This document shows positions 1 through 64,000 of a stretch of 64,000 nucleotides of DNA, in pieces. The notes under the pieces were generated by a model. The model was not told the origin of the DNA, ran no database searches, and was given only the letters and a program-made list of their open reading frames with translations. Every line of letters begins with the position of its first letter. Position 1 is the stretch's first letter. The DNA comes from Callorhinchus milii (taxonomy: Eukaryota), in assembly GCF_018977255.1 (NCBI RefSeq), contig NW_024704751.1:16306001-16370000 (forward strand). The letters run 5' to 3'. The position numbers were made by a program, and so were the translations under genes.

Positions 1-1799
1 CTCATGCTGTCACTGCGCAATGGCTCTCAGCCTTGTTGTCTCAGTGTGAACGTTTGGCTCAATATCTGTATACTCGGCCACCCCAGGAGGGACCTGTGGC
101 TGAGCCCCACACACCTGAGGTCCCATCGTCCCATCAGACAGTAAACATTCGTTATGCAGTTGGTTACCCTCTTAACCCTGATCCAAAGAGGCACAAAATT
201 TCATCCAGATTTTGCCTGTGACACTATTTTGTCTTATAATTTAAGAATGTGTAGAAACATGCAATCAGTGACACAGACACAAATCCTGTTTCCCACCTTC
301 CCCAGTGCCACATACCAGCTCAGCGCTCACACACACTGCACCGCTCTGCCATCCCCCACTCATGGCTTTACTCCCGTTCTTTAATCACAGAGTTGCTTCA
401 TCTCACTCCTCTGTGAACGCTCGGACAAGCACCATGATATTCACAGGAAACAAGATATTGTGTGACATTTTGCAATAAACATCTCCTCATTGTACTTCAC
501 ACATGAGTAGGTGTCAGCTCGGCTCAGTCAGTAACGCTCTAATTCTCAGCTCTGGACCAGAAGGCGGGTCCAAAGACATCTTAACATCTGGTCTCAGTCA
601 CCTGAGACTGAGGTCTCAGACCTTTAGTTTCCCAACAATCATCGATGACCGCCCGGGACACCCCAGCTACCAGGCTGTACCCCCACCTCAGTGCTGATGA
701 GTCAAATAAACATAGCCCTGGATGCGCTGCGGTAAGCATCTAATCAGAACCAGAGGGTACACGCTGCTCACCCATTGCGTCTTTCAATTTGTTATATTTG
801 TGGATGTAACAGGTTGAATTGAACATTTTCCCCAAAGATTACACTGACCTTATTTTATTTATAGTGTGCACTGATTGTCTGGATTAATGAGTTTTGAAAT
901 GCATTGCAGATTGTGCCATTTCCAGGTACCTACTAAAGTCGCTCATTAACTGTAAGGTAGGCTGCTGCCTCTGAGATTTGACTGTGACTGGAAAGAAAGA
1001 TCAGGAAAGACAGGCTGCTGGATGCTGTGTTAATGTTCAGTGGATGGTCCCGTTGGCTAGTGCTGGAGCTGGGATAGGGTGAGAGGCCAATGCTCTCCAT
1101 CCAAGGACCAATTTCCCTAATTAGAATACTGAGGCCCGAAATTCTTTGCCTCAAAACCATGGTCTTAGAGGTTAAATTGTACAGAATTCTGGAAAATTCT
1201 TACATTCAGCCTTAATTCTGTGTTTTTAAATTGACCTTATATTTTGTTTGACCCACAAAATATGGTGTCAATTCACGTCACAGTATATTCTCAGCGCTTT
1301 GGGACGTCCTCTCAACATGAAAGGCGCTCTATACATGTAATTTTGTTGTTGTTGTTCTCAGAAGCACTTTGAGAAATCTTGAAGACGTGATAAGGTGCTA
1401 TATCAAATGCAAGGATTATTAGTAGTAGTAAATTGAAGCTTGCTCCTCCATGACATCGAATAAAAAAAAATCAATTCTTTATTTGTCTCAACTTTTTCTC
1501 ATCTGTTTTGTGATGTTTTCTCCTGACGTTTGGAGAGGGGTTTCTGTCCGAGAGGAGGAGAGGGAGTTAAACTGGAAATACCTTCATTCTGTGTGTATAG
1601 GCACGTATGGCTTCATTTTTGAGAATTTCAAGTCCTGACTGCGGAAGGCTAACGAGGAAGTACCTGTTTAACATGGCTGTCAGGGCAGAGAGCGGTGTGA
1701 TGCCAGTTCTCACTGCTAATGAACCTCAACCTCATTTATAGGACAGTTATCTGATGAGGAGTAAATACTGAGCCACCATCTGGTCCACATCAAGGGAAT

Positions 1800-2025
1800 A
1801 CAGTCTAAATTAGAGCGAGATGGTTAGAATTGAGATCAGAAATCATCCCTTCACACGGAGGGTTGTGAGAACGTGCAACCCTTCACCCCGGAAGGTTAAA
1901 TTAATCAGAAATAGATACTTACTTCTCTTGGTCCAGTGAGCAAAGAGCATAAGAGGAATTGCCGTGATCTAATAAATTGCGGAGCAGGCTGGGTGGGCTG
2001 AACGTTTTCCTCCTGCTCCTATAAT
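1800..2025 (+). mobile_element. Decayed CR1-type LINE 3' end
   Basis: CCTTCACACGGAGGGTTGTGAGAACGTGCAAC and GGAGCAGGCT...CTCCTGCTCCTAT resemble CR1 ORF2 and 3' UTR ends (from recall). Confidence 0.45.
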
Positions 2026-5000
2026 TCTAACCAGCAAACACTGGGGACTGGCCCAGCATCCAGCACAGCACCTGGCCTGTGCCAAGGGACAGGAAACCAA
2101 CCACTGAGCTGAACTGCCTAGTGAGTTGTCTTGAGTAAGAAACACACAGCTGATTCTTTCTGCTCAACTCCAATACCCTCTCCTCGTCTGAGCCACAATT
2201 CTTCCTGGCTTTGCTGTGAACAGACTGCTACTGATAGGTTGCTTTGCGGTCTTATTATCTTTAACTTATTTATTGGGTGAAATAACAGCCTAGTGAGACA
2301 AGCTTGTAGCTGGAGGAACTGAGACGGACCCCATGCCAAGGATAACGCAGGGCTGATCCCTCGCTCACAGAACACAAGCAGTACTCCTTCTGCTCCAGTT
2401 ATCACTGTCAAAAGCTGCCACTGCAGTCAGTCCCTAATGCAATGATGTGATTGACTGAGCACTGAGTGGTAGCTTGGAGGACAATTAGGGAGCAATGAGT
2501 GATTTGCTGTATTTTGTGTTAATATTTGTTGCTCTGACTGCGCCCGGGTCTGATGTGAAACAACTGAACTGATAATCCAGAGGAAACTGGCCACACAATG
2601 TCACCCACAAATAAAAGGTACCTTAAAAGCTACAAATAAACTGTCTTCATCAGAGATCAAATGTTCGCCATCAAAAAGCATTTTGCAAAACATCATTCTA
2701 AGCAATGTTAGATTTTAAGGAATTTTTGTTACAGACTAAGAATAGGTTGAATTTGGAGTGTCTGGGAATCTATTTGTGGCTTCTGGGATTCAGAGCCAGT
2801 TACGCATGGATTGGGCTCCACATTGATGGCCTCAGTGTCCTTGGTGGGGAAGCAGTGGTGTTTATAGAACTGCAGCTGGAAGATTGAGTAATGTCAGCCT
2901 TGGCTGCTATGCCCTCAATGATTGCACACTCACTGGAATACACTGTCCAGTCTCTCACATGCAGAATGACCACTTGGGTTCCAGGTCATAGCACATTACA
3001 CAAGCGCTTTAGTCACCTTCACCACACTCGGCGTTGCCGCCTTTACATAAGAGGCTTCGTGGTTGTCCTTAGCGGGAATTAAACTCCACACTAATCTCCA
3101 GATCCCAAATAAATCATTGATTTACGTCAGTCCAGGGGCTACCAGAGCACTTTGATTAACAGAAACACATTGACAATTCCTGTGCTCGGATGGCTCCCTG
3201 GTCTTTGCTAAGCAAAGATGGCATCAATGCCAATCATAGTGCCCACGGTACTTGGACTGCTCACCGTTACTGATGTCACACGGTTACTTGGGTTTGGGGT
3301 GGGAGGGATTATGTCCATCACTGACCTGGTCCTGCTCCCCATATAATCCCCGCCATTACCCCCAGCATTGCTCAGGGTTTCATTAACCCTGGATTGATCA
3401 CTCGGCCAGTGGCCAAGACCACCCACTGCACAAGAAGTTTGTGGATCATTTTTCTCAACATGTTAAGCAGGCTCAACATGCTAGGCATTCTCTGCTCCCG
3501 TTATACTTCTGGTAATCCACTCCCTGAGGCCAGACAACAGCTGAAGCTTATACTCTAACCTCCCAGAACCTTATAATAGTGTTTCTCGGCTAAACAGCAC
3601 CAAATACCCTTCATCCCTGAAGTCAAAATTCTACACGTTACCACAGAAACTCACAGCATCCATCAGCACTCGATCTGGAACACTTGGGAAAAGCACAATA
3701 CATTTCATCAACATTTTATACTCAATAAATGCAGATTTTTTTTTACAGCAAACGTATATTGTAAAAACAAGATAATTTAAAATAAAATACCGAAGCTCAT
3801 TACAATGTTCCCATTGACATCTAATGTAATCTGACATTCACTAAGACTATAATTTGATCTAATCCCACTCCCCCGCTCGCTCTTCACAACTTTAAAATTT
3901 CTCGTCCATTTGAAATCCGTTTGAAGCAGGGAATTCCACATCCCACCCTCTGTGTAAAGACAATTTTTCTAACCTCTCCTTTAATTCTGTGTGTGATTAT
4001 CTCAAATGCTTCACTCTAAACCCAGTTTCCTTGCACACAACACAGAATGGAAGGGTCATGGACCCGAAACCTTGACTCCCTTTCCTTTCTCCATAGATAC
4101 TGCCTAACCTGCTGAGTGGTTTTGTTACAGAATGGAAGTTGAGGGCTGAAGTTACAACGGTTCTCAAATGGTAATAATGGTAATTATAATCCTTGCATTT
4201 GATAGTGTGGATGGGGCGGATGGAATGAGATCGAAAAATATTCTCTAATTTAAAGTTTCTTCTTTTCGGAGATGCCGCAGATAAAACTTTTACATTTTGT
4301 GTCGCTGAGATGGAATAAATCAGAAACAATTCAATGCAAATTCTGCTGATGAAGCGAATCTCCGGACTTGTCGAGATGTCATCTCCGTCTCCGGAGGAGA
4401 AGGTGAAGACAAAGAGGATCCAACATGAAGCTCAGTGCCCGAGAGTTGGCAACAGGTGGCTCGACTGGGCGGAAACTTTTGCAGGAGAAAACATCTGTTT
4501 GAGGATCCGTGATGGCTCCGGGAGTTGATTCCGTTAGTAACTGAGCCACACAGATCCGGATCCTCCGCAGTTTAATGAAAACGGTTCCCATTTCGCTGCT
4601 TTCCAGCCAACACTCACTGTGTGTGTGGTACTGGAGACTGATAAGAGTCCACCACCACCACACACTGCGTGTTTACCGACACCACTGCGCATTCGTTCGA
4701 ATGCAAATCGGATCGTTTTCTTGCAGAAAATACTATGTGGGGGAAGAAAGTGTACAAGTAATTGGAGACATGACAATATGGCGAGTGTGGTTGGGAGAAA
4801 CGGGCAATGATAATAATAATAATAATAATAATTTCAGGGCAACGTTGGAACCTGTGATTGCCAAAGCTTTCCATCACTGGCGGCGTTGTCTCGTCTCCGC
4901 TGTAGACTAATCAATAGAGACTGAACTTTTGAGGGGGAAATGATGGGGAGTTGGTTTACCACAACAACTCGGGATGTCCTCCTGACGCGAGAAAGGCGCT

Positions 5001-5088
5001 AACACCCGTGCGATTGTCCCGCGCCTTTCCCGCGTCAGGAGGACATCCCGGGTCTCAAGAGTAAATCACCTTTAAAAGAAAAACGTAC

Positions 5089-6080
5089 CTGTCGTACTCC
5101 CGGTTGTCTCTCCCACACCGGGAGTCGGTGTGCTTCTCCCAGTCTTTCCCGTGTCTGCAGGTAGTGAGGGAGATGATGTCTTTGCCGTTGTGGAGGTGGT
5201 GGAGAGCGTTCCTGGTGTCGGAGCCGATGCCAGTCAGGTACCTCTTACCTTTGAAGGCCAGCAGGTACCTTCTCCTGGGAGGGACCGTGTTGGACAGCAG
5301 CCCACCCCGGGGGGGACCACCTCTCTGGGGATGTTCTCTGGAGAACAAGGGGATGGAGACATCAAAGCGCGGTCTGTAGCTCTCCGAGCAGAAGCTGGCC
5401 TTGGCCACCAGGGCTTGGCCCGGGTCAAAGCCCAGGTCCTCGGTGTAGTGGGGCCAAGTCCCGGAGTACAGGTTGAACAGGAGATGGTTCCTGCCCCGGT
5501 TCCACAGGGGAGACGCCAGGACTTTGCGGTCCACGTTGGGGACGAACTGCGGGGAGAGTTGGTCCCGGTCTAACGTGTCGATGTTGAGGACGAACAGACA
5601 GGCGCCCCCGGGGTCGGCGGTGTGGTACCGAGACGCCCGGAGGGAGGCGAGGATCTTGCGGTAGGTGTCCGACGTGCGCTCGCTCTGGGGCGGGTACACG
5701 TACACCCCGAAGCCCCGCTGCTCGCACCGCGACAGGTCGAAGCAGGTGTCCATACGGCAGGCGTGGCTCCCCGGGAGCCTGACCCGGTCCGCCCGCTCCC
5801 GGTGCCTCTCCCCGGGGCTGCCCCCCCCCTCCTCCTCCACCTCCACCACCTCCACCTCCTTCCCTCCATCCTCCACCTCCTCCTTCCCTCCATCCTCCAC
5901 CTCCTCCGCCGAGAAACCCGTCAGCGCCTCCGCCTCGTCCCACACCGGCCAGCGGCCCCCCCGCGGCTCCCCCGGCCCGCGGGCCAGCAGCGGGAGGCGG
6001 CCGAGGTGCGCGGCGGCCAGGTACAGGAGCAGGAGGCAGAGGCAGGAGGCGGGCAGCGGGGAGCGCCTCCTGGGCGGCAT
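5089..6080 (-). CDS. EXTL1: Exostosin family glycosyltransferase, coding exon 1 (EXTL1/ext1c by synteny); rest of the gene runs off the left of the window
   Basis: ATG at 6080, followed by a signal-anchor. EXT1-type motifs [35 protein letters not shown] and [18 protein letters not shown] are present. The exon ends at EYDR with donor AG|GTACGT at 5089/5088 (phase 2), the same boundary as EXT1 exon 1. It is divergent from PAFAH2, as EXTL1 is in human. Confidence 0.85.
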
Positions 6081-6480
6081 GGGGAGGCCGGGCAGCCGGG
6101 CAGGTCCGCAGCCCCGGGCCCGGGCTCGGGCGCTGTCCGTTGGCGGCGGACGGGACGGCGGCGGTGACGGTGACGGTGCGAGCGCAGCGCGGCATCGGGC
6201 AGCACGGACGGGCGGGAGAGGGGCCCCCGGGGCTCAGGTGGGGTTCTGAGTCGCCACCGCTCCGCCTCCGCACCGCACTCGCTCCGCCCCGCGTCCTCCC
6301 GCCCCCCCCTCCCCCCCACCGCGAGCATCACCCGGTGACCGACCCCACCGGGAGGCTGTGCCGCTCTTCGCCGCCGCGAGGCTTTGGGTCGGGAATTCTG
6401 CGCCGTGGAATGGGACGGGAAGCGATGGGGCGCCATCGGGATTCCGCAGCGCGAAGGGGGATTCCGCTCCCGGTTTTTGC
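5250..6480. promoter_or_regulatory. CpG island over EXTL1 exon 1 and promoter
   Basis: Very high GC and CpG density, with GC boxes such as CCGCCCC near 6285. Confidence 0.7.
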
Positions 6481-8539
6481 AACAACAACAACAACAACAA
6501 GATTCCATTTATAAAGTGCCTTTCACGTCAGGAGGACGTCCCAAGGCGCTGGGGAGAAAGGGTGGGAGTTCGGGAAGGGATCGAACCGCCCCCCAGTTGG
6601 GTTCGTGTCCAAAATGGGAGTGAACGAGACGTCCCCCCACACCGGAATTCTGTGCAATGGGAGTGAATGGGAAGCGAACAGTCTGTTGGAATTTCGCACC
6701 TGGATTGGAGCAGGTGCCCCACCTCGGAGTCCAGGTGAGTGGGGGCTGCTCCCACCTCCCTCCTGTTCAACCACTGACTCCATCCCCTCCCCCTTATTAT
6801 CAGCTCAACATCACATGAAACTGGACACACACACACACACAGTGCAATTCCAGCCTTGGTGCCCGGGTCTATTCCCCATGAGGAATAAGCCTTGGGATGG
6901 ATGAGGAAGCTTCTGCCAATTTCCTTTCGCTCGCAAAACCCACAGCCAAAACCCACTTTACAGTACATCCGGCGAAACGCTTTGAGACGTCTCAACAACG
7001 TGATAAGACGCTGTATCGAAGGCAGGGATTACTATTAATAATTGGCCTCGTCAACAACAACTTGCATTTAATATGGCGCCTCTCACGCCGGGTAGTGTCG
7101 CAGAGCCCTTATCCACTATCCCCCTCGGTGCTTCATTGTACCTCACAGTTCAACATCAGAACTCCCTCCACCAGGTGAGAAAGTCTTTCCTACTGCTGCC
7201 TCCTGGGGAGTGATATATCCATCCTATCCTACACAGCTTTCAATTAAAAGAGATTAATTTGTAGTGAAACGCAAACACCCAGGACTGCGGAGCACCCAGC
7301 AGTCAGTCAAATCAGATGTCGATGCCTGGTTTATCGCTGCATGTTTCTGTATGATGGATCTTTCTGGTGATACTTTTCCTGCTCAGAGTGGGGAAAAAAA
7401 AATTTGTGTTTCCCATTTTCTCCCAGACTAGCTCAACCTGGAGAGGGGTTCAGCAGGTGCCAGGCACCGTCCTGCACCTCACTCAACCAGAATATCTGTT
7501 CTTGATGACAACAACAACAATTTGCCTTAATATATCGCCCCTCATGCAGGGTAGGGTCCCAGTGCGCTCGATTTGTGTGTTGGTGTGGGCGGCTATTTAA
7601 CCCTGGGTGCAATACAGCCCAACCGGTCTTCACCCACACTTCCAGAATGGGGCACTACCCAGTAATCAGACGCTGAACTGATTATCACCCTTTCTAAACC
7701 AGGAGACACTGACTGCTCCCCATCTGAGATCAGCTGTGACTCAACACAGACCTGTGATCTTGTGCCCTGTATGTATGTATGGCTCAACCTCCCACCAGGC
7801 AGTGACTTCACACCAATGAATCATTAGGGGAGGTCGTGTGTTTGAAAGGATAGGCTTATGAAATTCTGTGTCAGCTTTTAGGCAATATCTGAAGTTAAAG
7901 CGTTTCAGACCACAGACCCCCACCAGGTCAGCCATGCTAAACAGAAGTAAAACTGATATCGAAAGGGTTCAGTGGAAGCACACATCTTGAATGGGGGGTG
8001 TAAATGGCAAAGAAGAGAGTTGTTAAGATCAGTAATTCTGTGTATTTCATCCTCCCAGGCAAGTGAGTGATGTTGAATTGTGCCACCCCGACCCCCCCAT
8101 GCGGTATATTCTAAATGGAGAAAATCCGCAAAAGTTTTGCCCACAAAATGTACAGTCATCCCTTGCAGTATATTCTTCGAAGTGCTTTGAAAAGACCTTT
8201 CTCTTCGACCGCGCCTTTGGTCACCTTCCTCCCCCCCTCCCCCTGGCTCGGGCCCGGGACCCGTTACCGCAAAGCGCTCCGAGAAGCCGTCCGACGTGAA
8301 AGGGCGCTATCATACATCCAAGTTGTTGTTGTTGTCGCCTCGGAGATGTGATAAGGCGCTAAATCAAATGCAAGGGTTGTTAACAAGTTTAGCGACTCCA
8401 TGTTAAATAATAATTGGTTATATTTCTTCATTGGGAGGGGGGGTCTGACCTTTCATCCATTTCACCCCCTCTCCTCCTGGTGTGTTCCCCACCCCCCAAA
8501 GTGTGATCTGTATCTGCAGCAGTCGAATTGCAGAAGGAA

Positions 8540-8808
8540 ATAAAGCGCGGGCGGGCGGGTGCTGTGCGCCCGGGCTGCCGCTGGGTGCCGCTGTCGCTGG
8601 CGTCGGCTCAGCCCGCGCCGCGGCGCCCGCTGGGAAATGTAGTTCTCGGCGGCCCGAGAGCGGCGGCGGAGCGCAGCCGCGAGAACTGCATGACCCAGAG
8701 CCCACCGCGCGGGGAGCTCAGCCCCCCCCCACACCCACACACACCCCCACACCCCCGGGGCAGGACAGGGACAGGGAGACCGACTGCCAGGTCCCGGAGC
8801 CGCGGCAG
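8540..8808 (+). promoter_or_regulatory. PAFAH2 CpG-island promoter and probable non-coding exon 1
   Basis: ZNF143/SBS motif GCTGGGAAATGTAGTTC at 8629-8645. A second SBS-like site AACTGCATGACCCAGA lies near 8684-8699 in the opposite orientation. Donor CAG|GTAGGC follows 8808. Confidence 0.6.
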
Positions 8809-9034
8809 GTAGGCAGGCAGCCGGGGGGGGGGGGTAGGCAGGCAGCCGGGGGGGGGGGGTAGGCAGGCAGCCGGGGGGGGGTGTGTGGGGGGCCGCACTG
8901 GCCCCGTGTTGGGCCGCGTAGTTCCTTAGGGTGAAGCCAGTGATGGGGAGAGTGTCCCAGTGCGGGGACTCGGTGCCACAGCAGTGACTTAGATACAGTG
9001 TAATAAATTTATAGCGTCCCACTGCGCTTGTCAG

Positions 9035-9410
9035 GTGTGTGTGGGTGGGTGGGGTGTGGGGGGTATGTGGGGTGGGGGGTGGGGGGTATGTGGGGTGTGT
9101 GTGGGTGGTGGGTATGTGGGGTGTGTGTGGGTGGGGTGGGGGTGTGGGTGTATGTGGGCTGTGGGTGGGTGGGGTGTGGGGGGTATGTGGGGTATGTGGG
9201 GTGGGGGTGTGTGGGTGTATGTGGGCTGTGGGTGGGTGGGATGTGGGGTGGGGGGTGTGGGTAGGTGTGTGGGTGGGGTGTGTGTGTGGGGGTGGGGTAT
9301 GTGGGGGGGTTGTGGGTGGGGTGTGGGTAGGTGTGTGGGTGGGGTGGGGGGGTGTGGGTAGGGGGTGTGTGTGGTGGTGGGGTCTGTGGGGGGGTTGTGG
9401 GTGGGGTGGG
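9035..9410. repeat. GT/G-rich low-complexity tandem repeat in PAFAH2 intron 1
   Basis: Degenerate GGGTGT/GGGGTATGT units. Confidence 0.85.
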
Positions 9411-9543
9411 AGGGGAGCAGCGAGGCCATGTTGAGCTGATGGAGCCAGTTGGTCCGGTGCTGCCGCTTTTCTCTCTGGAAAACCAGGGTTTTCCTGTTTT
9501 TTTTTCCCAGGGAACGGAGGCCGAAGTCCTACAGCGCCGGAGC

Positions 9544-12500
9544 ATGGGGAACGGCCAGTTCATACAGCTCCCTGTCCCCAAAGGACCGCATTCCGTGGGC
9601 TGCACCGACATCATGGCCGGTCACACCAAGGAGGTGAGTGCATGATCGTTACAGGACTTGAGAGACAAATGAAAGCTTTTGTTCAGCACTTACATGGCTC
9701 CCTCCACGCAGGGTAGCGTCTCAGAGCGCTTATAACTTCTGAACATCTCCAGGGTGGTCCCAACTGGTGGCCCATGGGCCGCATCCGGCCCCGGGGTATT
9801 TACCTCCGGCCCCTGAACACAGGATGCAGAGAGACAGATACAGAGGCAGAGCGAGAGATGCACAAGAGACACACACAGACATAGAGAGAGAAGACACCAA
9901 GACAGATAGCTCATCACTGGCTGTATTATTGTCTTAACATTGATAATAATAATATAATAATAATAATCCTTGCATTTGATATAGCGCTTTTCACGTCGGG
10001 AGGACGTCCCAAAGCGCTTCACAGAACACACTGTGAAGTGAATTGACTGTATATTTGTGGGCGAACGCGGCAGCCAATTGCGCACAGCAATGTCCCACAA
10101 ACAGTCGTAGATTGAAAATGACCAATTTATTATTGTTTTTGGTTTTGGAGGGATTATTATTAGGCTCTGTGTGGAGTAAGGAAACTTGCCCAAGGTTTCG
10201 CCCTCTGCCTGGAATTGAACTCAGGTCTCTCACTTGCAAAGCGAGTGCTCTAACCACTGAGCTACAGGACTCCGTGATATGAATGTTTACATTGCATTGT
10301 AACTAAAATAATGGAAAATTAAGTAACACAATTTAAAACATAGGATTTCTATATGATTCTTCTGGGTTATGTTTCTGGAAGGGGAAAACAAATTTTTTGG
10401 TTATGCATTTCTCAAATTCGGCATCTGGCCCACAGTAGCCAAAAGGTTAGAACAACCTGATTCCTGCTTGAATTTGCCTCCTGAATCTGCCTCCATTGCC
10501 TCCCTTCCAGACACTCATGGCTCTCTTTGTAAAGTCATTCAGTCTGAGCTTCCTGCTCACCATTCTTCTTCTGTGGAAAATGCTGTCCTCTTGAAGTGAA
10601 AGTCACAATAGAGTTTATAAATATGAATTGTTGTTGTTCTGAGCTCAAGTCTATTTTCCCGTTTGCATACTTCATGACTTTGTTATAGAAGTCATTAGGT
10701 TTCAGTTTAGAATCTTGAAACACTTACTAATCAGATCTTTTGTGGCTTCCCCTCTGTGGTAGCTCGTGTTGCAAAACAGCAACTTGCATTTATATCGCCC
10801 ACAAAATACAGTCAATTCACAGTATATTCTATGACGCGCTCGTCACAGGTTAAGGCGCTATATCAAACGCAACGATTATTATAATATAGTGCCCTTCAGT
10901 GGGGTAGCGTCCCGAGAGTTTAAGGCCTCTCTTTAAGAAGTTTAAGGTCACTTAACGGTTTCACATGTCTGAGTATCATGTTTAAAGGCAATATACTGTG
11001 TTGTAAGAGGGAGGAAGCTGTTGGTGGATGATTGTGTATAACAACTTGATGCACCCAAAAGGAAGTATCAAGTTATTCAAACATTCTTTTGAGTTTGGCC
11101 AACCCCTTGGGCACTGTTAACATGCTGAACAAATGGAGAGGTAGAGCCGCGCTCTGCTGATGATATGTACCTTAGGCTCAGTCACACGTTGCAAAGGCTG
11201 AGTGAGCATACCGCAGGCCTGACAACCCATATTGTGCAAATGGTGATTAGGAAAGCAGAAGTGTGAATGTGGTTTTTGTAATCCCCGTTTCCACAGAAAC
11301 AAAACACTGAAGTAACGTGCCAGTTAACCCTTTGGTGACTTGTGCTGTGAGGTTCTGACTCTTTCAAGGCCACTATCAGAACCAAATTGGATAAGTCTGT
11401 AAAGAGAATCAAAAGCGCAAAGGTTTTGGGGAAAGAGCAGGGGAATGGGATTAGAGTGGAGAGCACCAGTGGGGAGGTGTGAGCATTAGAATTGGCCAAA
11501 TGACCCCCGTGCCACCTCCTGTTCTGTAAATTCAAGGGCTCTGAAAATTGTGCAAGTGTTTTCCTCACTTAGGGAAGTTTTTTCCGGTTGTACTATCCCT
11601 GTGACCCTGAAGAGGGGGAGAAGCCGCCGTGGATTCCCAGATACGAATACTACCAGGGCTTGGCCGAGTACCTGAAGCGCAGCAGGCGGTGGTTTGCCTC
11701 CCTCCTGAACATGGCTTTTGGTGAGACCCCCGCACTCTCTGCTCTGTGGTGTGGCAAGTGGCATTGGTTATAGGGCGCAGCTCCATTAGCGAGGTGTTCC
11801 AGGGATGCGTTTAGGGTTGCAGCCGGGTGTCTGATGCACAGAAACCCATCACCATGCTGAGATTATCCAAACCAAACTGAGAATTCCGTGCACATGGAAG
11901 GTCCGGAGATAGATTGTTGAAAGGAATGCGCTCTCTCTCCCTGGAGGGATGCATCCTGCTTACCTAATTCCGGACAGTATTAGGCTCAGGTTGGCAAGAA
12001 CCAAGACTTGGGGTAACTGCTGGAGTCTAACCAGCTAAGGCCTGACTTGAAATGATTCCAGGAGCAAATCACCTCCTCACTCCCTGATTGGAAACAACGA
12101 CTCCACCATGTCAGTGTCCGGGGTGGCGGCTGCAGGTACCCTTACCTCTCGCTAATGCGAGTGGCCAACAAGCATGCAAGGGGATTACCTGGTGGGTGTG
12201 CAAGACAAGCTGTAGAACAAGCTGTAGTGAACGGATCTGTTCTCTATGAGCCGAGGTGCAAGGTTTCATGTCTTTTTATGTTTTCGCTGCAGGTGACTGC
12301 AAGGTGCCGGCGACATGGAACGCTCGCTTCAAAGCAAATGAGACATATCCAGTGATTGTGTTTTCTCACGGATTGGGAGCTTTCAGGTGAGACACAAAAT
12401 ATTGAAGTTACCAGGAGAGGTGCAGACGTGCTCAGCACTGACCATCCTTCTGCAGAATGGGAAACAAGTGACGAATCTGTCTGATTTTCTCTCTTCCTTC

Positions 12501-15500
12501 ATGTGGGGGTTTGAAGGGAGAGGCAGTGCAGATGCCAATTGTAACCCCCCCATAACTGTCCTGAGACTTGCACAGGCCAATGAGGGAAGCTACTGTGTTA
12601 CAGGATGGAGAGTGGATGAGCTGAGAGCAATGAGGTCTTGTATTAGAGAAACCTGTGTGATATCAATATCCTCATTCGAATACAAATCGTTTTGTATATT
12701 GATCTATTGTCCTTGTGATTAATTAGGTGGCATGTCAGTGGGCAGAGCAAGAGAGAGAGTGAGGGAGTAAGTCAGGAGAGAAATCTACAATGACCTTCCG
12801 ATTAATCTAACATAAATTCTTATCACACCCTCCTATATCAGAACCAAATTATTAAGAATGATGATACTGATCTTCACCTGTGTCAGCCTGACTCAGTCAG
12901 TCGCACTCTCTCAAGACAGTCAGAAGCTGGGTGCCCCAAGCTTAGACTTCGAGCTCACAGTCCAGGCTGATGCTCCAGCGCAGTGCTGAGGAGTGGGGAG
13001 TGCTGCATTGTTGGATGTATTGTCCTTCATGTAGTGCATTAAACTGAGGTCCTGTGTGAGGTAGATGTTAAACAACAACAACAACTTCAACAACTTGCAT
13101 TTATTCGGGCGCCCCTCACGCAGGATAGCATCCCGGAGAGCTTGGTCCTGTAACACTTTTGGAAAAGAGAAGGGATTTTAATAATCCTACAGATTAATCA
13201 GCCTTGAGGCTGTGTGAAGATGTTGTATGCAAATCAAATACCACATTTACCTACAAATACACGGTCACTTGACAGCAATTCCCTGTGAGGAACTTTGACA
13301 CATTTTGAAGCTATGTAAAATACACGGATTATTGCTATGTCCATATTGCTATGTACAAACGGACTGATAGCTTTCTCTGTCATCACAGGGGCGTTTACTC
13401 TGCCATCTGCATCGCGGTGGCTTCTTATGGCTTCCTCGTTGCGGCCATCGAACACCGGTCAGTGAGTCAGATGCCTGTGAGCGTGTGTTCCCTCGTGTCT
13501 GAAAATGATCACTTTTATTGATTAATATCAGCTGAAAAAGTGCATACGGTCACTCCTAGGCAACTACTGCACGACAGCCATGTGCACGCATGTGGAGCTT
13601 AGCGATGGTTACCCCGGAGCTCCTGTCCTGATGCTGCTTGGGTGGGTGAGGGGGGGAAGTGATGTAAGGTGTGGTGAGCGTATGAATGCATTTTTCTTGT
13701 TTGTAAACTCTTTGTCTGTGATCACAGGGATGAGTCTGCATCGACCACTTATTATTTTGAGTCGCTCCCGAAACCCACGGAGCATGATCCGACCTCCAAG
13801 CCCCAAAAGACCTCCTCTACGTCCTCCTCTCCTCCTCCATCCCCCTCTCCCTCCTCCCCAGGGTCCTCACTCCAGGAGAAGTGGCTTCCCTACAGGAAGG
13901 TTGAGGGTGAGGAGTTTGAAATGCGGAATAGACAGGTCTGTCAGTCTCAACTCACTTTAATCCTGTTCCTAACCTGGAAGGGAGGGAATGGGAGGGAGGG
14001 GGGATGTGATCCAGGTGGGGGGGGGGGGATACAAGGGTAGGGATAGTGCCGGATTGACCCCCTACCACCCCAGGGCTCGGGATTGTCGGGTAAAATGAGG
14101 GGGTGCTGATTCATGGGGGTGGGGGGGGGCTGTGCATAAAAACATCTGGTATAGTGAAACTTTGTCTGCCTTAAGTGGAACTTCTGAACTGGGCTGCACA
14201 GGTTGTCAGCATTCAGAGCCAATCAAGGGGGCGTTGGGGAGATTTCCCATACACCAAATCTGTCCTGGGGTGGGGCGGGGGCAGTGGCAGGATTGCAGCA
14301 GTTGCACAACTAACTCAGGACCTCTGATGGCAGTGGTGCAGTACTGCATACCGTGCAGTTTGTGCCCAGAATGGGTGACCCTTTGTCGCCCTCCCTCACC
14401 GCTCAGCACTAGGTGACTGTGAGGTGGGTTCAGTGTCTCGCCCGCCCTCTCCTGGTGGTGGTGTTCTCTGGGAAAGTTTGACATGATAAGCTCTGTGTAA
14501 CTGTAATCACTTTATTTCTCCACCACCCCCCCCCTCACCACCCCTCAGGTTGGCCAGAGAGTGGATGAATGTGTTCATGCACTGCAGGTTCTTGAGGATC
14601 TGAACAATGGGCATAATGTGGACAATGTCCTGGAGGGAGGCTTTGATCTGTCCATGCTGAAGGTACCAAAAAAAAGACAATAAATTGGTCACTCAATCCA
14701 TGACTGTTTGTGGGACATTGTGTGCAATTGGCTGCCGGGTTTCACCCACAAAATATACAGTGAATTCATTTTACAGTATATTCTGTGAAGCGCTTTGAGA
14801 CATCTCGAAGACATGATAAGGCGCTATATCAAATGCAAGGATTATTATTATTTTTTATTACCAAACGGGAACGCTTCTCCTGAATGTACGTCCAGGGAAA
14901 CAGCAGGTTCCCCAGGCCAGCCAGCTTCGCTCTCAGCTCACTGATGGGAATAATGTAGGTGTGCTTTGAGCGGATGGTGGGGGCGGTGGGCTCTGAGGCT
15001 TTGAACGATGACAAGGAAGAGGGCTCCAGCCCAGTACAGTGAGACTGTGAATTTGATTGTCTAACTTGCAACACATGCTGCTCCTTCCTGCAGGGTTGTT
15101 TCTCACACCCACTCTTACTTCTCCTCAGGGCTGGATGGATCTGCACAGAGCTACCATCGTGGGCCACTCCTTCGGGGGAGCCACAGCCATCCAGGCCCTG
15201 GCCAAAGACACTAGGTTCAGGTTGGGACTTGACTCGGATTTTCCAGGCAACCAGGGGCAGCGGAACGTGGGATTCCGGGATCGATTTTAAACTAAAGGCG
15301 CTGGGAATCTCCAGGTCAAGCAGCGTGGCAGTTAAGCAATGGGACCATCGATGCCCCATTCCTGCCCCCACCTGAGCGCACATACACACTGAGCAGTGAT
15401 GACACAGCGGGGTGGGGAGGGGGACAATAGGAGTCCTTGTTAATGGTTGCTGATACAAGCTCATTATCCCCAGGGTTCTCTCACGCTGACCCTCCCCCCA

Positions 15501-16736
15501 ACCCCCACTTCTCCCTACATTATAAAGTGCAGTATCTGCCCAGCCGGGTGTAAGCTGCTGTGTGTATCTTGTCAGGTGTGCTGTGGTCCTGGACGGATGG
15601 ATGTTACCCCTGACGGATGAGACGTGTTCCCAGGTGCAGAAACCCATTTTTCTTATAAACTCTGAGAAATTCCAGACACAGGACAGCAAGGAGCGGATAG
15701 AGCGACTGTGCTCCCAAAACAGCCAAAGTAGAGTGATCACCATCAAGTGAGTGCTGGGGGAGGGAGGGACTATCCCTGAGGTGGGGGCTATCTGGGGAGG
15801 GAGGGGCTGATTCATAATTTATCTTGGAATTCCATCCAGTCTCAGCCTGAGAGATTTTTTAGGCTTGAAATTTAAGGCGGAAAATTGTGGATGTGTTGGT
15901 GGAGGTATGTGCGTGTGGGGTAAGGGGGTCGGGTTGTGTGTGGAAGGGTGTCGGGGTGTGTGTGGGGTGGGTCGGGGTATGTGGGGGTGGGGGTTATGGG
16001 GTGTGTTCGGGGTGTGTGCGGGGGGGGTTTCAGGCTGCGCGGGGTGGTTTGGGCTGCGCGGGGGAGGTTCGGGGTGTGTGTGAGGGTGGGGGGGTTCAGG
16101 GTGTGCTGGTGGGGAGGAGTCAGGGTAGGTGGATGTGCTGATGATGCCATGTTCTGGTTACAGGGGATCAGTGCACCAGAGCCATACGGATTTCACCTTT
16201 TTGACCTTGAAGCCTCTAAACGTTGTGTTCGAAATAAAGGGGACAATAGACTCCATGCTCGGGCTGGACATCACTAACCATGCCATGTTGGCATTCCTCC
16301 AGCGTCAGCTTGGTAAGAGCACCCCCGCCCCCCTCTTCCCCCCCCCCCCTTTCCCCGCACCGCAGTCACCAGTGTAGTTGGATGGTAATTTAATGGCAGA
16401 TTCTAAAATTGCCTCCATCATTTGTAATAAACATGCACAGACTGGGGGTGGGGGGGGGCGAAGAGACTGAGTTTGTGGTGTGGGTGAGAGATATTGTGCG
16501 GATGGATTGCAGAAAAGTGGGCAGGTGAATGGGGGTATTACACTGGACCGACTGGGTGTGTGGGGAGGGGGCGGGGAACAGAGAATGTGAGGCAATTCCT
16601 CAGCTGACCAGGGCTTTATTGAAATCTCTCTTGCTCCTCAGATCTGCAGAAGGATTTTAACAAATGGGACGATCTTGTGGAGGGTCTTGGGGAGCACTTG
16701 GTGCCGAGACCGGCCCCGAGTCAGGCCGGCCCGTAG
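9544..16736 (+). CDS. PAFAH2: Platelet-activating factor acetylhydrolase 2 (409 aa, 10 coding exons)
   Basis: Exons 9544-9633, 11573-11720, 12293-12386, 13389-13457, 13728-13935, 14549-14662, 15129-15220, 15576-15746, 16164-16312 and 16642-16736. All introns are GT-AG with compatible phases, giving 1230 nt. Motifs include N-terminal MG (myristoylation site), FSHGLGAFR, nucleophile GHSFGG, LDGW (catalytic Asp) and [10 protein letters not shown] (catalytic His). Confidence 0.95.
9945..10273 (-). mobile_element. Full-length tRNA-derived SINE
   Basis: On the minus strand: head GGAGTCCTGTAGCTCAGTGGTTAGAGCACTCGCTTTGCAAG (A box), B box GAGTTCAATTCC, body, L2-like 3' hairpin and (ATT)n tail. Nearly identical to the copy at 44749-45080. 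Confidence 0.85.
15890..16130. repeat. GT-rich low-complexity repeat in a PAFAH2 intron
   Basis: Degenerate GGGGTGTGT units. Confidence 0.7.
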
Positions 16737-18689
16737 CTGTTAGGCACAGCTTTGGGCTGAGCAGGAGGTTTGGTGAGATTGTGATTCAGGAGGTATCTAA
16801 ACATGGTGCAATGTCAAAGAGTCCTGGTGGGGGTTGGGGGGTTTGAGGAGAGAGAGGGAGATCCTTCTTCAGTTCCATTTCCAGTTACACCCTCCGATTC
16901 CCAAATGTATCAGGTCTGTTCCCATACAAGTCTCCTTCCTCCACCAATCCTGAATCCCAAACTCCAGGAATCCTGCTCGTTACCCAGACCGTGAAACTGA
17001 AGTTTGGATATTTCCAAACTGATTGCACTCCCCCCACCCTCTCGGGCTTCATGTCCTGAGCTGTTATTCTAACTTGAGCCAATGACTCTGTTCTTTTAAA
17101 AACACCAGCAAATTGCATTTATATAGCAGCTTTCACGTCTGGAGGACGTCCCAAGGCTTTCAAGTTTCTCTTCAGATATTTCTTCAATTCCCTTTTAAAT
17201 GTGACTTTTCTCTCAGGTTCATCAACCACTTGGGATAATGTGTTTCATGTTCTAATATGCCCTCTATGTGTAAAAGTTTCTAATCTCCACCTTAACTCTT
17301 CCAGTCACAATCCTGAATTCATAACTTGTTACAGATTCTCCATCCAGTGGGAATAATCTTCCATTATCAATACTGTCAAAACCTTTTAGAATGATCAAGA
17401 CCTCTATACCTTCCCCTCTTACCCTCTGTGTTCCAGGTAAAACAGCCTCAATATTTCAGGGCTATCTTCCCAACTATAATGCCTCGTCCCAAGTGTCATT
17501 CATATGGGTGTACGCTGTACTCTCTGCATTGGCTCTGATGTCATGTGTAAAATGGGGACCCAGATCTGCACACAGTGACCACAGAGGCTTGACCACCAGT
17601 ATAAATACAACAACAACTTGCATTTATATAGAGCTCTTCACGCGGAGTAGGATCCTGGAGCACTTCAATGCAGGCACTGTGTGCAGATTGGAGTGTCTCA
17701 TTAACACAAGTGACTGTGTAATATTAAATGAGACATCTTTCCTAATCTTTTTGTCCATTCTCATTGGGAATAATCAGAGCTTTTCTGCTTTCCTCCATTC
17801 CCCCATGTGAAGCGCTTTGAGAAACCTGCTTGTAAGGTGCCGTGTCAAATGTGAGGATAATTTAACACAAGTGACAAGACACAGCCTCGCTTTATTCCTT
17901 ACAAGGTTTTGAGGGATTGGCGTCCTCTGCTGTCCATGTCTGTGAAGTTTAGCTGCTCGTTTCAGTCAGTCAGACTCTCCACAAGGCGACGCTATATGTG
18001 CACCTCACCAAAGCGCTATTTACATTATTTGGAAAGACTAAAGCACATTTACAGCTGCTCCTCAGCACAGATCCGAGACAGAATAAAGTCCCAGGACAAG
18101 TATATACAAAACATACATCTGCACAGGTACACATACACGCAGACTCCGATGGAAAAACATAGATGTGCACAAACACATTTTTCTCCTGTAAAACCTCAGA
18201 ATAAGTGAGCCGGGAATGGTTGCGAGATAATAACAAGAAAATATCAAGAAAATATAACACCATATGTCAGAATGCTTCACATTTTTTTGTAAAATGTAGT
18301 GACTGTATTTGTTTCCTGGAATGGAAACAAATGTAATTTTGTTGTTGTTGTGAGCTATTACTCAATTTGCACACATCAGTGTCGCGTAACCAGCCATGTA
18401 GTGAATTACTTTTTTTATCTGGAGTATTGTTGGCCAGGATACTGGCAGAAACTCTCTCCTGTCTTGAAATAGAGCTGTGGGATCTTTGACATCCATCTGA
18501 ACAGATACAGAAGGGACTAGGTTTGGTAACATCATAATTCTCTTGTATTTGTAGGGAAGAAATACAGTTGGATTTTTTTGTGAATCTTATCAGGGGAAGT
18601 TGTTTGTTGTGGCTTTTCAATTCACCTTAGACCCGAACGGTCAGCAGAGATTTCACATTTACCAAAGAGGTGAACTGCAGTGGAATTCC

Positions 18690-19062
18690 ATTAGCATAGT
18701 GGTTAGTGCCTTGCAAGCGAGAGGATCCGGCTTTGATTCCCAGGCAGGGCGAAACCTTAGGCAAGTTTCCTTACTCCACACACCTGTTTACCCAGCAGTA
18801 AGTCGGAACCCGGTTCTTAGTTGCTTAAGCCCTCTCCCACACACACACAAAAAAAATAATTTGGTCACTCAAAACCATGACTGTTTGTGGTACTATTAAC
18901 AACAACAAGATTACATTTGTAAAGCACAGTTACACTGCTGTAAGCAGTTGGCTGCTGCGTTTCGCCCACAAAATATAGTCAATTCACTTTACAATATATT
19001 CTGTGAAACACTTTGAGACATCTCAATAATGTGATAAGACGCTGTAATCAAAGGATTATTAT
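18690..19062 (+). mobile_element. Diverged tRNA-SINE copy
   Basis: TAGCATAGTGGTTAG A box, TTTGATTCC B box, AAACCTTAGGCAAGTTTCCTTACTCCACAC body and AAGGATTATTAT tail. Confidence 0.65.
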
Positions 19063-19169
19063 ATGTTTAAATGGGGGGGAATCCTTATGTGTAGAAATAG
19101 ATGGTCACTCCATTCCACAGTAAATCTTGTGAAGTGTTTTTAGACATCCATCTGATGTGCAAGGATTAT

Positions 19170-19690
19170 TATTTGTGTGTGAGAAGGGTTTATGTGTGTA
19201 TGGGAGTATGGCAATGTGAATCTGGAATGTATGAGGTGTATGTGTGGGGGAGGGGATGTCTGAGTATATCTGTGTGAGGTGGGAGCGGTGTGTGAGGTGG
19301 GGGGGTGTGTGTCTATGTGAGGGTGTGTGTGGGGGGTGTGCGGTGGTGTGTGTCTGTGGTGTGTGTGTTGGGGGTTGTGGCATGTGTGTTTCTGTGTGAG
19401 GGTGTATGTGGGGTGTGTATGTGTGTTTGTGTGAAGGGGTGTGTGGTGGGGAGGCGTGTATCTGTGTGAGGGTGTACGTGGTGTGTGTGTGTGTGCATGC
19501 GGTGGTGTGTTTCTGTGTGTGTCTTGTGTGAGGTTGTGTGGGGTGGGGATTGCGATGGTGTCTGTGTGGGGTGTATTTGCGTGGGGGGGTGCGGTGAGGG
19601 TTTCTGCGTGGGGTGTGTGTGTCTGCATGGGATGTGTGTGTCTGTGTGAGGGTGTGTATGTGAGGGGGTGCGTTGTGTGTGTTTGTGAGA
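19170..19690. repeat. (GT)-rich low-complexity repeat
   Basis: Long degenerate TG/GGTGTGT array. Confidence 0.85.
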
Positions 19691-20249
19691 GAGCTCAGAC
19701 TCTCTGCTCCATGTCTGCTCTCTAAACGGAGCCAACAGTTGTTATGGAAACGGTTCATCTGGGACGAGGGTTATATGTTTTTCCTCAAACCAGACAGTGA
19801 CGTGTGACTGAAGCGGTTACAAACACACAATGTATTTCTGGAACGTTCTGCAATGAGGAGGAAAGAAATGTATAATTCATAATATGCTTAAAAAAGACTT
19901 GATTTGCAGCACAAATTATCCCTGAATCTCGATTCATCCGACAGCCAGAGAGAGTTTCTCAAACACAAAGCAATCCGGGTAATAACGAACATATGGGCGG
20001 GTGGGATGGGGGTGTGCGCGAGGAGGGACAGAAATGGGGTGGGAGGCTCAGTTTGTTTATAAATAGGAATTGGATCATTTAGTTCCAGCCTCACCGCAAT
20101 CTCCACACGTGCCTTTGACATGAAACATTTATGATGCCTTGTTTTGACCCTTGTTTTTATTTGACTGTAGACTCATTTTATTTCACTGAGAGTCTCAGTG
20201 ATTTAAAGAGGCAGCAACTTCATGCATAGCCCTATCTGGGCCTTGGAAC

Positions 20250-20455
20250 AACAACAAAATTACATTTGTATAGTGCCTTTCACGTCGGGAGGACGTCCCA
20301 ACGCACTGGACAATCAGTGTTTTGAGCTGGGGGTTGAGATCGGGGAGGCGGGGGGGAAAGGAGGGTGATTGAAGAGGAAGGTCTTGAGACGGGTCTTGAA
20401 GGAGGCAAGGGAGGGGGCGAGGCGGAGGGACTGCAGGATGGAGTTCCAGTGGGGG
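20250..20455 (-). mobile_element. L2 LINE 3' fragment
   Basis: (CAA)n tail and the shared 3' hairpin TTTCACGTCGGGAGGACGTCCC, with the WNSL-equivalent segment GGATGGAGTTCCAG. Confidence 0.65.
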
Positions 20456-23400
20456 GTGAAAGCACACATCTCAGACTGCTCTTTGGAACTTCTCTAAAAT
20501 TTCTCTGATCTTTCTTATTCTGAGCTGTGTTCCTGCTCCACACACCCAGGTCTCTTGCAGACAGAGCAGTAAGGCACGTGACAGGCTGGTCTATGGAGGC
20601 CTGCGGGGCAGAGGCACTGTGTGTGGACCCAGCAGTGCCTCACGTCCTTCAGTCAAACGTCTGTCCTCAACTATGAATCAATTATAATTAGAGATCAGCA
20701 GAATCTGCCCCTGGCAGACGGGATGACACCCTACTGGGTATAAATTTTCTGTCAGTATTAGTTGCTTCCACTGTCGGATTGGGCCCCAATAACTAGCGCC
20801 TGATTAGGGAGGGGGGAAATCACTGCCTGCTTGGCGTCATTGAGACACTTCAACGACGTGTAAAAGCGCTTTGTCAAATGCAAGGATTATTATTGTTGGA
20901 TTTGATATGAAGTGTTCTGGAATGCTGTCCTGGGCACATTATATAAAATTCCTCTCTTTGCCCACTTGCGTCACTTTACGGTCACCACGTGTCACTCAGA
21001 GATGGGTGGCGGCTGGTGTCATATCAGCAGTTTGTTTCTGAGTCTGAGAACAGTGATGGTGGCACAGAGCCACAGCTAACAAACTGCCAGGAATTAAACA
21101 TACAACAGCCCCTTTTTATAGAGTGAAAGATGCTTCACAGAAACACTTTAGTGGTCACAGCTTTTTCTGCAAAGGCCGATTTCCCATCACCCAAAACAGA
21201 GAGAAGGTTCTTGGTCTAATCCAATCCAGGGGTTGGGAGGGGTCTTTTATATTCAGAGTGATTCACAGGGTGGAATTGCTCCCTGGGATGGGATATATGT
21301 GAAATTGTGGCTCCTGTTAAGAAGGAGATGACATCTATAGGGTGTCCACAAAGTCCTCTAACTCCCCCGCCCCCTGTTACAAAGCGGCGATATGAGACTA
21401 TATTTTGAGTGCATTTCGCCTGTCTCTCCTTCCGTGTTACAGAAGGTGTTACACCGAACATGGTGACAGATCATTATCTGCCGTGAAAATGATGGCACTC
21501 ACACCGATCCTCTGGACACCTAAATACAATTAAACACTGGTACGGAATGCAATTCACAATATTTCTAAATTTGTTTATCTTCATTCTTCCACATGTTTCA
21601 GTTGTTGGTCAGTGTACCCAGTACACATAGGGTAACAGGATTTTATGAACACATGGACACCCTGTATGTGCCTGTTTTCTGGTGGGGGGTGGGGGGGGGG
21701 GGGTTGGTAGGCGTGGATACGGTAGCTTTGTTGCTGGGATTTACACATGAGATGCAAATTTACAGAGAAGGGGAGAAACAGTCTGATTTTTGTACGCAGC
21801 GTCACAATACTGTGTACGTTTCGCTCTTTGCAGTGAGTCCCTGGAGTCGGACAAAGAGAGACAAGAGGTCAGTGCGGTTGTGGGACCACTGCTGGAGGGA
21901 GAGGGTTAAACCAATTGTTACAAATGAGCTGCAATCGGCGCAGATGAAAGGCTTTGAGATGTGGTTTCCCCGAGGCTGTTCATATCAATCTCTCCCCCAT
22001 TAATTTCTAATAAAATATAATTGATCAGAAATGCTGTTAAATGTATGGGGAGAGACTCAGGATCAGCTGGCGAGGCTGACGCCGTGGCCAGTAACTATCT
22101 GATACTATATTCACTTATATTCATGCTGCTGCTTCCTTCCAGAAGTTTCCTTGTGGCTCCATCACGTCATCAGGCAGCTACAGGAGTGAGTGGCTCAGCA
22201 CATTCAGTGTCTGAGGATTGTCTCAATCCCCATCTCTCTATTTCTCTCCCATTTTTCTCTGCCTCGCCCTCCTGTTTTCTTTCTCTTTCTCACTCTCTCT
22301 TCCTCTTGCTCAGACTCGCTGCTCGCAGTTTCAAGCATGCCACCGGTCATCTTCCCTCCCTCATCCCCCATTGGCCTCCCTGATCCTTATTTTAAATTTC
22401 ATTCTTCTTGTTATTACACAAAACCTCTAATATAACATTTAATAAGTTTGAGCACCTTGGGACGTCCTCCTGACATGAAAGACGCAATAATAAATGCAAT
22501 TTATTGTTGTTATGACATACGCGCGTGTAAATTCTCGTAATCCCACCAGCCTCCAACTACTGACGTCCACCTCCACCAACTGCTACCACTGAAGCGAGTA
22601 ATGAGATGGGAACACCCCCCACCGTGACCCCGGCTATTGTCACAAACCACACGACCCTCCGATGTAACACAAAGGATCCCTCATCAGTGCTTGTCAGCAC
22701 CGCTCAGTTCCCAGTTGCTCTTTTCCTCTGCGAGGAGAGCAATGATTTGGACCACCCAGTGAGCCCATCTCACTGTCACTCTGAATGGCACGTGTCTGCC
22801 AGAAATACAGCATATGGAGATTCCCAGCAGTAATGTCTCCAAACCCTTACTGTTCAGGTTGTGTATTTCTATCCACTTTCTAAGTCATAAAACTCTGGTT
22901 CCAGTCCTTGTCTGTACTTAATTATCACAGCTACAAGTGGCCTCGGTGTGATTTAGGGAGAGAAAAATATCCAAGGTTCTCACTCAAGGGGCCTCATATT
23001 TCCATATCAGATCTGAAACCCACATTTAGAAATCTGAATAATGATCCGTAACTGGCTGGAGGCTGAGAGGAAGAAGACACTGGCTGCACGATACCCTTGC
23101 TCATGTAGCACAGTAGAGGCCATTTCTTCATCCACACAATATAATAGCTACATTTCCTATATTAACCACATTAGGAGAGGTAACAGGATACACGATTAGC
23201 AGATTCATTTCAAATGACAAATCCATCCAATGCATAATATGTGCATTGATCCACTTAGACTAATCATTGCATGTTGGGAATACACCAGATTAAGATTCCA
23301 TAATGGTTTTATCCACAAGTAAATCCTCACCAAACAACAACAATAATCTGCATTTATATAGTGCTCTTCAGCGGGGTAGCATCTTGAAGTGGTTAAAATG

Positions 23401-24309
23401 CAACTTAGATTTCTTTCATTCATTAAGGCATCTCTTTACAATGAGGTGTTATTTGTCTGTAAGGGAATGTTGCTAGCTCAACATCTTGCACAACTTAAGT
23501 CAGTTCAGCATCGAACTTGGGTCCAGGAAGTTTTGAATACTGAGAGGTCCACTTAGCCCTGATATGCTTTCACTGGCTTCAGGACCCACAAGATGCTACC
23601 TAGGCAGGACATCCCATTCTGACCATTTACTTTTCCTCACAAAGAAGCACAATCACTATCTCGGTCTGGGCAGAGTGCGGATTGTGTCTCAGTGACCGTG
23701 CAGATTGAACACCATATTCGAGAACCAACACATTCCCCATTTACTTTGTGTTTCAATATCATTCTCCCTGGTTCCAGCTGAGGATACGTGTTTCAAGCTA
23801 TTGTTACTTTAAATCTAATATTATTAGAGTGGTTTCTCCTTTATGCATCCAGTTCCCATTCATTCTCCTGTGCACTTCCCCTGGGTATAAAGAGTGACAG
23901 ATGCCACAGTGACCCTCGCATGTGATCCTGGCAAAATGATCTCCCATAGAAATAGCTCAGACACCAGGGGATGAGGATGTGCATCTGCCATTTTCTGTGG
24001 TGGAGCTGCCTGAAGATGGTCGAGGCGACCCGAGTCTTAACGACTTATTCAAAAATGGGATGAAAGGCGGGAAGAACAGGAATGCTGTTCGTGATTGACA
24101 CTCCTTGCCGAAGCTTGCTTCTGGTTCACAAGCTGACAGCCTACCAGGCGGATACACAGTCACTGCACTTGACAGCAATTACCGGCGAAGTCCTGGAGAC
24201 AATTTAGACTTGAAAGACAAAAGCAGTTATAATCACAACAACAACAACAACAACAACCAACAGCAACAGTGATTGCAATCCCCATGACCTGCCCAAATCT
24301 TAGCAGTGA

Positions 24310-24645
24310 ATGAGCCGCGCATGCGCACTGAACAAAAACAGCGAGAGAAAAAAATCCGGGCGAGTCACGTGACTCCCAATTAAGAGGCTCGCTGGGGTTC
24401 GTGCGACCAATCAGCGGCCGCCCGCTGGGCAGCCGCCAACCAATCGTGGAGCCCCAGTCTCGGGAACGGACCAATCAGCGAGGCCCGGGCTGCAGCCAAT
24501 CGACCGAGGGCCGTGCAGGCCGGCGGCCAATCGCGAGGCCGACAGCGCGTCACGTGAGGACCCGTGGCAGTTTTTATTCGGCGGCGGGAGAGGGCGCGAG
24601 ACGGTTTGTGCGGAAAGCGGGGACGCGGTCACTCACGGAGACGGG
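24310..24645 (+). promoter_or_regulatory. Promoter and non-coding exon 1 of stathmin copy A
   Basis: NRF1-type GCGCATGCGC near 24317 and palindromic E-box GAGTCACGTGACTC at 24362-24375. Six CCAAT boxes at 24376, 24407, 24440, 24471, 24496 and 24527. Second TCACGTGA near 24550. Donor GGG|GTGAGG after 24645. Confidence 0.75.
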
Positions 24646-27600
24646 GTGAGGAACTGGGTAGTGGGGGGGGGGGGCAGCAAATGGAGATTTTTTAAAAAAA
24701 AGGGGGGCTGAATGGAGTGTGGAAAAAAGGGGGGAAATGAAAAGCGGGGGTCTGAGGCAGAGGTTTGGCGCCTCCGTGAGGGGGGCGGACGGTGGGGGGG
24801 CGGCGGCGGCAATGTTTTGTTTTTTTAAAAAAAAACTGACTGAAAATTTTTTAAAATTTCGGTCGAGAACAAACCGCCCGTTTTTATTGTTGCTTCGAAG
24901 ATGTCGAGTGGGCGGTGGGGGTGAGGTGGTGGTGGTCGGTGGTGGGGGGGGGAAGAGAGACGGGGTCGTCTGGGCAAGTGCAGTGGGGGGGGGGGTACAT
25001 GTGTTGTGTGTGTGTGAGGAACAATGAGGTAGGGAGTGGCGGGCGCTCTGTGACCCGAGCCCCCCGGGTGGGGGGGGTGGAGGGGGGTCTCTCGCATCTG
25101 CATTATAAATCGATTCGGACTCGTACTTTTGTGTGTGTTATTTTTTTTTTTTTGGGGGGGGGGGGGCGGGGGTTTAAGTTGTTCTGACAGTCGGTCAGTC
25201 CCGCTTCCCGGACCCGAATTCGAGCTCTTTGTTCCTATTTTGAAACGCGTTAAAACGGGCGCGCAGCCGCTCGGGAGCGACCACATACACCTCTGTTGTG
25301 TATATTTTTTTCTTTTCTCTCTCTCTCTCTCTCTGTCTCTGTCTCCCGCCGCTTTAACCGAGGCGTCGCGTGCGATTTTTTTTAATTTGCGGGACTTTTT
25401 TTATTTTTTTTATATCTATATATATCGAGGGGTGGTGTCTGTGTGTGTGTGTGTGGGGGGGGGGGGGGGCGGGTTGTTTCTGTTCCCTCCGGTTCCAGAC
25501 GTGCTTGGTTTGGGCTCCATCGGAAAACACAGTGACTCTTTGTTCTGGAGTAACGTCCCCAGTTTTGCTTTCTTTCCCCTCTTTTCTTTTTCTTTCCACA
25601 AAGGCTGCTTTTGTAGGCGTGTGTGTGTGCGCGGGGGTGGGGGGAGTGGGGGGGGAGCAATCTTGTCCCGTTTAAAAAATATATATTTTCTAGCAATTGT
25701 GTTTGGTAAACAGAACGTCCCCGCCTCGAAAAAAAAGCTTTATATATATATGTGTGTGTGTGCGCGCGCGTGTGTGTACATGTGTATATAAAGTTGTTTT
25801 GGGTCTTTTTAAGAAGCCAAATGTTTTCATAGGAGGGGCTGCAACCCGGGGGCAAGTCTGCTTTGTTTGACTTTTCAAGTCGAATTCAACTCCCGTCAAC
25901 GCGTTTGGCATTCGCTCTGCCGATGGGGTTCAGTGCCGGGGGCAGAACCCGCACCTTTCCTTTCTTGCTCGGTTTTCGCCGCGCAATGCATTCGACGAGT
26001 TTCGGCTCTTTGTGTGTCGGTTTGCCTTCCTCCGGTGCTCTCGGTGCATCACCTGCGGTGCCCGCGTGTCATTTATTTCATGTCTTGGGTTTTTTTTTGA
26101 TCGACTGTGCTCGCCCGCCCACAAAAAAAAAAACCGAGGCTTTTGTTTCACCAGAGGCTGTGAAATGTGGATGGTCTCGCGGGCTTTTGTCTCGGGTTAG
26201 TTTGTTATGGACGGAGTGAGTTTTTTTTTTGTGTGTGTGCATGTTCCCTTAGATTAAAACTAACCGGAGACCGGGTGGTGTTGTACCTGGGAAGCAGAGC
26301 AGCTCCTCGGATTGCAAACAAAGCCCAAGGTTTTGCTCGCACCGTTTAACCCGTAATGTAGGGGCGAGGACCTCGCCTCAGACTGAAGCTGCCGCTCTCT
26401 CTCTCTCTCTCTCCTGTGGCGGTGGTGGTCATCGATTTCATTTGGAAGGCGCTGCATCCCCTCCCAAAATGGTCGGTTGCGTTAATTTTCGCGGCTTATT
26501 TACTTGTGGTAATTTAACATCCGTTATTCTGGCAGCGGTGCTCGGCATTGCAACCGGCGCCGAGCCCCGCGCAGCCCCCGCCCCGGAGATGCGCTCGAAA
26601 CCGCACTGGATGTCTTTCATTGGGGCTTCGGGGCAATCTCGGGTTAGATAACCTACACCACGCGGACACGCCCGAATCGATCGGGTTTATCGGATCTGAC
26701 TCTTGTTTTCTGAATGCCGATATCGAGCTCCTCTCGGGCGGTGACTAATCCACCACAAAAGATCAGGGCGGACCTGTGGTGCGTTGGGGTGGGGGGGAAT
26801 TGATCCCTAGTCCAAATTTTACCAACACGTGTTTTTTGAAATTAGTCGTTCACCTGGAAAGATGCTCGTTGTCGCGTTTGTCACTACATTTCAAAGGCAA
26901 CTCATTGTCTTGGAAGGGCTTTGAGATGTTGACGTGAAGGAACCACATGACGGGCAACACTACTAAGCACCTGCCTCTACATGCCGGAAATGTCTGGTAA
27001 ATGAACACCGACGCCCCCTACTTTGTTGTTGCGATTTCACGCATTTCACCCGTTAAAAATTCACATCGAAGGCACGGTTGGTATAGTGTAGTCGTGAAAT
27101 CATTCGATGCCTTTGTGTACAATAGTTTCCTTTGTGAAGACTCCTCGAGGCAGCCTTGGCAAATCGTGTAACGCGCAGATTAAGACATTAATTACTATTA
27201 CACTTGCATGTGGATATGGTGCCCCAGGGCTTAAAGTAGTGTCGGAGCACTTGATGCTACTATGCTTATATTTTTTTTAAAAAAACACGTTGTAAGCTAT
27301 TTACTTCGGCCATTACGAGTGAGTTCCAGCTGATATTGGAATTCAAGTGTAGGATTGTAACCCTGGACCAGCGACCCACTGATTTGCACAACACCATCAG
27401 GTCTTTTGTTCCACTGAAAGAACTTTCCTACTGTGTCTAATCATGAGACTCTTTGTCAGCTGATACATTTATTTTGTGTGGAGATAATGCACTTCACAAA
27501 TGAGATGTATTCTGTGCGTGATTCTGTTCTTCTGACATAGCTCATGAAACTGACTAATAAGAGTGTGTTGACATTAAAAGTATAACGGTAGAGACTGAAC

Positions 27601-27819
27601 AGTTGGATTTTTAAATCTTTGAAGATTTCAGGAGGGAATGCAGACAGTCCAAAATCTTTTGGGTGCTGGGGAGCAGTCAGAGTGCTTTGACTTAATTACA
27701 GCAAATGAGGTAACAGCTGTTGGTCAAAGATGTGAAGTAACCGATTGAACAAAGTACAACCACTCAGCATTTGCCTACTGAATTTCGATTGGAATCCTCA
27801 GCAATTTGGTGGATATCAT

Positions 27820-28520
27820 AACTTAGGTGTCAGGTTCGACCCTCCCCAATTATCCTCTCTTCCCCCACATCCGGTCCCTCACCAGCACCGCCATCTTCCA
27901 CCTCCAATGCATTGCCCGCCTCCACAAATACCCCTCTCCGAAAGCTGCTGAAACCCGAGTCCATGCCTTTGTCACCCCTCAGCTGGACTATTCTAACGCC
28001 TTCCTCTCCGGTCTCCCATCCACTACCATCCATAAAATACAGATCATTCAAAACTCTGCCACCCGCATTCTCACCCGCACCAAACTCCACTACCCAATCA
28101 CCCCAGTCCTTGCCAGACTGCACTGGCTACTTATCCCAGAGAGGATTGACTTCAAGATCCTCACCCTTGTATTCAAATCCCACCACTCCTCTGCACCCCT
28201 CTACCTCTTTGACCTCTCTCCTCAAAACAGTACCCGTCCTTCGTTCCTCTGGGTCTGGCCTCCTCCTCGTCCCCCGAGTCCTCCGCTCCACCCTCGGCGG
28301 CTGTGCCTTCAGCCACTATGTCCTGAAGCTCCGGAACTCCTTTCCTTTTGCTCCCTTTGCCTCGCTCCCTCTCTTCCTGTTTTCAGGTCTCTGCTGAAGA
28401 CCTTTCTCTTCGACTGTGCCTTTGGTCACCCCCCCTGGCTTGGCACCAGGATCAGTTACTGCGAAGCGCTCTGAGACACTGTCCGGTGTGGAGGCTGCTA
28501 TATAAATCCAAGTTGTTAAT
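27820..28520 (+). mobile_element. L2 LINE 3' fragment (end of ORF2)
   Basis: Translation AAETRVHAFVTPQLDYSNAFLSGLP...QNSATRIL...HWLLIPERIDFK is typical of the L2/CR1 ORF2 C-terminus. It is frameshifted and ends in a GTTGTT tail. Confidence 0.85.
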
Positions 28521-29230
28521 GTGGAGAATCTTTCGGTAGGCTGGAACCTGAACTGAGGGTTGGGAGAGTGATGACAAGGAGGAATTAAATGCTTTGAGGG
28601 GGCTTTGGCAAGTGTGCAGAAACACTGAATGTTGGAGGATAGGAAGGTGACCTGAGTTAGATTTAGTGGCATTGCAGCCAATGAGCACAAATACAGTTGG
28701 CTCAAGATGGCAAGTTGTGATACCATTACAATGTCTAAGTCTTAAATTAAAGATGATATTTTTGTTTTAGGTAACAGGATAGTTATCATAACTTTTGGTG
28801 CAGTGTACATTGAAGCATAGGTTGAATTTAGTAATGACTATTATGCTACGTGAGCCAGGTGGCAAACCTAGAAATGCCCACTCAGTATTTTAAATTGTGT
28901 TGGGATTTGTTTCTGGGTACTGGTCTTAGTGTGTAGAGTCAGGTCAACTCTCATAATGGATTATTTTAACGGTTTTTGAAGTGTGAATGAATCTGAACAT
29001 CACTGTATTGACTAAATCTAAAATTTCAGAAATTGTACTGCAATCGGCTACCCTTAAAATAATGTAAAGTTGGTAATTAAATTTCCAAAAAGATGTTCTT
29101 GCAATAAACAAGTTCTCTAACTGCAATGAATTCTAACTGACCTGCCATTATTCTCTTGTTTCTAGGTTCTGCTGCTTACCTAGAGCTGCATTCCTAACGG
29201 TTATCAGTTCTTCAACAATCTTGCTGCAAA

Positions 29231-32200
29231 ATGGCAAATGCTGGTAAGTATCCATGGGGCTAGACCAACAACAAATTACATTTGTATTGCTCTTTCCTAT
29301 GTGCAAGTCACAGTTTGCAAGGGACAAAAAATGGTTGTCCACAGCCAAAGGCGATCCCACCCCAAAAAACAAAACTTGCACAATAGTTTTTAAGCAAAAA
29401 AAATTATATTAAAGAAGCTCTGCATCCATCTTCTCCAGACTCCTCTTGCACTCGCAAACCCCCAGCTTTATACTTGTACATGTAGCTCGATCACCAATAA
29501 CCATAAAAGGCAGTGACTGGATTTATCCCCCTGTAACAGTGACTAAGTTACATTGCACCAGTAAGCTTGCTCAGGTATAGAGGGGTCCAACATGAGAGAA
29601 CCAGATAAATAACAAGACTAAAGACTATCATTCTGTTGGTATAGATCAGTTGCCCATTTACCTAACCAGTCACTACAATTCATGTTGCACTTCACATTGA
29701 CCCACTTGTTAATATTAATTATGTTTGGCTCAATCCATTTTAAATGCTGAACATCCTATTACCAATTTGCCAATCTTATTTAGAAATAGCAGGTGAACTG
29801 TTTCTTGGGCTGTTTTTCTTTCAGCCACCAGTTTATATTGATTCTCGTTAAATAAGTATTTGTATCCTGACTAAAGCTTTCTGAATGAACTGCACAAAGT
29901 CAGGTTTTCATAGTTGGGACAGCTGGAGACTATAATGCAATTCACTAAGGTTTTTTTCTCAGACGCCCAGGTGAAAGACATCCAGGTGAAAGAAATTGAT
30001 AAACGCTCTTCAGGACAGGCTTTTGAATTGATTCTGAATCCAACTGGAGGTGAAGCCATTCCAGAATTTCCCCTTTCTCCTCCCAAGAAGAAGGATCTCT
30101 CGCTAGAAGAAATCCAGAGAAAGCTGGAAGCAGCTGAGATCAGGCGAAAGGTGTATGCATTATTGTTTCTATGATCTTTTCTCTGAAGATGCTGACTTAA
30201 ACTGAGTATAGTTTCATTGGTTCTCTGAATCCCCCGGTACCTATCTCACTTCTAGATTTTCTAGTACCAAACACAATGCATGTATTAAACCAGTGTAGTA
30301 TCACAATTGAACCTAATTTCAGTTGTCATTGTATGGACTTACATGCACTTTCTAGTGTGTAAGATAGTTTGGAATTGTCTTTCTCCACAGCCAAGGGTGA
30401 TGCAAATACAGCACAAACTGGTATTGAAATCCTCAAGTTTGGACAATCCTCTGCATATTACAAAATGTTATCCTAAATGTAATTTTAATATGAGATTACT
30501 CTAAAGTTATGGTTTTTAACAAAATTACATTTATATAGCGCCTTTCATGTTGGGAGGACGTTCTAAGGTGTTGGACAGATGGAGTTACGGACTCGAGCTG
30601 AGCGTCGGGGTAGGGGGGTGAAGCAGGGGGGTCGAAAGCACGGTCGAAGAGGAGGTCTTGGAGGGGGGGGGAGGTGGAGGGACTGCGGGATGGAGTTCCA
30701 GAGGATGGATGCAGAGTGGCGGAAGGCCCATTCACTGATAGTGGGGTAAGCAGGATGGGAGACGTGAAACAGGCCAGAGCACGCTGAGCAGAGGGAGCAA
30801 ACAGGGTGATAGGGGGGTTAGGAGGTTGTAGAGGTAGGGGCAGAGCAAGATCATGGAGGGCTTTGAAGGTGAGGTCCAGGATCTTGAACTGTATACTCTG
30901 TGATGGGAAGCCAGTGGAGTTGGGCAAGGATGGGGTCACAGAGCCTAGTGCGGGAGAGAACATGGGCTGCAGAGTTCTGGATGATCTGCAGCCTGTGGAG
31001 GGAGGAGTTGGGGAGGCTAACTAGCAGTGAGTTTGTATAGTCGAGCCTCGTAATAGGCGTGTATGAGGGTTTGGGCGGCCTGCAGTGTGAGACGGTGTCG
31101 GAGCCGGGCGGAGGTGGGGGAAGGCAGAGCGGGTTATGACGTGAATGTGGGGTAGAAAGGATAGTTGAGGGTCGAACAAGACCCTCAACTAGTGATGCTG
31201 TCAGCGCCTGAGGTGAGGAGGCACTGACGGGGGCCAATCAGGAGAACCTTGATTTTATTGACGTTCAACTGAAGAACGTAAGCTCTCATCCAGGACTTAA
31301 TGTCTGATGTTTTAAAATAAAAATATACAACTTTCTAATTTGGCGCTGAAGATAGTGAAGCTGTTGTTAAGCGACAGTGCAGGTGGTAGGAGTAGCTTGG
31401 GTAAGCAACTGAGAATATTACAGCTTTGCTTTTCTCTCCTTTTGTTAAGTCTTTAAATGTTTTACGCTCCTATTTGTTTGTGTCACCAAAACAGTGGGAT
31501 GGGCCTTGTGGATGAATTGTTTGTTTGGCTAAACAAATGGTCTTTGTTGTACAGTCACATGAAGCAGAAGTGCTGAAGCAGCTGGCTGAAAAACGAGAGC
31601 ATGAAAAGGAGGTGCTTCAGAAAGCAATTGAAGAGAATAACAACTTTAGCAAGATGGCAGAAGAGAAACTGACTACCAAGATGGAAGCCAATAAAGAGAA
31701 TCGTGAAGCCCAGCTAGCTGCTAAACTGGAGCGCCTGCGAGAGAAGGCAAGTTCTGACTCAATGTCATGTATGGATTAATTGGTAAACAAATAGATTTTG
31801 ATGGGGTTGGGGGAGAGGTTCATCAAATTTGTGGAGTATTGTTATTGCATTAGTATAATCCATTCCAGGTGAGTTAATTGCTGCTTCCTCAGTTTCGTCC
31901 CCTTTTTTCCCCCCCCCACCTCCCAAACCACCCTGTTGCGTGGGTATCCAAAGTGCAATTAGAGCCCCTCATTGCTATTCTGGTGCAGCACAGACCATAG
32001 ATTCAACCTGAGAATGTCTTGGTCTGTAGGTTAAGCCATTGTTAAAATGGATCCCTTGGAGACGACAAAGATGATGATAATTTTAAGCCCAACAAATAAA
32101 CATGAAAGTGGTGTACTTTTTAGGATTGCAGTCAACCAAATCTGCTCAATGGGTGATGAGAGCAGTTATAAAATGTGAATTCTTGTACTGATTCTTTACA

Positions 32201-32285
32201 AATCTACGTGTCTTGTTTTCAACTTTAGGAGAAACGTCTGGAAGAAGTGAGGAAGAGCAAAGAGATCAAAGAGACTGAAGGCTAG
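29231..32285 (+). CDS. STMN1: Stathmin 1-like, copy A (149 aa)
   Basis: Exons 29231-29243 (MANA), 29963-30150, 31555-31746 (GC donor) and 32229-32285. The protein reads [75 protein letters not shown]...[18 protein letters not shown]. The 13-nt first coding exon and 192-nt middle exon match STMN1 structure. AATAAA at 32708. Confidence 0.92.
30520..31310 (-). mobile_element. L2 LINE 3' fragment inside a stathmin A intron
   Basis: Minus-strand translation [15 protein letters not shown]...[12 protein letters not shown]...LHWLP, plus the shared 3' hairpin near 30535-30570. Confidence 0.8.
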
Positions 32286-33779
32286 GGCCTCATCTTCTCT
32301 ACATGTTTGGAATTTGAGGGTTTTTTCAACCATCCAAAGATGTTTTTTTGTTACTTTATGGCCAACGTGTTGAATTCAAACCTTTGTAATGCTATAAAAT
32401 GTGCAGCTAAGAACATAAAAAAAGCTGAGCAGGAGAAATAGGGAAAGCTTGTTTGTATGTTTCACTTTTTGTAAACCTTCTTATGGTCTTTTCTGATGTA
32501 GATAATGGCAGCTGTTACTTTTCTATTTGTAGTGCATTCAATGGGCATTGCTGGTTGCAGGTTAGTTTCCCGGTTAAAATAAATGTGAATTATGTAATTA
32601 CTAGCATGCTTTCTGCAGTAATCTGCTGTCACGTGCGAATTGTTACACTCCATACCAGTATGTAGCTTTGCAAACCTGCCTAACCTCTTGTACCTGTCTT
32701 GACTTCCAATAAAACTGCACAAATTACTGTTCTGTCACGAAGTATTCTATAAAGAAGGATGCGCGGAGATGTTACGGTAGTGGCTTCTGAAAGCACCAGG
32801 TCTGACCCTTCAACGGGGGGAACATCACGTTGTCTAATTTTGAAGTTAATTGACGAGCTTGATGCATGCTGAGCAAAAGAGCATTACCGCTTGTGGCGAT
32901 TCTGCTGCTAAAATGAAGGATGGGTGTCGCTGCCGGAAAATATCCCGATAAAATAATAAGATAAATCCTCTTTGATCCAGCGCCTGATCGCGCCTTCGGG
33001 ACGTCTCCAAAGCGCTTCGCAGAATATGCTGTAAAGTGAATTGACTATTGTGTGGGCGAAACCGGGCGGTCAGGTCAGTTCATCCCGCGAAACAAGTCGT
33101 GGGTGGAGTGACCGATTGATTTTTTTTTTTTTTATTTAGATTTTTTTTTTCGGAGGGATTACCCCGGAAAAGCCGATCGACTTAACGATTGGGATCCTAC
33201 TGCCTGCGAGGTGGGAGTGAGGAATCGTGCCCGAACGGGAACCAAGCCCGGGGTCTCTCAGGAGAGCGCAAGCTGCGGGACTCCGCACTCTATTCCCGAA
33301 TGTGGTGGGTTCTCCTCCACACCCCCACCCGCACCGCCCGGTCACGTTTCGCAAGACCGCCCACGCCGTTTAAAAAAAAAATTAAAGTTATTTTAACGGG
33401 TTCCCTGAATTCGAAGCGGGCAAACCGCACGCAGGTCACGGCGGCGTGGACACGTTTCCGACCGGGGGTGTGGGGTGGGGGGGGGGACTTGACACGCAGT
33501 CCCTCGCGCGCGCGATGGGTTTTAATGACATAATTTAATGAGGTAAAAAAAAATATAATAATTTCAGTGGGGATTGTGTGTTAATTATTCCGGGTTTGGG
33601 TGACTTGGCTTTGCTGGTGACCAGGAATCCTGGAGGAAGGGGTTAAAAAAAAAAAAAAAAAAAATTGGTGCACACACCGTTATTGGATAACTTTTGGAAA
33701 CGGCCATTGTTTCGGCATTTATTCTTAAATCAAAACACTTTATTTTTTTTTCTCTCTCTCTCCGCCTCTAAACCGACGA

Positions 33780-33980
33780 GTCCAAATCAAACGATAACAG
33801 CGGCCGGAAAAGTGGCGGGAAGGCGCGACGTTTGAACCGGGCGGCGGCCGTTGGCTCGGGGGCGGGGCGGGGTGGGGGCGTGGTCGGGGCGCCTTGCCCA
33901 TGCGCAGTGTGAGCGAGCGGCCGGCGCGCGCGCGTGCGGCGGCAGTTGGCGAGGCGGCGGCTCGGAGAGCGGGAGCGGAG
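33780..33980 (+). promoter_or_regulatory. Promoter and non-coding exon 1 of stathmin copy B (CpG island)
   Basis: E2F site GGCGGGAA at 33814-33821, CDE-like GGCGC(G), CHR TTTGAA at 33831-33836, GC boxes and NRF1-like CATGCGCAG near 33899. Donor GAG|GTAACC after 33980. Confidence 0.7.
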
Positions 33981-36232
33981 GTAACCGTGCGCGGCCCGCT
34001 GCTCCCGAGGGGGGCGGGGGGTGGGGAGGGAGGGAGGGAGGAAGCCTCGCGTTTGGCCGGTCGGCCTGGCCTGGCCCGGCCCGCCCGTGATTTGCCCTTC
34101 TCACTGCTTGGGTCCGTGTGAGGGTAAGCGCGGGGCCACGGAGGCGGACACGTGCGGCCTGAGCGCCCGCCACTGACCACCCGCCTGCTCTCCCCTTCCG
34201 CAACTGACCCACCTGACAGCCCAGCCTCGACCGCCGCCTGGTTGAGGGGAGCTGTCCGATGTCTCTGTGGGGCCAAACCGACTGGGCTTTGGCCTCGCGA
34301 ACTGACCTCCCGAGGCGCTGCTGTGTTAAAACCCCCACATACAGTGGGGTCGGTGACCGGTATCCAACGCCTCCAGCAACTCTTGAGAGGTGTCGGTGCC
34401 CCTTCCCAATGAGATCAGGACGACCAAACTGTTTGAACTTTTAGTGCCTTAAATTCGACGTTTCACATGATATGTACTTGAATATTTTGGGCGGTGTTAT
34501 GTTTATCACTCATTTAGTCGTCCCTCATGTGTGTATTTCATATTTGCCAGAAAGTTCCATTGCATGTCATGGGCAAACTGCTGAAATCTTAATATCAGTG
34601 TATGTTACATTGGCTGAAATAGCCTCAAATTCTAGAATTAGACTGACGGCATATCCTTGGCCCCCAAGTCCGCGGAGGCGGCATTTGGCAAGACGGTATT
34701 CCCAGCGCCGAGATAGGATGGCGCGTTTTGTTTTGAAGTGGGTTCATTGTTGTCAGAAGACATCACGTTTGTTCTTCAGTAATCGAGACCGATTTGTTCC
34801 AGAAGAAAAGCATTGCTGCCACTCGTTAGGACCAGAGAAGTTGGGGAAGACGGAGGTGGGTTGGAATGTGCAGCTACAATCCACTCATTTGCCAACTACA
34901 AAATGGTGGCCTTTACAGGAGAAAATTGCTTTAACATCAAAACTGGGATTTGGATGAACACTTGTCTCTTAATGGTGCATTTTAATGCACTTTTCGCCCA
35001 CAAAATACAGTCACTACACTTTCCAGTATATTCTGTGAAGTGCTTTGAGAGGTCTCAAATACGGTGCTTTATCAAATGCAAGGATTAATATAACTTTTAC
35101 TCTATATATCCTGACTTCACATTGCATCCATTGCACACTACTGGTTGAGAAATTAGGGAAACTGAGCAGCATTCGCTGCTGCATTTCTATTTCCTTTGTT
35201 TTATTTTTACAAAAGTGTTTTAAGGGAGAAAACCAGGAGATGTTTGTGTAATATAATCTATGAAATAAACAGGAGTATCACCTTGTTTTTCTTCTAAGAC
35301 AGGAAATTGTTGCAATTCTTGGGGTCGGCTTATTATTCAGCGCCTTGGGACATCCTCCCAACGTGAAAGGCGCTATACAAATGTAATCCTGTTGTTGTAT
35401 TCCTACTTTACTAGCATACTTCAGCATTTTAGTATTCACTGTTTGCAGTTGATCAATACCAATTGTTTTTTTTCTAAATCATTTATAAATATTTGTAGTA
35501 TAGGTCACTAGGGTTACAGTTTTAAATTGCATTAATTGATGCTAAAATGGAATTTTAAGAGTTTTGAATTCTGATGACTGTTAAAGAGTTATTGTCAATG
35601 TTCTAAAACATTTCAAAAGTTTCTGACTGCTCCTTGCAACATTTCATAATAATAATCCTTGCATTCGATATAACCCAATATCAGGTTGTTAAGACATCTG
35701 AAAGCACTTTACAGTATAAAGTGAATTGACAGTGTATATTGTGAGAAACCAGTTGCACACAGCAATGTTCCACAATCAGCCTTGTTTGGCCAATTTTATT
35801 TGGGAGATTGCTGGTCAGGACACTGGTAGAAACTCCCTTCACTTTTGAATATTGCCAGGGGATCTTTAATATCCACCTGAACAGGCAATCATAATTACAA
35901 TCATACAAGTCTTATTCAATGAGTACATTTGTCTGAAAACGTGCAGATAATGTGATAGTGAATTTGCCCTGCTTCGTTGTGGCACATATTCTTGCAGGGT
36001 AGAAGTTATTTAACTACCATCTTAACTGCTGGGTGTATTTTGTGCAATGCACCTATCAGACTATGTTTTTTTAAATAACTAAAGTCCTAGTGTTTAATTT
36101 TAATAAGTCAACGCGTAAAAATATTAATATTAAAAAATTGCCATGCTTCTGTTTGCAGGTTCTGACATTTACTTTGCATTTTACTTCTAAGGAGCGGTGG
36201 CAATTTTAGTGTTTGTGTTATCTTGCTGAACA

Positions 36233-39200
36233 ATGGCTTGTGCTGGTAAGTGGATGAAAGTGGTATAGCTTTCTGGATTTAGAATGTTAATCTGAACTTC
36301 TTGCCAAACAGCTTGGTGTGGGGGTGGGGAGAGGAAACAGACCAAAATATATCATTTCTCAACTAGTTATCTTCCCTTGTGCGTACTTGGCAATCTTTCA
36401 TGTAAACAGTAACATTTATATTGTAGGTTTATTTTCCCCTAGGAACTTTTCCCTTCCCTTTATTTTCCCCCTAATCTAATCTTTTGTCATTTTCCCCTTA
36501 TCAAAAAGTTGTGTAAGATTCATCCTAGAAGGAACTTTACATGAGTGTCATCCAGCCCTTCCCCAATGCCAATGAAGTGTTTGATGGTTGTTGAGTCCTC
36601 ATGGCTCTTACAGATTTGCAGCTTTCTGTTACGTACTTTCTTCTCAGGGGTAGAAATTTCTGATCTTTGTTTAAACCCACATTGAGTGACTGGTGCTGAT
36701 GAGTCGCTGTCTTTTCTTTAAAAAAGTATTGTTAAGGCTGTCTATGTACTGAAATTGTCAAGTGTGTGTATGATGTCCCCTGCCTGACTTGGCCAGACAT
36801 AGTTGGTGCTGAATGGAATGCTGGCTAGAGTTAAGATTACTTTTTATATGTATTACGGGCAAGATGAGTTATTTATTTGGACACATTGAAAAGTCTGCAA
36901 ACAGACTGTATACAACAAAGATGGCTTAGTAAAACAAAAAATGTTGGAAATTCATGACATGTCATTCAACAGATAAATAAAGATGCATTTCTATTTTTGG
37001 TGTGGAGTCCTTTATCTGAACTCATGATTTCAGACAATGTACTTTATAAATAGAGTATTGCAAAGTGGAATACACTCTCATTGCCTGTAAATTATACTGA
37101 GGAAGAGGAAGAAAACCTGCGCTTACAAAATAAGAAAAAAGAGATTGCATCTGTGTTTTACTCAGGCTGGCCAGTGGGTTGTTAAAATCGAAATCTGCTA
37201 AAAATTGACAAAGTGTCTTGCTTAGATGAAATAATTTCTTCTAAGTACACAACAACATTACATATGTATCGCGTCTTTCACGTCAGGAGGACTAATTACG
37301 TAGTGATTACCAGACTTTCAGAGCCCCCAATAATGGCTCGATATTTATACTAATTTGAGCTGCAAGACTTGGGCTTTATTGGATTCATGACATTACCATT
37401 CTGCGAGGACCAAAATGGTGGACCCAGATTTACTTAGGTTCAGGGGGACGACGACATGCAGATTTATCCAAAGGCTGTCTTTTCTCAGCCATTTTGAAAA
37501 TTATTTCTAATTAAAATTATTACTAAATTGAATTTTTACTTTCAGTTCTTATAGGTTATTGTTTTATTCATTCACTAATCTAAAATCTTGTTTTATTGAG
37601 AATTGGCTATGATTCAAAACTGAAATTAATGTTTTTGGCCAGCATTTAGCAGATAATTAAATGGCGATGGATTTGAATCAGACTAAATATATTTGTTGCT
37701 CTTTCAGATATTAAGGTAAATGAGCTCGACAAGCGGTCTTCTGGACAGGCTTTTGAGATAATCTTGAGCCCTACAGCTGAAGCAATTCCAGAATTCCCTC
37801 TTTCTCCCAAGAAGGATCGGTCACTTGAAGACATTCAGAAAAAACTGGAAGCTGCTGAGAACAGACGAAAGGTACTAAAGATCTTTGCAATCTCAGTTAA
37901 ATACTGTTGGCAAGGGGATCCATACAGCAAATCTACCTTCCTGCCTAACATAGTCTGATCCATCCTTGAAAAATGATGTGGACTTCCGTCTAGTAGGAAC
38001 CGGACTGAAGTTTTCCGAACTGAATTCAAATGGACATTTTAAAAATCAGTAAGGAAACTTTTCATCCTACTGGTCTGGACTGGATTCTGAGAAATTAAAC
38101 AACTGTGTTCTAACCCATCATCACTTAGTCTCTTAGAAAACCAGCACTACTAACTTCATCATCCTTCCCAAAGCTACTTTAAAATGAATTATTTCCTCTT
38201 GTTTAATTGCCTAGAGAGAGATCTGAGGTCCAGGAAGTGTAGAATCTTGTAAAATCATATGATTTTCATCCAAAATGGTCTGCACCTGATGCGACGTTCA
38301 TCTCCAAAATGAGCAGAACTATCTTCAGAGTCTAAATGCTTTGCTGAACAATTAATCTCTTATTTTTCTTTTAGTCACATGAAGCAGAAGTGCTGAAGCA
38401 ACTGGCTGAAAAACGGGAGCATGTCAAAGAGGTGCTTCAGAAAGCAATTGAAGAAAATAACAAATTTAGCAAAATGGCAGAAGAGAAATTGACCTCCAAG
38501 ATGGAAGTCATTAAAGAGAACCGTGATGCCTACCTAGCTGCCAAACTGGAGCGCCTGCGAGAGAAGGTAATTCTCAATAGAAAATGAACACTTATATACA
38601 ATATTTGCAATTAAAAAATTACCAAAAGTGATCACAAGACCTTTTTTATATTCAATTTTTACCTAATCCTCTCACAACAGTGTAACATCTGCAGCGATGC
38701 AGTTCCATTCCTCAAATGTGAAATATAGAACGTGTGTTTACCATACTAGCTCCCACACTGAAACTACCCAAATCCACACTATTAATTCTGTAATAATTCA
38801 ACATCTGCTGTAAAATTGAAGACAAACTTATTGATAAATCTTCCACAATTAATTTGAGAAACGAGTGATAACTACAGTAAATGCAATGGTTTGGGAAAGA
38901 CTTGTTTAGCTTTGTGGGTGATGTAAATACTGGTCAAATTGGTGCCAAATCTTAATATTTTAATATTAAAACAATTTTCATATTAAAATATTAATATTTT
39001 ACTCCCCCCATCTTCAGATTGCGCCTGAAGACCTTGCTCTTCGCCCGTTCCTACGGTCACCTCTCCCCGGCTCTGCGTCATGCTCTGCCTCTGCCAAGCT
39101 CTCTGGAACACTACCTCCTTGAGGGGCGCTATAGAAATGCAAATTGGTGTTAGTTGTATTTTTCAATTTAACAATAAGAATTGATGCACTTAAGTACACA

Positions 39201-39357
39201 CTTTATTTCACTACAGCTGTGCATTGTTCAACTGCCGTTAAAGTGTTTTGCATAAAATGTCTCTGTGGTAAACTTGATTTTTTTATACTTTTAGGAAAAA
39301 CACCTGGAAGAAGTAAGGAAGAACAAAGAGAGCAAAGAGGCTGAAGAACTTGTTTAA
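36233..39357 (+). CDS. STMN1: Stathmin 1-like, copy B (143 aa)
   Basis: Exons 36233-36245 (MACA), 37708-37871, 38375-38566 and 39295-39357, all GT-AG and in frame. The protein reads [67 protein letters not shown]...[26 protein letters not shown] cluster near 39751-39760. Confidence 0.9.
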
Positions 39358-41584
39358 CTTGCGTGATTTGAATTTGAGGGTGTTTCTATTATCTAATATT
39401 TTTAAAATTTGTAGCTCATACGTTGCTGAATTAAACCCTCGTATAATGCTATGACAATGTACAACTAGAACTAGTCAGTGTCGGGTAGGGGGAAACAGGG
39501 AGGGAAAACTGGGATTGTTATGTGTTTCACTTTAAGGGTTTCATGTTGTGCCTGTTGTTTACTCACAGCCAGTGCAGCTTTGGTTTCTGTTTGCATTGTT
39601 GGTGGTAGATGAAGTCTGAACAATCTATCAAATGTGTAATTTCCAGTCCATTTCTCAGTGAGACTGCTGTTCCAAGCAAAATGTAACATTCTATGGTCTG
39701 AAATGGGGCAGTTGTTTAAGCATGCCACCATTGCTGTACCTGTCTCATTAAATAAATAAATGGCACAGTTGCTTTCCCTTTAACGAGTCTTCCTGTTTTT
39801 GCCTGAAACTCAGTCACATGCTACTTTTGTATTTTAAGTGCGTTGAGTTAGAGAACAGAAGAAATGTTGGTTTGATTAATGTTTTGTATTTCTATATTTC
39901 CGAACACAGACAGAAGACCTTTAATGTTCTCTTCACTGCAGTGGTTTTCTTGTCAGGGATCTCCTGACACCCATGAGCACCATGACTTAGATATATGAAA
40001 GCTGTTGATTGACAATGTTGTTAATGTTGCATTGAATTTGAAATGAAATATAATTGCTATGGTAGGTAGATGATACATGCTATTTGCTGCGGGGCTTTTT
40101 TTCTTCCTGTGGAAGGTGCCAGGTCAATGGCTACTCCACCACCAGGGTGAAATCAGGAATTTACTAAGGAAGTCATCACAGCATTCCTGAGAGCAGCCCT
40201 CATGGGATTGTGGTGCTTGACCAAAAGTGAGTAACAGTGATTTAAAGAATAGAAGAAATGGGAATAAATCAGCATTTAAATATAAATGTTGTAATGCCTT
40301 CATGATTTAACAATTTTGAGCTTTGGCTTCCAGGATGGTTTCTGACTCAAAGTCCTCTTGTATCACGACCATTCTGTGTGGCAGTAAGTAAATGCATCTG
40401 TGGTTCACTATTCAAAGCTTCCTTTTCTTTCTTTTGTATGGGTGAAATGATTACAGTCTGCCTTCAATCAGGCTGAGGTTGTATCCATCCAAGTATTAGC
40501 TATTCGCTCCTGGCACACATAGGTCCATGTAGTGATGTGGCATTTCACAAACATCTGCTTGTTTTTTGCTTGTTCAGACTGCCACCTGCTGCTGATGTAG
40601 TATTCAGCAATGCACAGACCTATATTGAAGGGAGCACAATGATATTTTACATAAAATTACTGGTTTCAATTATTTTGTAACTTTCCCCATTGGCATATAC
40701 TTTTCTGCTCCGGGCACCAGTCTCCTGATGCTGTGATGCATTTCATTGGCAAAGTGTTCTCAGGCCTTTAACTGCAGCTCTATCCACTACATCATCGAGC
40801 TGCCTTCAAAATATTTGTTCCAACAGGAATATTCAACTAGTCTTTATTTACAGTAACCAAAGTAGTAATAATTTGGTCACTCAATCCACAACTGTTTGTG
40901 GGACACCTCTGTGCACAATTGGCTGCTGACCTGCCTTGTGCATAGCGGACAGGAGAGTGCACAGGAGAGGGAACCTAACTCTATCCAGCCTCCTGCACGC
41001 CTCCACTTCCCATCTCTGTAGTTAAGATTTCCCCACTGGTGTTCAAAAGCGCAGGAGTAAGCATTGATTGGCTTTAGATTCTTTCTGCTATCCCAAGGTT
41101 TTCTTTTTAATGTCACATTCCCACTTGCCCTTACTTGACAAAACATTCGGCAAGTGGAGAGCAGCTAACTAATGAGATGCCACTGGCCTTCTGCCATGAT
41201 GCTGTTCAAGTCCCAGCGCCTTGGGAAGTGCTCCTGACATGAAAGGTGCTATACAAATGTAATTTGTTGTTGAAGTGCAATCACACCGCAACACTGCAGG
41301 GCAGTATCCCATTGGTATTTTTTTCTTGGTTTGAAATAATGGTTTTTTAATTCTGCATCTCAAGTTTTAATCCAGGCCGACTTCTAGCAAGCTATCAGGA
41401 TCCTGCTGTCAACAACAAATTACATTTGTATAGCGCCTTTAACGTCAGGAGGATATCCCAAAGCAATGGACAGTCAGAGATTTGGACCCGAGCAGGCGTT
41501 TGGGATCAGGAGTGGTGGAGGGTAGGGGGTAGAACACATTATGGAGTGTAGTGCTTGATTAACTTGTGTTATGTATTAATTTGT

Positions 41585-43235
41585 TTTTTTATTGAGAAAC
41601 CAACGAATTGCAAACTAATCTGTTATCTTCTACGGGGTAGTAAAGTACTCAGAATGTGTTACTCTCAGCGATACGAGTAGATTAGATGCTATAAAACTAC
41701 TGAAGTTCAATGTCATCTGTACCTCAAGATAGATTGTGTCTGCGTCAGACATTGTATTTACAATGCAAAGCAGAGAAACAAAGTTACACATATGTATGGG
41801 ATAGTGAGTGAGTTAGTGCAATGTCCTTTCACTTCCAGGTTTGATCCAATCCAGACATAAACTCCCTTTTCTCAGCTGTTTGGAATGAAACAAGTTTGGA
41901 CAGTGTGTTTGGGACAGTCTCTCACCAGCTCTTACTTGGCCACAGCACAACATTCCTAATATTGCTGAATTGGCAACGTCCCAAGAGATATCCCAGTGAA
42001 CTTGTGTGATAAGTGCATAATGTTGGGACTTTTACAGGAGGGGACATGCCTCTGGCTGAATTCAGACTGGAGTGTGCTTTGCAACCAACTGCAACTAATC
42101 TGTGGGTGCTGGATACCAGCAAAAGCGGCAACAGTACATAACAATAAAAACTTTGCATTTATATAGTACGTTTCATGCCGGAGCGTCTCAGAGCGCTTAA
42201 CACTTAACATCCCTCATTAATGAGCACAAAACTCATCAAAACTAATTTAATATGTAACTGGTATAAAGAAAAGATGCAACCAGCCACAACTGCAATCTGA
42301 CTGCACTATTAATATTCCTTTTGCCCAATTTCTGGTGAGTTACACAAAATAAAATTAAAAGACAAAGGGACCTGGGCCCAACTGACTGGAACTTGAACTG
42401 CAGGGTGGAGAGGAGCAAAGGGACAAGCAACAAACTCAACATCAGCTGTTAAATTATTCCAGAATTAAACTTCAATTCCTTTGTCACTGCCTCTGCCTCC
42501 TTCACAGACACACATAAAGCAGAAACTTGCAAATAGCACAATTCAGTCCTGATAAGCACAGGACTTAAGTTGCCAAGAAATGTGGCTGAGTCAGGCTTTG
42601 ACACAAGGCGAGTGTTTGTAACTGGTAGCTTGGAATCCTGCTTGGTTCAGATATGTGCTAATCCTCTCAACTGGAATGAGAATTCTCTTGCACAAACTTT
42701 CAAAATACGCTTTTGTTTATATTCTATTAGTGAAGATTGTATTGGGAACAAACAAGTGGTTTATAGTCCTCATCCCGAGACCAGGTTGCAGCTTTAAAAT
42801 GACTTCCTGGTATGTGTTAATTATTTTTTCTGTAACCAGGGAAATTCGTAGAGTACACTTGATTAGCTTGTTATGTACTATAGATTTTATTGAGAAACCA
42901 ACGAATCAGGTAAACTGTCCAATATACATTATTTACACAGGCTAGTAAAGTACCCAGAATGTGTTACTGTCATCAATACAGCAAGCAGATTAAGTGCTAT
43001 AAACCTGTTGAAGTTCAATGACATCTGTACCTCAAGATAGATTATGTGTATGAGTCAAACATTCTATTTTTTACAATGCAATGCAGAGAATCAAAGTTAC
43101 AGACATGTATGGGGGGTAGTGCATGATTCAGTGAGTGAAATAGTGCATTGTCCTTCCACCTCTGGCTTTGATCCAATCCAGACAGAAATTCCCTTCTCTC
43201 TCTGCTTTTTGGAATAAAACATGTTTGGACAGGTT
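41585..43235 (+). repeat. Diverged ~340 bp direct repeat pair (41585-41920 and 42885-43235)
   Basis: Shared blocks TTTTATTGAGAAACCAACGAAT, TGAAGTTCAATG.CATCTGTACCTCAAGATAGATT and TTTGATCCAATCCAGACA. Confidence 0.8.
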
Positions 43236-43989
43236 CAATTCAAATTCAGGTTCCTGTAACAAAATCTAGAACAGATCCCAGACTCAGTTACATCAGCTTT
43301 AAATGTCTGTAAAGTGCAGTGACTATTTTGCAGGCAAACACAGCAGCTAATTTGCTCAGAGCAACACTCCACAAACAGACATATAATGAATGACCAATTT
43401 TATTGTGCAATTGTTGGCCAGGACACAGGGAGAAACTCCCTTTTCTTTTCAATTGGTGCTATAGGACAGGTAACATCTACTTGAACAGGCAGACAAGACC
43501 TCCGTATAACATCTGCAAAGGATAGCATCTCCATCATGGCAACACAACTCAAGCACCGCAATGGAGTTTCAACCTAGACTCTGAGTTCCAAACCCCAAAG
43601 TTCTGATTCGGAGGCAAGAGTACTATGAACTGAGCCAAGCTGATACGTAGAGTATAAAAAAAGAGTTTTAGCAATAGATTCATACCACGCTCTTTTGTAG
43701 GTTCAACGAATTTCTGTGGTAATTCCCAGGTGGAACCAGACAACGGCTCCTATATATCTTTCAGCCCCAGGTCTGGTTGTGCTGCTGTGTTGCACTGAAC
43801 GTCTTTCCTGACCGTTGGCAATGCTCATTTTCATTGTTTTTAGGAACATTGTGATTTGCCTGCAACTCAGGAAGGAAGAACAGGCTCTGTTTGCAACTGT
43901 TTTATGTTAGAAAATATTCTCTAAGAGTGCTGGGTACATTGTCATGGCATGTACTGTACACTGGTTTGAGGGGAGTCTTGACGTGTAGA

Positions 43990-44400
43990 ATAACAACAAA
44001 TTGCATTTATATAGCACTTTTCATGTCGGGAGGGTGTGCTAAGGTGCTACACAGTGAAGGATTTGCAACCGAGCTGGCGAGTACAGTCGAGAGGGGTAGA
44101 GAGCAAGCAAGTTGGAGAATGACCGAAAACAAGGTCAAAGAGAAAGGTCTTGAGACGAGGTTAGGGATGGGACAAGGGAGAGGCTCCAGGATGGAGTTCC
44201 AGAGGGTCGGAGCAGAAAGGGTGAAGGCCTGACTACTGATGGTGCAGGGCGGGGTACATGGAGCACACCAGTGCTCGCCGAGTAGAGGGAGTGGGAAGGT
44301 TGGTAAGGTTCTAGTAGGTTGCAGAGGTAGAGAGGAGCAAGACCATGGAGGGCTTTAAAAATTAGGAAATAGATCTTGGACGCGATGGGAAATGGGAAGT
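43990..44400 (-). mobile_element. L2 LINE 3' fragment
   Basis: Minus-strand translation IYFLIFKALHGLAPLYLCNLL, with an ACAACAA tail and the 3' hairpin. Confidence 0.75.
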
Positions 44401-44424
44401 CAGTGATGCTGGGTGAGGATAAAC

Positions 44425-46740
44425 ACAATACAAAATACATTTTTAAAGCGTCTTTTATGTTGAGAGGACGTTCCAAAGCGCTGAACCATCAGGGATTAGA
44501 CCCGAATGGGGGCAGTTGGGATCAGGGAGGGTTGAGGGTGGGGTTAGGAGGGTGGCCGAGGCACAGTCGAAGAGGAGGAGCTTGAGGCATGCCTTGAAGG
44601 AGGCGAGGGAGCGAGTTGAAAGGAATGTGGGATGGAGTTCCAGAGGGTGGGGGCAGAGAGGCTGAAGGCCCAACCGCCGATGGTGGGGTGGGCTGGACAT
44701 AGAACAGACCAGAGCCTGCTGAGCAGAGGGAGCAGACAGGTGATAAGTGGAGTCCTGTAGCTGTAGCTCAGTGGTTAGAGCACTCGCTTTGCGAGCGAGA
44801 GACCTGAGTTCAATTCCAGGCAGCGCAAAACCTTGGGCAAGTTTCCTTACTCCACACAGTGCCTAATAATAATCCCTCCAAAACCAAAAACAATAATAAA
44901 TTGGTCATTTTCAATCTATGACTGTTTGTGGGACATTGCTGTGCGCAATTGGCTGCCGCGTTCGCCCACAAATATACAATCAATTCACTTTACAGTGTGT
45001 TCTGTGAAGCACTTTGGGATGTCCTCACGACGTGAAAAGCGCTATATCAAATGCAAGGATTATTATGATTATTATTATAATAAGTCGGAGAGGTAGGAGG
45101 GGGGCAAGGCCATAGAGGGCCTTGAAGGTGAGGACAAGGATTTTGAACTTGATCCTCTGAAGGATCAGTGGAGCTGGGTGAGGATGGAGCCTGATGCAGG
45201 AAAAGACATGAGCTGCAGAGTTCTGGATGATTTGCTGCTTGTGGAGGGAAGAGTTGGGAAGGCCGACAAGCAGGGTATGGCATAGTCAAGCCTGGTTGTA
45301 ATGAAGGCATATATGAGGGTTTTGGCAACCTGAGGGGTGAGGCAGTGGTGGAGTTGGGCAATGTTGGGGAGGTGATGGAAGGCAGAGTGGGTCATGGCCT
45401 GGATGTGGAGGAGAAAGGACAGTTGAGGGTTGAACAAGATGCCTAGATTCCTGGCTGGCTTGGTGAGATGGAGTGTGCATCTGTGGATACTGATGCTGCC
45501 AGTGTTTAAGGTGTGGAGGTGCTGGCACAAGCCAATCAGGAGAGCCTTGGTGACGTTCAACTGTAGAAAGTCGTCTCACATCCATAGGCAGGCAGTCTGT
45601 CAGAACATCAGTGGTCCTGGGATCGAGGGTGGAGGCAGAGAGATAGAGTTGGGTGTCATCCATGTACATGTGCAATTTGACCCCATGTCTGCGGATGATA
45701 TCCCCAAGAGGGAGCATGTACAGGTTGAAGAGGAGAAGACCGAGTTCAGGGCCCTGAGGAACACCACACGAAACACCATGGTGCGGGGGCTGAAGGAGAA
45801 GCTATTTGTGGAGACAAAGTGGAGATGGTGTGAGAGATGGGATCTGAACCATTCAAGGACAGAACCTGTGGGCAGCATGGAAACCCAATTGGACGGGTTC
45901 ATAAAGGGAGTGACAGGAGAGGAAGGAGTGAAGCAGGAAGGCAACAACTCTTGGAAAGGAAAAAGGGAGATTGAAAATGGGCAGTAGTTAGTGAACAGGG
46001 ATGGGTCCAGGGAAGGTTTTTGTTAGGATAGGGGTAATGACAGCTGTTTTTAGGGCAATGGGAATGGTGCCAGTTGACAGGGAGAGGTTGATGAGGACTA
46101 AGAGTAAAGGGATAAGGAGGTGGAGCTGGTAGGTAAGGAAGGGGGTAGGGATAGGGTCGAGGGAGCAGGTGGTTGGCTTCATGTGGGTTATAGTGATGGT
46201 GAGAGAGAGGAGACAAGTTCGAAGGTGTGGAGGGAGGGATGGATGGGTAGGAGCCAGAGTGTAAGCGAGAGATGGGGAGGGGTTGGTGGTTGGGGGTGAT
46301 CTGCTCATGGAGCTTGGTGTGCGAGAGGAAGTGAGCTGCAGAATTCTGAATAAACTGCAGTTTGTGGAGGGATGAGTTGGGAAGTCAGGCAAGCAGGGAG
46401 TTAGCATAGTCGAGCCTGGACATAGTGAAAGCATGGATGAGGGTCTCGGCAGTCTGAGGGGCGAGGTAGTGGCAGAGGTGGGGAAAGGCAGAATGGATCA
46501 TGGCACGAAAAGACATTTGAGGGTCAAACAAGATACCCAAATTCCATATTAATTGGTGAGGTGGAGAATACATCCCTGAAAAGTGATGCTGTCAGCACCT
46601 GAGGTGAGGAGGCACTGACAGGAGCTAAGCTGGTGGGTCTCTGTCTTGTCGAGTGGTTCTGGAGTTCAGGGTGGAGGCGAAGTTAACCCTATGCCTGTGG
46701 ATGATATCACTGAGCAGAAGCATGTAACTATTGAAGAACG
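44425..46740 (-). mobile_element. Long decayed L2 LINE(s) with RT-domain remnants, interrupted by a SINE
   Basis: Translations MKPTTCSLDPIPT...[47 protein letters not shown] (YADD-like motif) and [14 protein letters not shown]...[10 protein letters not shown] second 3' segment lies at 46290-46700. Confidence 0.85.
44749..45080 (+). mobile_element. Full-length tRNA-derived SINE inserted in an L2
   Basis: A box TAGCTCAGTGG, B box GAGTTCAATTCC and (ATT)n tail, flanked by ATAAGT at 44743-44748 and 45080-45085. Confidence 0.85.
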
Positions 46741-47179
46741 CGGAACAGCGACTGTAGAGTTCAGCGGCACAGGTGTTATTATTTGTTGACAGCAATGCCC
46801 TCAGGAGAATTGAATTTTTTTTTGAGTAAGGAAGAGCCTGGTACATTTCAGACACTTTAATAATCTGAGTAATAAACTACCGCGCTGGACCGAACTGTCT
46901 GATTATATTTAGAATTTTGCTGCTGTTCTTTCCAATAACTATCTTCGCTGACTTGTGGTTTGATTTCACTGGGTAAAGATGAACAAAAAAGGCCCGTTGG
47001 CCGTAGCAGCCAATTTGCTGTCACCCCAAATAAACGCCCCCAAATAAACATCAAGAGTTTGGTTAACACTAATGTCATTCATGGCGGTCGGAGTGCAATA
47101 GCTGTGATTCTTGTCGGTGCAACTCGTTGACTGAAAGTGAATGGCAGCCGCCCGATCAGCCCGGTACCGGTCACCGGCC

Positions 47180-47695
47180 GTCACCCCCCAACACACACAC
47201 CCACACAGTCACACCCGCACACACAGTCAAACCCACACAGTCTCTCTCTCTCTCACACACACAACACACACACCCACACAGTTACACACCCACACACAGT
47301 CTCACACACACACAGTCACACACCCACACACAGTTNNNNNNNNNNNNNNNNNNNNNNNNNNNNNNNNNNNNNNNNNNNNNNNNNNNNNNNNNNNNNNNNN
47401 NNNNNNNNNNNNNNNNNNNNNNNNNNNNNNNNNNNNNNNNNNNNNNNNNNNNNNNNNNNNNNNNNNNNNNNACAGTTACATACACACACACAGTTACACA
47501 CCCATACACAGTCTCACACACACACAGTCACACCCACACACAGTCACACCCACAGTCTCACACACACACACAGTCACACACACAGTCACACACAGTTACA
47601 CACCCACACACAGTTACACCCACACACACAGTCACACACACCCAGTCACACACACCCACAGTCACACTCGCTCACTGTCACTCTCTGTCACACAC
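47180..47695. repeat. (CA)-rich minisatellite (CACACAGT units) containing an assembly gap
   Basis: Repeated CACACAGTCACAC/CAGTTACAC units, with an N run at 47336-47471. Confidence 0.9.
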
Positions 47696-47699
47696 CCCG

Positions 47700-48737
47700 C
47701 GCCCGGCGCTGGCCCCGCCCCCCGCCATTCAGATACGGTCCGACCCCACGTGGTGCGGTGGAGCTGCTCGCTGATTGGCGGGGGGGGCGCTGTGATTGAC
47801 AGGAGGCGGTTCACGGCGTGTGATGTATCCGCTGTGTGTGTGTGAGAGAGAGACACAATGTAACCGCGCGCCAGTGAGTGAATGAGTGAGAGGCGGCATC
47901 GGCTCCACCCCACCCCGGCACCGCACGGCACGGCACCGCACGGCACCGCACCTCATGTTTGTCAGTCAGAGAGCGAGAGAGAGAGAGAGAGGGGGAAAGT
48001 GCAGCCGCTCCACCGCTAAACCGGTTCAGCCGCCGATCGCCGTCACCGTACGCTGAGAGCCACACGCTCCGGAGCACACACCCGGGCTGATCCGTTCTTA
48101 ATTGAGAGCGTTGGTTTCTCCGGGGGGTGTGGGGTGGGGTGGGGTGGGGGTGTGTGTGGGGGGGTGTGTGAATCCCGGCCCGAAACTCCCGTTTACTGCC
48201 CCCAAGTGAATGAATTTTTTTGCTGTGCGGTGACCGCGAGCTCGTTAGTTGTTGCCCGGAGTTACTGCTGGAAAGTGACGGTGCGGGAACATCGTAAACC
48301 GGTGAGTGAGTGAGTGAGTGAGTGAGTGAGTGACCGCGGTGTAAAGGACCGCGATCAGCGAGAAACAGCGTGAAATCTGCTGTCGGTCCCGCGGGTGACA
48401 CTTCCAGCCCCGCCGCCCGCGCGGGGCTCCCGGTGGCAGTGGGGGAGCCGGGTTCCTGGCACGGGTTTGTTTGCATCTCCAAGGGGATAGCGGGGGAGGC
48501 TGACCATCACCGGGCTGTCCTGTGGGCTCTGCCCCCTGAGCTGGTCGCGGGTCGGGGCTCACACCTCCCCGTGACTCCGTTTTTTTTTCAGGGGGTGGGG
48601 GGGGGTTGAATGTTATAAAACAGGCGGTCACTCGGCCAAACATTCCTTTCCTCTGACATTCTGAATGAACTCTACATTACTCAAGTCGCGCACTGGACAG
48701 ATACGTGGTTTCCTTTCCCAATCTCCATCCTCTCTCT

Positions 48738-48768
<31 letters not shown>

Positions 48769-48933
48769 GCGCGCAATCGCCATCTCAGACTTTCCCGACT
48801 CTCCGACCACCCGCAGCACCGACCCAACCGATCCCATTCTCCTCTCGACCTTCCTCTAAACTCGGGAAACAATGTCACGTCTCCGGTTCGTTGCGCAATC
48901 TCCAGCTTTTTGAGTACTCGCGTGTTCCGAGGA

Positions 48934-48981
<48 letters not shown>

Positions 48982-49100
48982 CGGCCTCACATCCTCCATT
49001 CTCTCCGCAGGGTTTTGCACCGCAGGTTTTGGGAGTCGCTCGGACGCTCTCCCGGTAAGTCCCGGTTAAGCGCAGCCCCGATTGGGGAGCGTTTGCGGAA
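47700..49100 (+). promoter_or_regulatory. PAQR7 CpG-island promoter with probable non-coding exons
   Basis: GC box near 47713 and reverse CCAAT (GATTGG) near 47774. Donors CCG|GTGAGT after 48301 and CCG|GTAAGT after 49054. Acceptor CTCTCCGCAG ends at 49010. Confidence 0.55.
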
Positions 49101-49925
49101 AGTTTGAGGGACGAGAGAGAGAGAGTGAGAGAGAGTGAGTGAGTGCGCGAGTGAGGCTGTGGGTTTAAGTGCGAGTGTCCGCGCCTTTGTCCTCACGAGT
49201 TGCTCTGTGAAGGCGACGGCATTATTTGGCGTTGGAGACCCTGTATCTCAGATCCCGGTTGAAGAGCATTTGATTTTTTTTCTCTCTCTCTCTCTCTCTC
49301 TCTCTGTCGGTTCGCAGTGTGGCGCTGGGGATCGGGGAAGGGAGGGGTTCGGGGCGCGGTGCCGAGGAGTTAAAAGCGGTCGAGGTGTGGGAGGAGCAGA
49401 GGGAATCCCGCTGTTTGGATCCCAGGAGGAATTTGGACGCAGATCCATCAGTCCTCATCCCTACAGGACCCCCACCCTCTCCCCCTCTACCCCCTTCCCC
49501 CCACCCCCCACCCCACCCTCCAGCTTCTTTTTTTTTAAATGAGTCCAGTGACTTGGCCCCCGACGAGCATCGTCCCCCCCAACCTGTTGCAGTTCGTTAA
49601 GCGGATCAGAGGTGGTATTCGACCTTTTTTTTATGGCAGCTTTGCCTTTGCGACCGAGGCCGAGGGGAGCGAGGTCCAGCTCCCATAGCCTGAAGTGGGG
49701 AGGAAGCCTCGAGAGAGAGAGAGAGAGAGAGAGCGCCTTCCTCTGAAAGAGTCGGCGCATCGATGCAGAATAAATTGATGTTAAAGATTAACTGAGGATG
49801 TGGTGGGTCCCCGTTGGCTGCTGGAATGAGCGTCTTTTTTTCTGCTGTACCACAGCCAGTGCAGTCCCCGCAGATCGGAGACCCTGTTGCAGAGATAAGT
49901 GACACAGCCTTTAAACCATCGAGTC

Positions 49926-49960
<35 letters not shown>

Positions 49961-50079
49961 TCCCTGAGAAATGCCAATTAAAAAAGCTTTTCTTTAGCAA
50001 CAACAGCAACTTGCATTTTTTTATAGAGCAGAGGAGCGTCCCAGAGCGCTTGATCGTGTGGAAGCACAACACCAAGCCC

Positions 50080-50113
<34 letters not shown>

Positions 50114-50409
50114 TGTGTGTCACAGTCCAAGAAGGTGGGGGTAAGGCGGAGAGACAGAGGAAGAGTGTTCCAGAGTTTCAGGGTGTAAGTGGCTGAAAGC
50201 GCAGATCAGAGGACACTCGGGATAAGTAATGTGATTGTTGATCTGGTTCTGGGATCTGTGCTCAGAAGTTCGATTTTTTTTATGCAGATAAAGATTAGGT
50301 GTAAATAAGAAATATGTTGACTCTTGGAGGGGAATTCAGGACAAGAGAACATGATTTTAAAATCAGAGATAAACCGTTGAGGAGAAGGAGACAGTGATTG
50401 CAGTCAAAG

Positions 50410-50776
50410 CCCTTCCCCTCTACCTCTGCAACCTCCTAACCCCCTGCCCACCTGCCCGCACCCTCCGCTCAGCGGGCTCCAGCCTGCTTCACGTCCCCTG
50501 GCTCGCCCATCCCACCATTGGGGGTCGGGCTTTCAGCCACTCTGACCCACCCTCTGGAACGCCATCCCGCAATCCCTCCACCTCACCCTCTCCTTCAAGA
50601 CCCATCTCAAGATCCCATCCTCTTTGACCATGCCTTCGATCACCCTCCTTCCCCCCCTGCCCTCCACCCCCTACCCGATCCCAACCCCCAGTTTGGGACC
50701 GAAACACTGATTATCCAGCACTTTGGGATGTCCTTCCGATGTGAAAGGCGCTGTATAAATGTAATTTTGTTGTTGT
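50410..50776 (+). mobile_element. L2 LINE 3' fragment
   Basis: Translation LYLCNLLTP...ARTLRSAGSSLLHVP...GGRAFS, followed by the 3' hairpin and (TTG)n tail. Confidence 0.8.
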
Positions 50777-51177
50777 CACCCAAAGGGCATTTATAAAGGA
50801 ATTGGTGAGAACTGAACTCAAAGTGGGATTTTTATCCCATATCCAGAAATTAAGAACAGATTCCTACCGATGAAGTAATAGTTCATGTATTTGTTTCAAA
50901 CCTTAGGATGATTCAAATAATATGAAAGGAGGAATCTAATAAGTAATAATCATACAATGTCTTTAATTATCAAATAATATTCTGTAAAATTTACCTAAAA
51001 TTCTGTAAAAACCGACTAAACAGTGAGCACTTGGTGACTGCCGATGAAATTGCCATTACCTTTATTATTGTTATTATTATGGAACGGTAATTTACTGGTG
51101 TGGAATTTCGGAATTATACCTTGGTTAATACACTCCGGGTTCCCTCTCTGGTCCCCTAGTGTACTCCCCGCGTTGCC

Positions 51178-52236
51178 ATGGCCACGGTGGTGATGGAGCA
51201 GATCAGCCGTCTCTTCATTAACATCCAGCAGATCAGGCAGCTGCCGAGCCTCCTGGAACAGAGCGCCCCCTGCCTGCCGGCCACGGTGCGGGACCATGAG
51301 GTGCCGCGCATATTCCGGGAGCCTTACATCCACTCGGGATACCGGCCGGTGCATCACAGCTGGCGCTATTACTTCCTGACTCTGTTCCAGCGGCACAACG
51401 AGGCGGTCAATGTGTGGTCGCACCTGATCGCTGCCCTGGTGGTCCTGATCAAACTGCAGGAGTTCTCGAAAACGGTGGATTTCCTCTCAGATCGCCACGC
51501 GTGGCCCTTCCTGATCCTGATCCTGGCCTCCTTCAACTACCTGAGCTGCAGTGCCTTAGCTCACCTGCTACAAGCCCGCTCCGAGCTCGCACACTATTCT
51601 TTCTTCTTCCTGGATTACGTTGGAGTCGCGATCTATCAGTACAGCAGCGCTCTGGTCCATTATTACTACAGCATCCAGGAGGAATGGTACCATCTCGTCA
51701 GCTCTTTCTTCCTCCCAGTGGCCACGCTCCTGGCCTGGCTGTCTTGCATTGGCTGCTGCTACGCCAAGTCCAACGCTCAGGTGTTACAGCCGTGGGCTCG
51801 TAAGCTATACCAGGTGGTGCCCGCTGGCCTGGCCTACCTGCTGGACATCAGCCCTGTGCTGCACCGCATCTACAGCTGCCACTCGATCAGCTGCACCGAC
51901 CCAGCCGTGCCTTACCACCGTTGCCAGGTCCTCTGCTTCCTGGTCTGCGCTCATTTCTTCTCCTGCCCGCACCCGGAAAAATGGCTGCCGGGAAAGTGTG
52001 ACATCTTCCTGCAGGGACATCAGATCTTTCATCTGTTCATGGTTTTCTGCACGCTGGCCCAACTGGAGGCCGTGCATCTGGACTACAAGCGGCGAAGACA
52101 CCTGTACCAGGCATGGCACCAGCACTCCACTTCTGCTGTGTTCATCGGCTGCACCTTCATCATCCTCTCCAGCATCTCCACGGCCATTTACATGCGGTAC
52201 AGAGTCAAACGCAAACTCAGCCACAAGGAGAAGTGA
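51178..52236 (+). CDS. PAQR7: Membrane progestin receptor alpha (PAQR family), 352 aa, single coding exon
   Basis: Starts MATVVMEQISRLFIN in Kozak context GCCATGG, with an acceptor CCCTAG ending at 51159. PAQR motifs EPYIHSGYRP, HNEAVNVWSH, SALAHL, FFFLDYVG, PEKWLPGKCD and GHQIFH are present, with about 7 hydrophobic segments. Adjacent to STMN1 as in human. Confidence 0.93.
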   Translation: MATVVMEQISRLFINIQQIRQLPSLLEQSAPCLPATVRDHEVPRIFREPYIHSGYRPVHHSWRYYFLTLFQRHNEAVNVWSHLIAALVVLIKLQEFSKTVDFLSDRHAWPFLILILASFNYLSCSALAHLLQARSELAHYSFFFLDYVGVAIYQYSSALVHYYYSIQEEWYHLVSSFFLPVATLLAWLSCIGCCYAKSNAQVLQPWARKLYQVVPAGLAYLLDISPVLHRIYSCHSISCTDPAVPYHRCQVLCFLVCAHFFSCPHPEKWLPGKCDIFLQGHQIFHLFMVFCTLAQLEAVHLDYKRRRHLYQAWHQHSTSAVFIGCTFIILSSISTAIYMRYRVKRKLSHKEK

Positions 52237-52529
52237 GGAGGAATCCCCTTCTGGTGGTGGGGGGGGGGTTCCACTGGAGAGACCTAGAGGCTAAACATGA
52301 CTTCTATATTTCTAGTGGGTCTGTTTGAAAAATGGAAATTGTCCCTTGTGTGCTAAAGTAACCGGCAAAGTGAATGTTTAACTCCTGAAGTCTTCACATC
52401 TCTGCCAAGAGGCATCAGTGTCTCTTCGCAGAGACGTGGGTTTGGTCAGCAATCCAAGTACAGATACAACAACAACAACTTACCTTTATATAGTGTTCCT
52501 CAAGCAGGGTAGTGTCCCAGATGCTTGGA

Positions 52530-55500
52530 GGGAGTTCCAGGTACCTAACATCCACCTTGTGAGGGCTCCAATTCGGACCTGTTGGCTATCGAACCAACTG
52601 GTGACCATCCTCGTGGGGGTGGGTTAAGCGGAATCTTCTTGGAGCTGAACTGGCTCTGACATGTTTGACAACGGAATGCCTGAATCGAGCCAGCCCTCTG
52701 GCGGTCTCGGTAGTCTGGTTGATGAGCCTGGCAGGTCCGTAATATTCCAGGGCACTGCTGACCACAGCACAGCCAGCCTGGCTCATCAGCAGGACTCAGA
52801 AAGGCGGACCAGTCACTGGGGGCAGCAAATTCTCCCACTCAGCTCCTGTTAACCCTGCAAGTCAAAGACCTAACGGTTATGGTGGTCCTAGCTGTGCAAC
52901 TGGAAAGCTTTCTCTCAATGTCAAACTATGTGGTTTTAACTGTTTAGACTCCAGCAGTTACCTCTGGGATCCCCAAGCCTTGGCTTTTGCCAACCAGCGC
53001 CTAATACTTTCTGGAATTATGTAAGCAGGATGTAACCCTCCAGGGAAAGAGTGCACATTCCATTTCAACAATCTATCTGGATTTTCCATGTTTAGGTGGG
53101 CTGCATGGAATTCTCAGTTTGGTTTGGATATTCTTGAACATGATGATGGGTTTCTGCATGTGTCAGACTCCCGGCTGACCAAAACAAATACTGCGAATAC
53201 TGAGCGTCTATTGGTGTTCGGGTCCCAATCCGTTGAACGCTAAAAGGCACTCAGTCTGCCACTCCGCATCCCATCCACTCCATTTGGCCCACATTAAATA
53301 AGAATCCTCGCATTTGATACATCTCAGGTGGATGACTCAAAGCGCTTCACAGGACTTTATTGTAAAGTGTAGTGACTGTATTTTGTAGGTGAACACGGCT
53401 GCCAATTTGCAGGCAGTAATGTGCCACAAACAGCCATGAAGTGTATGACCAATTTTATCTGGGGGATTGTTGGCCAGGACACAGTGAGAAACTCCCAACT
53501 CTTTTCAAATATTGCCATAGGATACTTTACGTCCATCTTAACGTGCAAATGGTACCTCAGTTTAACATATTATTGGAACCTCCAACAATCCAACTTCCTC
53601 TCCCCCAAGCACTGTATTGGATTGTCAGCCCAGACTAACTTCAAAGTGAATATGGGGCTTGAATCCACAACCTTCGGACTCACAGCCAAGAGGTTTACCA
53701 ACTAATCTAGGCTAACACTTTTTTTACACTAATTTTGCCTTGTGTAATCTTAAAGACTGATGTTGCAGGGTTGGTTGAGGGTCCCAGCACTGAATGTTGA
53801 CAAACACTAGCACTGTGGGGGAGAAGGTGAGGCGGGATGGAAAACATTCCATTGGGACCAACTTGCAAACAGCAACTTCAGAGACAAGAGTGTCTCTTTA
53901 AACAATACATTCCACACCCACATTGTGCCTTGGGATGGACAGATACTGGTTGTGAACTAGGGCTAAGCAATCGTGTTGTGTACGAAGAGCACCAGGCTAT
54001 CTGTCTCCCAATAGTTGTTAAGCAGATTCCCAGTCACAGCCTTTATCTAGTGATTGGATCACTGCCGATTGTCCACTTGAGACCATGATGATGCCATTGC
54101 TTCCTGCTGTTCAGGTGCAAAAAGAGAAACCCTTTTTTTAATATTTTAATTTTTTCTACTCATTTCATTAGATCTTTGGCTCCTGCAGCCAACAAACAGC
54201 CTGTCTTTTGGAGCAGATACCCCTGAGTATCACAAGTTGGTACATTGCAGAAAATCAGTAGCATTAACCAGTAGCCTAATGATGGAGGAGCTTGGAGTTT
54301 ATTGCAAACTCTGGCATTCTCTGTTGTTTATAAATGCTTTCACTGTTTCTCTGACTGTGTTAAGTGTCTGTGCTGCGTGTCTTCTGTCTTAATAGTGCTC
54401 GGCTGAGCCATTCCCAAAACAAAGTGCTTCTATAATGATTCCTGTGCAAAGTGGCTTTCACCAAATTTCAATGTAATCCATTAAAAATTTCCCTTCAGTT
54501 TTTACTAAAGTCATGTCATGTTTCAATGACTTGTCCTGATGTTGGATGCTGCAGACATAGACATCCCGGATTGTGTCCCGCAAAAGAGAGAAGGACGGAG
54601 TGTGGAAGTTTTGACCTACCCCGGGGGAGATCCTGACACTTAAGACAGCAGATTAGCCTAGCGTGCCCATCAGCCATGGCCTTCCCAGTGGCGAGGCTGC
54701 AGAGAAGCAGTTGATCATCTCAGGCTATTTGAGGGCCATGTGATGTGTTCCTATCACTGTGTTTCTTGGCTTGAGCTCCTGGTCAACATACTATTTTTTT
54801 GATTGATCCAGATAGAACTAGAAGCAATTTCAGCTGAAATTGAAATTTCACTCAATGCTGCTTGTCATTTGCAATACAAATTAATTCAGAATAAAGCTCT
54901 GTCTCTTTTTAACATTCACAACTCAGGGAGCAGGGGAGAAAGAGCTTTGACTTGTTGCTTCCACAGCCTCACTCGTGATTCAGCCCAGACCCAACTGGGG
55001 CTACAGGTATATCACACAAGATCAGTTTGGATGAAGGTCCTTCGACCCATTTGATCTCATCCATCTGTATTTTTTTTAAGTTAGTCCGGTGCCCTGACTT
55101 CAATTACTGTGAACTGGTGACTGGTAAGAAATACCTCCTGGTATCAGCCCTGAAATTGCCCTTTGCATCTCTGAACCTATGTCCTCTTGTTCTCCTGTCT
55201 TGGTGCATCTGACAATATAGTTCCTACCCCACTCCTTCGCTTGACAGACTCAGGCTTGTGACATGTCCCTCCGCCTATGTACTGCATCAGCCTTTAGATC
55301 TTATGCTCCTAACCTCTAGAACTTCTTCCCTCTTTAGTGATCTGCTATTTCTCTCCATTTTCCTCCTCAGCCTTCTCCTCGAGTCTTACAAGAGGAAGGT
55401 TTCAAATCCTAGAATTTTAGTGAAGACCAACGTTGTAAGATAACATCCCTGTTACAATCTGTATTTCCCGCCTATTTCCCCCGCCCTGTCTTCCAGACTT

Positions 55501-56960
55501 GTAAGTGACTGGGAGAGACCCATGGGGGAGGTTAACTGTCTGGACTTAGAAGCACCTGATGTGTGAATAAACATTTGTCACAAAGACTCATTGACAAGTC
55601 ACAAAACAACACTTCCAGGTAAATACTTCCACAATAATCCATAACAGAATCTATACTGTCACCTAGAGGCCAAGGCCTCTCACAACCTCAAAATACAGAA
55701 TTACTTTCCATTTCCAAGTCCCAGTCCAATTAATCCTCAGTTCCTGAGTTTCAGAATGAATCAAAATTGTGTTCTTTCAGTTCTGAACAATGGTCGAACC
55801 TGAAAAATTATTTTCTTCTCCAATTTACTTCGCTTTTTGCAAAGGTGCCAATTTGATGTCAATCCAATTCCATGAATCTGCCTGGAGTGCAGCGCAATGT
55901 AGTAATCGTCTTTAGTCTGTATCTAAGCTACACAATATCTGATTTGGTAAAGCTGGAAGCTGCTGCTCAGTGTCAATGATATTTCACTAAACTCAGTGTA
56001 GGGTTCTAGCCTAGACTGATCTGTTGCTGGGCACCCTGGCAGAATTAGCCTCATAGTGGGCATGTCTATTTGCCAAAGCCCTTCACGTGAGGACCTACAT
56101 TTAGCAGCTGATGCTGAGTAAGCCTGGTGCACAGCATTGGATTTGGACTTCTCAAGATCACAAGTTGTCTGGTAAATCTCTTGCCACGTTGAAGCCAGAT
56201 GTCTGTCAGATAGCTGATGAGGAAATGCTGAGGCTGGAAGATGCTGGTTATCCGGAGTCCCAGTTTATGAACACGTGTTCGTATGTCCAGCACCTGGAAT
56301 CCACCTTGAGTAGTTTACAGAGAGGTAAGCAGCTGCTACTCAACACCGTACGTCCAACCGGTGGAACCATTGCTCAATGGGAAGGGATGTGTAGCCGAGC
56401 TGCGGGCAGCTCGATGGTGGTAATGACATCAAATGACATTTGAATGTCAGAATCGAGCCTTTCGTCTGTGGCATTCTTGGTAGTCTGGTTCCTGAGCCAA
56501 GCAGATCCGCAGTACTCCAGGGCACTGCTGATGACAGCTCAGTCCAGCCTAACTCATCGGCAGGGCTGGAAGACAGACCAGGCATCTGAGGGGCAGTGAC
56601 TCTTCTCACTCACTTCCTGTTAATCATATAAGACAAATCCCTAAGGGGTAGGGTGATCCAAGACATACAGTGCTCTCAATGGCAAGCTATGTGGTTTTAG
56701 CTGGTTAGACTCCAGCAATATTGCAACACAAACCCTGGGGTCCCCAAACCTTGACTCTTGTGAAACTGCACCTAATAGTCTCTGGAATTAGGTAATCAGG
56801 ATGCATCCCTCCAGGGAGAATGCGCATTTCCAAATTAATAAACATCTTGTGAATTTCCATGTGTGGGTGGGATCCATGGAACTCTCAGTTTGGTTTGGAT
56901 ACTCTTTAAGTATGGTGATGAGTTTCCGCATATGTCAAAACACCCGGCTGACCAAAAAAA
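52530..56960 (+). repeat. Diverged ~650 bp direct repeat pair (52530-53190 and 56280-56960)
   Basis: Shared blocks GAATCGAGCC, GGTAGTCTGGTT, TCCAGGGCACTGCTGA, CTATGTGGTTTTA.CTG.TTAGACTCCAGCA, CTCAGTTTGGTTTGGATA and CCCGGCTGACCAAAA. Confidence 0.8.
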
Positions 56961-57384
56961 ACAATCCCCGCACTCCTTCACTTCAATGAGCCATAAATGT
57001 ACAATTGAGCAACACTAAAATGTTTAGCTGATGAAATTTGTTCTCTTCACAAAGAATCTGAAGCTTGCCAAATAATTTGACCCTTGAAGCCCTGGGGATC
57101 AATTATCAAGATCTGGCTGTTCAGCCACACCAGGTAGCCTACAGTGACAGGAACACAAGAAAAGCGTCTGGAAGATAATCTGGTCACAGACTGGGCAGGT
57201 AAGGAAGCTTTTAAAGTTTTAAAACTTTGTGCAACCACAAATGTCACTGAATGCTCGTCAGGTCTGTGAGGAAGGTAGCTCAGAGCTGAAAGAAGGAAGT
57301 GGAGATCCATTGCTGACAAACGAACTTCTCCTGTCATTGTTTACTTAAGGTGCAGTTGCTGGCAACTGCCACACTTCCTCAAAG

Positions 57385-57456
57385 CTATTCCTATAAACCT
57401 GGCTCATTCTTCACGAGCTCTTCAGTGTGGGTTGAGGTTGCAGACAGACTCCAGAG
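57385..57456 (+). promoter_or_regulatory. TATA promoter and putative non-coding exon 1 of the adaptor gene
   Basis: CTATAAA near 57391 and ETS-like AGGAAGT/ACTTCCT at ~57294 and ~57373. Strong donor GAG|GTGAGT after 57456. Confidence 0.5.
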
Positions 57457-58590
57457 GTGAGTACACAGCTATTAAACAGCGCTAACAACCGGGAGCCGGG
57501 TTAGTGGGGTCGCTGTACGTGACTCTGATCATTGACCCCTTGCTCGGAAATTTGTCTAATTATGAGTGTGATCCCATTTCTGTGGAAGAAAGTACTCTCA
57601 GCTTTAGCTGTGAATCACAACAGGAGGCAGTGGGCACGCATTTTCAACCACTCAGTCAGAGACGTGAAGGACCTTTACTCTTTCATTATCACAGGTTACA
57701 TTTGTCTGCGTGTGATTTGTGCTGTTTGATCTGTGATTTCTGTGGGGTTCCCTTCCGCCACACCTGTTCTGAAGGAATTTCCTGTCAGGAGGAATCGGTA
57801 ACAAAGTACAAAATTATTTGCTCACTGAATTTCAGTAAATTACAGAGTTACTGGGTGCTCACTCTTTTCTACTCTCATCCCACTTCCCTTGCTCTCTCCA
57901 TCCGACATTGTGAGTGATTTTTCTCACCCTTCATAATTGGACTGTGATTACACTCTGACCTCCCGAACAGGGTGTGACCCCTCCTGTGCACAGTGAGTGA
58001 CGTGTTGTCAGAGGTGAGTCCAGGCTTCTCATATTACCTTTATAAATCAGATATTACAGTGAGAGATTCCCCAAAGTACAGCACCAAGAGCTGAACTAAA
58101 TCCGCTTTGCAAACATCTCACAGTCCAGGCTGACGCTGCAGTTAAAGGCTCGAGGAGAGCTGTGTTGTCAGAGGAACCATTAGGTGGATGTTAAAGAGCC
58201 TACAACGTTCTTGGTAAAGACGAAGTTTTAACCATCATTATGGCGAACAATTCTCCAGATAAATTGGTCACTTGCTTATGGTTGTGTGTTCCTGGGTGCA
58301 GTTTGGCTGCTGCATTTGCTCACTTGTAAACAGTCACTACACTAACAGCAATACCTGTGAAGAGCTTCGAGAGATTTACCATAAAAATGCAAGATTTGCT
58401 CACAAAATAAACAGTCAATTCACTTTACAGTATATTCTGTGAAGCGCTTTAGATGTTGCGAAGATGTGATAAGGTGCTATGTCAAATGCAAGGATTATTA
58501 TTATTATTAACATAATCTTTATTCATCAGACTAATTCTGTATTCTGTTTTCCAGGTTTCCACCTGCTTTGTCACTCCCAATCCTGGCTTC

Positions 58591-60804
58591 ATGGCTCCGG
58601 TTGAGAGTGGTGTGGGGAATGTTCCTGATCTGTCACAACTTCCTCAGCTCTGGCTAGCAATCTCCATCTTGTTGCTTCTCATCCTGCTCACAGTTGGCTG
58701 CAATTTCTGCAAGAGGTAAATCCCAGGATCTCTGTGCAATGCCGTGATGACTAGTCCTGGTCTGGAGGTTTAGCTGCCAATAATTTGCTAATAACACAGA
58801 TCACATTTGGAAAATTAGATCCATAATTGGAATATTTCCCACCTCTTTCAGATTGTTTCGGAACTGGTTTCACAGTAACGTTGCCTCTGCTAAGCTCCAG
58901 TGCTGTAACTAACATATTGACTTAATATTGTCGTCAATTGGTTCACTTTGTTACAACAACTTGCGTTTACACAGGGTGCATCTCGGAGTGCTTAACAGTG
59001 GCAGAACCTGATGCTGAGCTGGGAGGGAGGGAAGAGGTGATTTATTGTAAGCACGGTCGAAGAGCAAAGACTTCAGGCATGATCTGAAAAAGGGGAAGGA
59101 GCGGACAGGTAGAGGGATTGAGGGACAGTTCAAAGCTTCGGGCGGTGAAAGCATAGCCGCAGATTGTGGAGGGGACAAGGGACAAGCAGGAGGCCGAAGC
59201 CAGCCAAGCGGAGGCAGCAGATGGAGTGGGGAGTAAGCATATCAGAGAGGTAGAAAGGTGCCAGGGCTTGAAAGGATTTGTAGGTGAGTGTGAGGATCTT
59301 GAAGTCGATCCATTTGATGATGGAGAGCCAGTGCAGCCACTACCACAGGTGACCGGGCGAAGGTGGGAGGTAATAACGTTTGTGGGGATGAAGTGAAGTC
59401 AATTGGTTCAGTAGAACTCAAACCAGGTGAGTTCGGTCCCACTGAGGTGGATGAGGGAGGAGAAGCGGAGGAGAATGGCGTGATCGAGTTTGACAAAAGC
59501 AATGACGAGGTCCAGGAGACAGAGGGAGCCCTGGTCTCAGAGAGGATGTAATTTGTGACTTTGAAGAGTGCTGTCTCTGTGCTCATCAGATTTACTGGAA
59601 GACAAGGAAGAGGAGCGAAGAGACCTGTGCTTGTGTCTGTGGTGAGTGACGCACTGATGGCTGAATTAAGTCATTCAGTCCTTTGATTTTTTTGGTCCAG
59701 CACCATAATAATCTAATAATCCCTCCAAAAAAACAAAACAATAATAAATTGTCATTTTCAATCTACGACTGTTTGTGGGACATTGCTGTGCGCAATTGGC
59801 TGTCGCGTTCGCCCACAAATATACAGTCAATTCACTTTACAGTGTGTTCTGTGAAGCGCTTTGGGACGTCCTCCCGACGTGAAAAGCGCTATATCAAATG
59901 CAAGGATTATTATTATTATTATTATTATTATGCTTAAGAGTCTCCAAACCAAATTGCTGTGAGTTCCACAGTAGTTTAAGTTTGTCTTAGTGTGCACTCT
60001 GTCCATGGAGGGACCCTTCCCTACCTCATCCCAGAGAGTTTGGCATTGGAAAAAGCCAAGCCCTGGGGACCCCAGAGTGAGTATTGGTGTAAGTAACTAC
60101 TGGAATCCAACTAGCTAAACACTGGCAAGCTTGTCGCAAGTTTAACCCAGTGTCCTAATACCTCTCACTTACTGGTTAACAAATATTCAGAAACAGATAA
60201 CGATTTTAGCTGAGTTTGTTGCAGGTGGGATGCTTACCCTGTAACTGGTCCATTAATCCCGTGACACGGTAACTGATTATTAGAAGTCAAAACGCAAAGA
60301 AACTGACAAATTCTTCATTCTCTTTAGAGGCAGAGGTTTCCCACTCAGCTCACAGATGCAAGTCCCAATGGAGAGTTTCCACATTTACCGGGTAATGCGC
60401 ACGGGGCAGGGCGCACGGGGCAGGGCGCACGGGGCAGGGTGCACGGGGTAATATTGTAATGTTCCTTGTTTTCCGCTCACATAGGGGACAAGGCGCTGGA
60501 AGTTGACGATGACCTGTATGAAGTCATCAGCGAAGTTAACATGAACGAGTCGGAGCCGCAGAAGTTGCAGCCGTGTCCCAGCCCGGGCAAGGCCAGCTCG
60601 GCACAAACCTGGGCAGTTGCGAGTGGGGAGGGAAGCGGCAGCAGAGAATCGGTGAAACCGGCCGAGCCCGGGGCAAACATGGCAATTTATGCAAAAGTGG
60701 TGAAGCAGAAAGAGAAAGGGGATCAGATAGAACCTCAGGACGCAGCTCAGTGGGAGGAGGAGGAAGCGGAGCCTCCGCCGGTGCCTGAGAAGCATTTAGA
60801 ATAG
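58591..60804 (+). CDS. Palmitoylated type III transmembrane adaptor, PAG1/LIME1-like (186 aa, 4 coding exons)
   Basis: Exons 58591-58715, 59590-59641, 60328-60391 and 60485-60804. Introns are GT-AG with phases 2, 0 and 1, joining into a 561-nt open frame: MAPVESGVGNVPDLSQLPQLWLAISILLLLILLTVGCNFCKRFTGRQGRGAKRPVLVSVRQRFPTQLTDASPNGEFPHLPGDKALEVDDDLYEVISEV...MAIYAKVVKQKEK...EEEEAEPPPVPEKHLE. AATAAA at 62077. Confidence 0.8.
58955..59585 (-). mobile_element. L2 LINE fragment in an intron of the adaptor gene
   Basis: Minus-strand translation STETALFKVTN (HSTETAL motif of the RT domain) and ALHHQMDRLQD, with an ACAACAAC tail near 58953. Confidence 0.7.
59705..59930 (+). mobile_element. 5'-truncated SINE of the same family
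   Basis: Body nearly identical to the 9945-10273 copy, with a long (ATT)n tail. Confidence 0.85.
60397..60448 (+). repeat. 14-bp tandem repeat GCGCACGGGGCAGG (~3.7 copies) in a 93-nt intron
   Basis: Directly visible in the sequence. Confidence 0.85.
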
Positions 60805-62239
60805 GGCAATATAGAGTTGTGAAGGAAGTGAAGCACTCGGTGTAGTCACCCACAAAATCATGCAATCAAAACCCAGCATGGCTCAGCTGCTTGCACTTTT
60901 ACCTCTGGTTCAGACGATTGTCTCACTTTGAGTTCACAGTCTCGTTTGGCTCTTCAGTGCGCTATCTGGGGGAGTGCCGCATTGTTGGATGAGATGTTAA
61001 ACCAACCTTTATGGTCGCTCCCCCCACATCCCCACCCACCCTCGAAAAAATGTCTTGATTCAATATTTCTTGAATTTTGGCATCAATCAAGAAATATTCA
61101 TTTAAGAAAAAAAACTGACACGCACAAACAATTGAACACCGACTTACCTTATACTCATAGGGATGCTTCCTGTTGGCTTCATGGGCCATTTCTGGCCTGT
61201 GGGTCACAGGTTGGTCACCCCTGTGTTAAGCCGAGATCCTGTCTGCCTGTTCAGGTGGATGTCAAATGATCCCATGACACTGTTTGAAAAGAATAGTTTC
61301 GACCAGTGTCCTGGCCAACAATCCTCCAGATAAAATTGAACGTTCCCTTTTTGTATGTAGATATGTGAGTGTGTGTATGTTTGTGGGATATTACTCTGTG
61401 CAAAGTGACAGCTGCATGTGCCAACAAATACAGTCACTACATTTGACAGCAATTCTTCTTGAAGTGCTTATGCAACATTTTGATATTTATATGAAATACA
61501 AGGATTATTATTGTGCATCAAGCAGCACAGAGTCCCCAAATAGAGTCGCTGTGTCCCGACTAGTGAGGGTCACTCTACCCTGCGTGAGAGGCGCTATATA
61601 AATGCAAGTTGTTGTTGTTGGCTGGGAGCTGACCCAGAGCTGCCATGACACAGGGACCAGGGTTTTGCTGATCGAAATCAAGGCCTTGGGAAGATAATGG
61701 ACTTCACCTGATTCAGAAGATTTGCGTCCGGAAATAAATCTAAAAGCATCAAAATTAACTTGTAAGTAACTGCAATTACCTGAGTAATCCTCTCCATTCA
61801 GAACAAGACGTCAATGAGAGGGACCCACCACCTTGTGGCCATTTAATTCTAACCCTCTGAATGATGCCTGTTAAGTATAGTATCGTAGGCCAGAAATTAT
61901 TGTTGCTAATAGTTATCAAATGTCACAAATTATACCCTATTCCAGTGTGTTTGATTGCTGGTTTTGTGCTGTGTGTGGATGATTATTTGTAATGTCACCA
62001 TCTGACACCATCTGTTTTTGTGCCGCTGTGCGTGCTGCAGGAAAAAGCCGCACCTTACAAAAATTGTATTTTTTTAAATAAAAAACACTATTTTAAATAT
62101 AGAGAAAGTATATTCTATCTCCCAAGCTCATTCTGCTTGGAATTGAATACAATATTTCTATGACAACCCCTTTAAAATCGCCTGTGTAAATCCATCATCT
62201 GTGTAAATCAATCGCCTGTGTGGATCAATTGACTGTGCG

Positions 62240-62445
62240 GATAATAATAACAATAATAATCCTTGCGTTTGATATAGCGCTTTTCACATCTTCTAGACAT
62301 CTTAAAGTGCTTTACAGAATAGACTGTAAAGTGAATTGACTGTATATTTATGGGCGAAATGCGGCAGCCAATTGCGCACAGCAGTGTCCGCAAACAGATG
62401 TGGATTGAAATGACCAATTTGTTATTTTTTTTGAGGGATTATTAT
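62240..62445 (-). mobile_element. SINE 3' fragment
   Basis: (AAT)n tail followed by CCTTGCGTTTGATATAGCGCTTTTCAC and the SINE body on the minus strand. Confidence 0.75.
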
Positions 62446-62944
62446 CAGGATCAACACTTATCTCACTCTGAAGACCTCAGGCCTGAGATTCCACTTAGCC
62501 TGTGAGACCATTTTCTCTTGAAATTTCAGATAGTGTAGAATTGTGGAAAACTCTTAAATTGGAAGCTGATTTCTTTTTAGAAATAGTGAAAAGGCGGCTT
62601 TCAAATGAACACTGAATTCAGAAGTTTTGTATCATCTGAAATTTTAAGAAAGAACGATTTTGGAGGCTAAAGCCAGCTAGAATTTTACCAGAATGATACC
62701 AAGGATTAAAGTTAAATTATGAGAATTGTTTGATAAACTTGAGGGTTGATTTAATTGAGGTTTTTAAAATAATAATAATATTCTATGATTCTAATGGCCA
62801 CTCCTGTTCCGATGTTCCTATATAAGTGATGTGCATGTCACAGTGCTATTTATCTCTGGGTCCGTTTAACCACGTGCTGGATTTAGATGTCCTGACACAG
62901 TCCAAGAGTGTGAAAGAATGACCAGTGTCCATGTGACTATGTCT

Positions 62945-63247
62945 GATTCCTGTAAAGTAGTGGTTTGAGCATTTGCCTCGCAAGCGAGAGGACCCGTGTT
63001 CAATTCCTGGGTAGGGCGAAACATTGGGCAAGTTTCCTTATCTCACATGTTTACCTAGCAGTAAATGGGAATCCGGTTGTAGTTTATTGGCGGATCGCTT
63101 TTCCGGGGATAATAATCCCTTCAAAAAAAAAATGTGGTCCTTCAATCCATGACTGTTTGTGGGACACTGCTATGTGCAATTGGACTGCCCACAAGACGTC
63201 CCGAAGACGTGATAAGGCGCTATATCAAATGCAAGGATTATTATTAA
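62945..63247 (+). mobile_element. tRNA-SINE copy with internal deletion
   Basis: GTAGTGGTTTGAGCA A box, GTGTTCAATTCC B box, TTGGGCAAGTTTCCTTA body and AAGGATTATTATT tail. Confidence 0.7.
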
Positions 63248-63609
63248 TTTACGGTGGTTTCTCTTTGCTGCGATGTCCCATGTGTTATCCTTTGTGTATA
63301 GTCCTCGATGCCTCCCCTCCTCACCCCCAGTCGAAGGTCAATGTCTGATTCGATGTTCTAGGAAATCGGTTGAAATCTCTTTATGATCTCGCTGTGCTAC
63401 TGTGACCTCAGGCCCGAACACATTCTTTCTTCTTTTCCACTCTTTCTCGCTGCTCCCTGCACCAGTAAGCGATCAGCCCTGGGATCCCTGCCATGAGGGA
63501 CTGCGCGTTGTGCCCAGTAAACCACTGTGCCGCCCACCATGAGTTTAATCTGCCACTAATTGGTGAGTATCATCAGGAATTATAAGAACCGAGGAGAAAA
63601 TATCCCACA

Positions 63610-63830
63610 GTCCCTTCGCCTTATTTCCTCCCTTGCCTCCTTCAAAACACACCTCAAGACCCCTGCTCTTCAACCACATTTTTGGTCACCCTCCTACCCC
63701 TACTCTTCCTCATCTTCACCCCTCCTGATCCCAACTCCCTGCTCGGGTTCAAATCTCTGACTGTCCAGCGCTTTGGGACATCCTCCCAACGTGAAAGGCA
63801 TTGTACAAATATAATTTGTTATTGTTGTTG
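63610..63830 (+). mobile_element. L2 LINE 3' terminus
   Basis: Translation SLASFKTHLKT, then the hairpin AGCGCTTTGGGACATCCTCCCAACGTGAAAGG and a TTG tail. Confidence 0.7.
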
Positions 63831-64000
63831 AAGGAGGGAAGTAACATCCCAGCATTTGGGTCATACCAAGAAAATGGACAATTCACTGCATTAAACGTTA
63901 CAAGATTATATCTTTTCTCGTATAACAACTTTACTTATTCACAGAGAATCTCTCCATTGTAATCCCACAAAGAGCAGGAATGGGCTCTGACCGGTGATTC

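What the first reader, a model, noticed from the sequence alone, without database searches (positions are those of the whole stretch)
57385..62085. Hidden spliced gene for a raft-type transmembrane adaptor, a candidate third PAG1/LIME1 ohnolog
Seen: four exons with canonical, phase-compatible splice sites join into a 186-aa protein. It has a ~20-aa extracellular leader with no signal peptide, one TM helix, and a juxtamembrane CxxC (CNFC) followed by basic residues. It has exactly two cytoplasmic Tyr motifs (DDLYEVI and IYAKV) and a C-terminal acidic PPPVPEK. Known: this architecture defines palmitoylated TRAPs (PAG1, LIME1, LAT, NTAL). Y[AS]xV motifs recruit Csk in PAG1 and LIME1, and acidic YExI motifs suit Src-family SH2 domains. 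PAG1 lies near STMN2 (8q21) and LIME1 near STMN3 (20q13), and I recall no such gene beside STMN1 in human. Inference: this is the STMN1-linked whole-genome-duplication paralog, kept in this lineage and lost in mammals, and it may act as a minimal Src/Csk switch in immune cells. The TATA plus ETS promoter would fit that role. It may already exist as an uncharacterised fish gene model.
Basis: partly seen in the sequence, partly recalled or inferred. Interest (0 to 1): 0.85.

Follow-up and report, generated by a model that had tools for sequence, protein, structure and literature searches.

The report
Small PAG-like membrane adaptor gene beside STMN1
This is a real, spliced gene for a small membrane-anchored signalling adaptor related to PAG1, probably one that brings Src-type kinases together with their inhibitor Csk; sharks and rays have it as an unnamed gene.

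Summary
The four coding pieces translate as described and add up to 561 nt, or 186 codons plus a stop. Contigs from three RNA-like runs of two studies leave and rejoin the genome at the predicted splice sites (arithmetic).

A profile of 16 elasmobranch "uncharacterized protein" entries finds only exon 1 (E 1.4e-8) and exon 4 (E 8.8e-16) among 3323 six-frame pieces of the window. So this is a diverged ortholog of an unnamed cartilaginous-fish family.

All 16 relatives and the window keep LYEx[VIL], IYA[KR][VIL] and PP[VI]PxK[HY][LF]. CxxC is kept in 12 of 16 relatives and in the window.

The tail matches the middle of Pfam PAG, positions 167-275 of 428, in 11 of 11 relatives scanned and in the window. 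Most scores fall below Pfam's cut-off. Pfam LIME1 is never hit.

Its neighbours are exostosin, PAF-AH, stathmin and PAQR genes.

Most likely it is a palmitoylated docking adaptor for Src-family kinases and Csk. It is a new member of a known kind, of moderate interest.

The parts
57292..57456 (+). Possible promoter and non-coding first exon. It holds a TATAAA at 57392-57397, AGGAAGTG-type ETS cores at 57294-57302 (+) and 57372-57379 (-), and a GT donor after 57456.
   Evidence: The motifs are read only and are not tested. X3 record 19 carries 26 unlaid letters upstream of 58553. That fits 28 letters of an upstream exon ending in 'ag'. Another donor after 58013 fits equally well, so the identity of the first exon is open.
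58555..58715 (+). Coding exon 1. The CDS starts at the ATG at 58591. It encodes the short N-terminal outside part, the membrane span (about 58639-58698), CNFC (58699-58710) and Lys. It ends in phase 2.
   Evidence: Translation. The profile of 16 relatives matches it from Met to the donor, E 1.4e-8. Contigs leave the genome at 58553/4 and 58713.
59590..59641 (+). Coding exon 2, 52 nt. It encodes a basic juxtamembrane stretch.
   Evidence: Translation. X2 record 10 has 30 letters beyond 58713 (2+28). X3 record 19 is 241 = 28+161+52. The unspliced unitig ends at 59617, which is exon position 28 as predicted. It is not detectable by homology.
60328..60391 (+). Coding exon 3, 64 nt. It holds an NGxFPx[IL] motif that is shared by eye with the ray ortholog P0003.
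   Evidence: Translation. X1 record 5 is 620 = 1+64+555. The unspliced unitig ends at 60356, which is exon position 29. The resemblance to P0003 is read by eye. The profile does not detect it.
60485..60804 (+). Coding exon 4 with the stop codon. It holds DDLYEVI (60508-60528), IYAKV (60685-60699) and PPPVPEK (60772-60792).
   Evidence: Translation. Profile hit E 8.8e-16. Pfam PAG E 5.6e-4. Contigs start at 60484 in X1 and X2.
60805..62082 (+). 3' untranslated region. It contains one copy of the abundant interspersed repeat at about 61470-61620. The only AATAAA is at 62077-62082.
   Evidence: Contigs cover the region up to 62051-62053 in X1 and X3. The true 3' end was not seen.

Best explanation
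This is a real, transcribed and spliced gene for a 186-residue single-pass (type III) membrane adaptor. It is the diverged counterpart of an unnamed protein family of 215-264 residues found across sharks and rays.

The protein has no fold to speak of. It is a membrane anchor followed by three short docking motifs that have been held constant.

Inferred mechanism:
1. The CxxC next to the membrane is palmitoylated and places the protein in ordered membrane domains, as in PAG and LIME.
2. PP[VI]PxK is a class II SH3 ligand. Together with phosphorylated LYEx[VIL], a Src-type SH2 site, it docks a Src-family kinase by two domains.
3. That kinase phosphorylates IYA[KR][VIL], which then binds the SH2 domain of Csk.
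4. Csk is brought next to the docked kinase and shuts it off.

In effect it is the middle portion of PAG1 on a membrane anchor. Its place beside STMN1 fits an origin as a sister of PAG1 and LIME1, but that is not shown.

Shown here: gene structure, splicing, motif conservation, PAG-type similarity and the neighbouring genes. Inferred: palmitoylation, binding partners, direction of regulation and cell type.
For: Structure and translation.

Splicing: X3 record 19 is 241 letters = 28+161+52. X1 record 5 is 620 = 1+64+555. X2 record 10 is 161 = 133+28. Unspliced unitigs stop at 59617, 60356 and 60513. Those are exon positions 28, 29 and 29, which k=31 predicts from the 2, 1 and 1 letters shared at each junction.

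Homology: exon 4 finds P0003. Sixteen relatives were found. The profile hits only exons 1 and 4 among 3323 pieces.

Motifs: LYEx[VIL], IYA[KR][VIL] and PP[VI]PxK[HY][LF] are each present in 16 of 16 relatives and in the window. This holds although the window's tail sits on a branch of 2.13 changes per column, against a median of 0.13.

PAG similarity: Pfam PAG is hit by 11 of 11 relatives scanned, always at profile positions 167-275, with a best E of 6.9e-7, and by window exon 4. The Atlas neighbours of P0010 are adaptor families (PAG, LIME1, SCIMP, GAPT, LAX, SIT). For exon 4 alone the three listed neighbours are mixed PAG/LIME1 clusters.

Literature, passages read:
- PAG has a 16-aa outside part, a membrane span, a palmitoylated CSSC, basic residues, and proline-rich stretches at 131-138 and 257-263 (PMC2213442).
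- Y163/Y181 of PAG1 bind the FYN SH2 domain (PMC7550700).
- The Csk SH2 consensus and the LIME Y167 site (PMC2194115).
- The Cbp model of Src and Csk on one molecule (PMC3492796).
Against: - The predicted junctions were not among the 15 of 314 joints printed, and the unlaid letters were not shown. Splicing therefore rests on lengths and ends.
- The runs are only guessed to be RNA, and unspliced contigs are present too.
- Exons 2 and 3 are not detectable by homology. The window's model lacks roughly 38 profile positions of the middle part.
- The Pfam PAG score of the window piece is 19.6 bits, below the cut-off of 27. Only 2 of 11 relatives reach the cut-off.
- The second cysteine of CxxC is missing in 4 of 16 relatives.
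- PAG's own Csk site (Y317) and its C-terminal half have no counterpart here.
- No binding, lipidation or expression data exist.
Confidence: 0.7

Rival explanations
1. It is a later, cartilaginous-fish-only copy of PAG1, or of a PAG/LIME-like gene. In this reading the copy kept only the middle docking region and merely happens to lie beside STMN1. It is not a product of the early vertebrate genome duplications.
For: All 16 relatives found are elasmobranchs or unnamed. No bony-vertebrate protein passed any sequence search. Pfam sees PAG only, never LIME1.
Against: The searches were blunt. The word index capped scoring at 8000 candidates, and candidates were limited by length. The top Atlas cluster for P0010 is a 54-member chordate cluster named after the zebrafish gene si:ch73-204p21.2, with score 0.95 and 200 of 256 features. 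That hints at a bony-fish relative. The position next to a stathmin gene parallels PAG1 with STMN2 (both named within 8q21 in a passage of PMC8606210). It also parallels LIME1 with STMN3 (both treated as 20q13.33 genes in passages of PMC7839675).
Confidence: 0.22
2. It is an adaptor with no common ancestry with PAG. In this reading short docking motifs and a membrane anchor with CxxC arose independently, and the Pfam match reflects motif and composition similarity only.
For: The proteins are disordered: the Atlas's own model of P0010 has pLDDT 0.45. The Pfam scores are low, 15.9-29.1 bits. The membrane-anchor part does not match the PAG profile.
Against: All 12 matches (11 relatives and the window) fall on the same profile stretch and in the same order. 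That stretch holds the published Y181 site and the 257-263 proline-rich stretch, if profile numbering is close to human numbering, which is my inference. Exon 4 without the anchor still has only PAG/LIME1 clusters as its listed neighbours.
Confidence: 0.06
3. It is not a working gene in this genome. It would be a decaying copy, or a chance run of open frames among repeats.
For: The introns are full of highly repeated elements. The window's protein is shorter than its relatives, and it was not returned by any protein search.
Against: The frame is open through all four pieces, with canonical and phase-compatible splice sites. All three docking motifs and the CxxC are intact. The contigs fit the spliced form in three runs.
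Confidence: 0.02

Closest known systems
Elasmobranch 'uncharacterized protein' entries. Examples are LOC119966687 of Scyliorhinus canicula (P0013), LOC127581819 of Pristis pectinata (P0005) and the Narcine bancroftii entry (P0003).
   Same: The layout is the same and in the same order. The start is MAP.., followed by a [FL]PQL..-type membrane span, CxxC and basic residues, LYEx[VIL], IYA[KR][VIL], and then PP[VI]PxK[HY][LF] near the end. These are the orthologs.
   Different: The window's tail is only about 36-40% identical to the nearest of them and sits on a very long branch. It lacks about 38 middle positions. It also lacks the third tyrosine (Y[MT]T[PQ]) seen in 10 of 16 relatives, and the acidic end after HL[DE].
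PAG1 / Cbp (Pfam PF15347)
   Same: Both are type III proteins with a short outside part, CxxC directly after the membrane span, and basic residues (PMC2213442). The tail matches profile positions 167-275, in the same order. By published numbering that region holds the Fyn SH2 site Y181 and the second proline-rich stretch at 257-263.
   Different: It is less than half the length of PAG1. It has no counterpart of the N-terminal cytoplasmic third, of the Y317 Csk site, or of the C-terminal half. Here the Csk-type motif sits between the Src-type site and the proline stretch. Pfam scores are mostly under the cut-off.
LIME1 (Pfam PF15332)
   Same: The anchor type is the same. The IYAK/RVVKQ.. motif is close to the mapped Csk site of LIME at Y167 (Table I of PMC2194115). 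Like LIME, it has one Src-type site plus Csk-type sites.
   Different: The LIME1 profile is not hit by any of the 11 relatives scanned or by the window pieces. LIME is strongly basic (pI 9.7), whereas this tail is acidic by eye.
Zebrafish si:ch73-204p21.2 cluster (ESM Atlas)
   Same: It is the nearest Atlas cluster to P0010: score 0.95, 200 of 256 features, 244 aa, 54 chordate members.
   Different: This is a lead only. No sequence, alignment or map position was available. The one paper that names the gene lists it in expression tables of hindbrain neurons (PMC11578587, passages).

Membership tests
Raft-type palmitoylated transmembrane adaptors (search criteria of Brdickova et al. 2003, PMC2194115) | An N-terminal peptide of 5-50 residues without a signal peptide, followed by one membrane helix | tested here: met
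   About 16-19 residues precede a hydrophobic stretch of about 17-21 residues. This part aligns with the starts of the relatives. No signal-peptide or membrane-helix predictor was run, so this is read by eye.
Raft-type palmitoylated transmembrane adaptors (search criteria of Brdickova et al. 2003, PMC2194115) | CxxC starting 0-4 residues after the helix | tested here: met
   CNFC lies directly after the hydrophobic stretch and is followed by K and R. CxxC is present in 12 of 16 relatives, and the first Cys is present in all 16 aligned rows.
Raft-type palmitoylated transmembrane adaptors (search criteria of Brdickova et al. 2003, PMC2194115) | At least one Yxx[I/L/V] in the cytoplasmic part | tested here: met
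   There are two, YEVI and YAKV, and they are the only tyrosines in exons 2-4.
Raft-type palmitoylated transmembrane adaptors (search criteria of Brdickova et al. 2003, PMC2194115) | Actual palmitoylation and raft residence | not testable with these tools
   This needs a labelling or acyl-exchange assay and membrane fractionation.
PAG (Pfam PF15347) | Score at or above Pfam's gathering cut-off of 27 bits | tested here: not met
   Window exon 4 scores 19.6 bits, E 5.6e-4. The relatives score 15.9-29.1 bits, and only P0007 (27.2) and P0011 (29.1) of the 11 scanned reach the cut-off. The joined window protein was not scanned, by rule.
PAG (Pfam PF15347) | A match over the whole family profile, including the Y317 Csk site and the C-terminal half | tested here: not met
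   Every match is confined to positions 167-275 of 428.
PAG (Pfam PF15347) | Falls inside the PAG1 clade in a tree with PAG1 and LIME1 | not tested
LIME1 (Pfam PF15332) | A match to the family profile | tested here: not met
   No LIME1 hit appeared for the 3 window pieces at E up to 10 or for 10 relatives at E up to 10. P0003 was scanned only at E up to 1. HMMER's filters drop most hits with E above about 0.1.
Third whole-genome-duplication sister of PAG1 and LIME1 | Lies in the STMN1 block, paralogous to the STMN2/PAG1 and STMN3/LIME1 blocks | tested here: met
   The window's gene order is exostosin (-), PAF-AH II (+), stathmin (+), PAQR (+), then this gene. A cattle block lists EXTL1, PAFAH2, STMN1, PAQR7 and MTFR1L together (PMC12075139, passage). 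STMN2 and PAG1 are named within 8q21, and STMN3 and LIME1 as 20q13.33 genes (passages). The identification as STMN1/PAQR7 rather than other paralogs rests on this gene order, which I recall for human.
Third whole-genome-duplication sister of PAG1 and LIME1 | Orthologs in bony vertebrates at the same place, and a tree with three separate clades | not tested
The only hint is the Atlas cluster si:ch73-204p21.2.

The most novel reading that the evidence does not exclude
The family would be an ancient third sister of PAG1 and LIME1 from the early vertebrate genome duplications. It would have been kept beside STMN1 in cartilaginous fishes, perhaps also in bony fishes as si:ch73-204p21.2, and lost in mammals.

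It would be the smallest natural Src/Csk switch: one SH3 ligand, one Src-type SH2 site and one Csk-type SH2 site on a palmitoylated anchor. That would show which parts of PAG are the ancestral core.
Probability: 0.4. Interest if true: 0.6.

Novelty: new member of a known kind. Interest (0 to 1): 0.45.

Why it matters
Adaptors such as PAG1 and LIME1 set the threshold of Src-family kinase signalling in lymphocytes and other cells. They are long and carry many partly redundant motifs, which has made their mechanism hard to dissect.

This family keeps only three docking motifs while the sequence between them has diverged strongly (the window's tail sits on a branch of 2.13 changes per column). It therefore offers a natural minimal version to test.

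It also adds one more member to the set of immune signalling adaptors of cartilaginous fishes. If the duplication origin holds, it gives a dated example of adaptor loss in the mammalian line.

The practical gain for annotation is modest.

Tried and rejected
Sequence searches.
- A phmmer search with exon 4 against 1.84 billion representatives gave 4 hits at E up to 0.001. I kept P0003. I dropped P0001, P0002 and P0004 as repeat or low-complexity matches, judging from the table alone. They are 723-2418 aa long, and each matches in 6-12 separate short stretches.
- I tried three times to reach PAG1, LIME1 or bony-fish relatives: with P0003, with a 5-sequence profile and with the tail of P0007 alone (24 candidates). 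All three returned only the same family.
- Because of that, no tree with PAG1 and LIME1 could be built and no profile-profile comparison could be run.

Other attempts.
- The profile search for exons 2 and 3, and for a possible missing middle exon between 58650 and 60520, found nothing. All hits there had E above 0.1 apart from exon 1 itself.
- The tree of the tail could not place the window within or outside sharks or rays, because its branch is too long. I therefore draw no conclusion about the organism.
- Literature: no paper holds PAG1, LIME1 and 'paralog' together. None holds 'transmembrane adaptor', PAG1, LIME1 and 'evolution' together. So I found no printed claim of a third sister, within that library only.
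- Earlier scan notes hold nothing on PAG1, LIME1, Csk or stathmin paralogs.
- I made no structure prediction, because the Atlas's own model of P0010 is disordered (pLDDT 0.45).
- The TATA and ETS-like sites were only read, not tested.
- One record is unexplained. X1 record 2 joins 29 unlaid letters to 58554 and then runs unspliced to 58865. That does not fit the 28-letter expectation and may mark another first exon.
- My script printed the three predicted unitig end coordinates one too low, a slip in the print formula. The exon positions it printed (28, 29, 29) are right and give 59617, 60356 and 60513.
- I did not ask for any supplementary files. Gene tables in supplements might give the map position or expression of si:ch73-204p21.2.

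Full report
**What is in the sequence.**
Translated apart they give:
- exon 1: 41 codons from the ATG at 58591;
- exon 2: 17 codons;
- exon 3: 21 codons;
- exon 4: 105 codons and a stop.

Two further codons are split across introns (AG|A and G|GG, read). All four introns checked start GT and end AG. The coding lengths 125+52+64+320 = 561 nt give 186 codons plus the stop. Everything below rests on the pieces.

Exon 1 reads as a short N-terminal part without a signal-peptide-like start, then a hydrophobic span, then CNFC and Lys. Exon 2 is rich in Arg and Lys. Exon 4 holds DDLYEVI and IYAKV, and ends ...EPPPVPEKHLE. Those two tyrosines are the only ones in exons 2-4.

**Is it transcribed and spliced?**
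Eleven of the 13 listed runs of one organism hold the stretch or part of it. All of them are only guessed to be RNA or are of unknown kind. I laid X1-X4, from two studies, on 57385-62085. These are contigs, not reads. The tool printed only 15 of 314 joints, all of them between copies of a very abundant repeat, so the predicted junctions were not shown directly.

The listed records nevertheless fit the spliced model to the letter, assuming unitigs of k=31 (recalled) and using the junction letters computed:
- X3 record 19 is 241 letters long. It is laid on 58553-58713, with 26 letters before and 54 after. That equals 28 letters of an upstream exon, plus 161 (exon 1), plus 52 (exon 2). It stops exactly at the exon 2 donor.
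- X1 record 5 is 620 letters long. It is laid on 60484-61039, with 64 letters beyond. That equals 1 shared letter, plus 64 (exon 3), plus 555.
- X2 record 10 carries 30 letters beyond 58713, which equals 2 letters of exon 1 plus 28 of exon 2.
- Three unspliced unitigs end at 59617, 60356 and 60513. These are exon positions 28, 29 and 29. A branching graph should cut them exactly there, given that 2, 1 and 1 letters are shared between the end of the upstream exon and the end of the intron.
- X2 record 13 begins at 60484, the predicted start of the shared path.

I take this as good but indirect support for all three coding junctions in three runs. X4 added nothing at the junctions. Joined forms would also show that these runs hold RNA.

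Some points stay open. Unspliced pieces are present as well. The first, non-coding exon is not settled, because a donor after 57456 and another after 58013 fit equally well. Contigs reach 62051-62053, and the only AATAAA is at 62077. Tissue is unknown.

**Relatives.**
Exon 4 searched against 1.84 billion representatives gave one convincing relative, P0003, a 215-aa "uncharacterized protein" of Narcine bancroftii. It matched at E 2.2e-4, 40% identity, over query residues 4-105. Three other hits were long proteins matched in 6-12 short stretches, and I dropped them.

P0003 and then a 5-sequence profile found 16 proteins in all. Fifteen are named, from 14 shark and ray species, and one is unnamed. 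They are 215-324 aa long, and every one is called uncharacterized or hypothetical.

No bony-vertebrate protein and no PAG1 or LIME1 came back. The window's own protein was not returned either, although it shares several five-residue words with P0007. It is therefore probably absent from the protein sets searched. That is an inference.

A profile of the 16, run over all 3323 six-frame pieces of the window, hit only two. One was the exon 4 piece (E 8.8e-16, profile 123-227). The other was the exon 1 piece (E 1.4e-8, profile 1-44, from the Met to the donor). The next piece had E 0.33.

Exons 2 and 3 cannot be found by homology. By eye, exon 3 shares an NGxFPx[IL] motif with P0003. The window's model lacks about 38 middle positions of the profile. 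One Chiloscyllium isoform (P0019) lacks 12 residues at the place of that motif, so the middle is variable in the family too.

**What is conserved.**
Counts:

| Feature | Relatives (of 16) | Window |
|---|---|---|
| LYEx[VIL] | 16 | yes |
| IYA[KR][VIL] | 16 | yes |
| PP[VI]PxK[HY][LF] | 16 | yes |
| CxxC | 12 | yes |
| Third tyrosine, Y[MT]T[PQ] | 10 | no |

The first cysteine of CxxC is present in all 16 aligned rows. The other tyrosines are scattered.

In the tree of the tail, the window sits on a branch of 2.13 changes per column, against a median of 0.13. Its best identity is 36%. So the three motifs are islands held constant while the rest of the tail has changed almost completely. That is the pattern expected of docking motifs in a disordered tail. 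The Atlas's own model of P0010 has pLDDT 0.45.

**What it resembles.**
Pfam's PAG model (PF15347) is the top hit of window exon 4: E 5.6e-4, 19.6 bits, against a cut-off of 27. It is also the top hit of 11 of 11 relatives scanned, with 15.9-29.1 bits. Two of these reach the cut-off. Five relatives were not scanned by me, though the precomputed column lists PF15347 for one of them, P0012.

Every match lies on profile positions 167-275 of 428. The membrane anchor and the rest of PAG are not matched. The LIME1 model is never hit.

The Atlas features tell the same story, as leads only. For P0010 the neighbours are an unnamed chordate cluster named after zebrafish si:ch73-204p21.2 (score 0.95), then PAG-, SCIMP-, LIME1-, GAPT-, LAX- and SIT-type clusters. 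For exon 4 alone, without the anchor, the three listed neighbours are mixed PAG/LIME1 clusters at 0.87, 0.86 and 0.80.

**Comparison with the literature (passages read, not whole papers).**
- PAG has 16 outside residues, a membrane span, a palmitoylated CSSC, a basic stretch, and proline-rich stretches at 131-138 and 257-263. It binds Csk through Y317 (PMC2213442).
- Y163/Y181 of PAG1 bind the FYN SH2 domain (PMC7550700).
- If profile numbering is close to human numbering, which is my assumption, the matched stretch runs from the Y181 site to the second proline-rich stretch.
- LIME was found by searching for three features: a 5-50 residue N-terminus followed by a helix, CxxC within 0-4 residues of the helix, and a Yxx[I/L/V] motif. 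The window's protein meets all three (PMC2194115).
- Table I of that paper gives the Csk SH2 consensus Y[T/A/S][K/R/Q/N][M/I/V/R] and the LIME Y167 site. Both are matched by IYAKVVKQK...
- The Cbp model is that one phosphorylated adaptor binds a Src-family kinase and Csk at once, so that Csk shuts the kinase off (PMC3492796).

**Likely mechanism.**
Putting this together, and adding from my own knowledge that PxxPx[KR] is a class II SH3 ligand and that YE-x-[IV] suits Src-type SH2 domains, the likely mechanism is as follows. The anchor is palmitoylated. A Src-family kinase docks on it by two domains, through PP[VI]PxK and phosphorylated LYEx[VIL]. Csk is then recruited through phosphorylated IYAKV. 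All of these steps are inferred.

**Neighbourhood.**
The window holds, in order:
- an exostosin first exon (5055-6080, - strand);
- a PAF-AH II exon (about 15057-15290, + strand);
- stathmin exons (29914-30171 and 31525-31776, + strand);
- a 352-aa single-exon PAQR gene (51178-52236, + strand).

The adaptor gene lies about 5 kb further on. I confirmed only that stathmin exons are there.

A cattle block lists EXTL1, PAFAH2, STMN1, PAQR7 and MTFR1L together, with no adaptor named among them (PMC12075139, passage). STMN2 and PAG1 are both named within 8q21 (PMC8606210). STMN3 and LIME1 are both treated as 20q13.33 genes (PMC7839675).

The deciding tests could not be run.

**Verdict.**
The gene is real, and it belongs to an unnamed, cartilaginous-fish-wide family of small PAG-like adaptors. 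Functionally it looks like the middle of PAG1 on a PAG/LIME-type anchor.

By Pfam's own criteria it is at best a borderline, partial member of the PAG family, and it is not a LIME1. I file it as a new member of a known kind. Interest is moderate. It would rise if the family proves to be an ancient third sister with bony-fish members. I found no paper that describes it, within the library searched.

Noticed in passing
window 58330-58510, 59740-59900, 61470-61620; similar ORF text also at 9690-10193, 44833-45096 and 59683-59937: An interspersed repeat that ends in an (ATT)n run occurs three times within this gene, twice in introns and once in the 3' UTR. Its contig depth in the RNA-like runs is enormous, up to about 1e6 against 5-50 for the gene. 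It caused all 15 printed joints. It is probably a highly expressed or highly copied SINE-like element.
   Followed up: no
window about 60397-60449 (intron 3): The 93-nt intron 3 consists largely of a 15-nt unit repeated about three and a half times (read). X2 record 12 covers part of it unspliced.
   Followed up: no
window 51178-52236 (+): There is an intact single-exon 352-aa PAQR (HlyIII) gene, E 2.1e-53. It is taken to be PAQR7 from its neighbours.
   Followed up: partly
window 5055-6080 (-) and 15057-15290 (+): There is an exostosin GT47 first exon, preceded by a very GC- and Gly/Pro-rich part, and a PAF-acetylhydrolase II exon with the GHSFGG serine motif. Together with the stathmin and PAQR genes they give the EXTL1-PAFAH2-STMN1-PAQR7 order.
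   Followed up: partly
P0012 against P0019 (Chiloscyllium punctatum), and P0007 and P0018: P0019 lacks 12 residues around the NG motif. That suggests a small cassette exon. P0012, P0007, P0011 and P0018 carry extra N-terminal residues before the conserved MAP/MAS start, which are probably mis-called starts in those gene models.
   Followed up: no
window 58554-58865, X1 record 2: One contig joins 29 unknown letters to the exon 1 acceptor and then runs on into intron 1. This may be an alternative first exon combined with intron retention.
   Followed up: no
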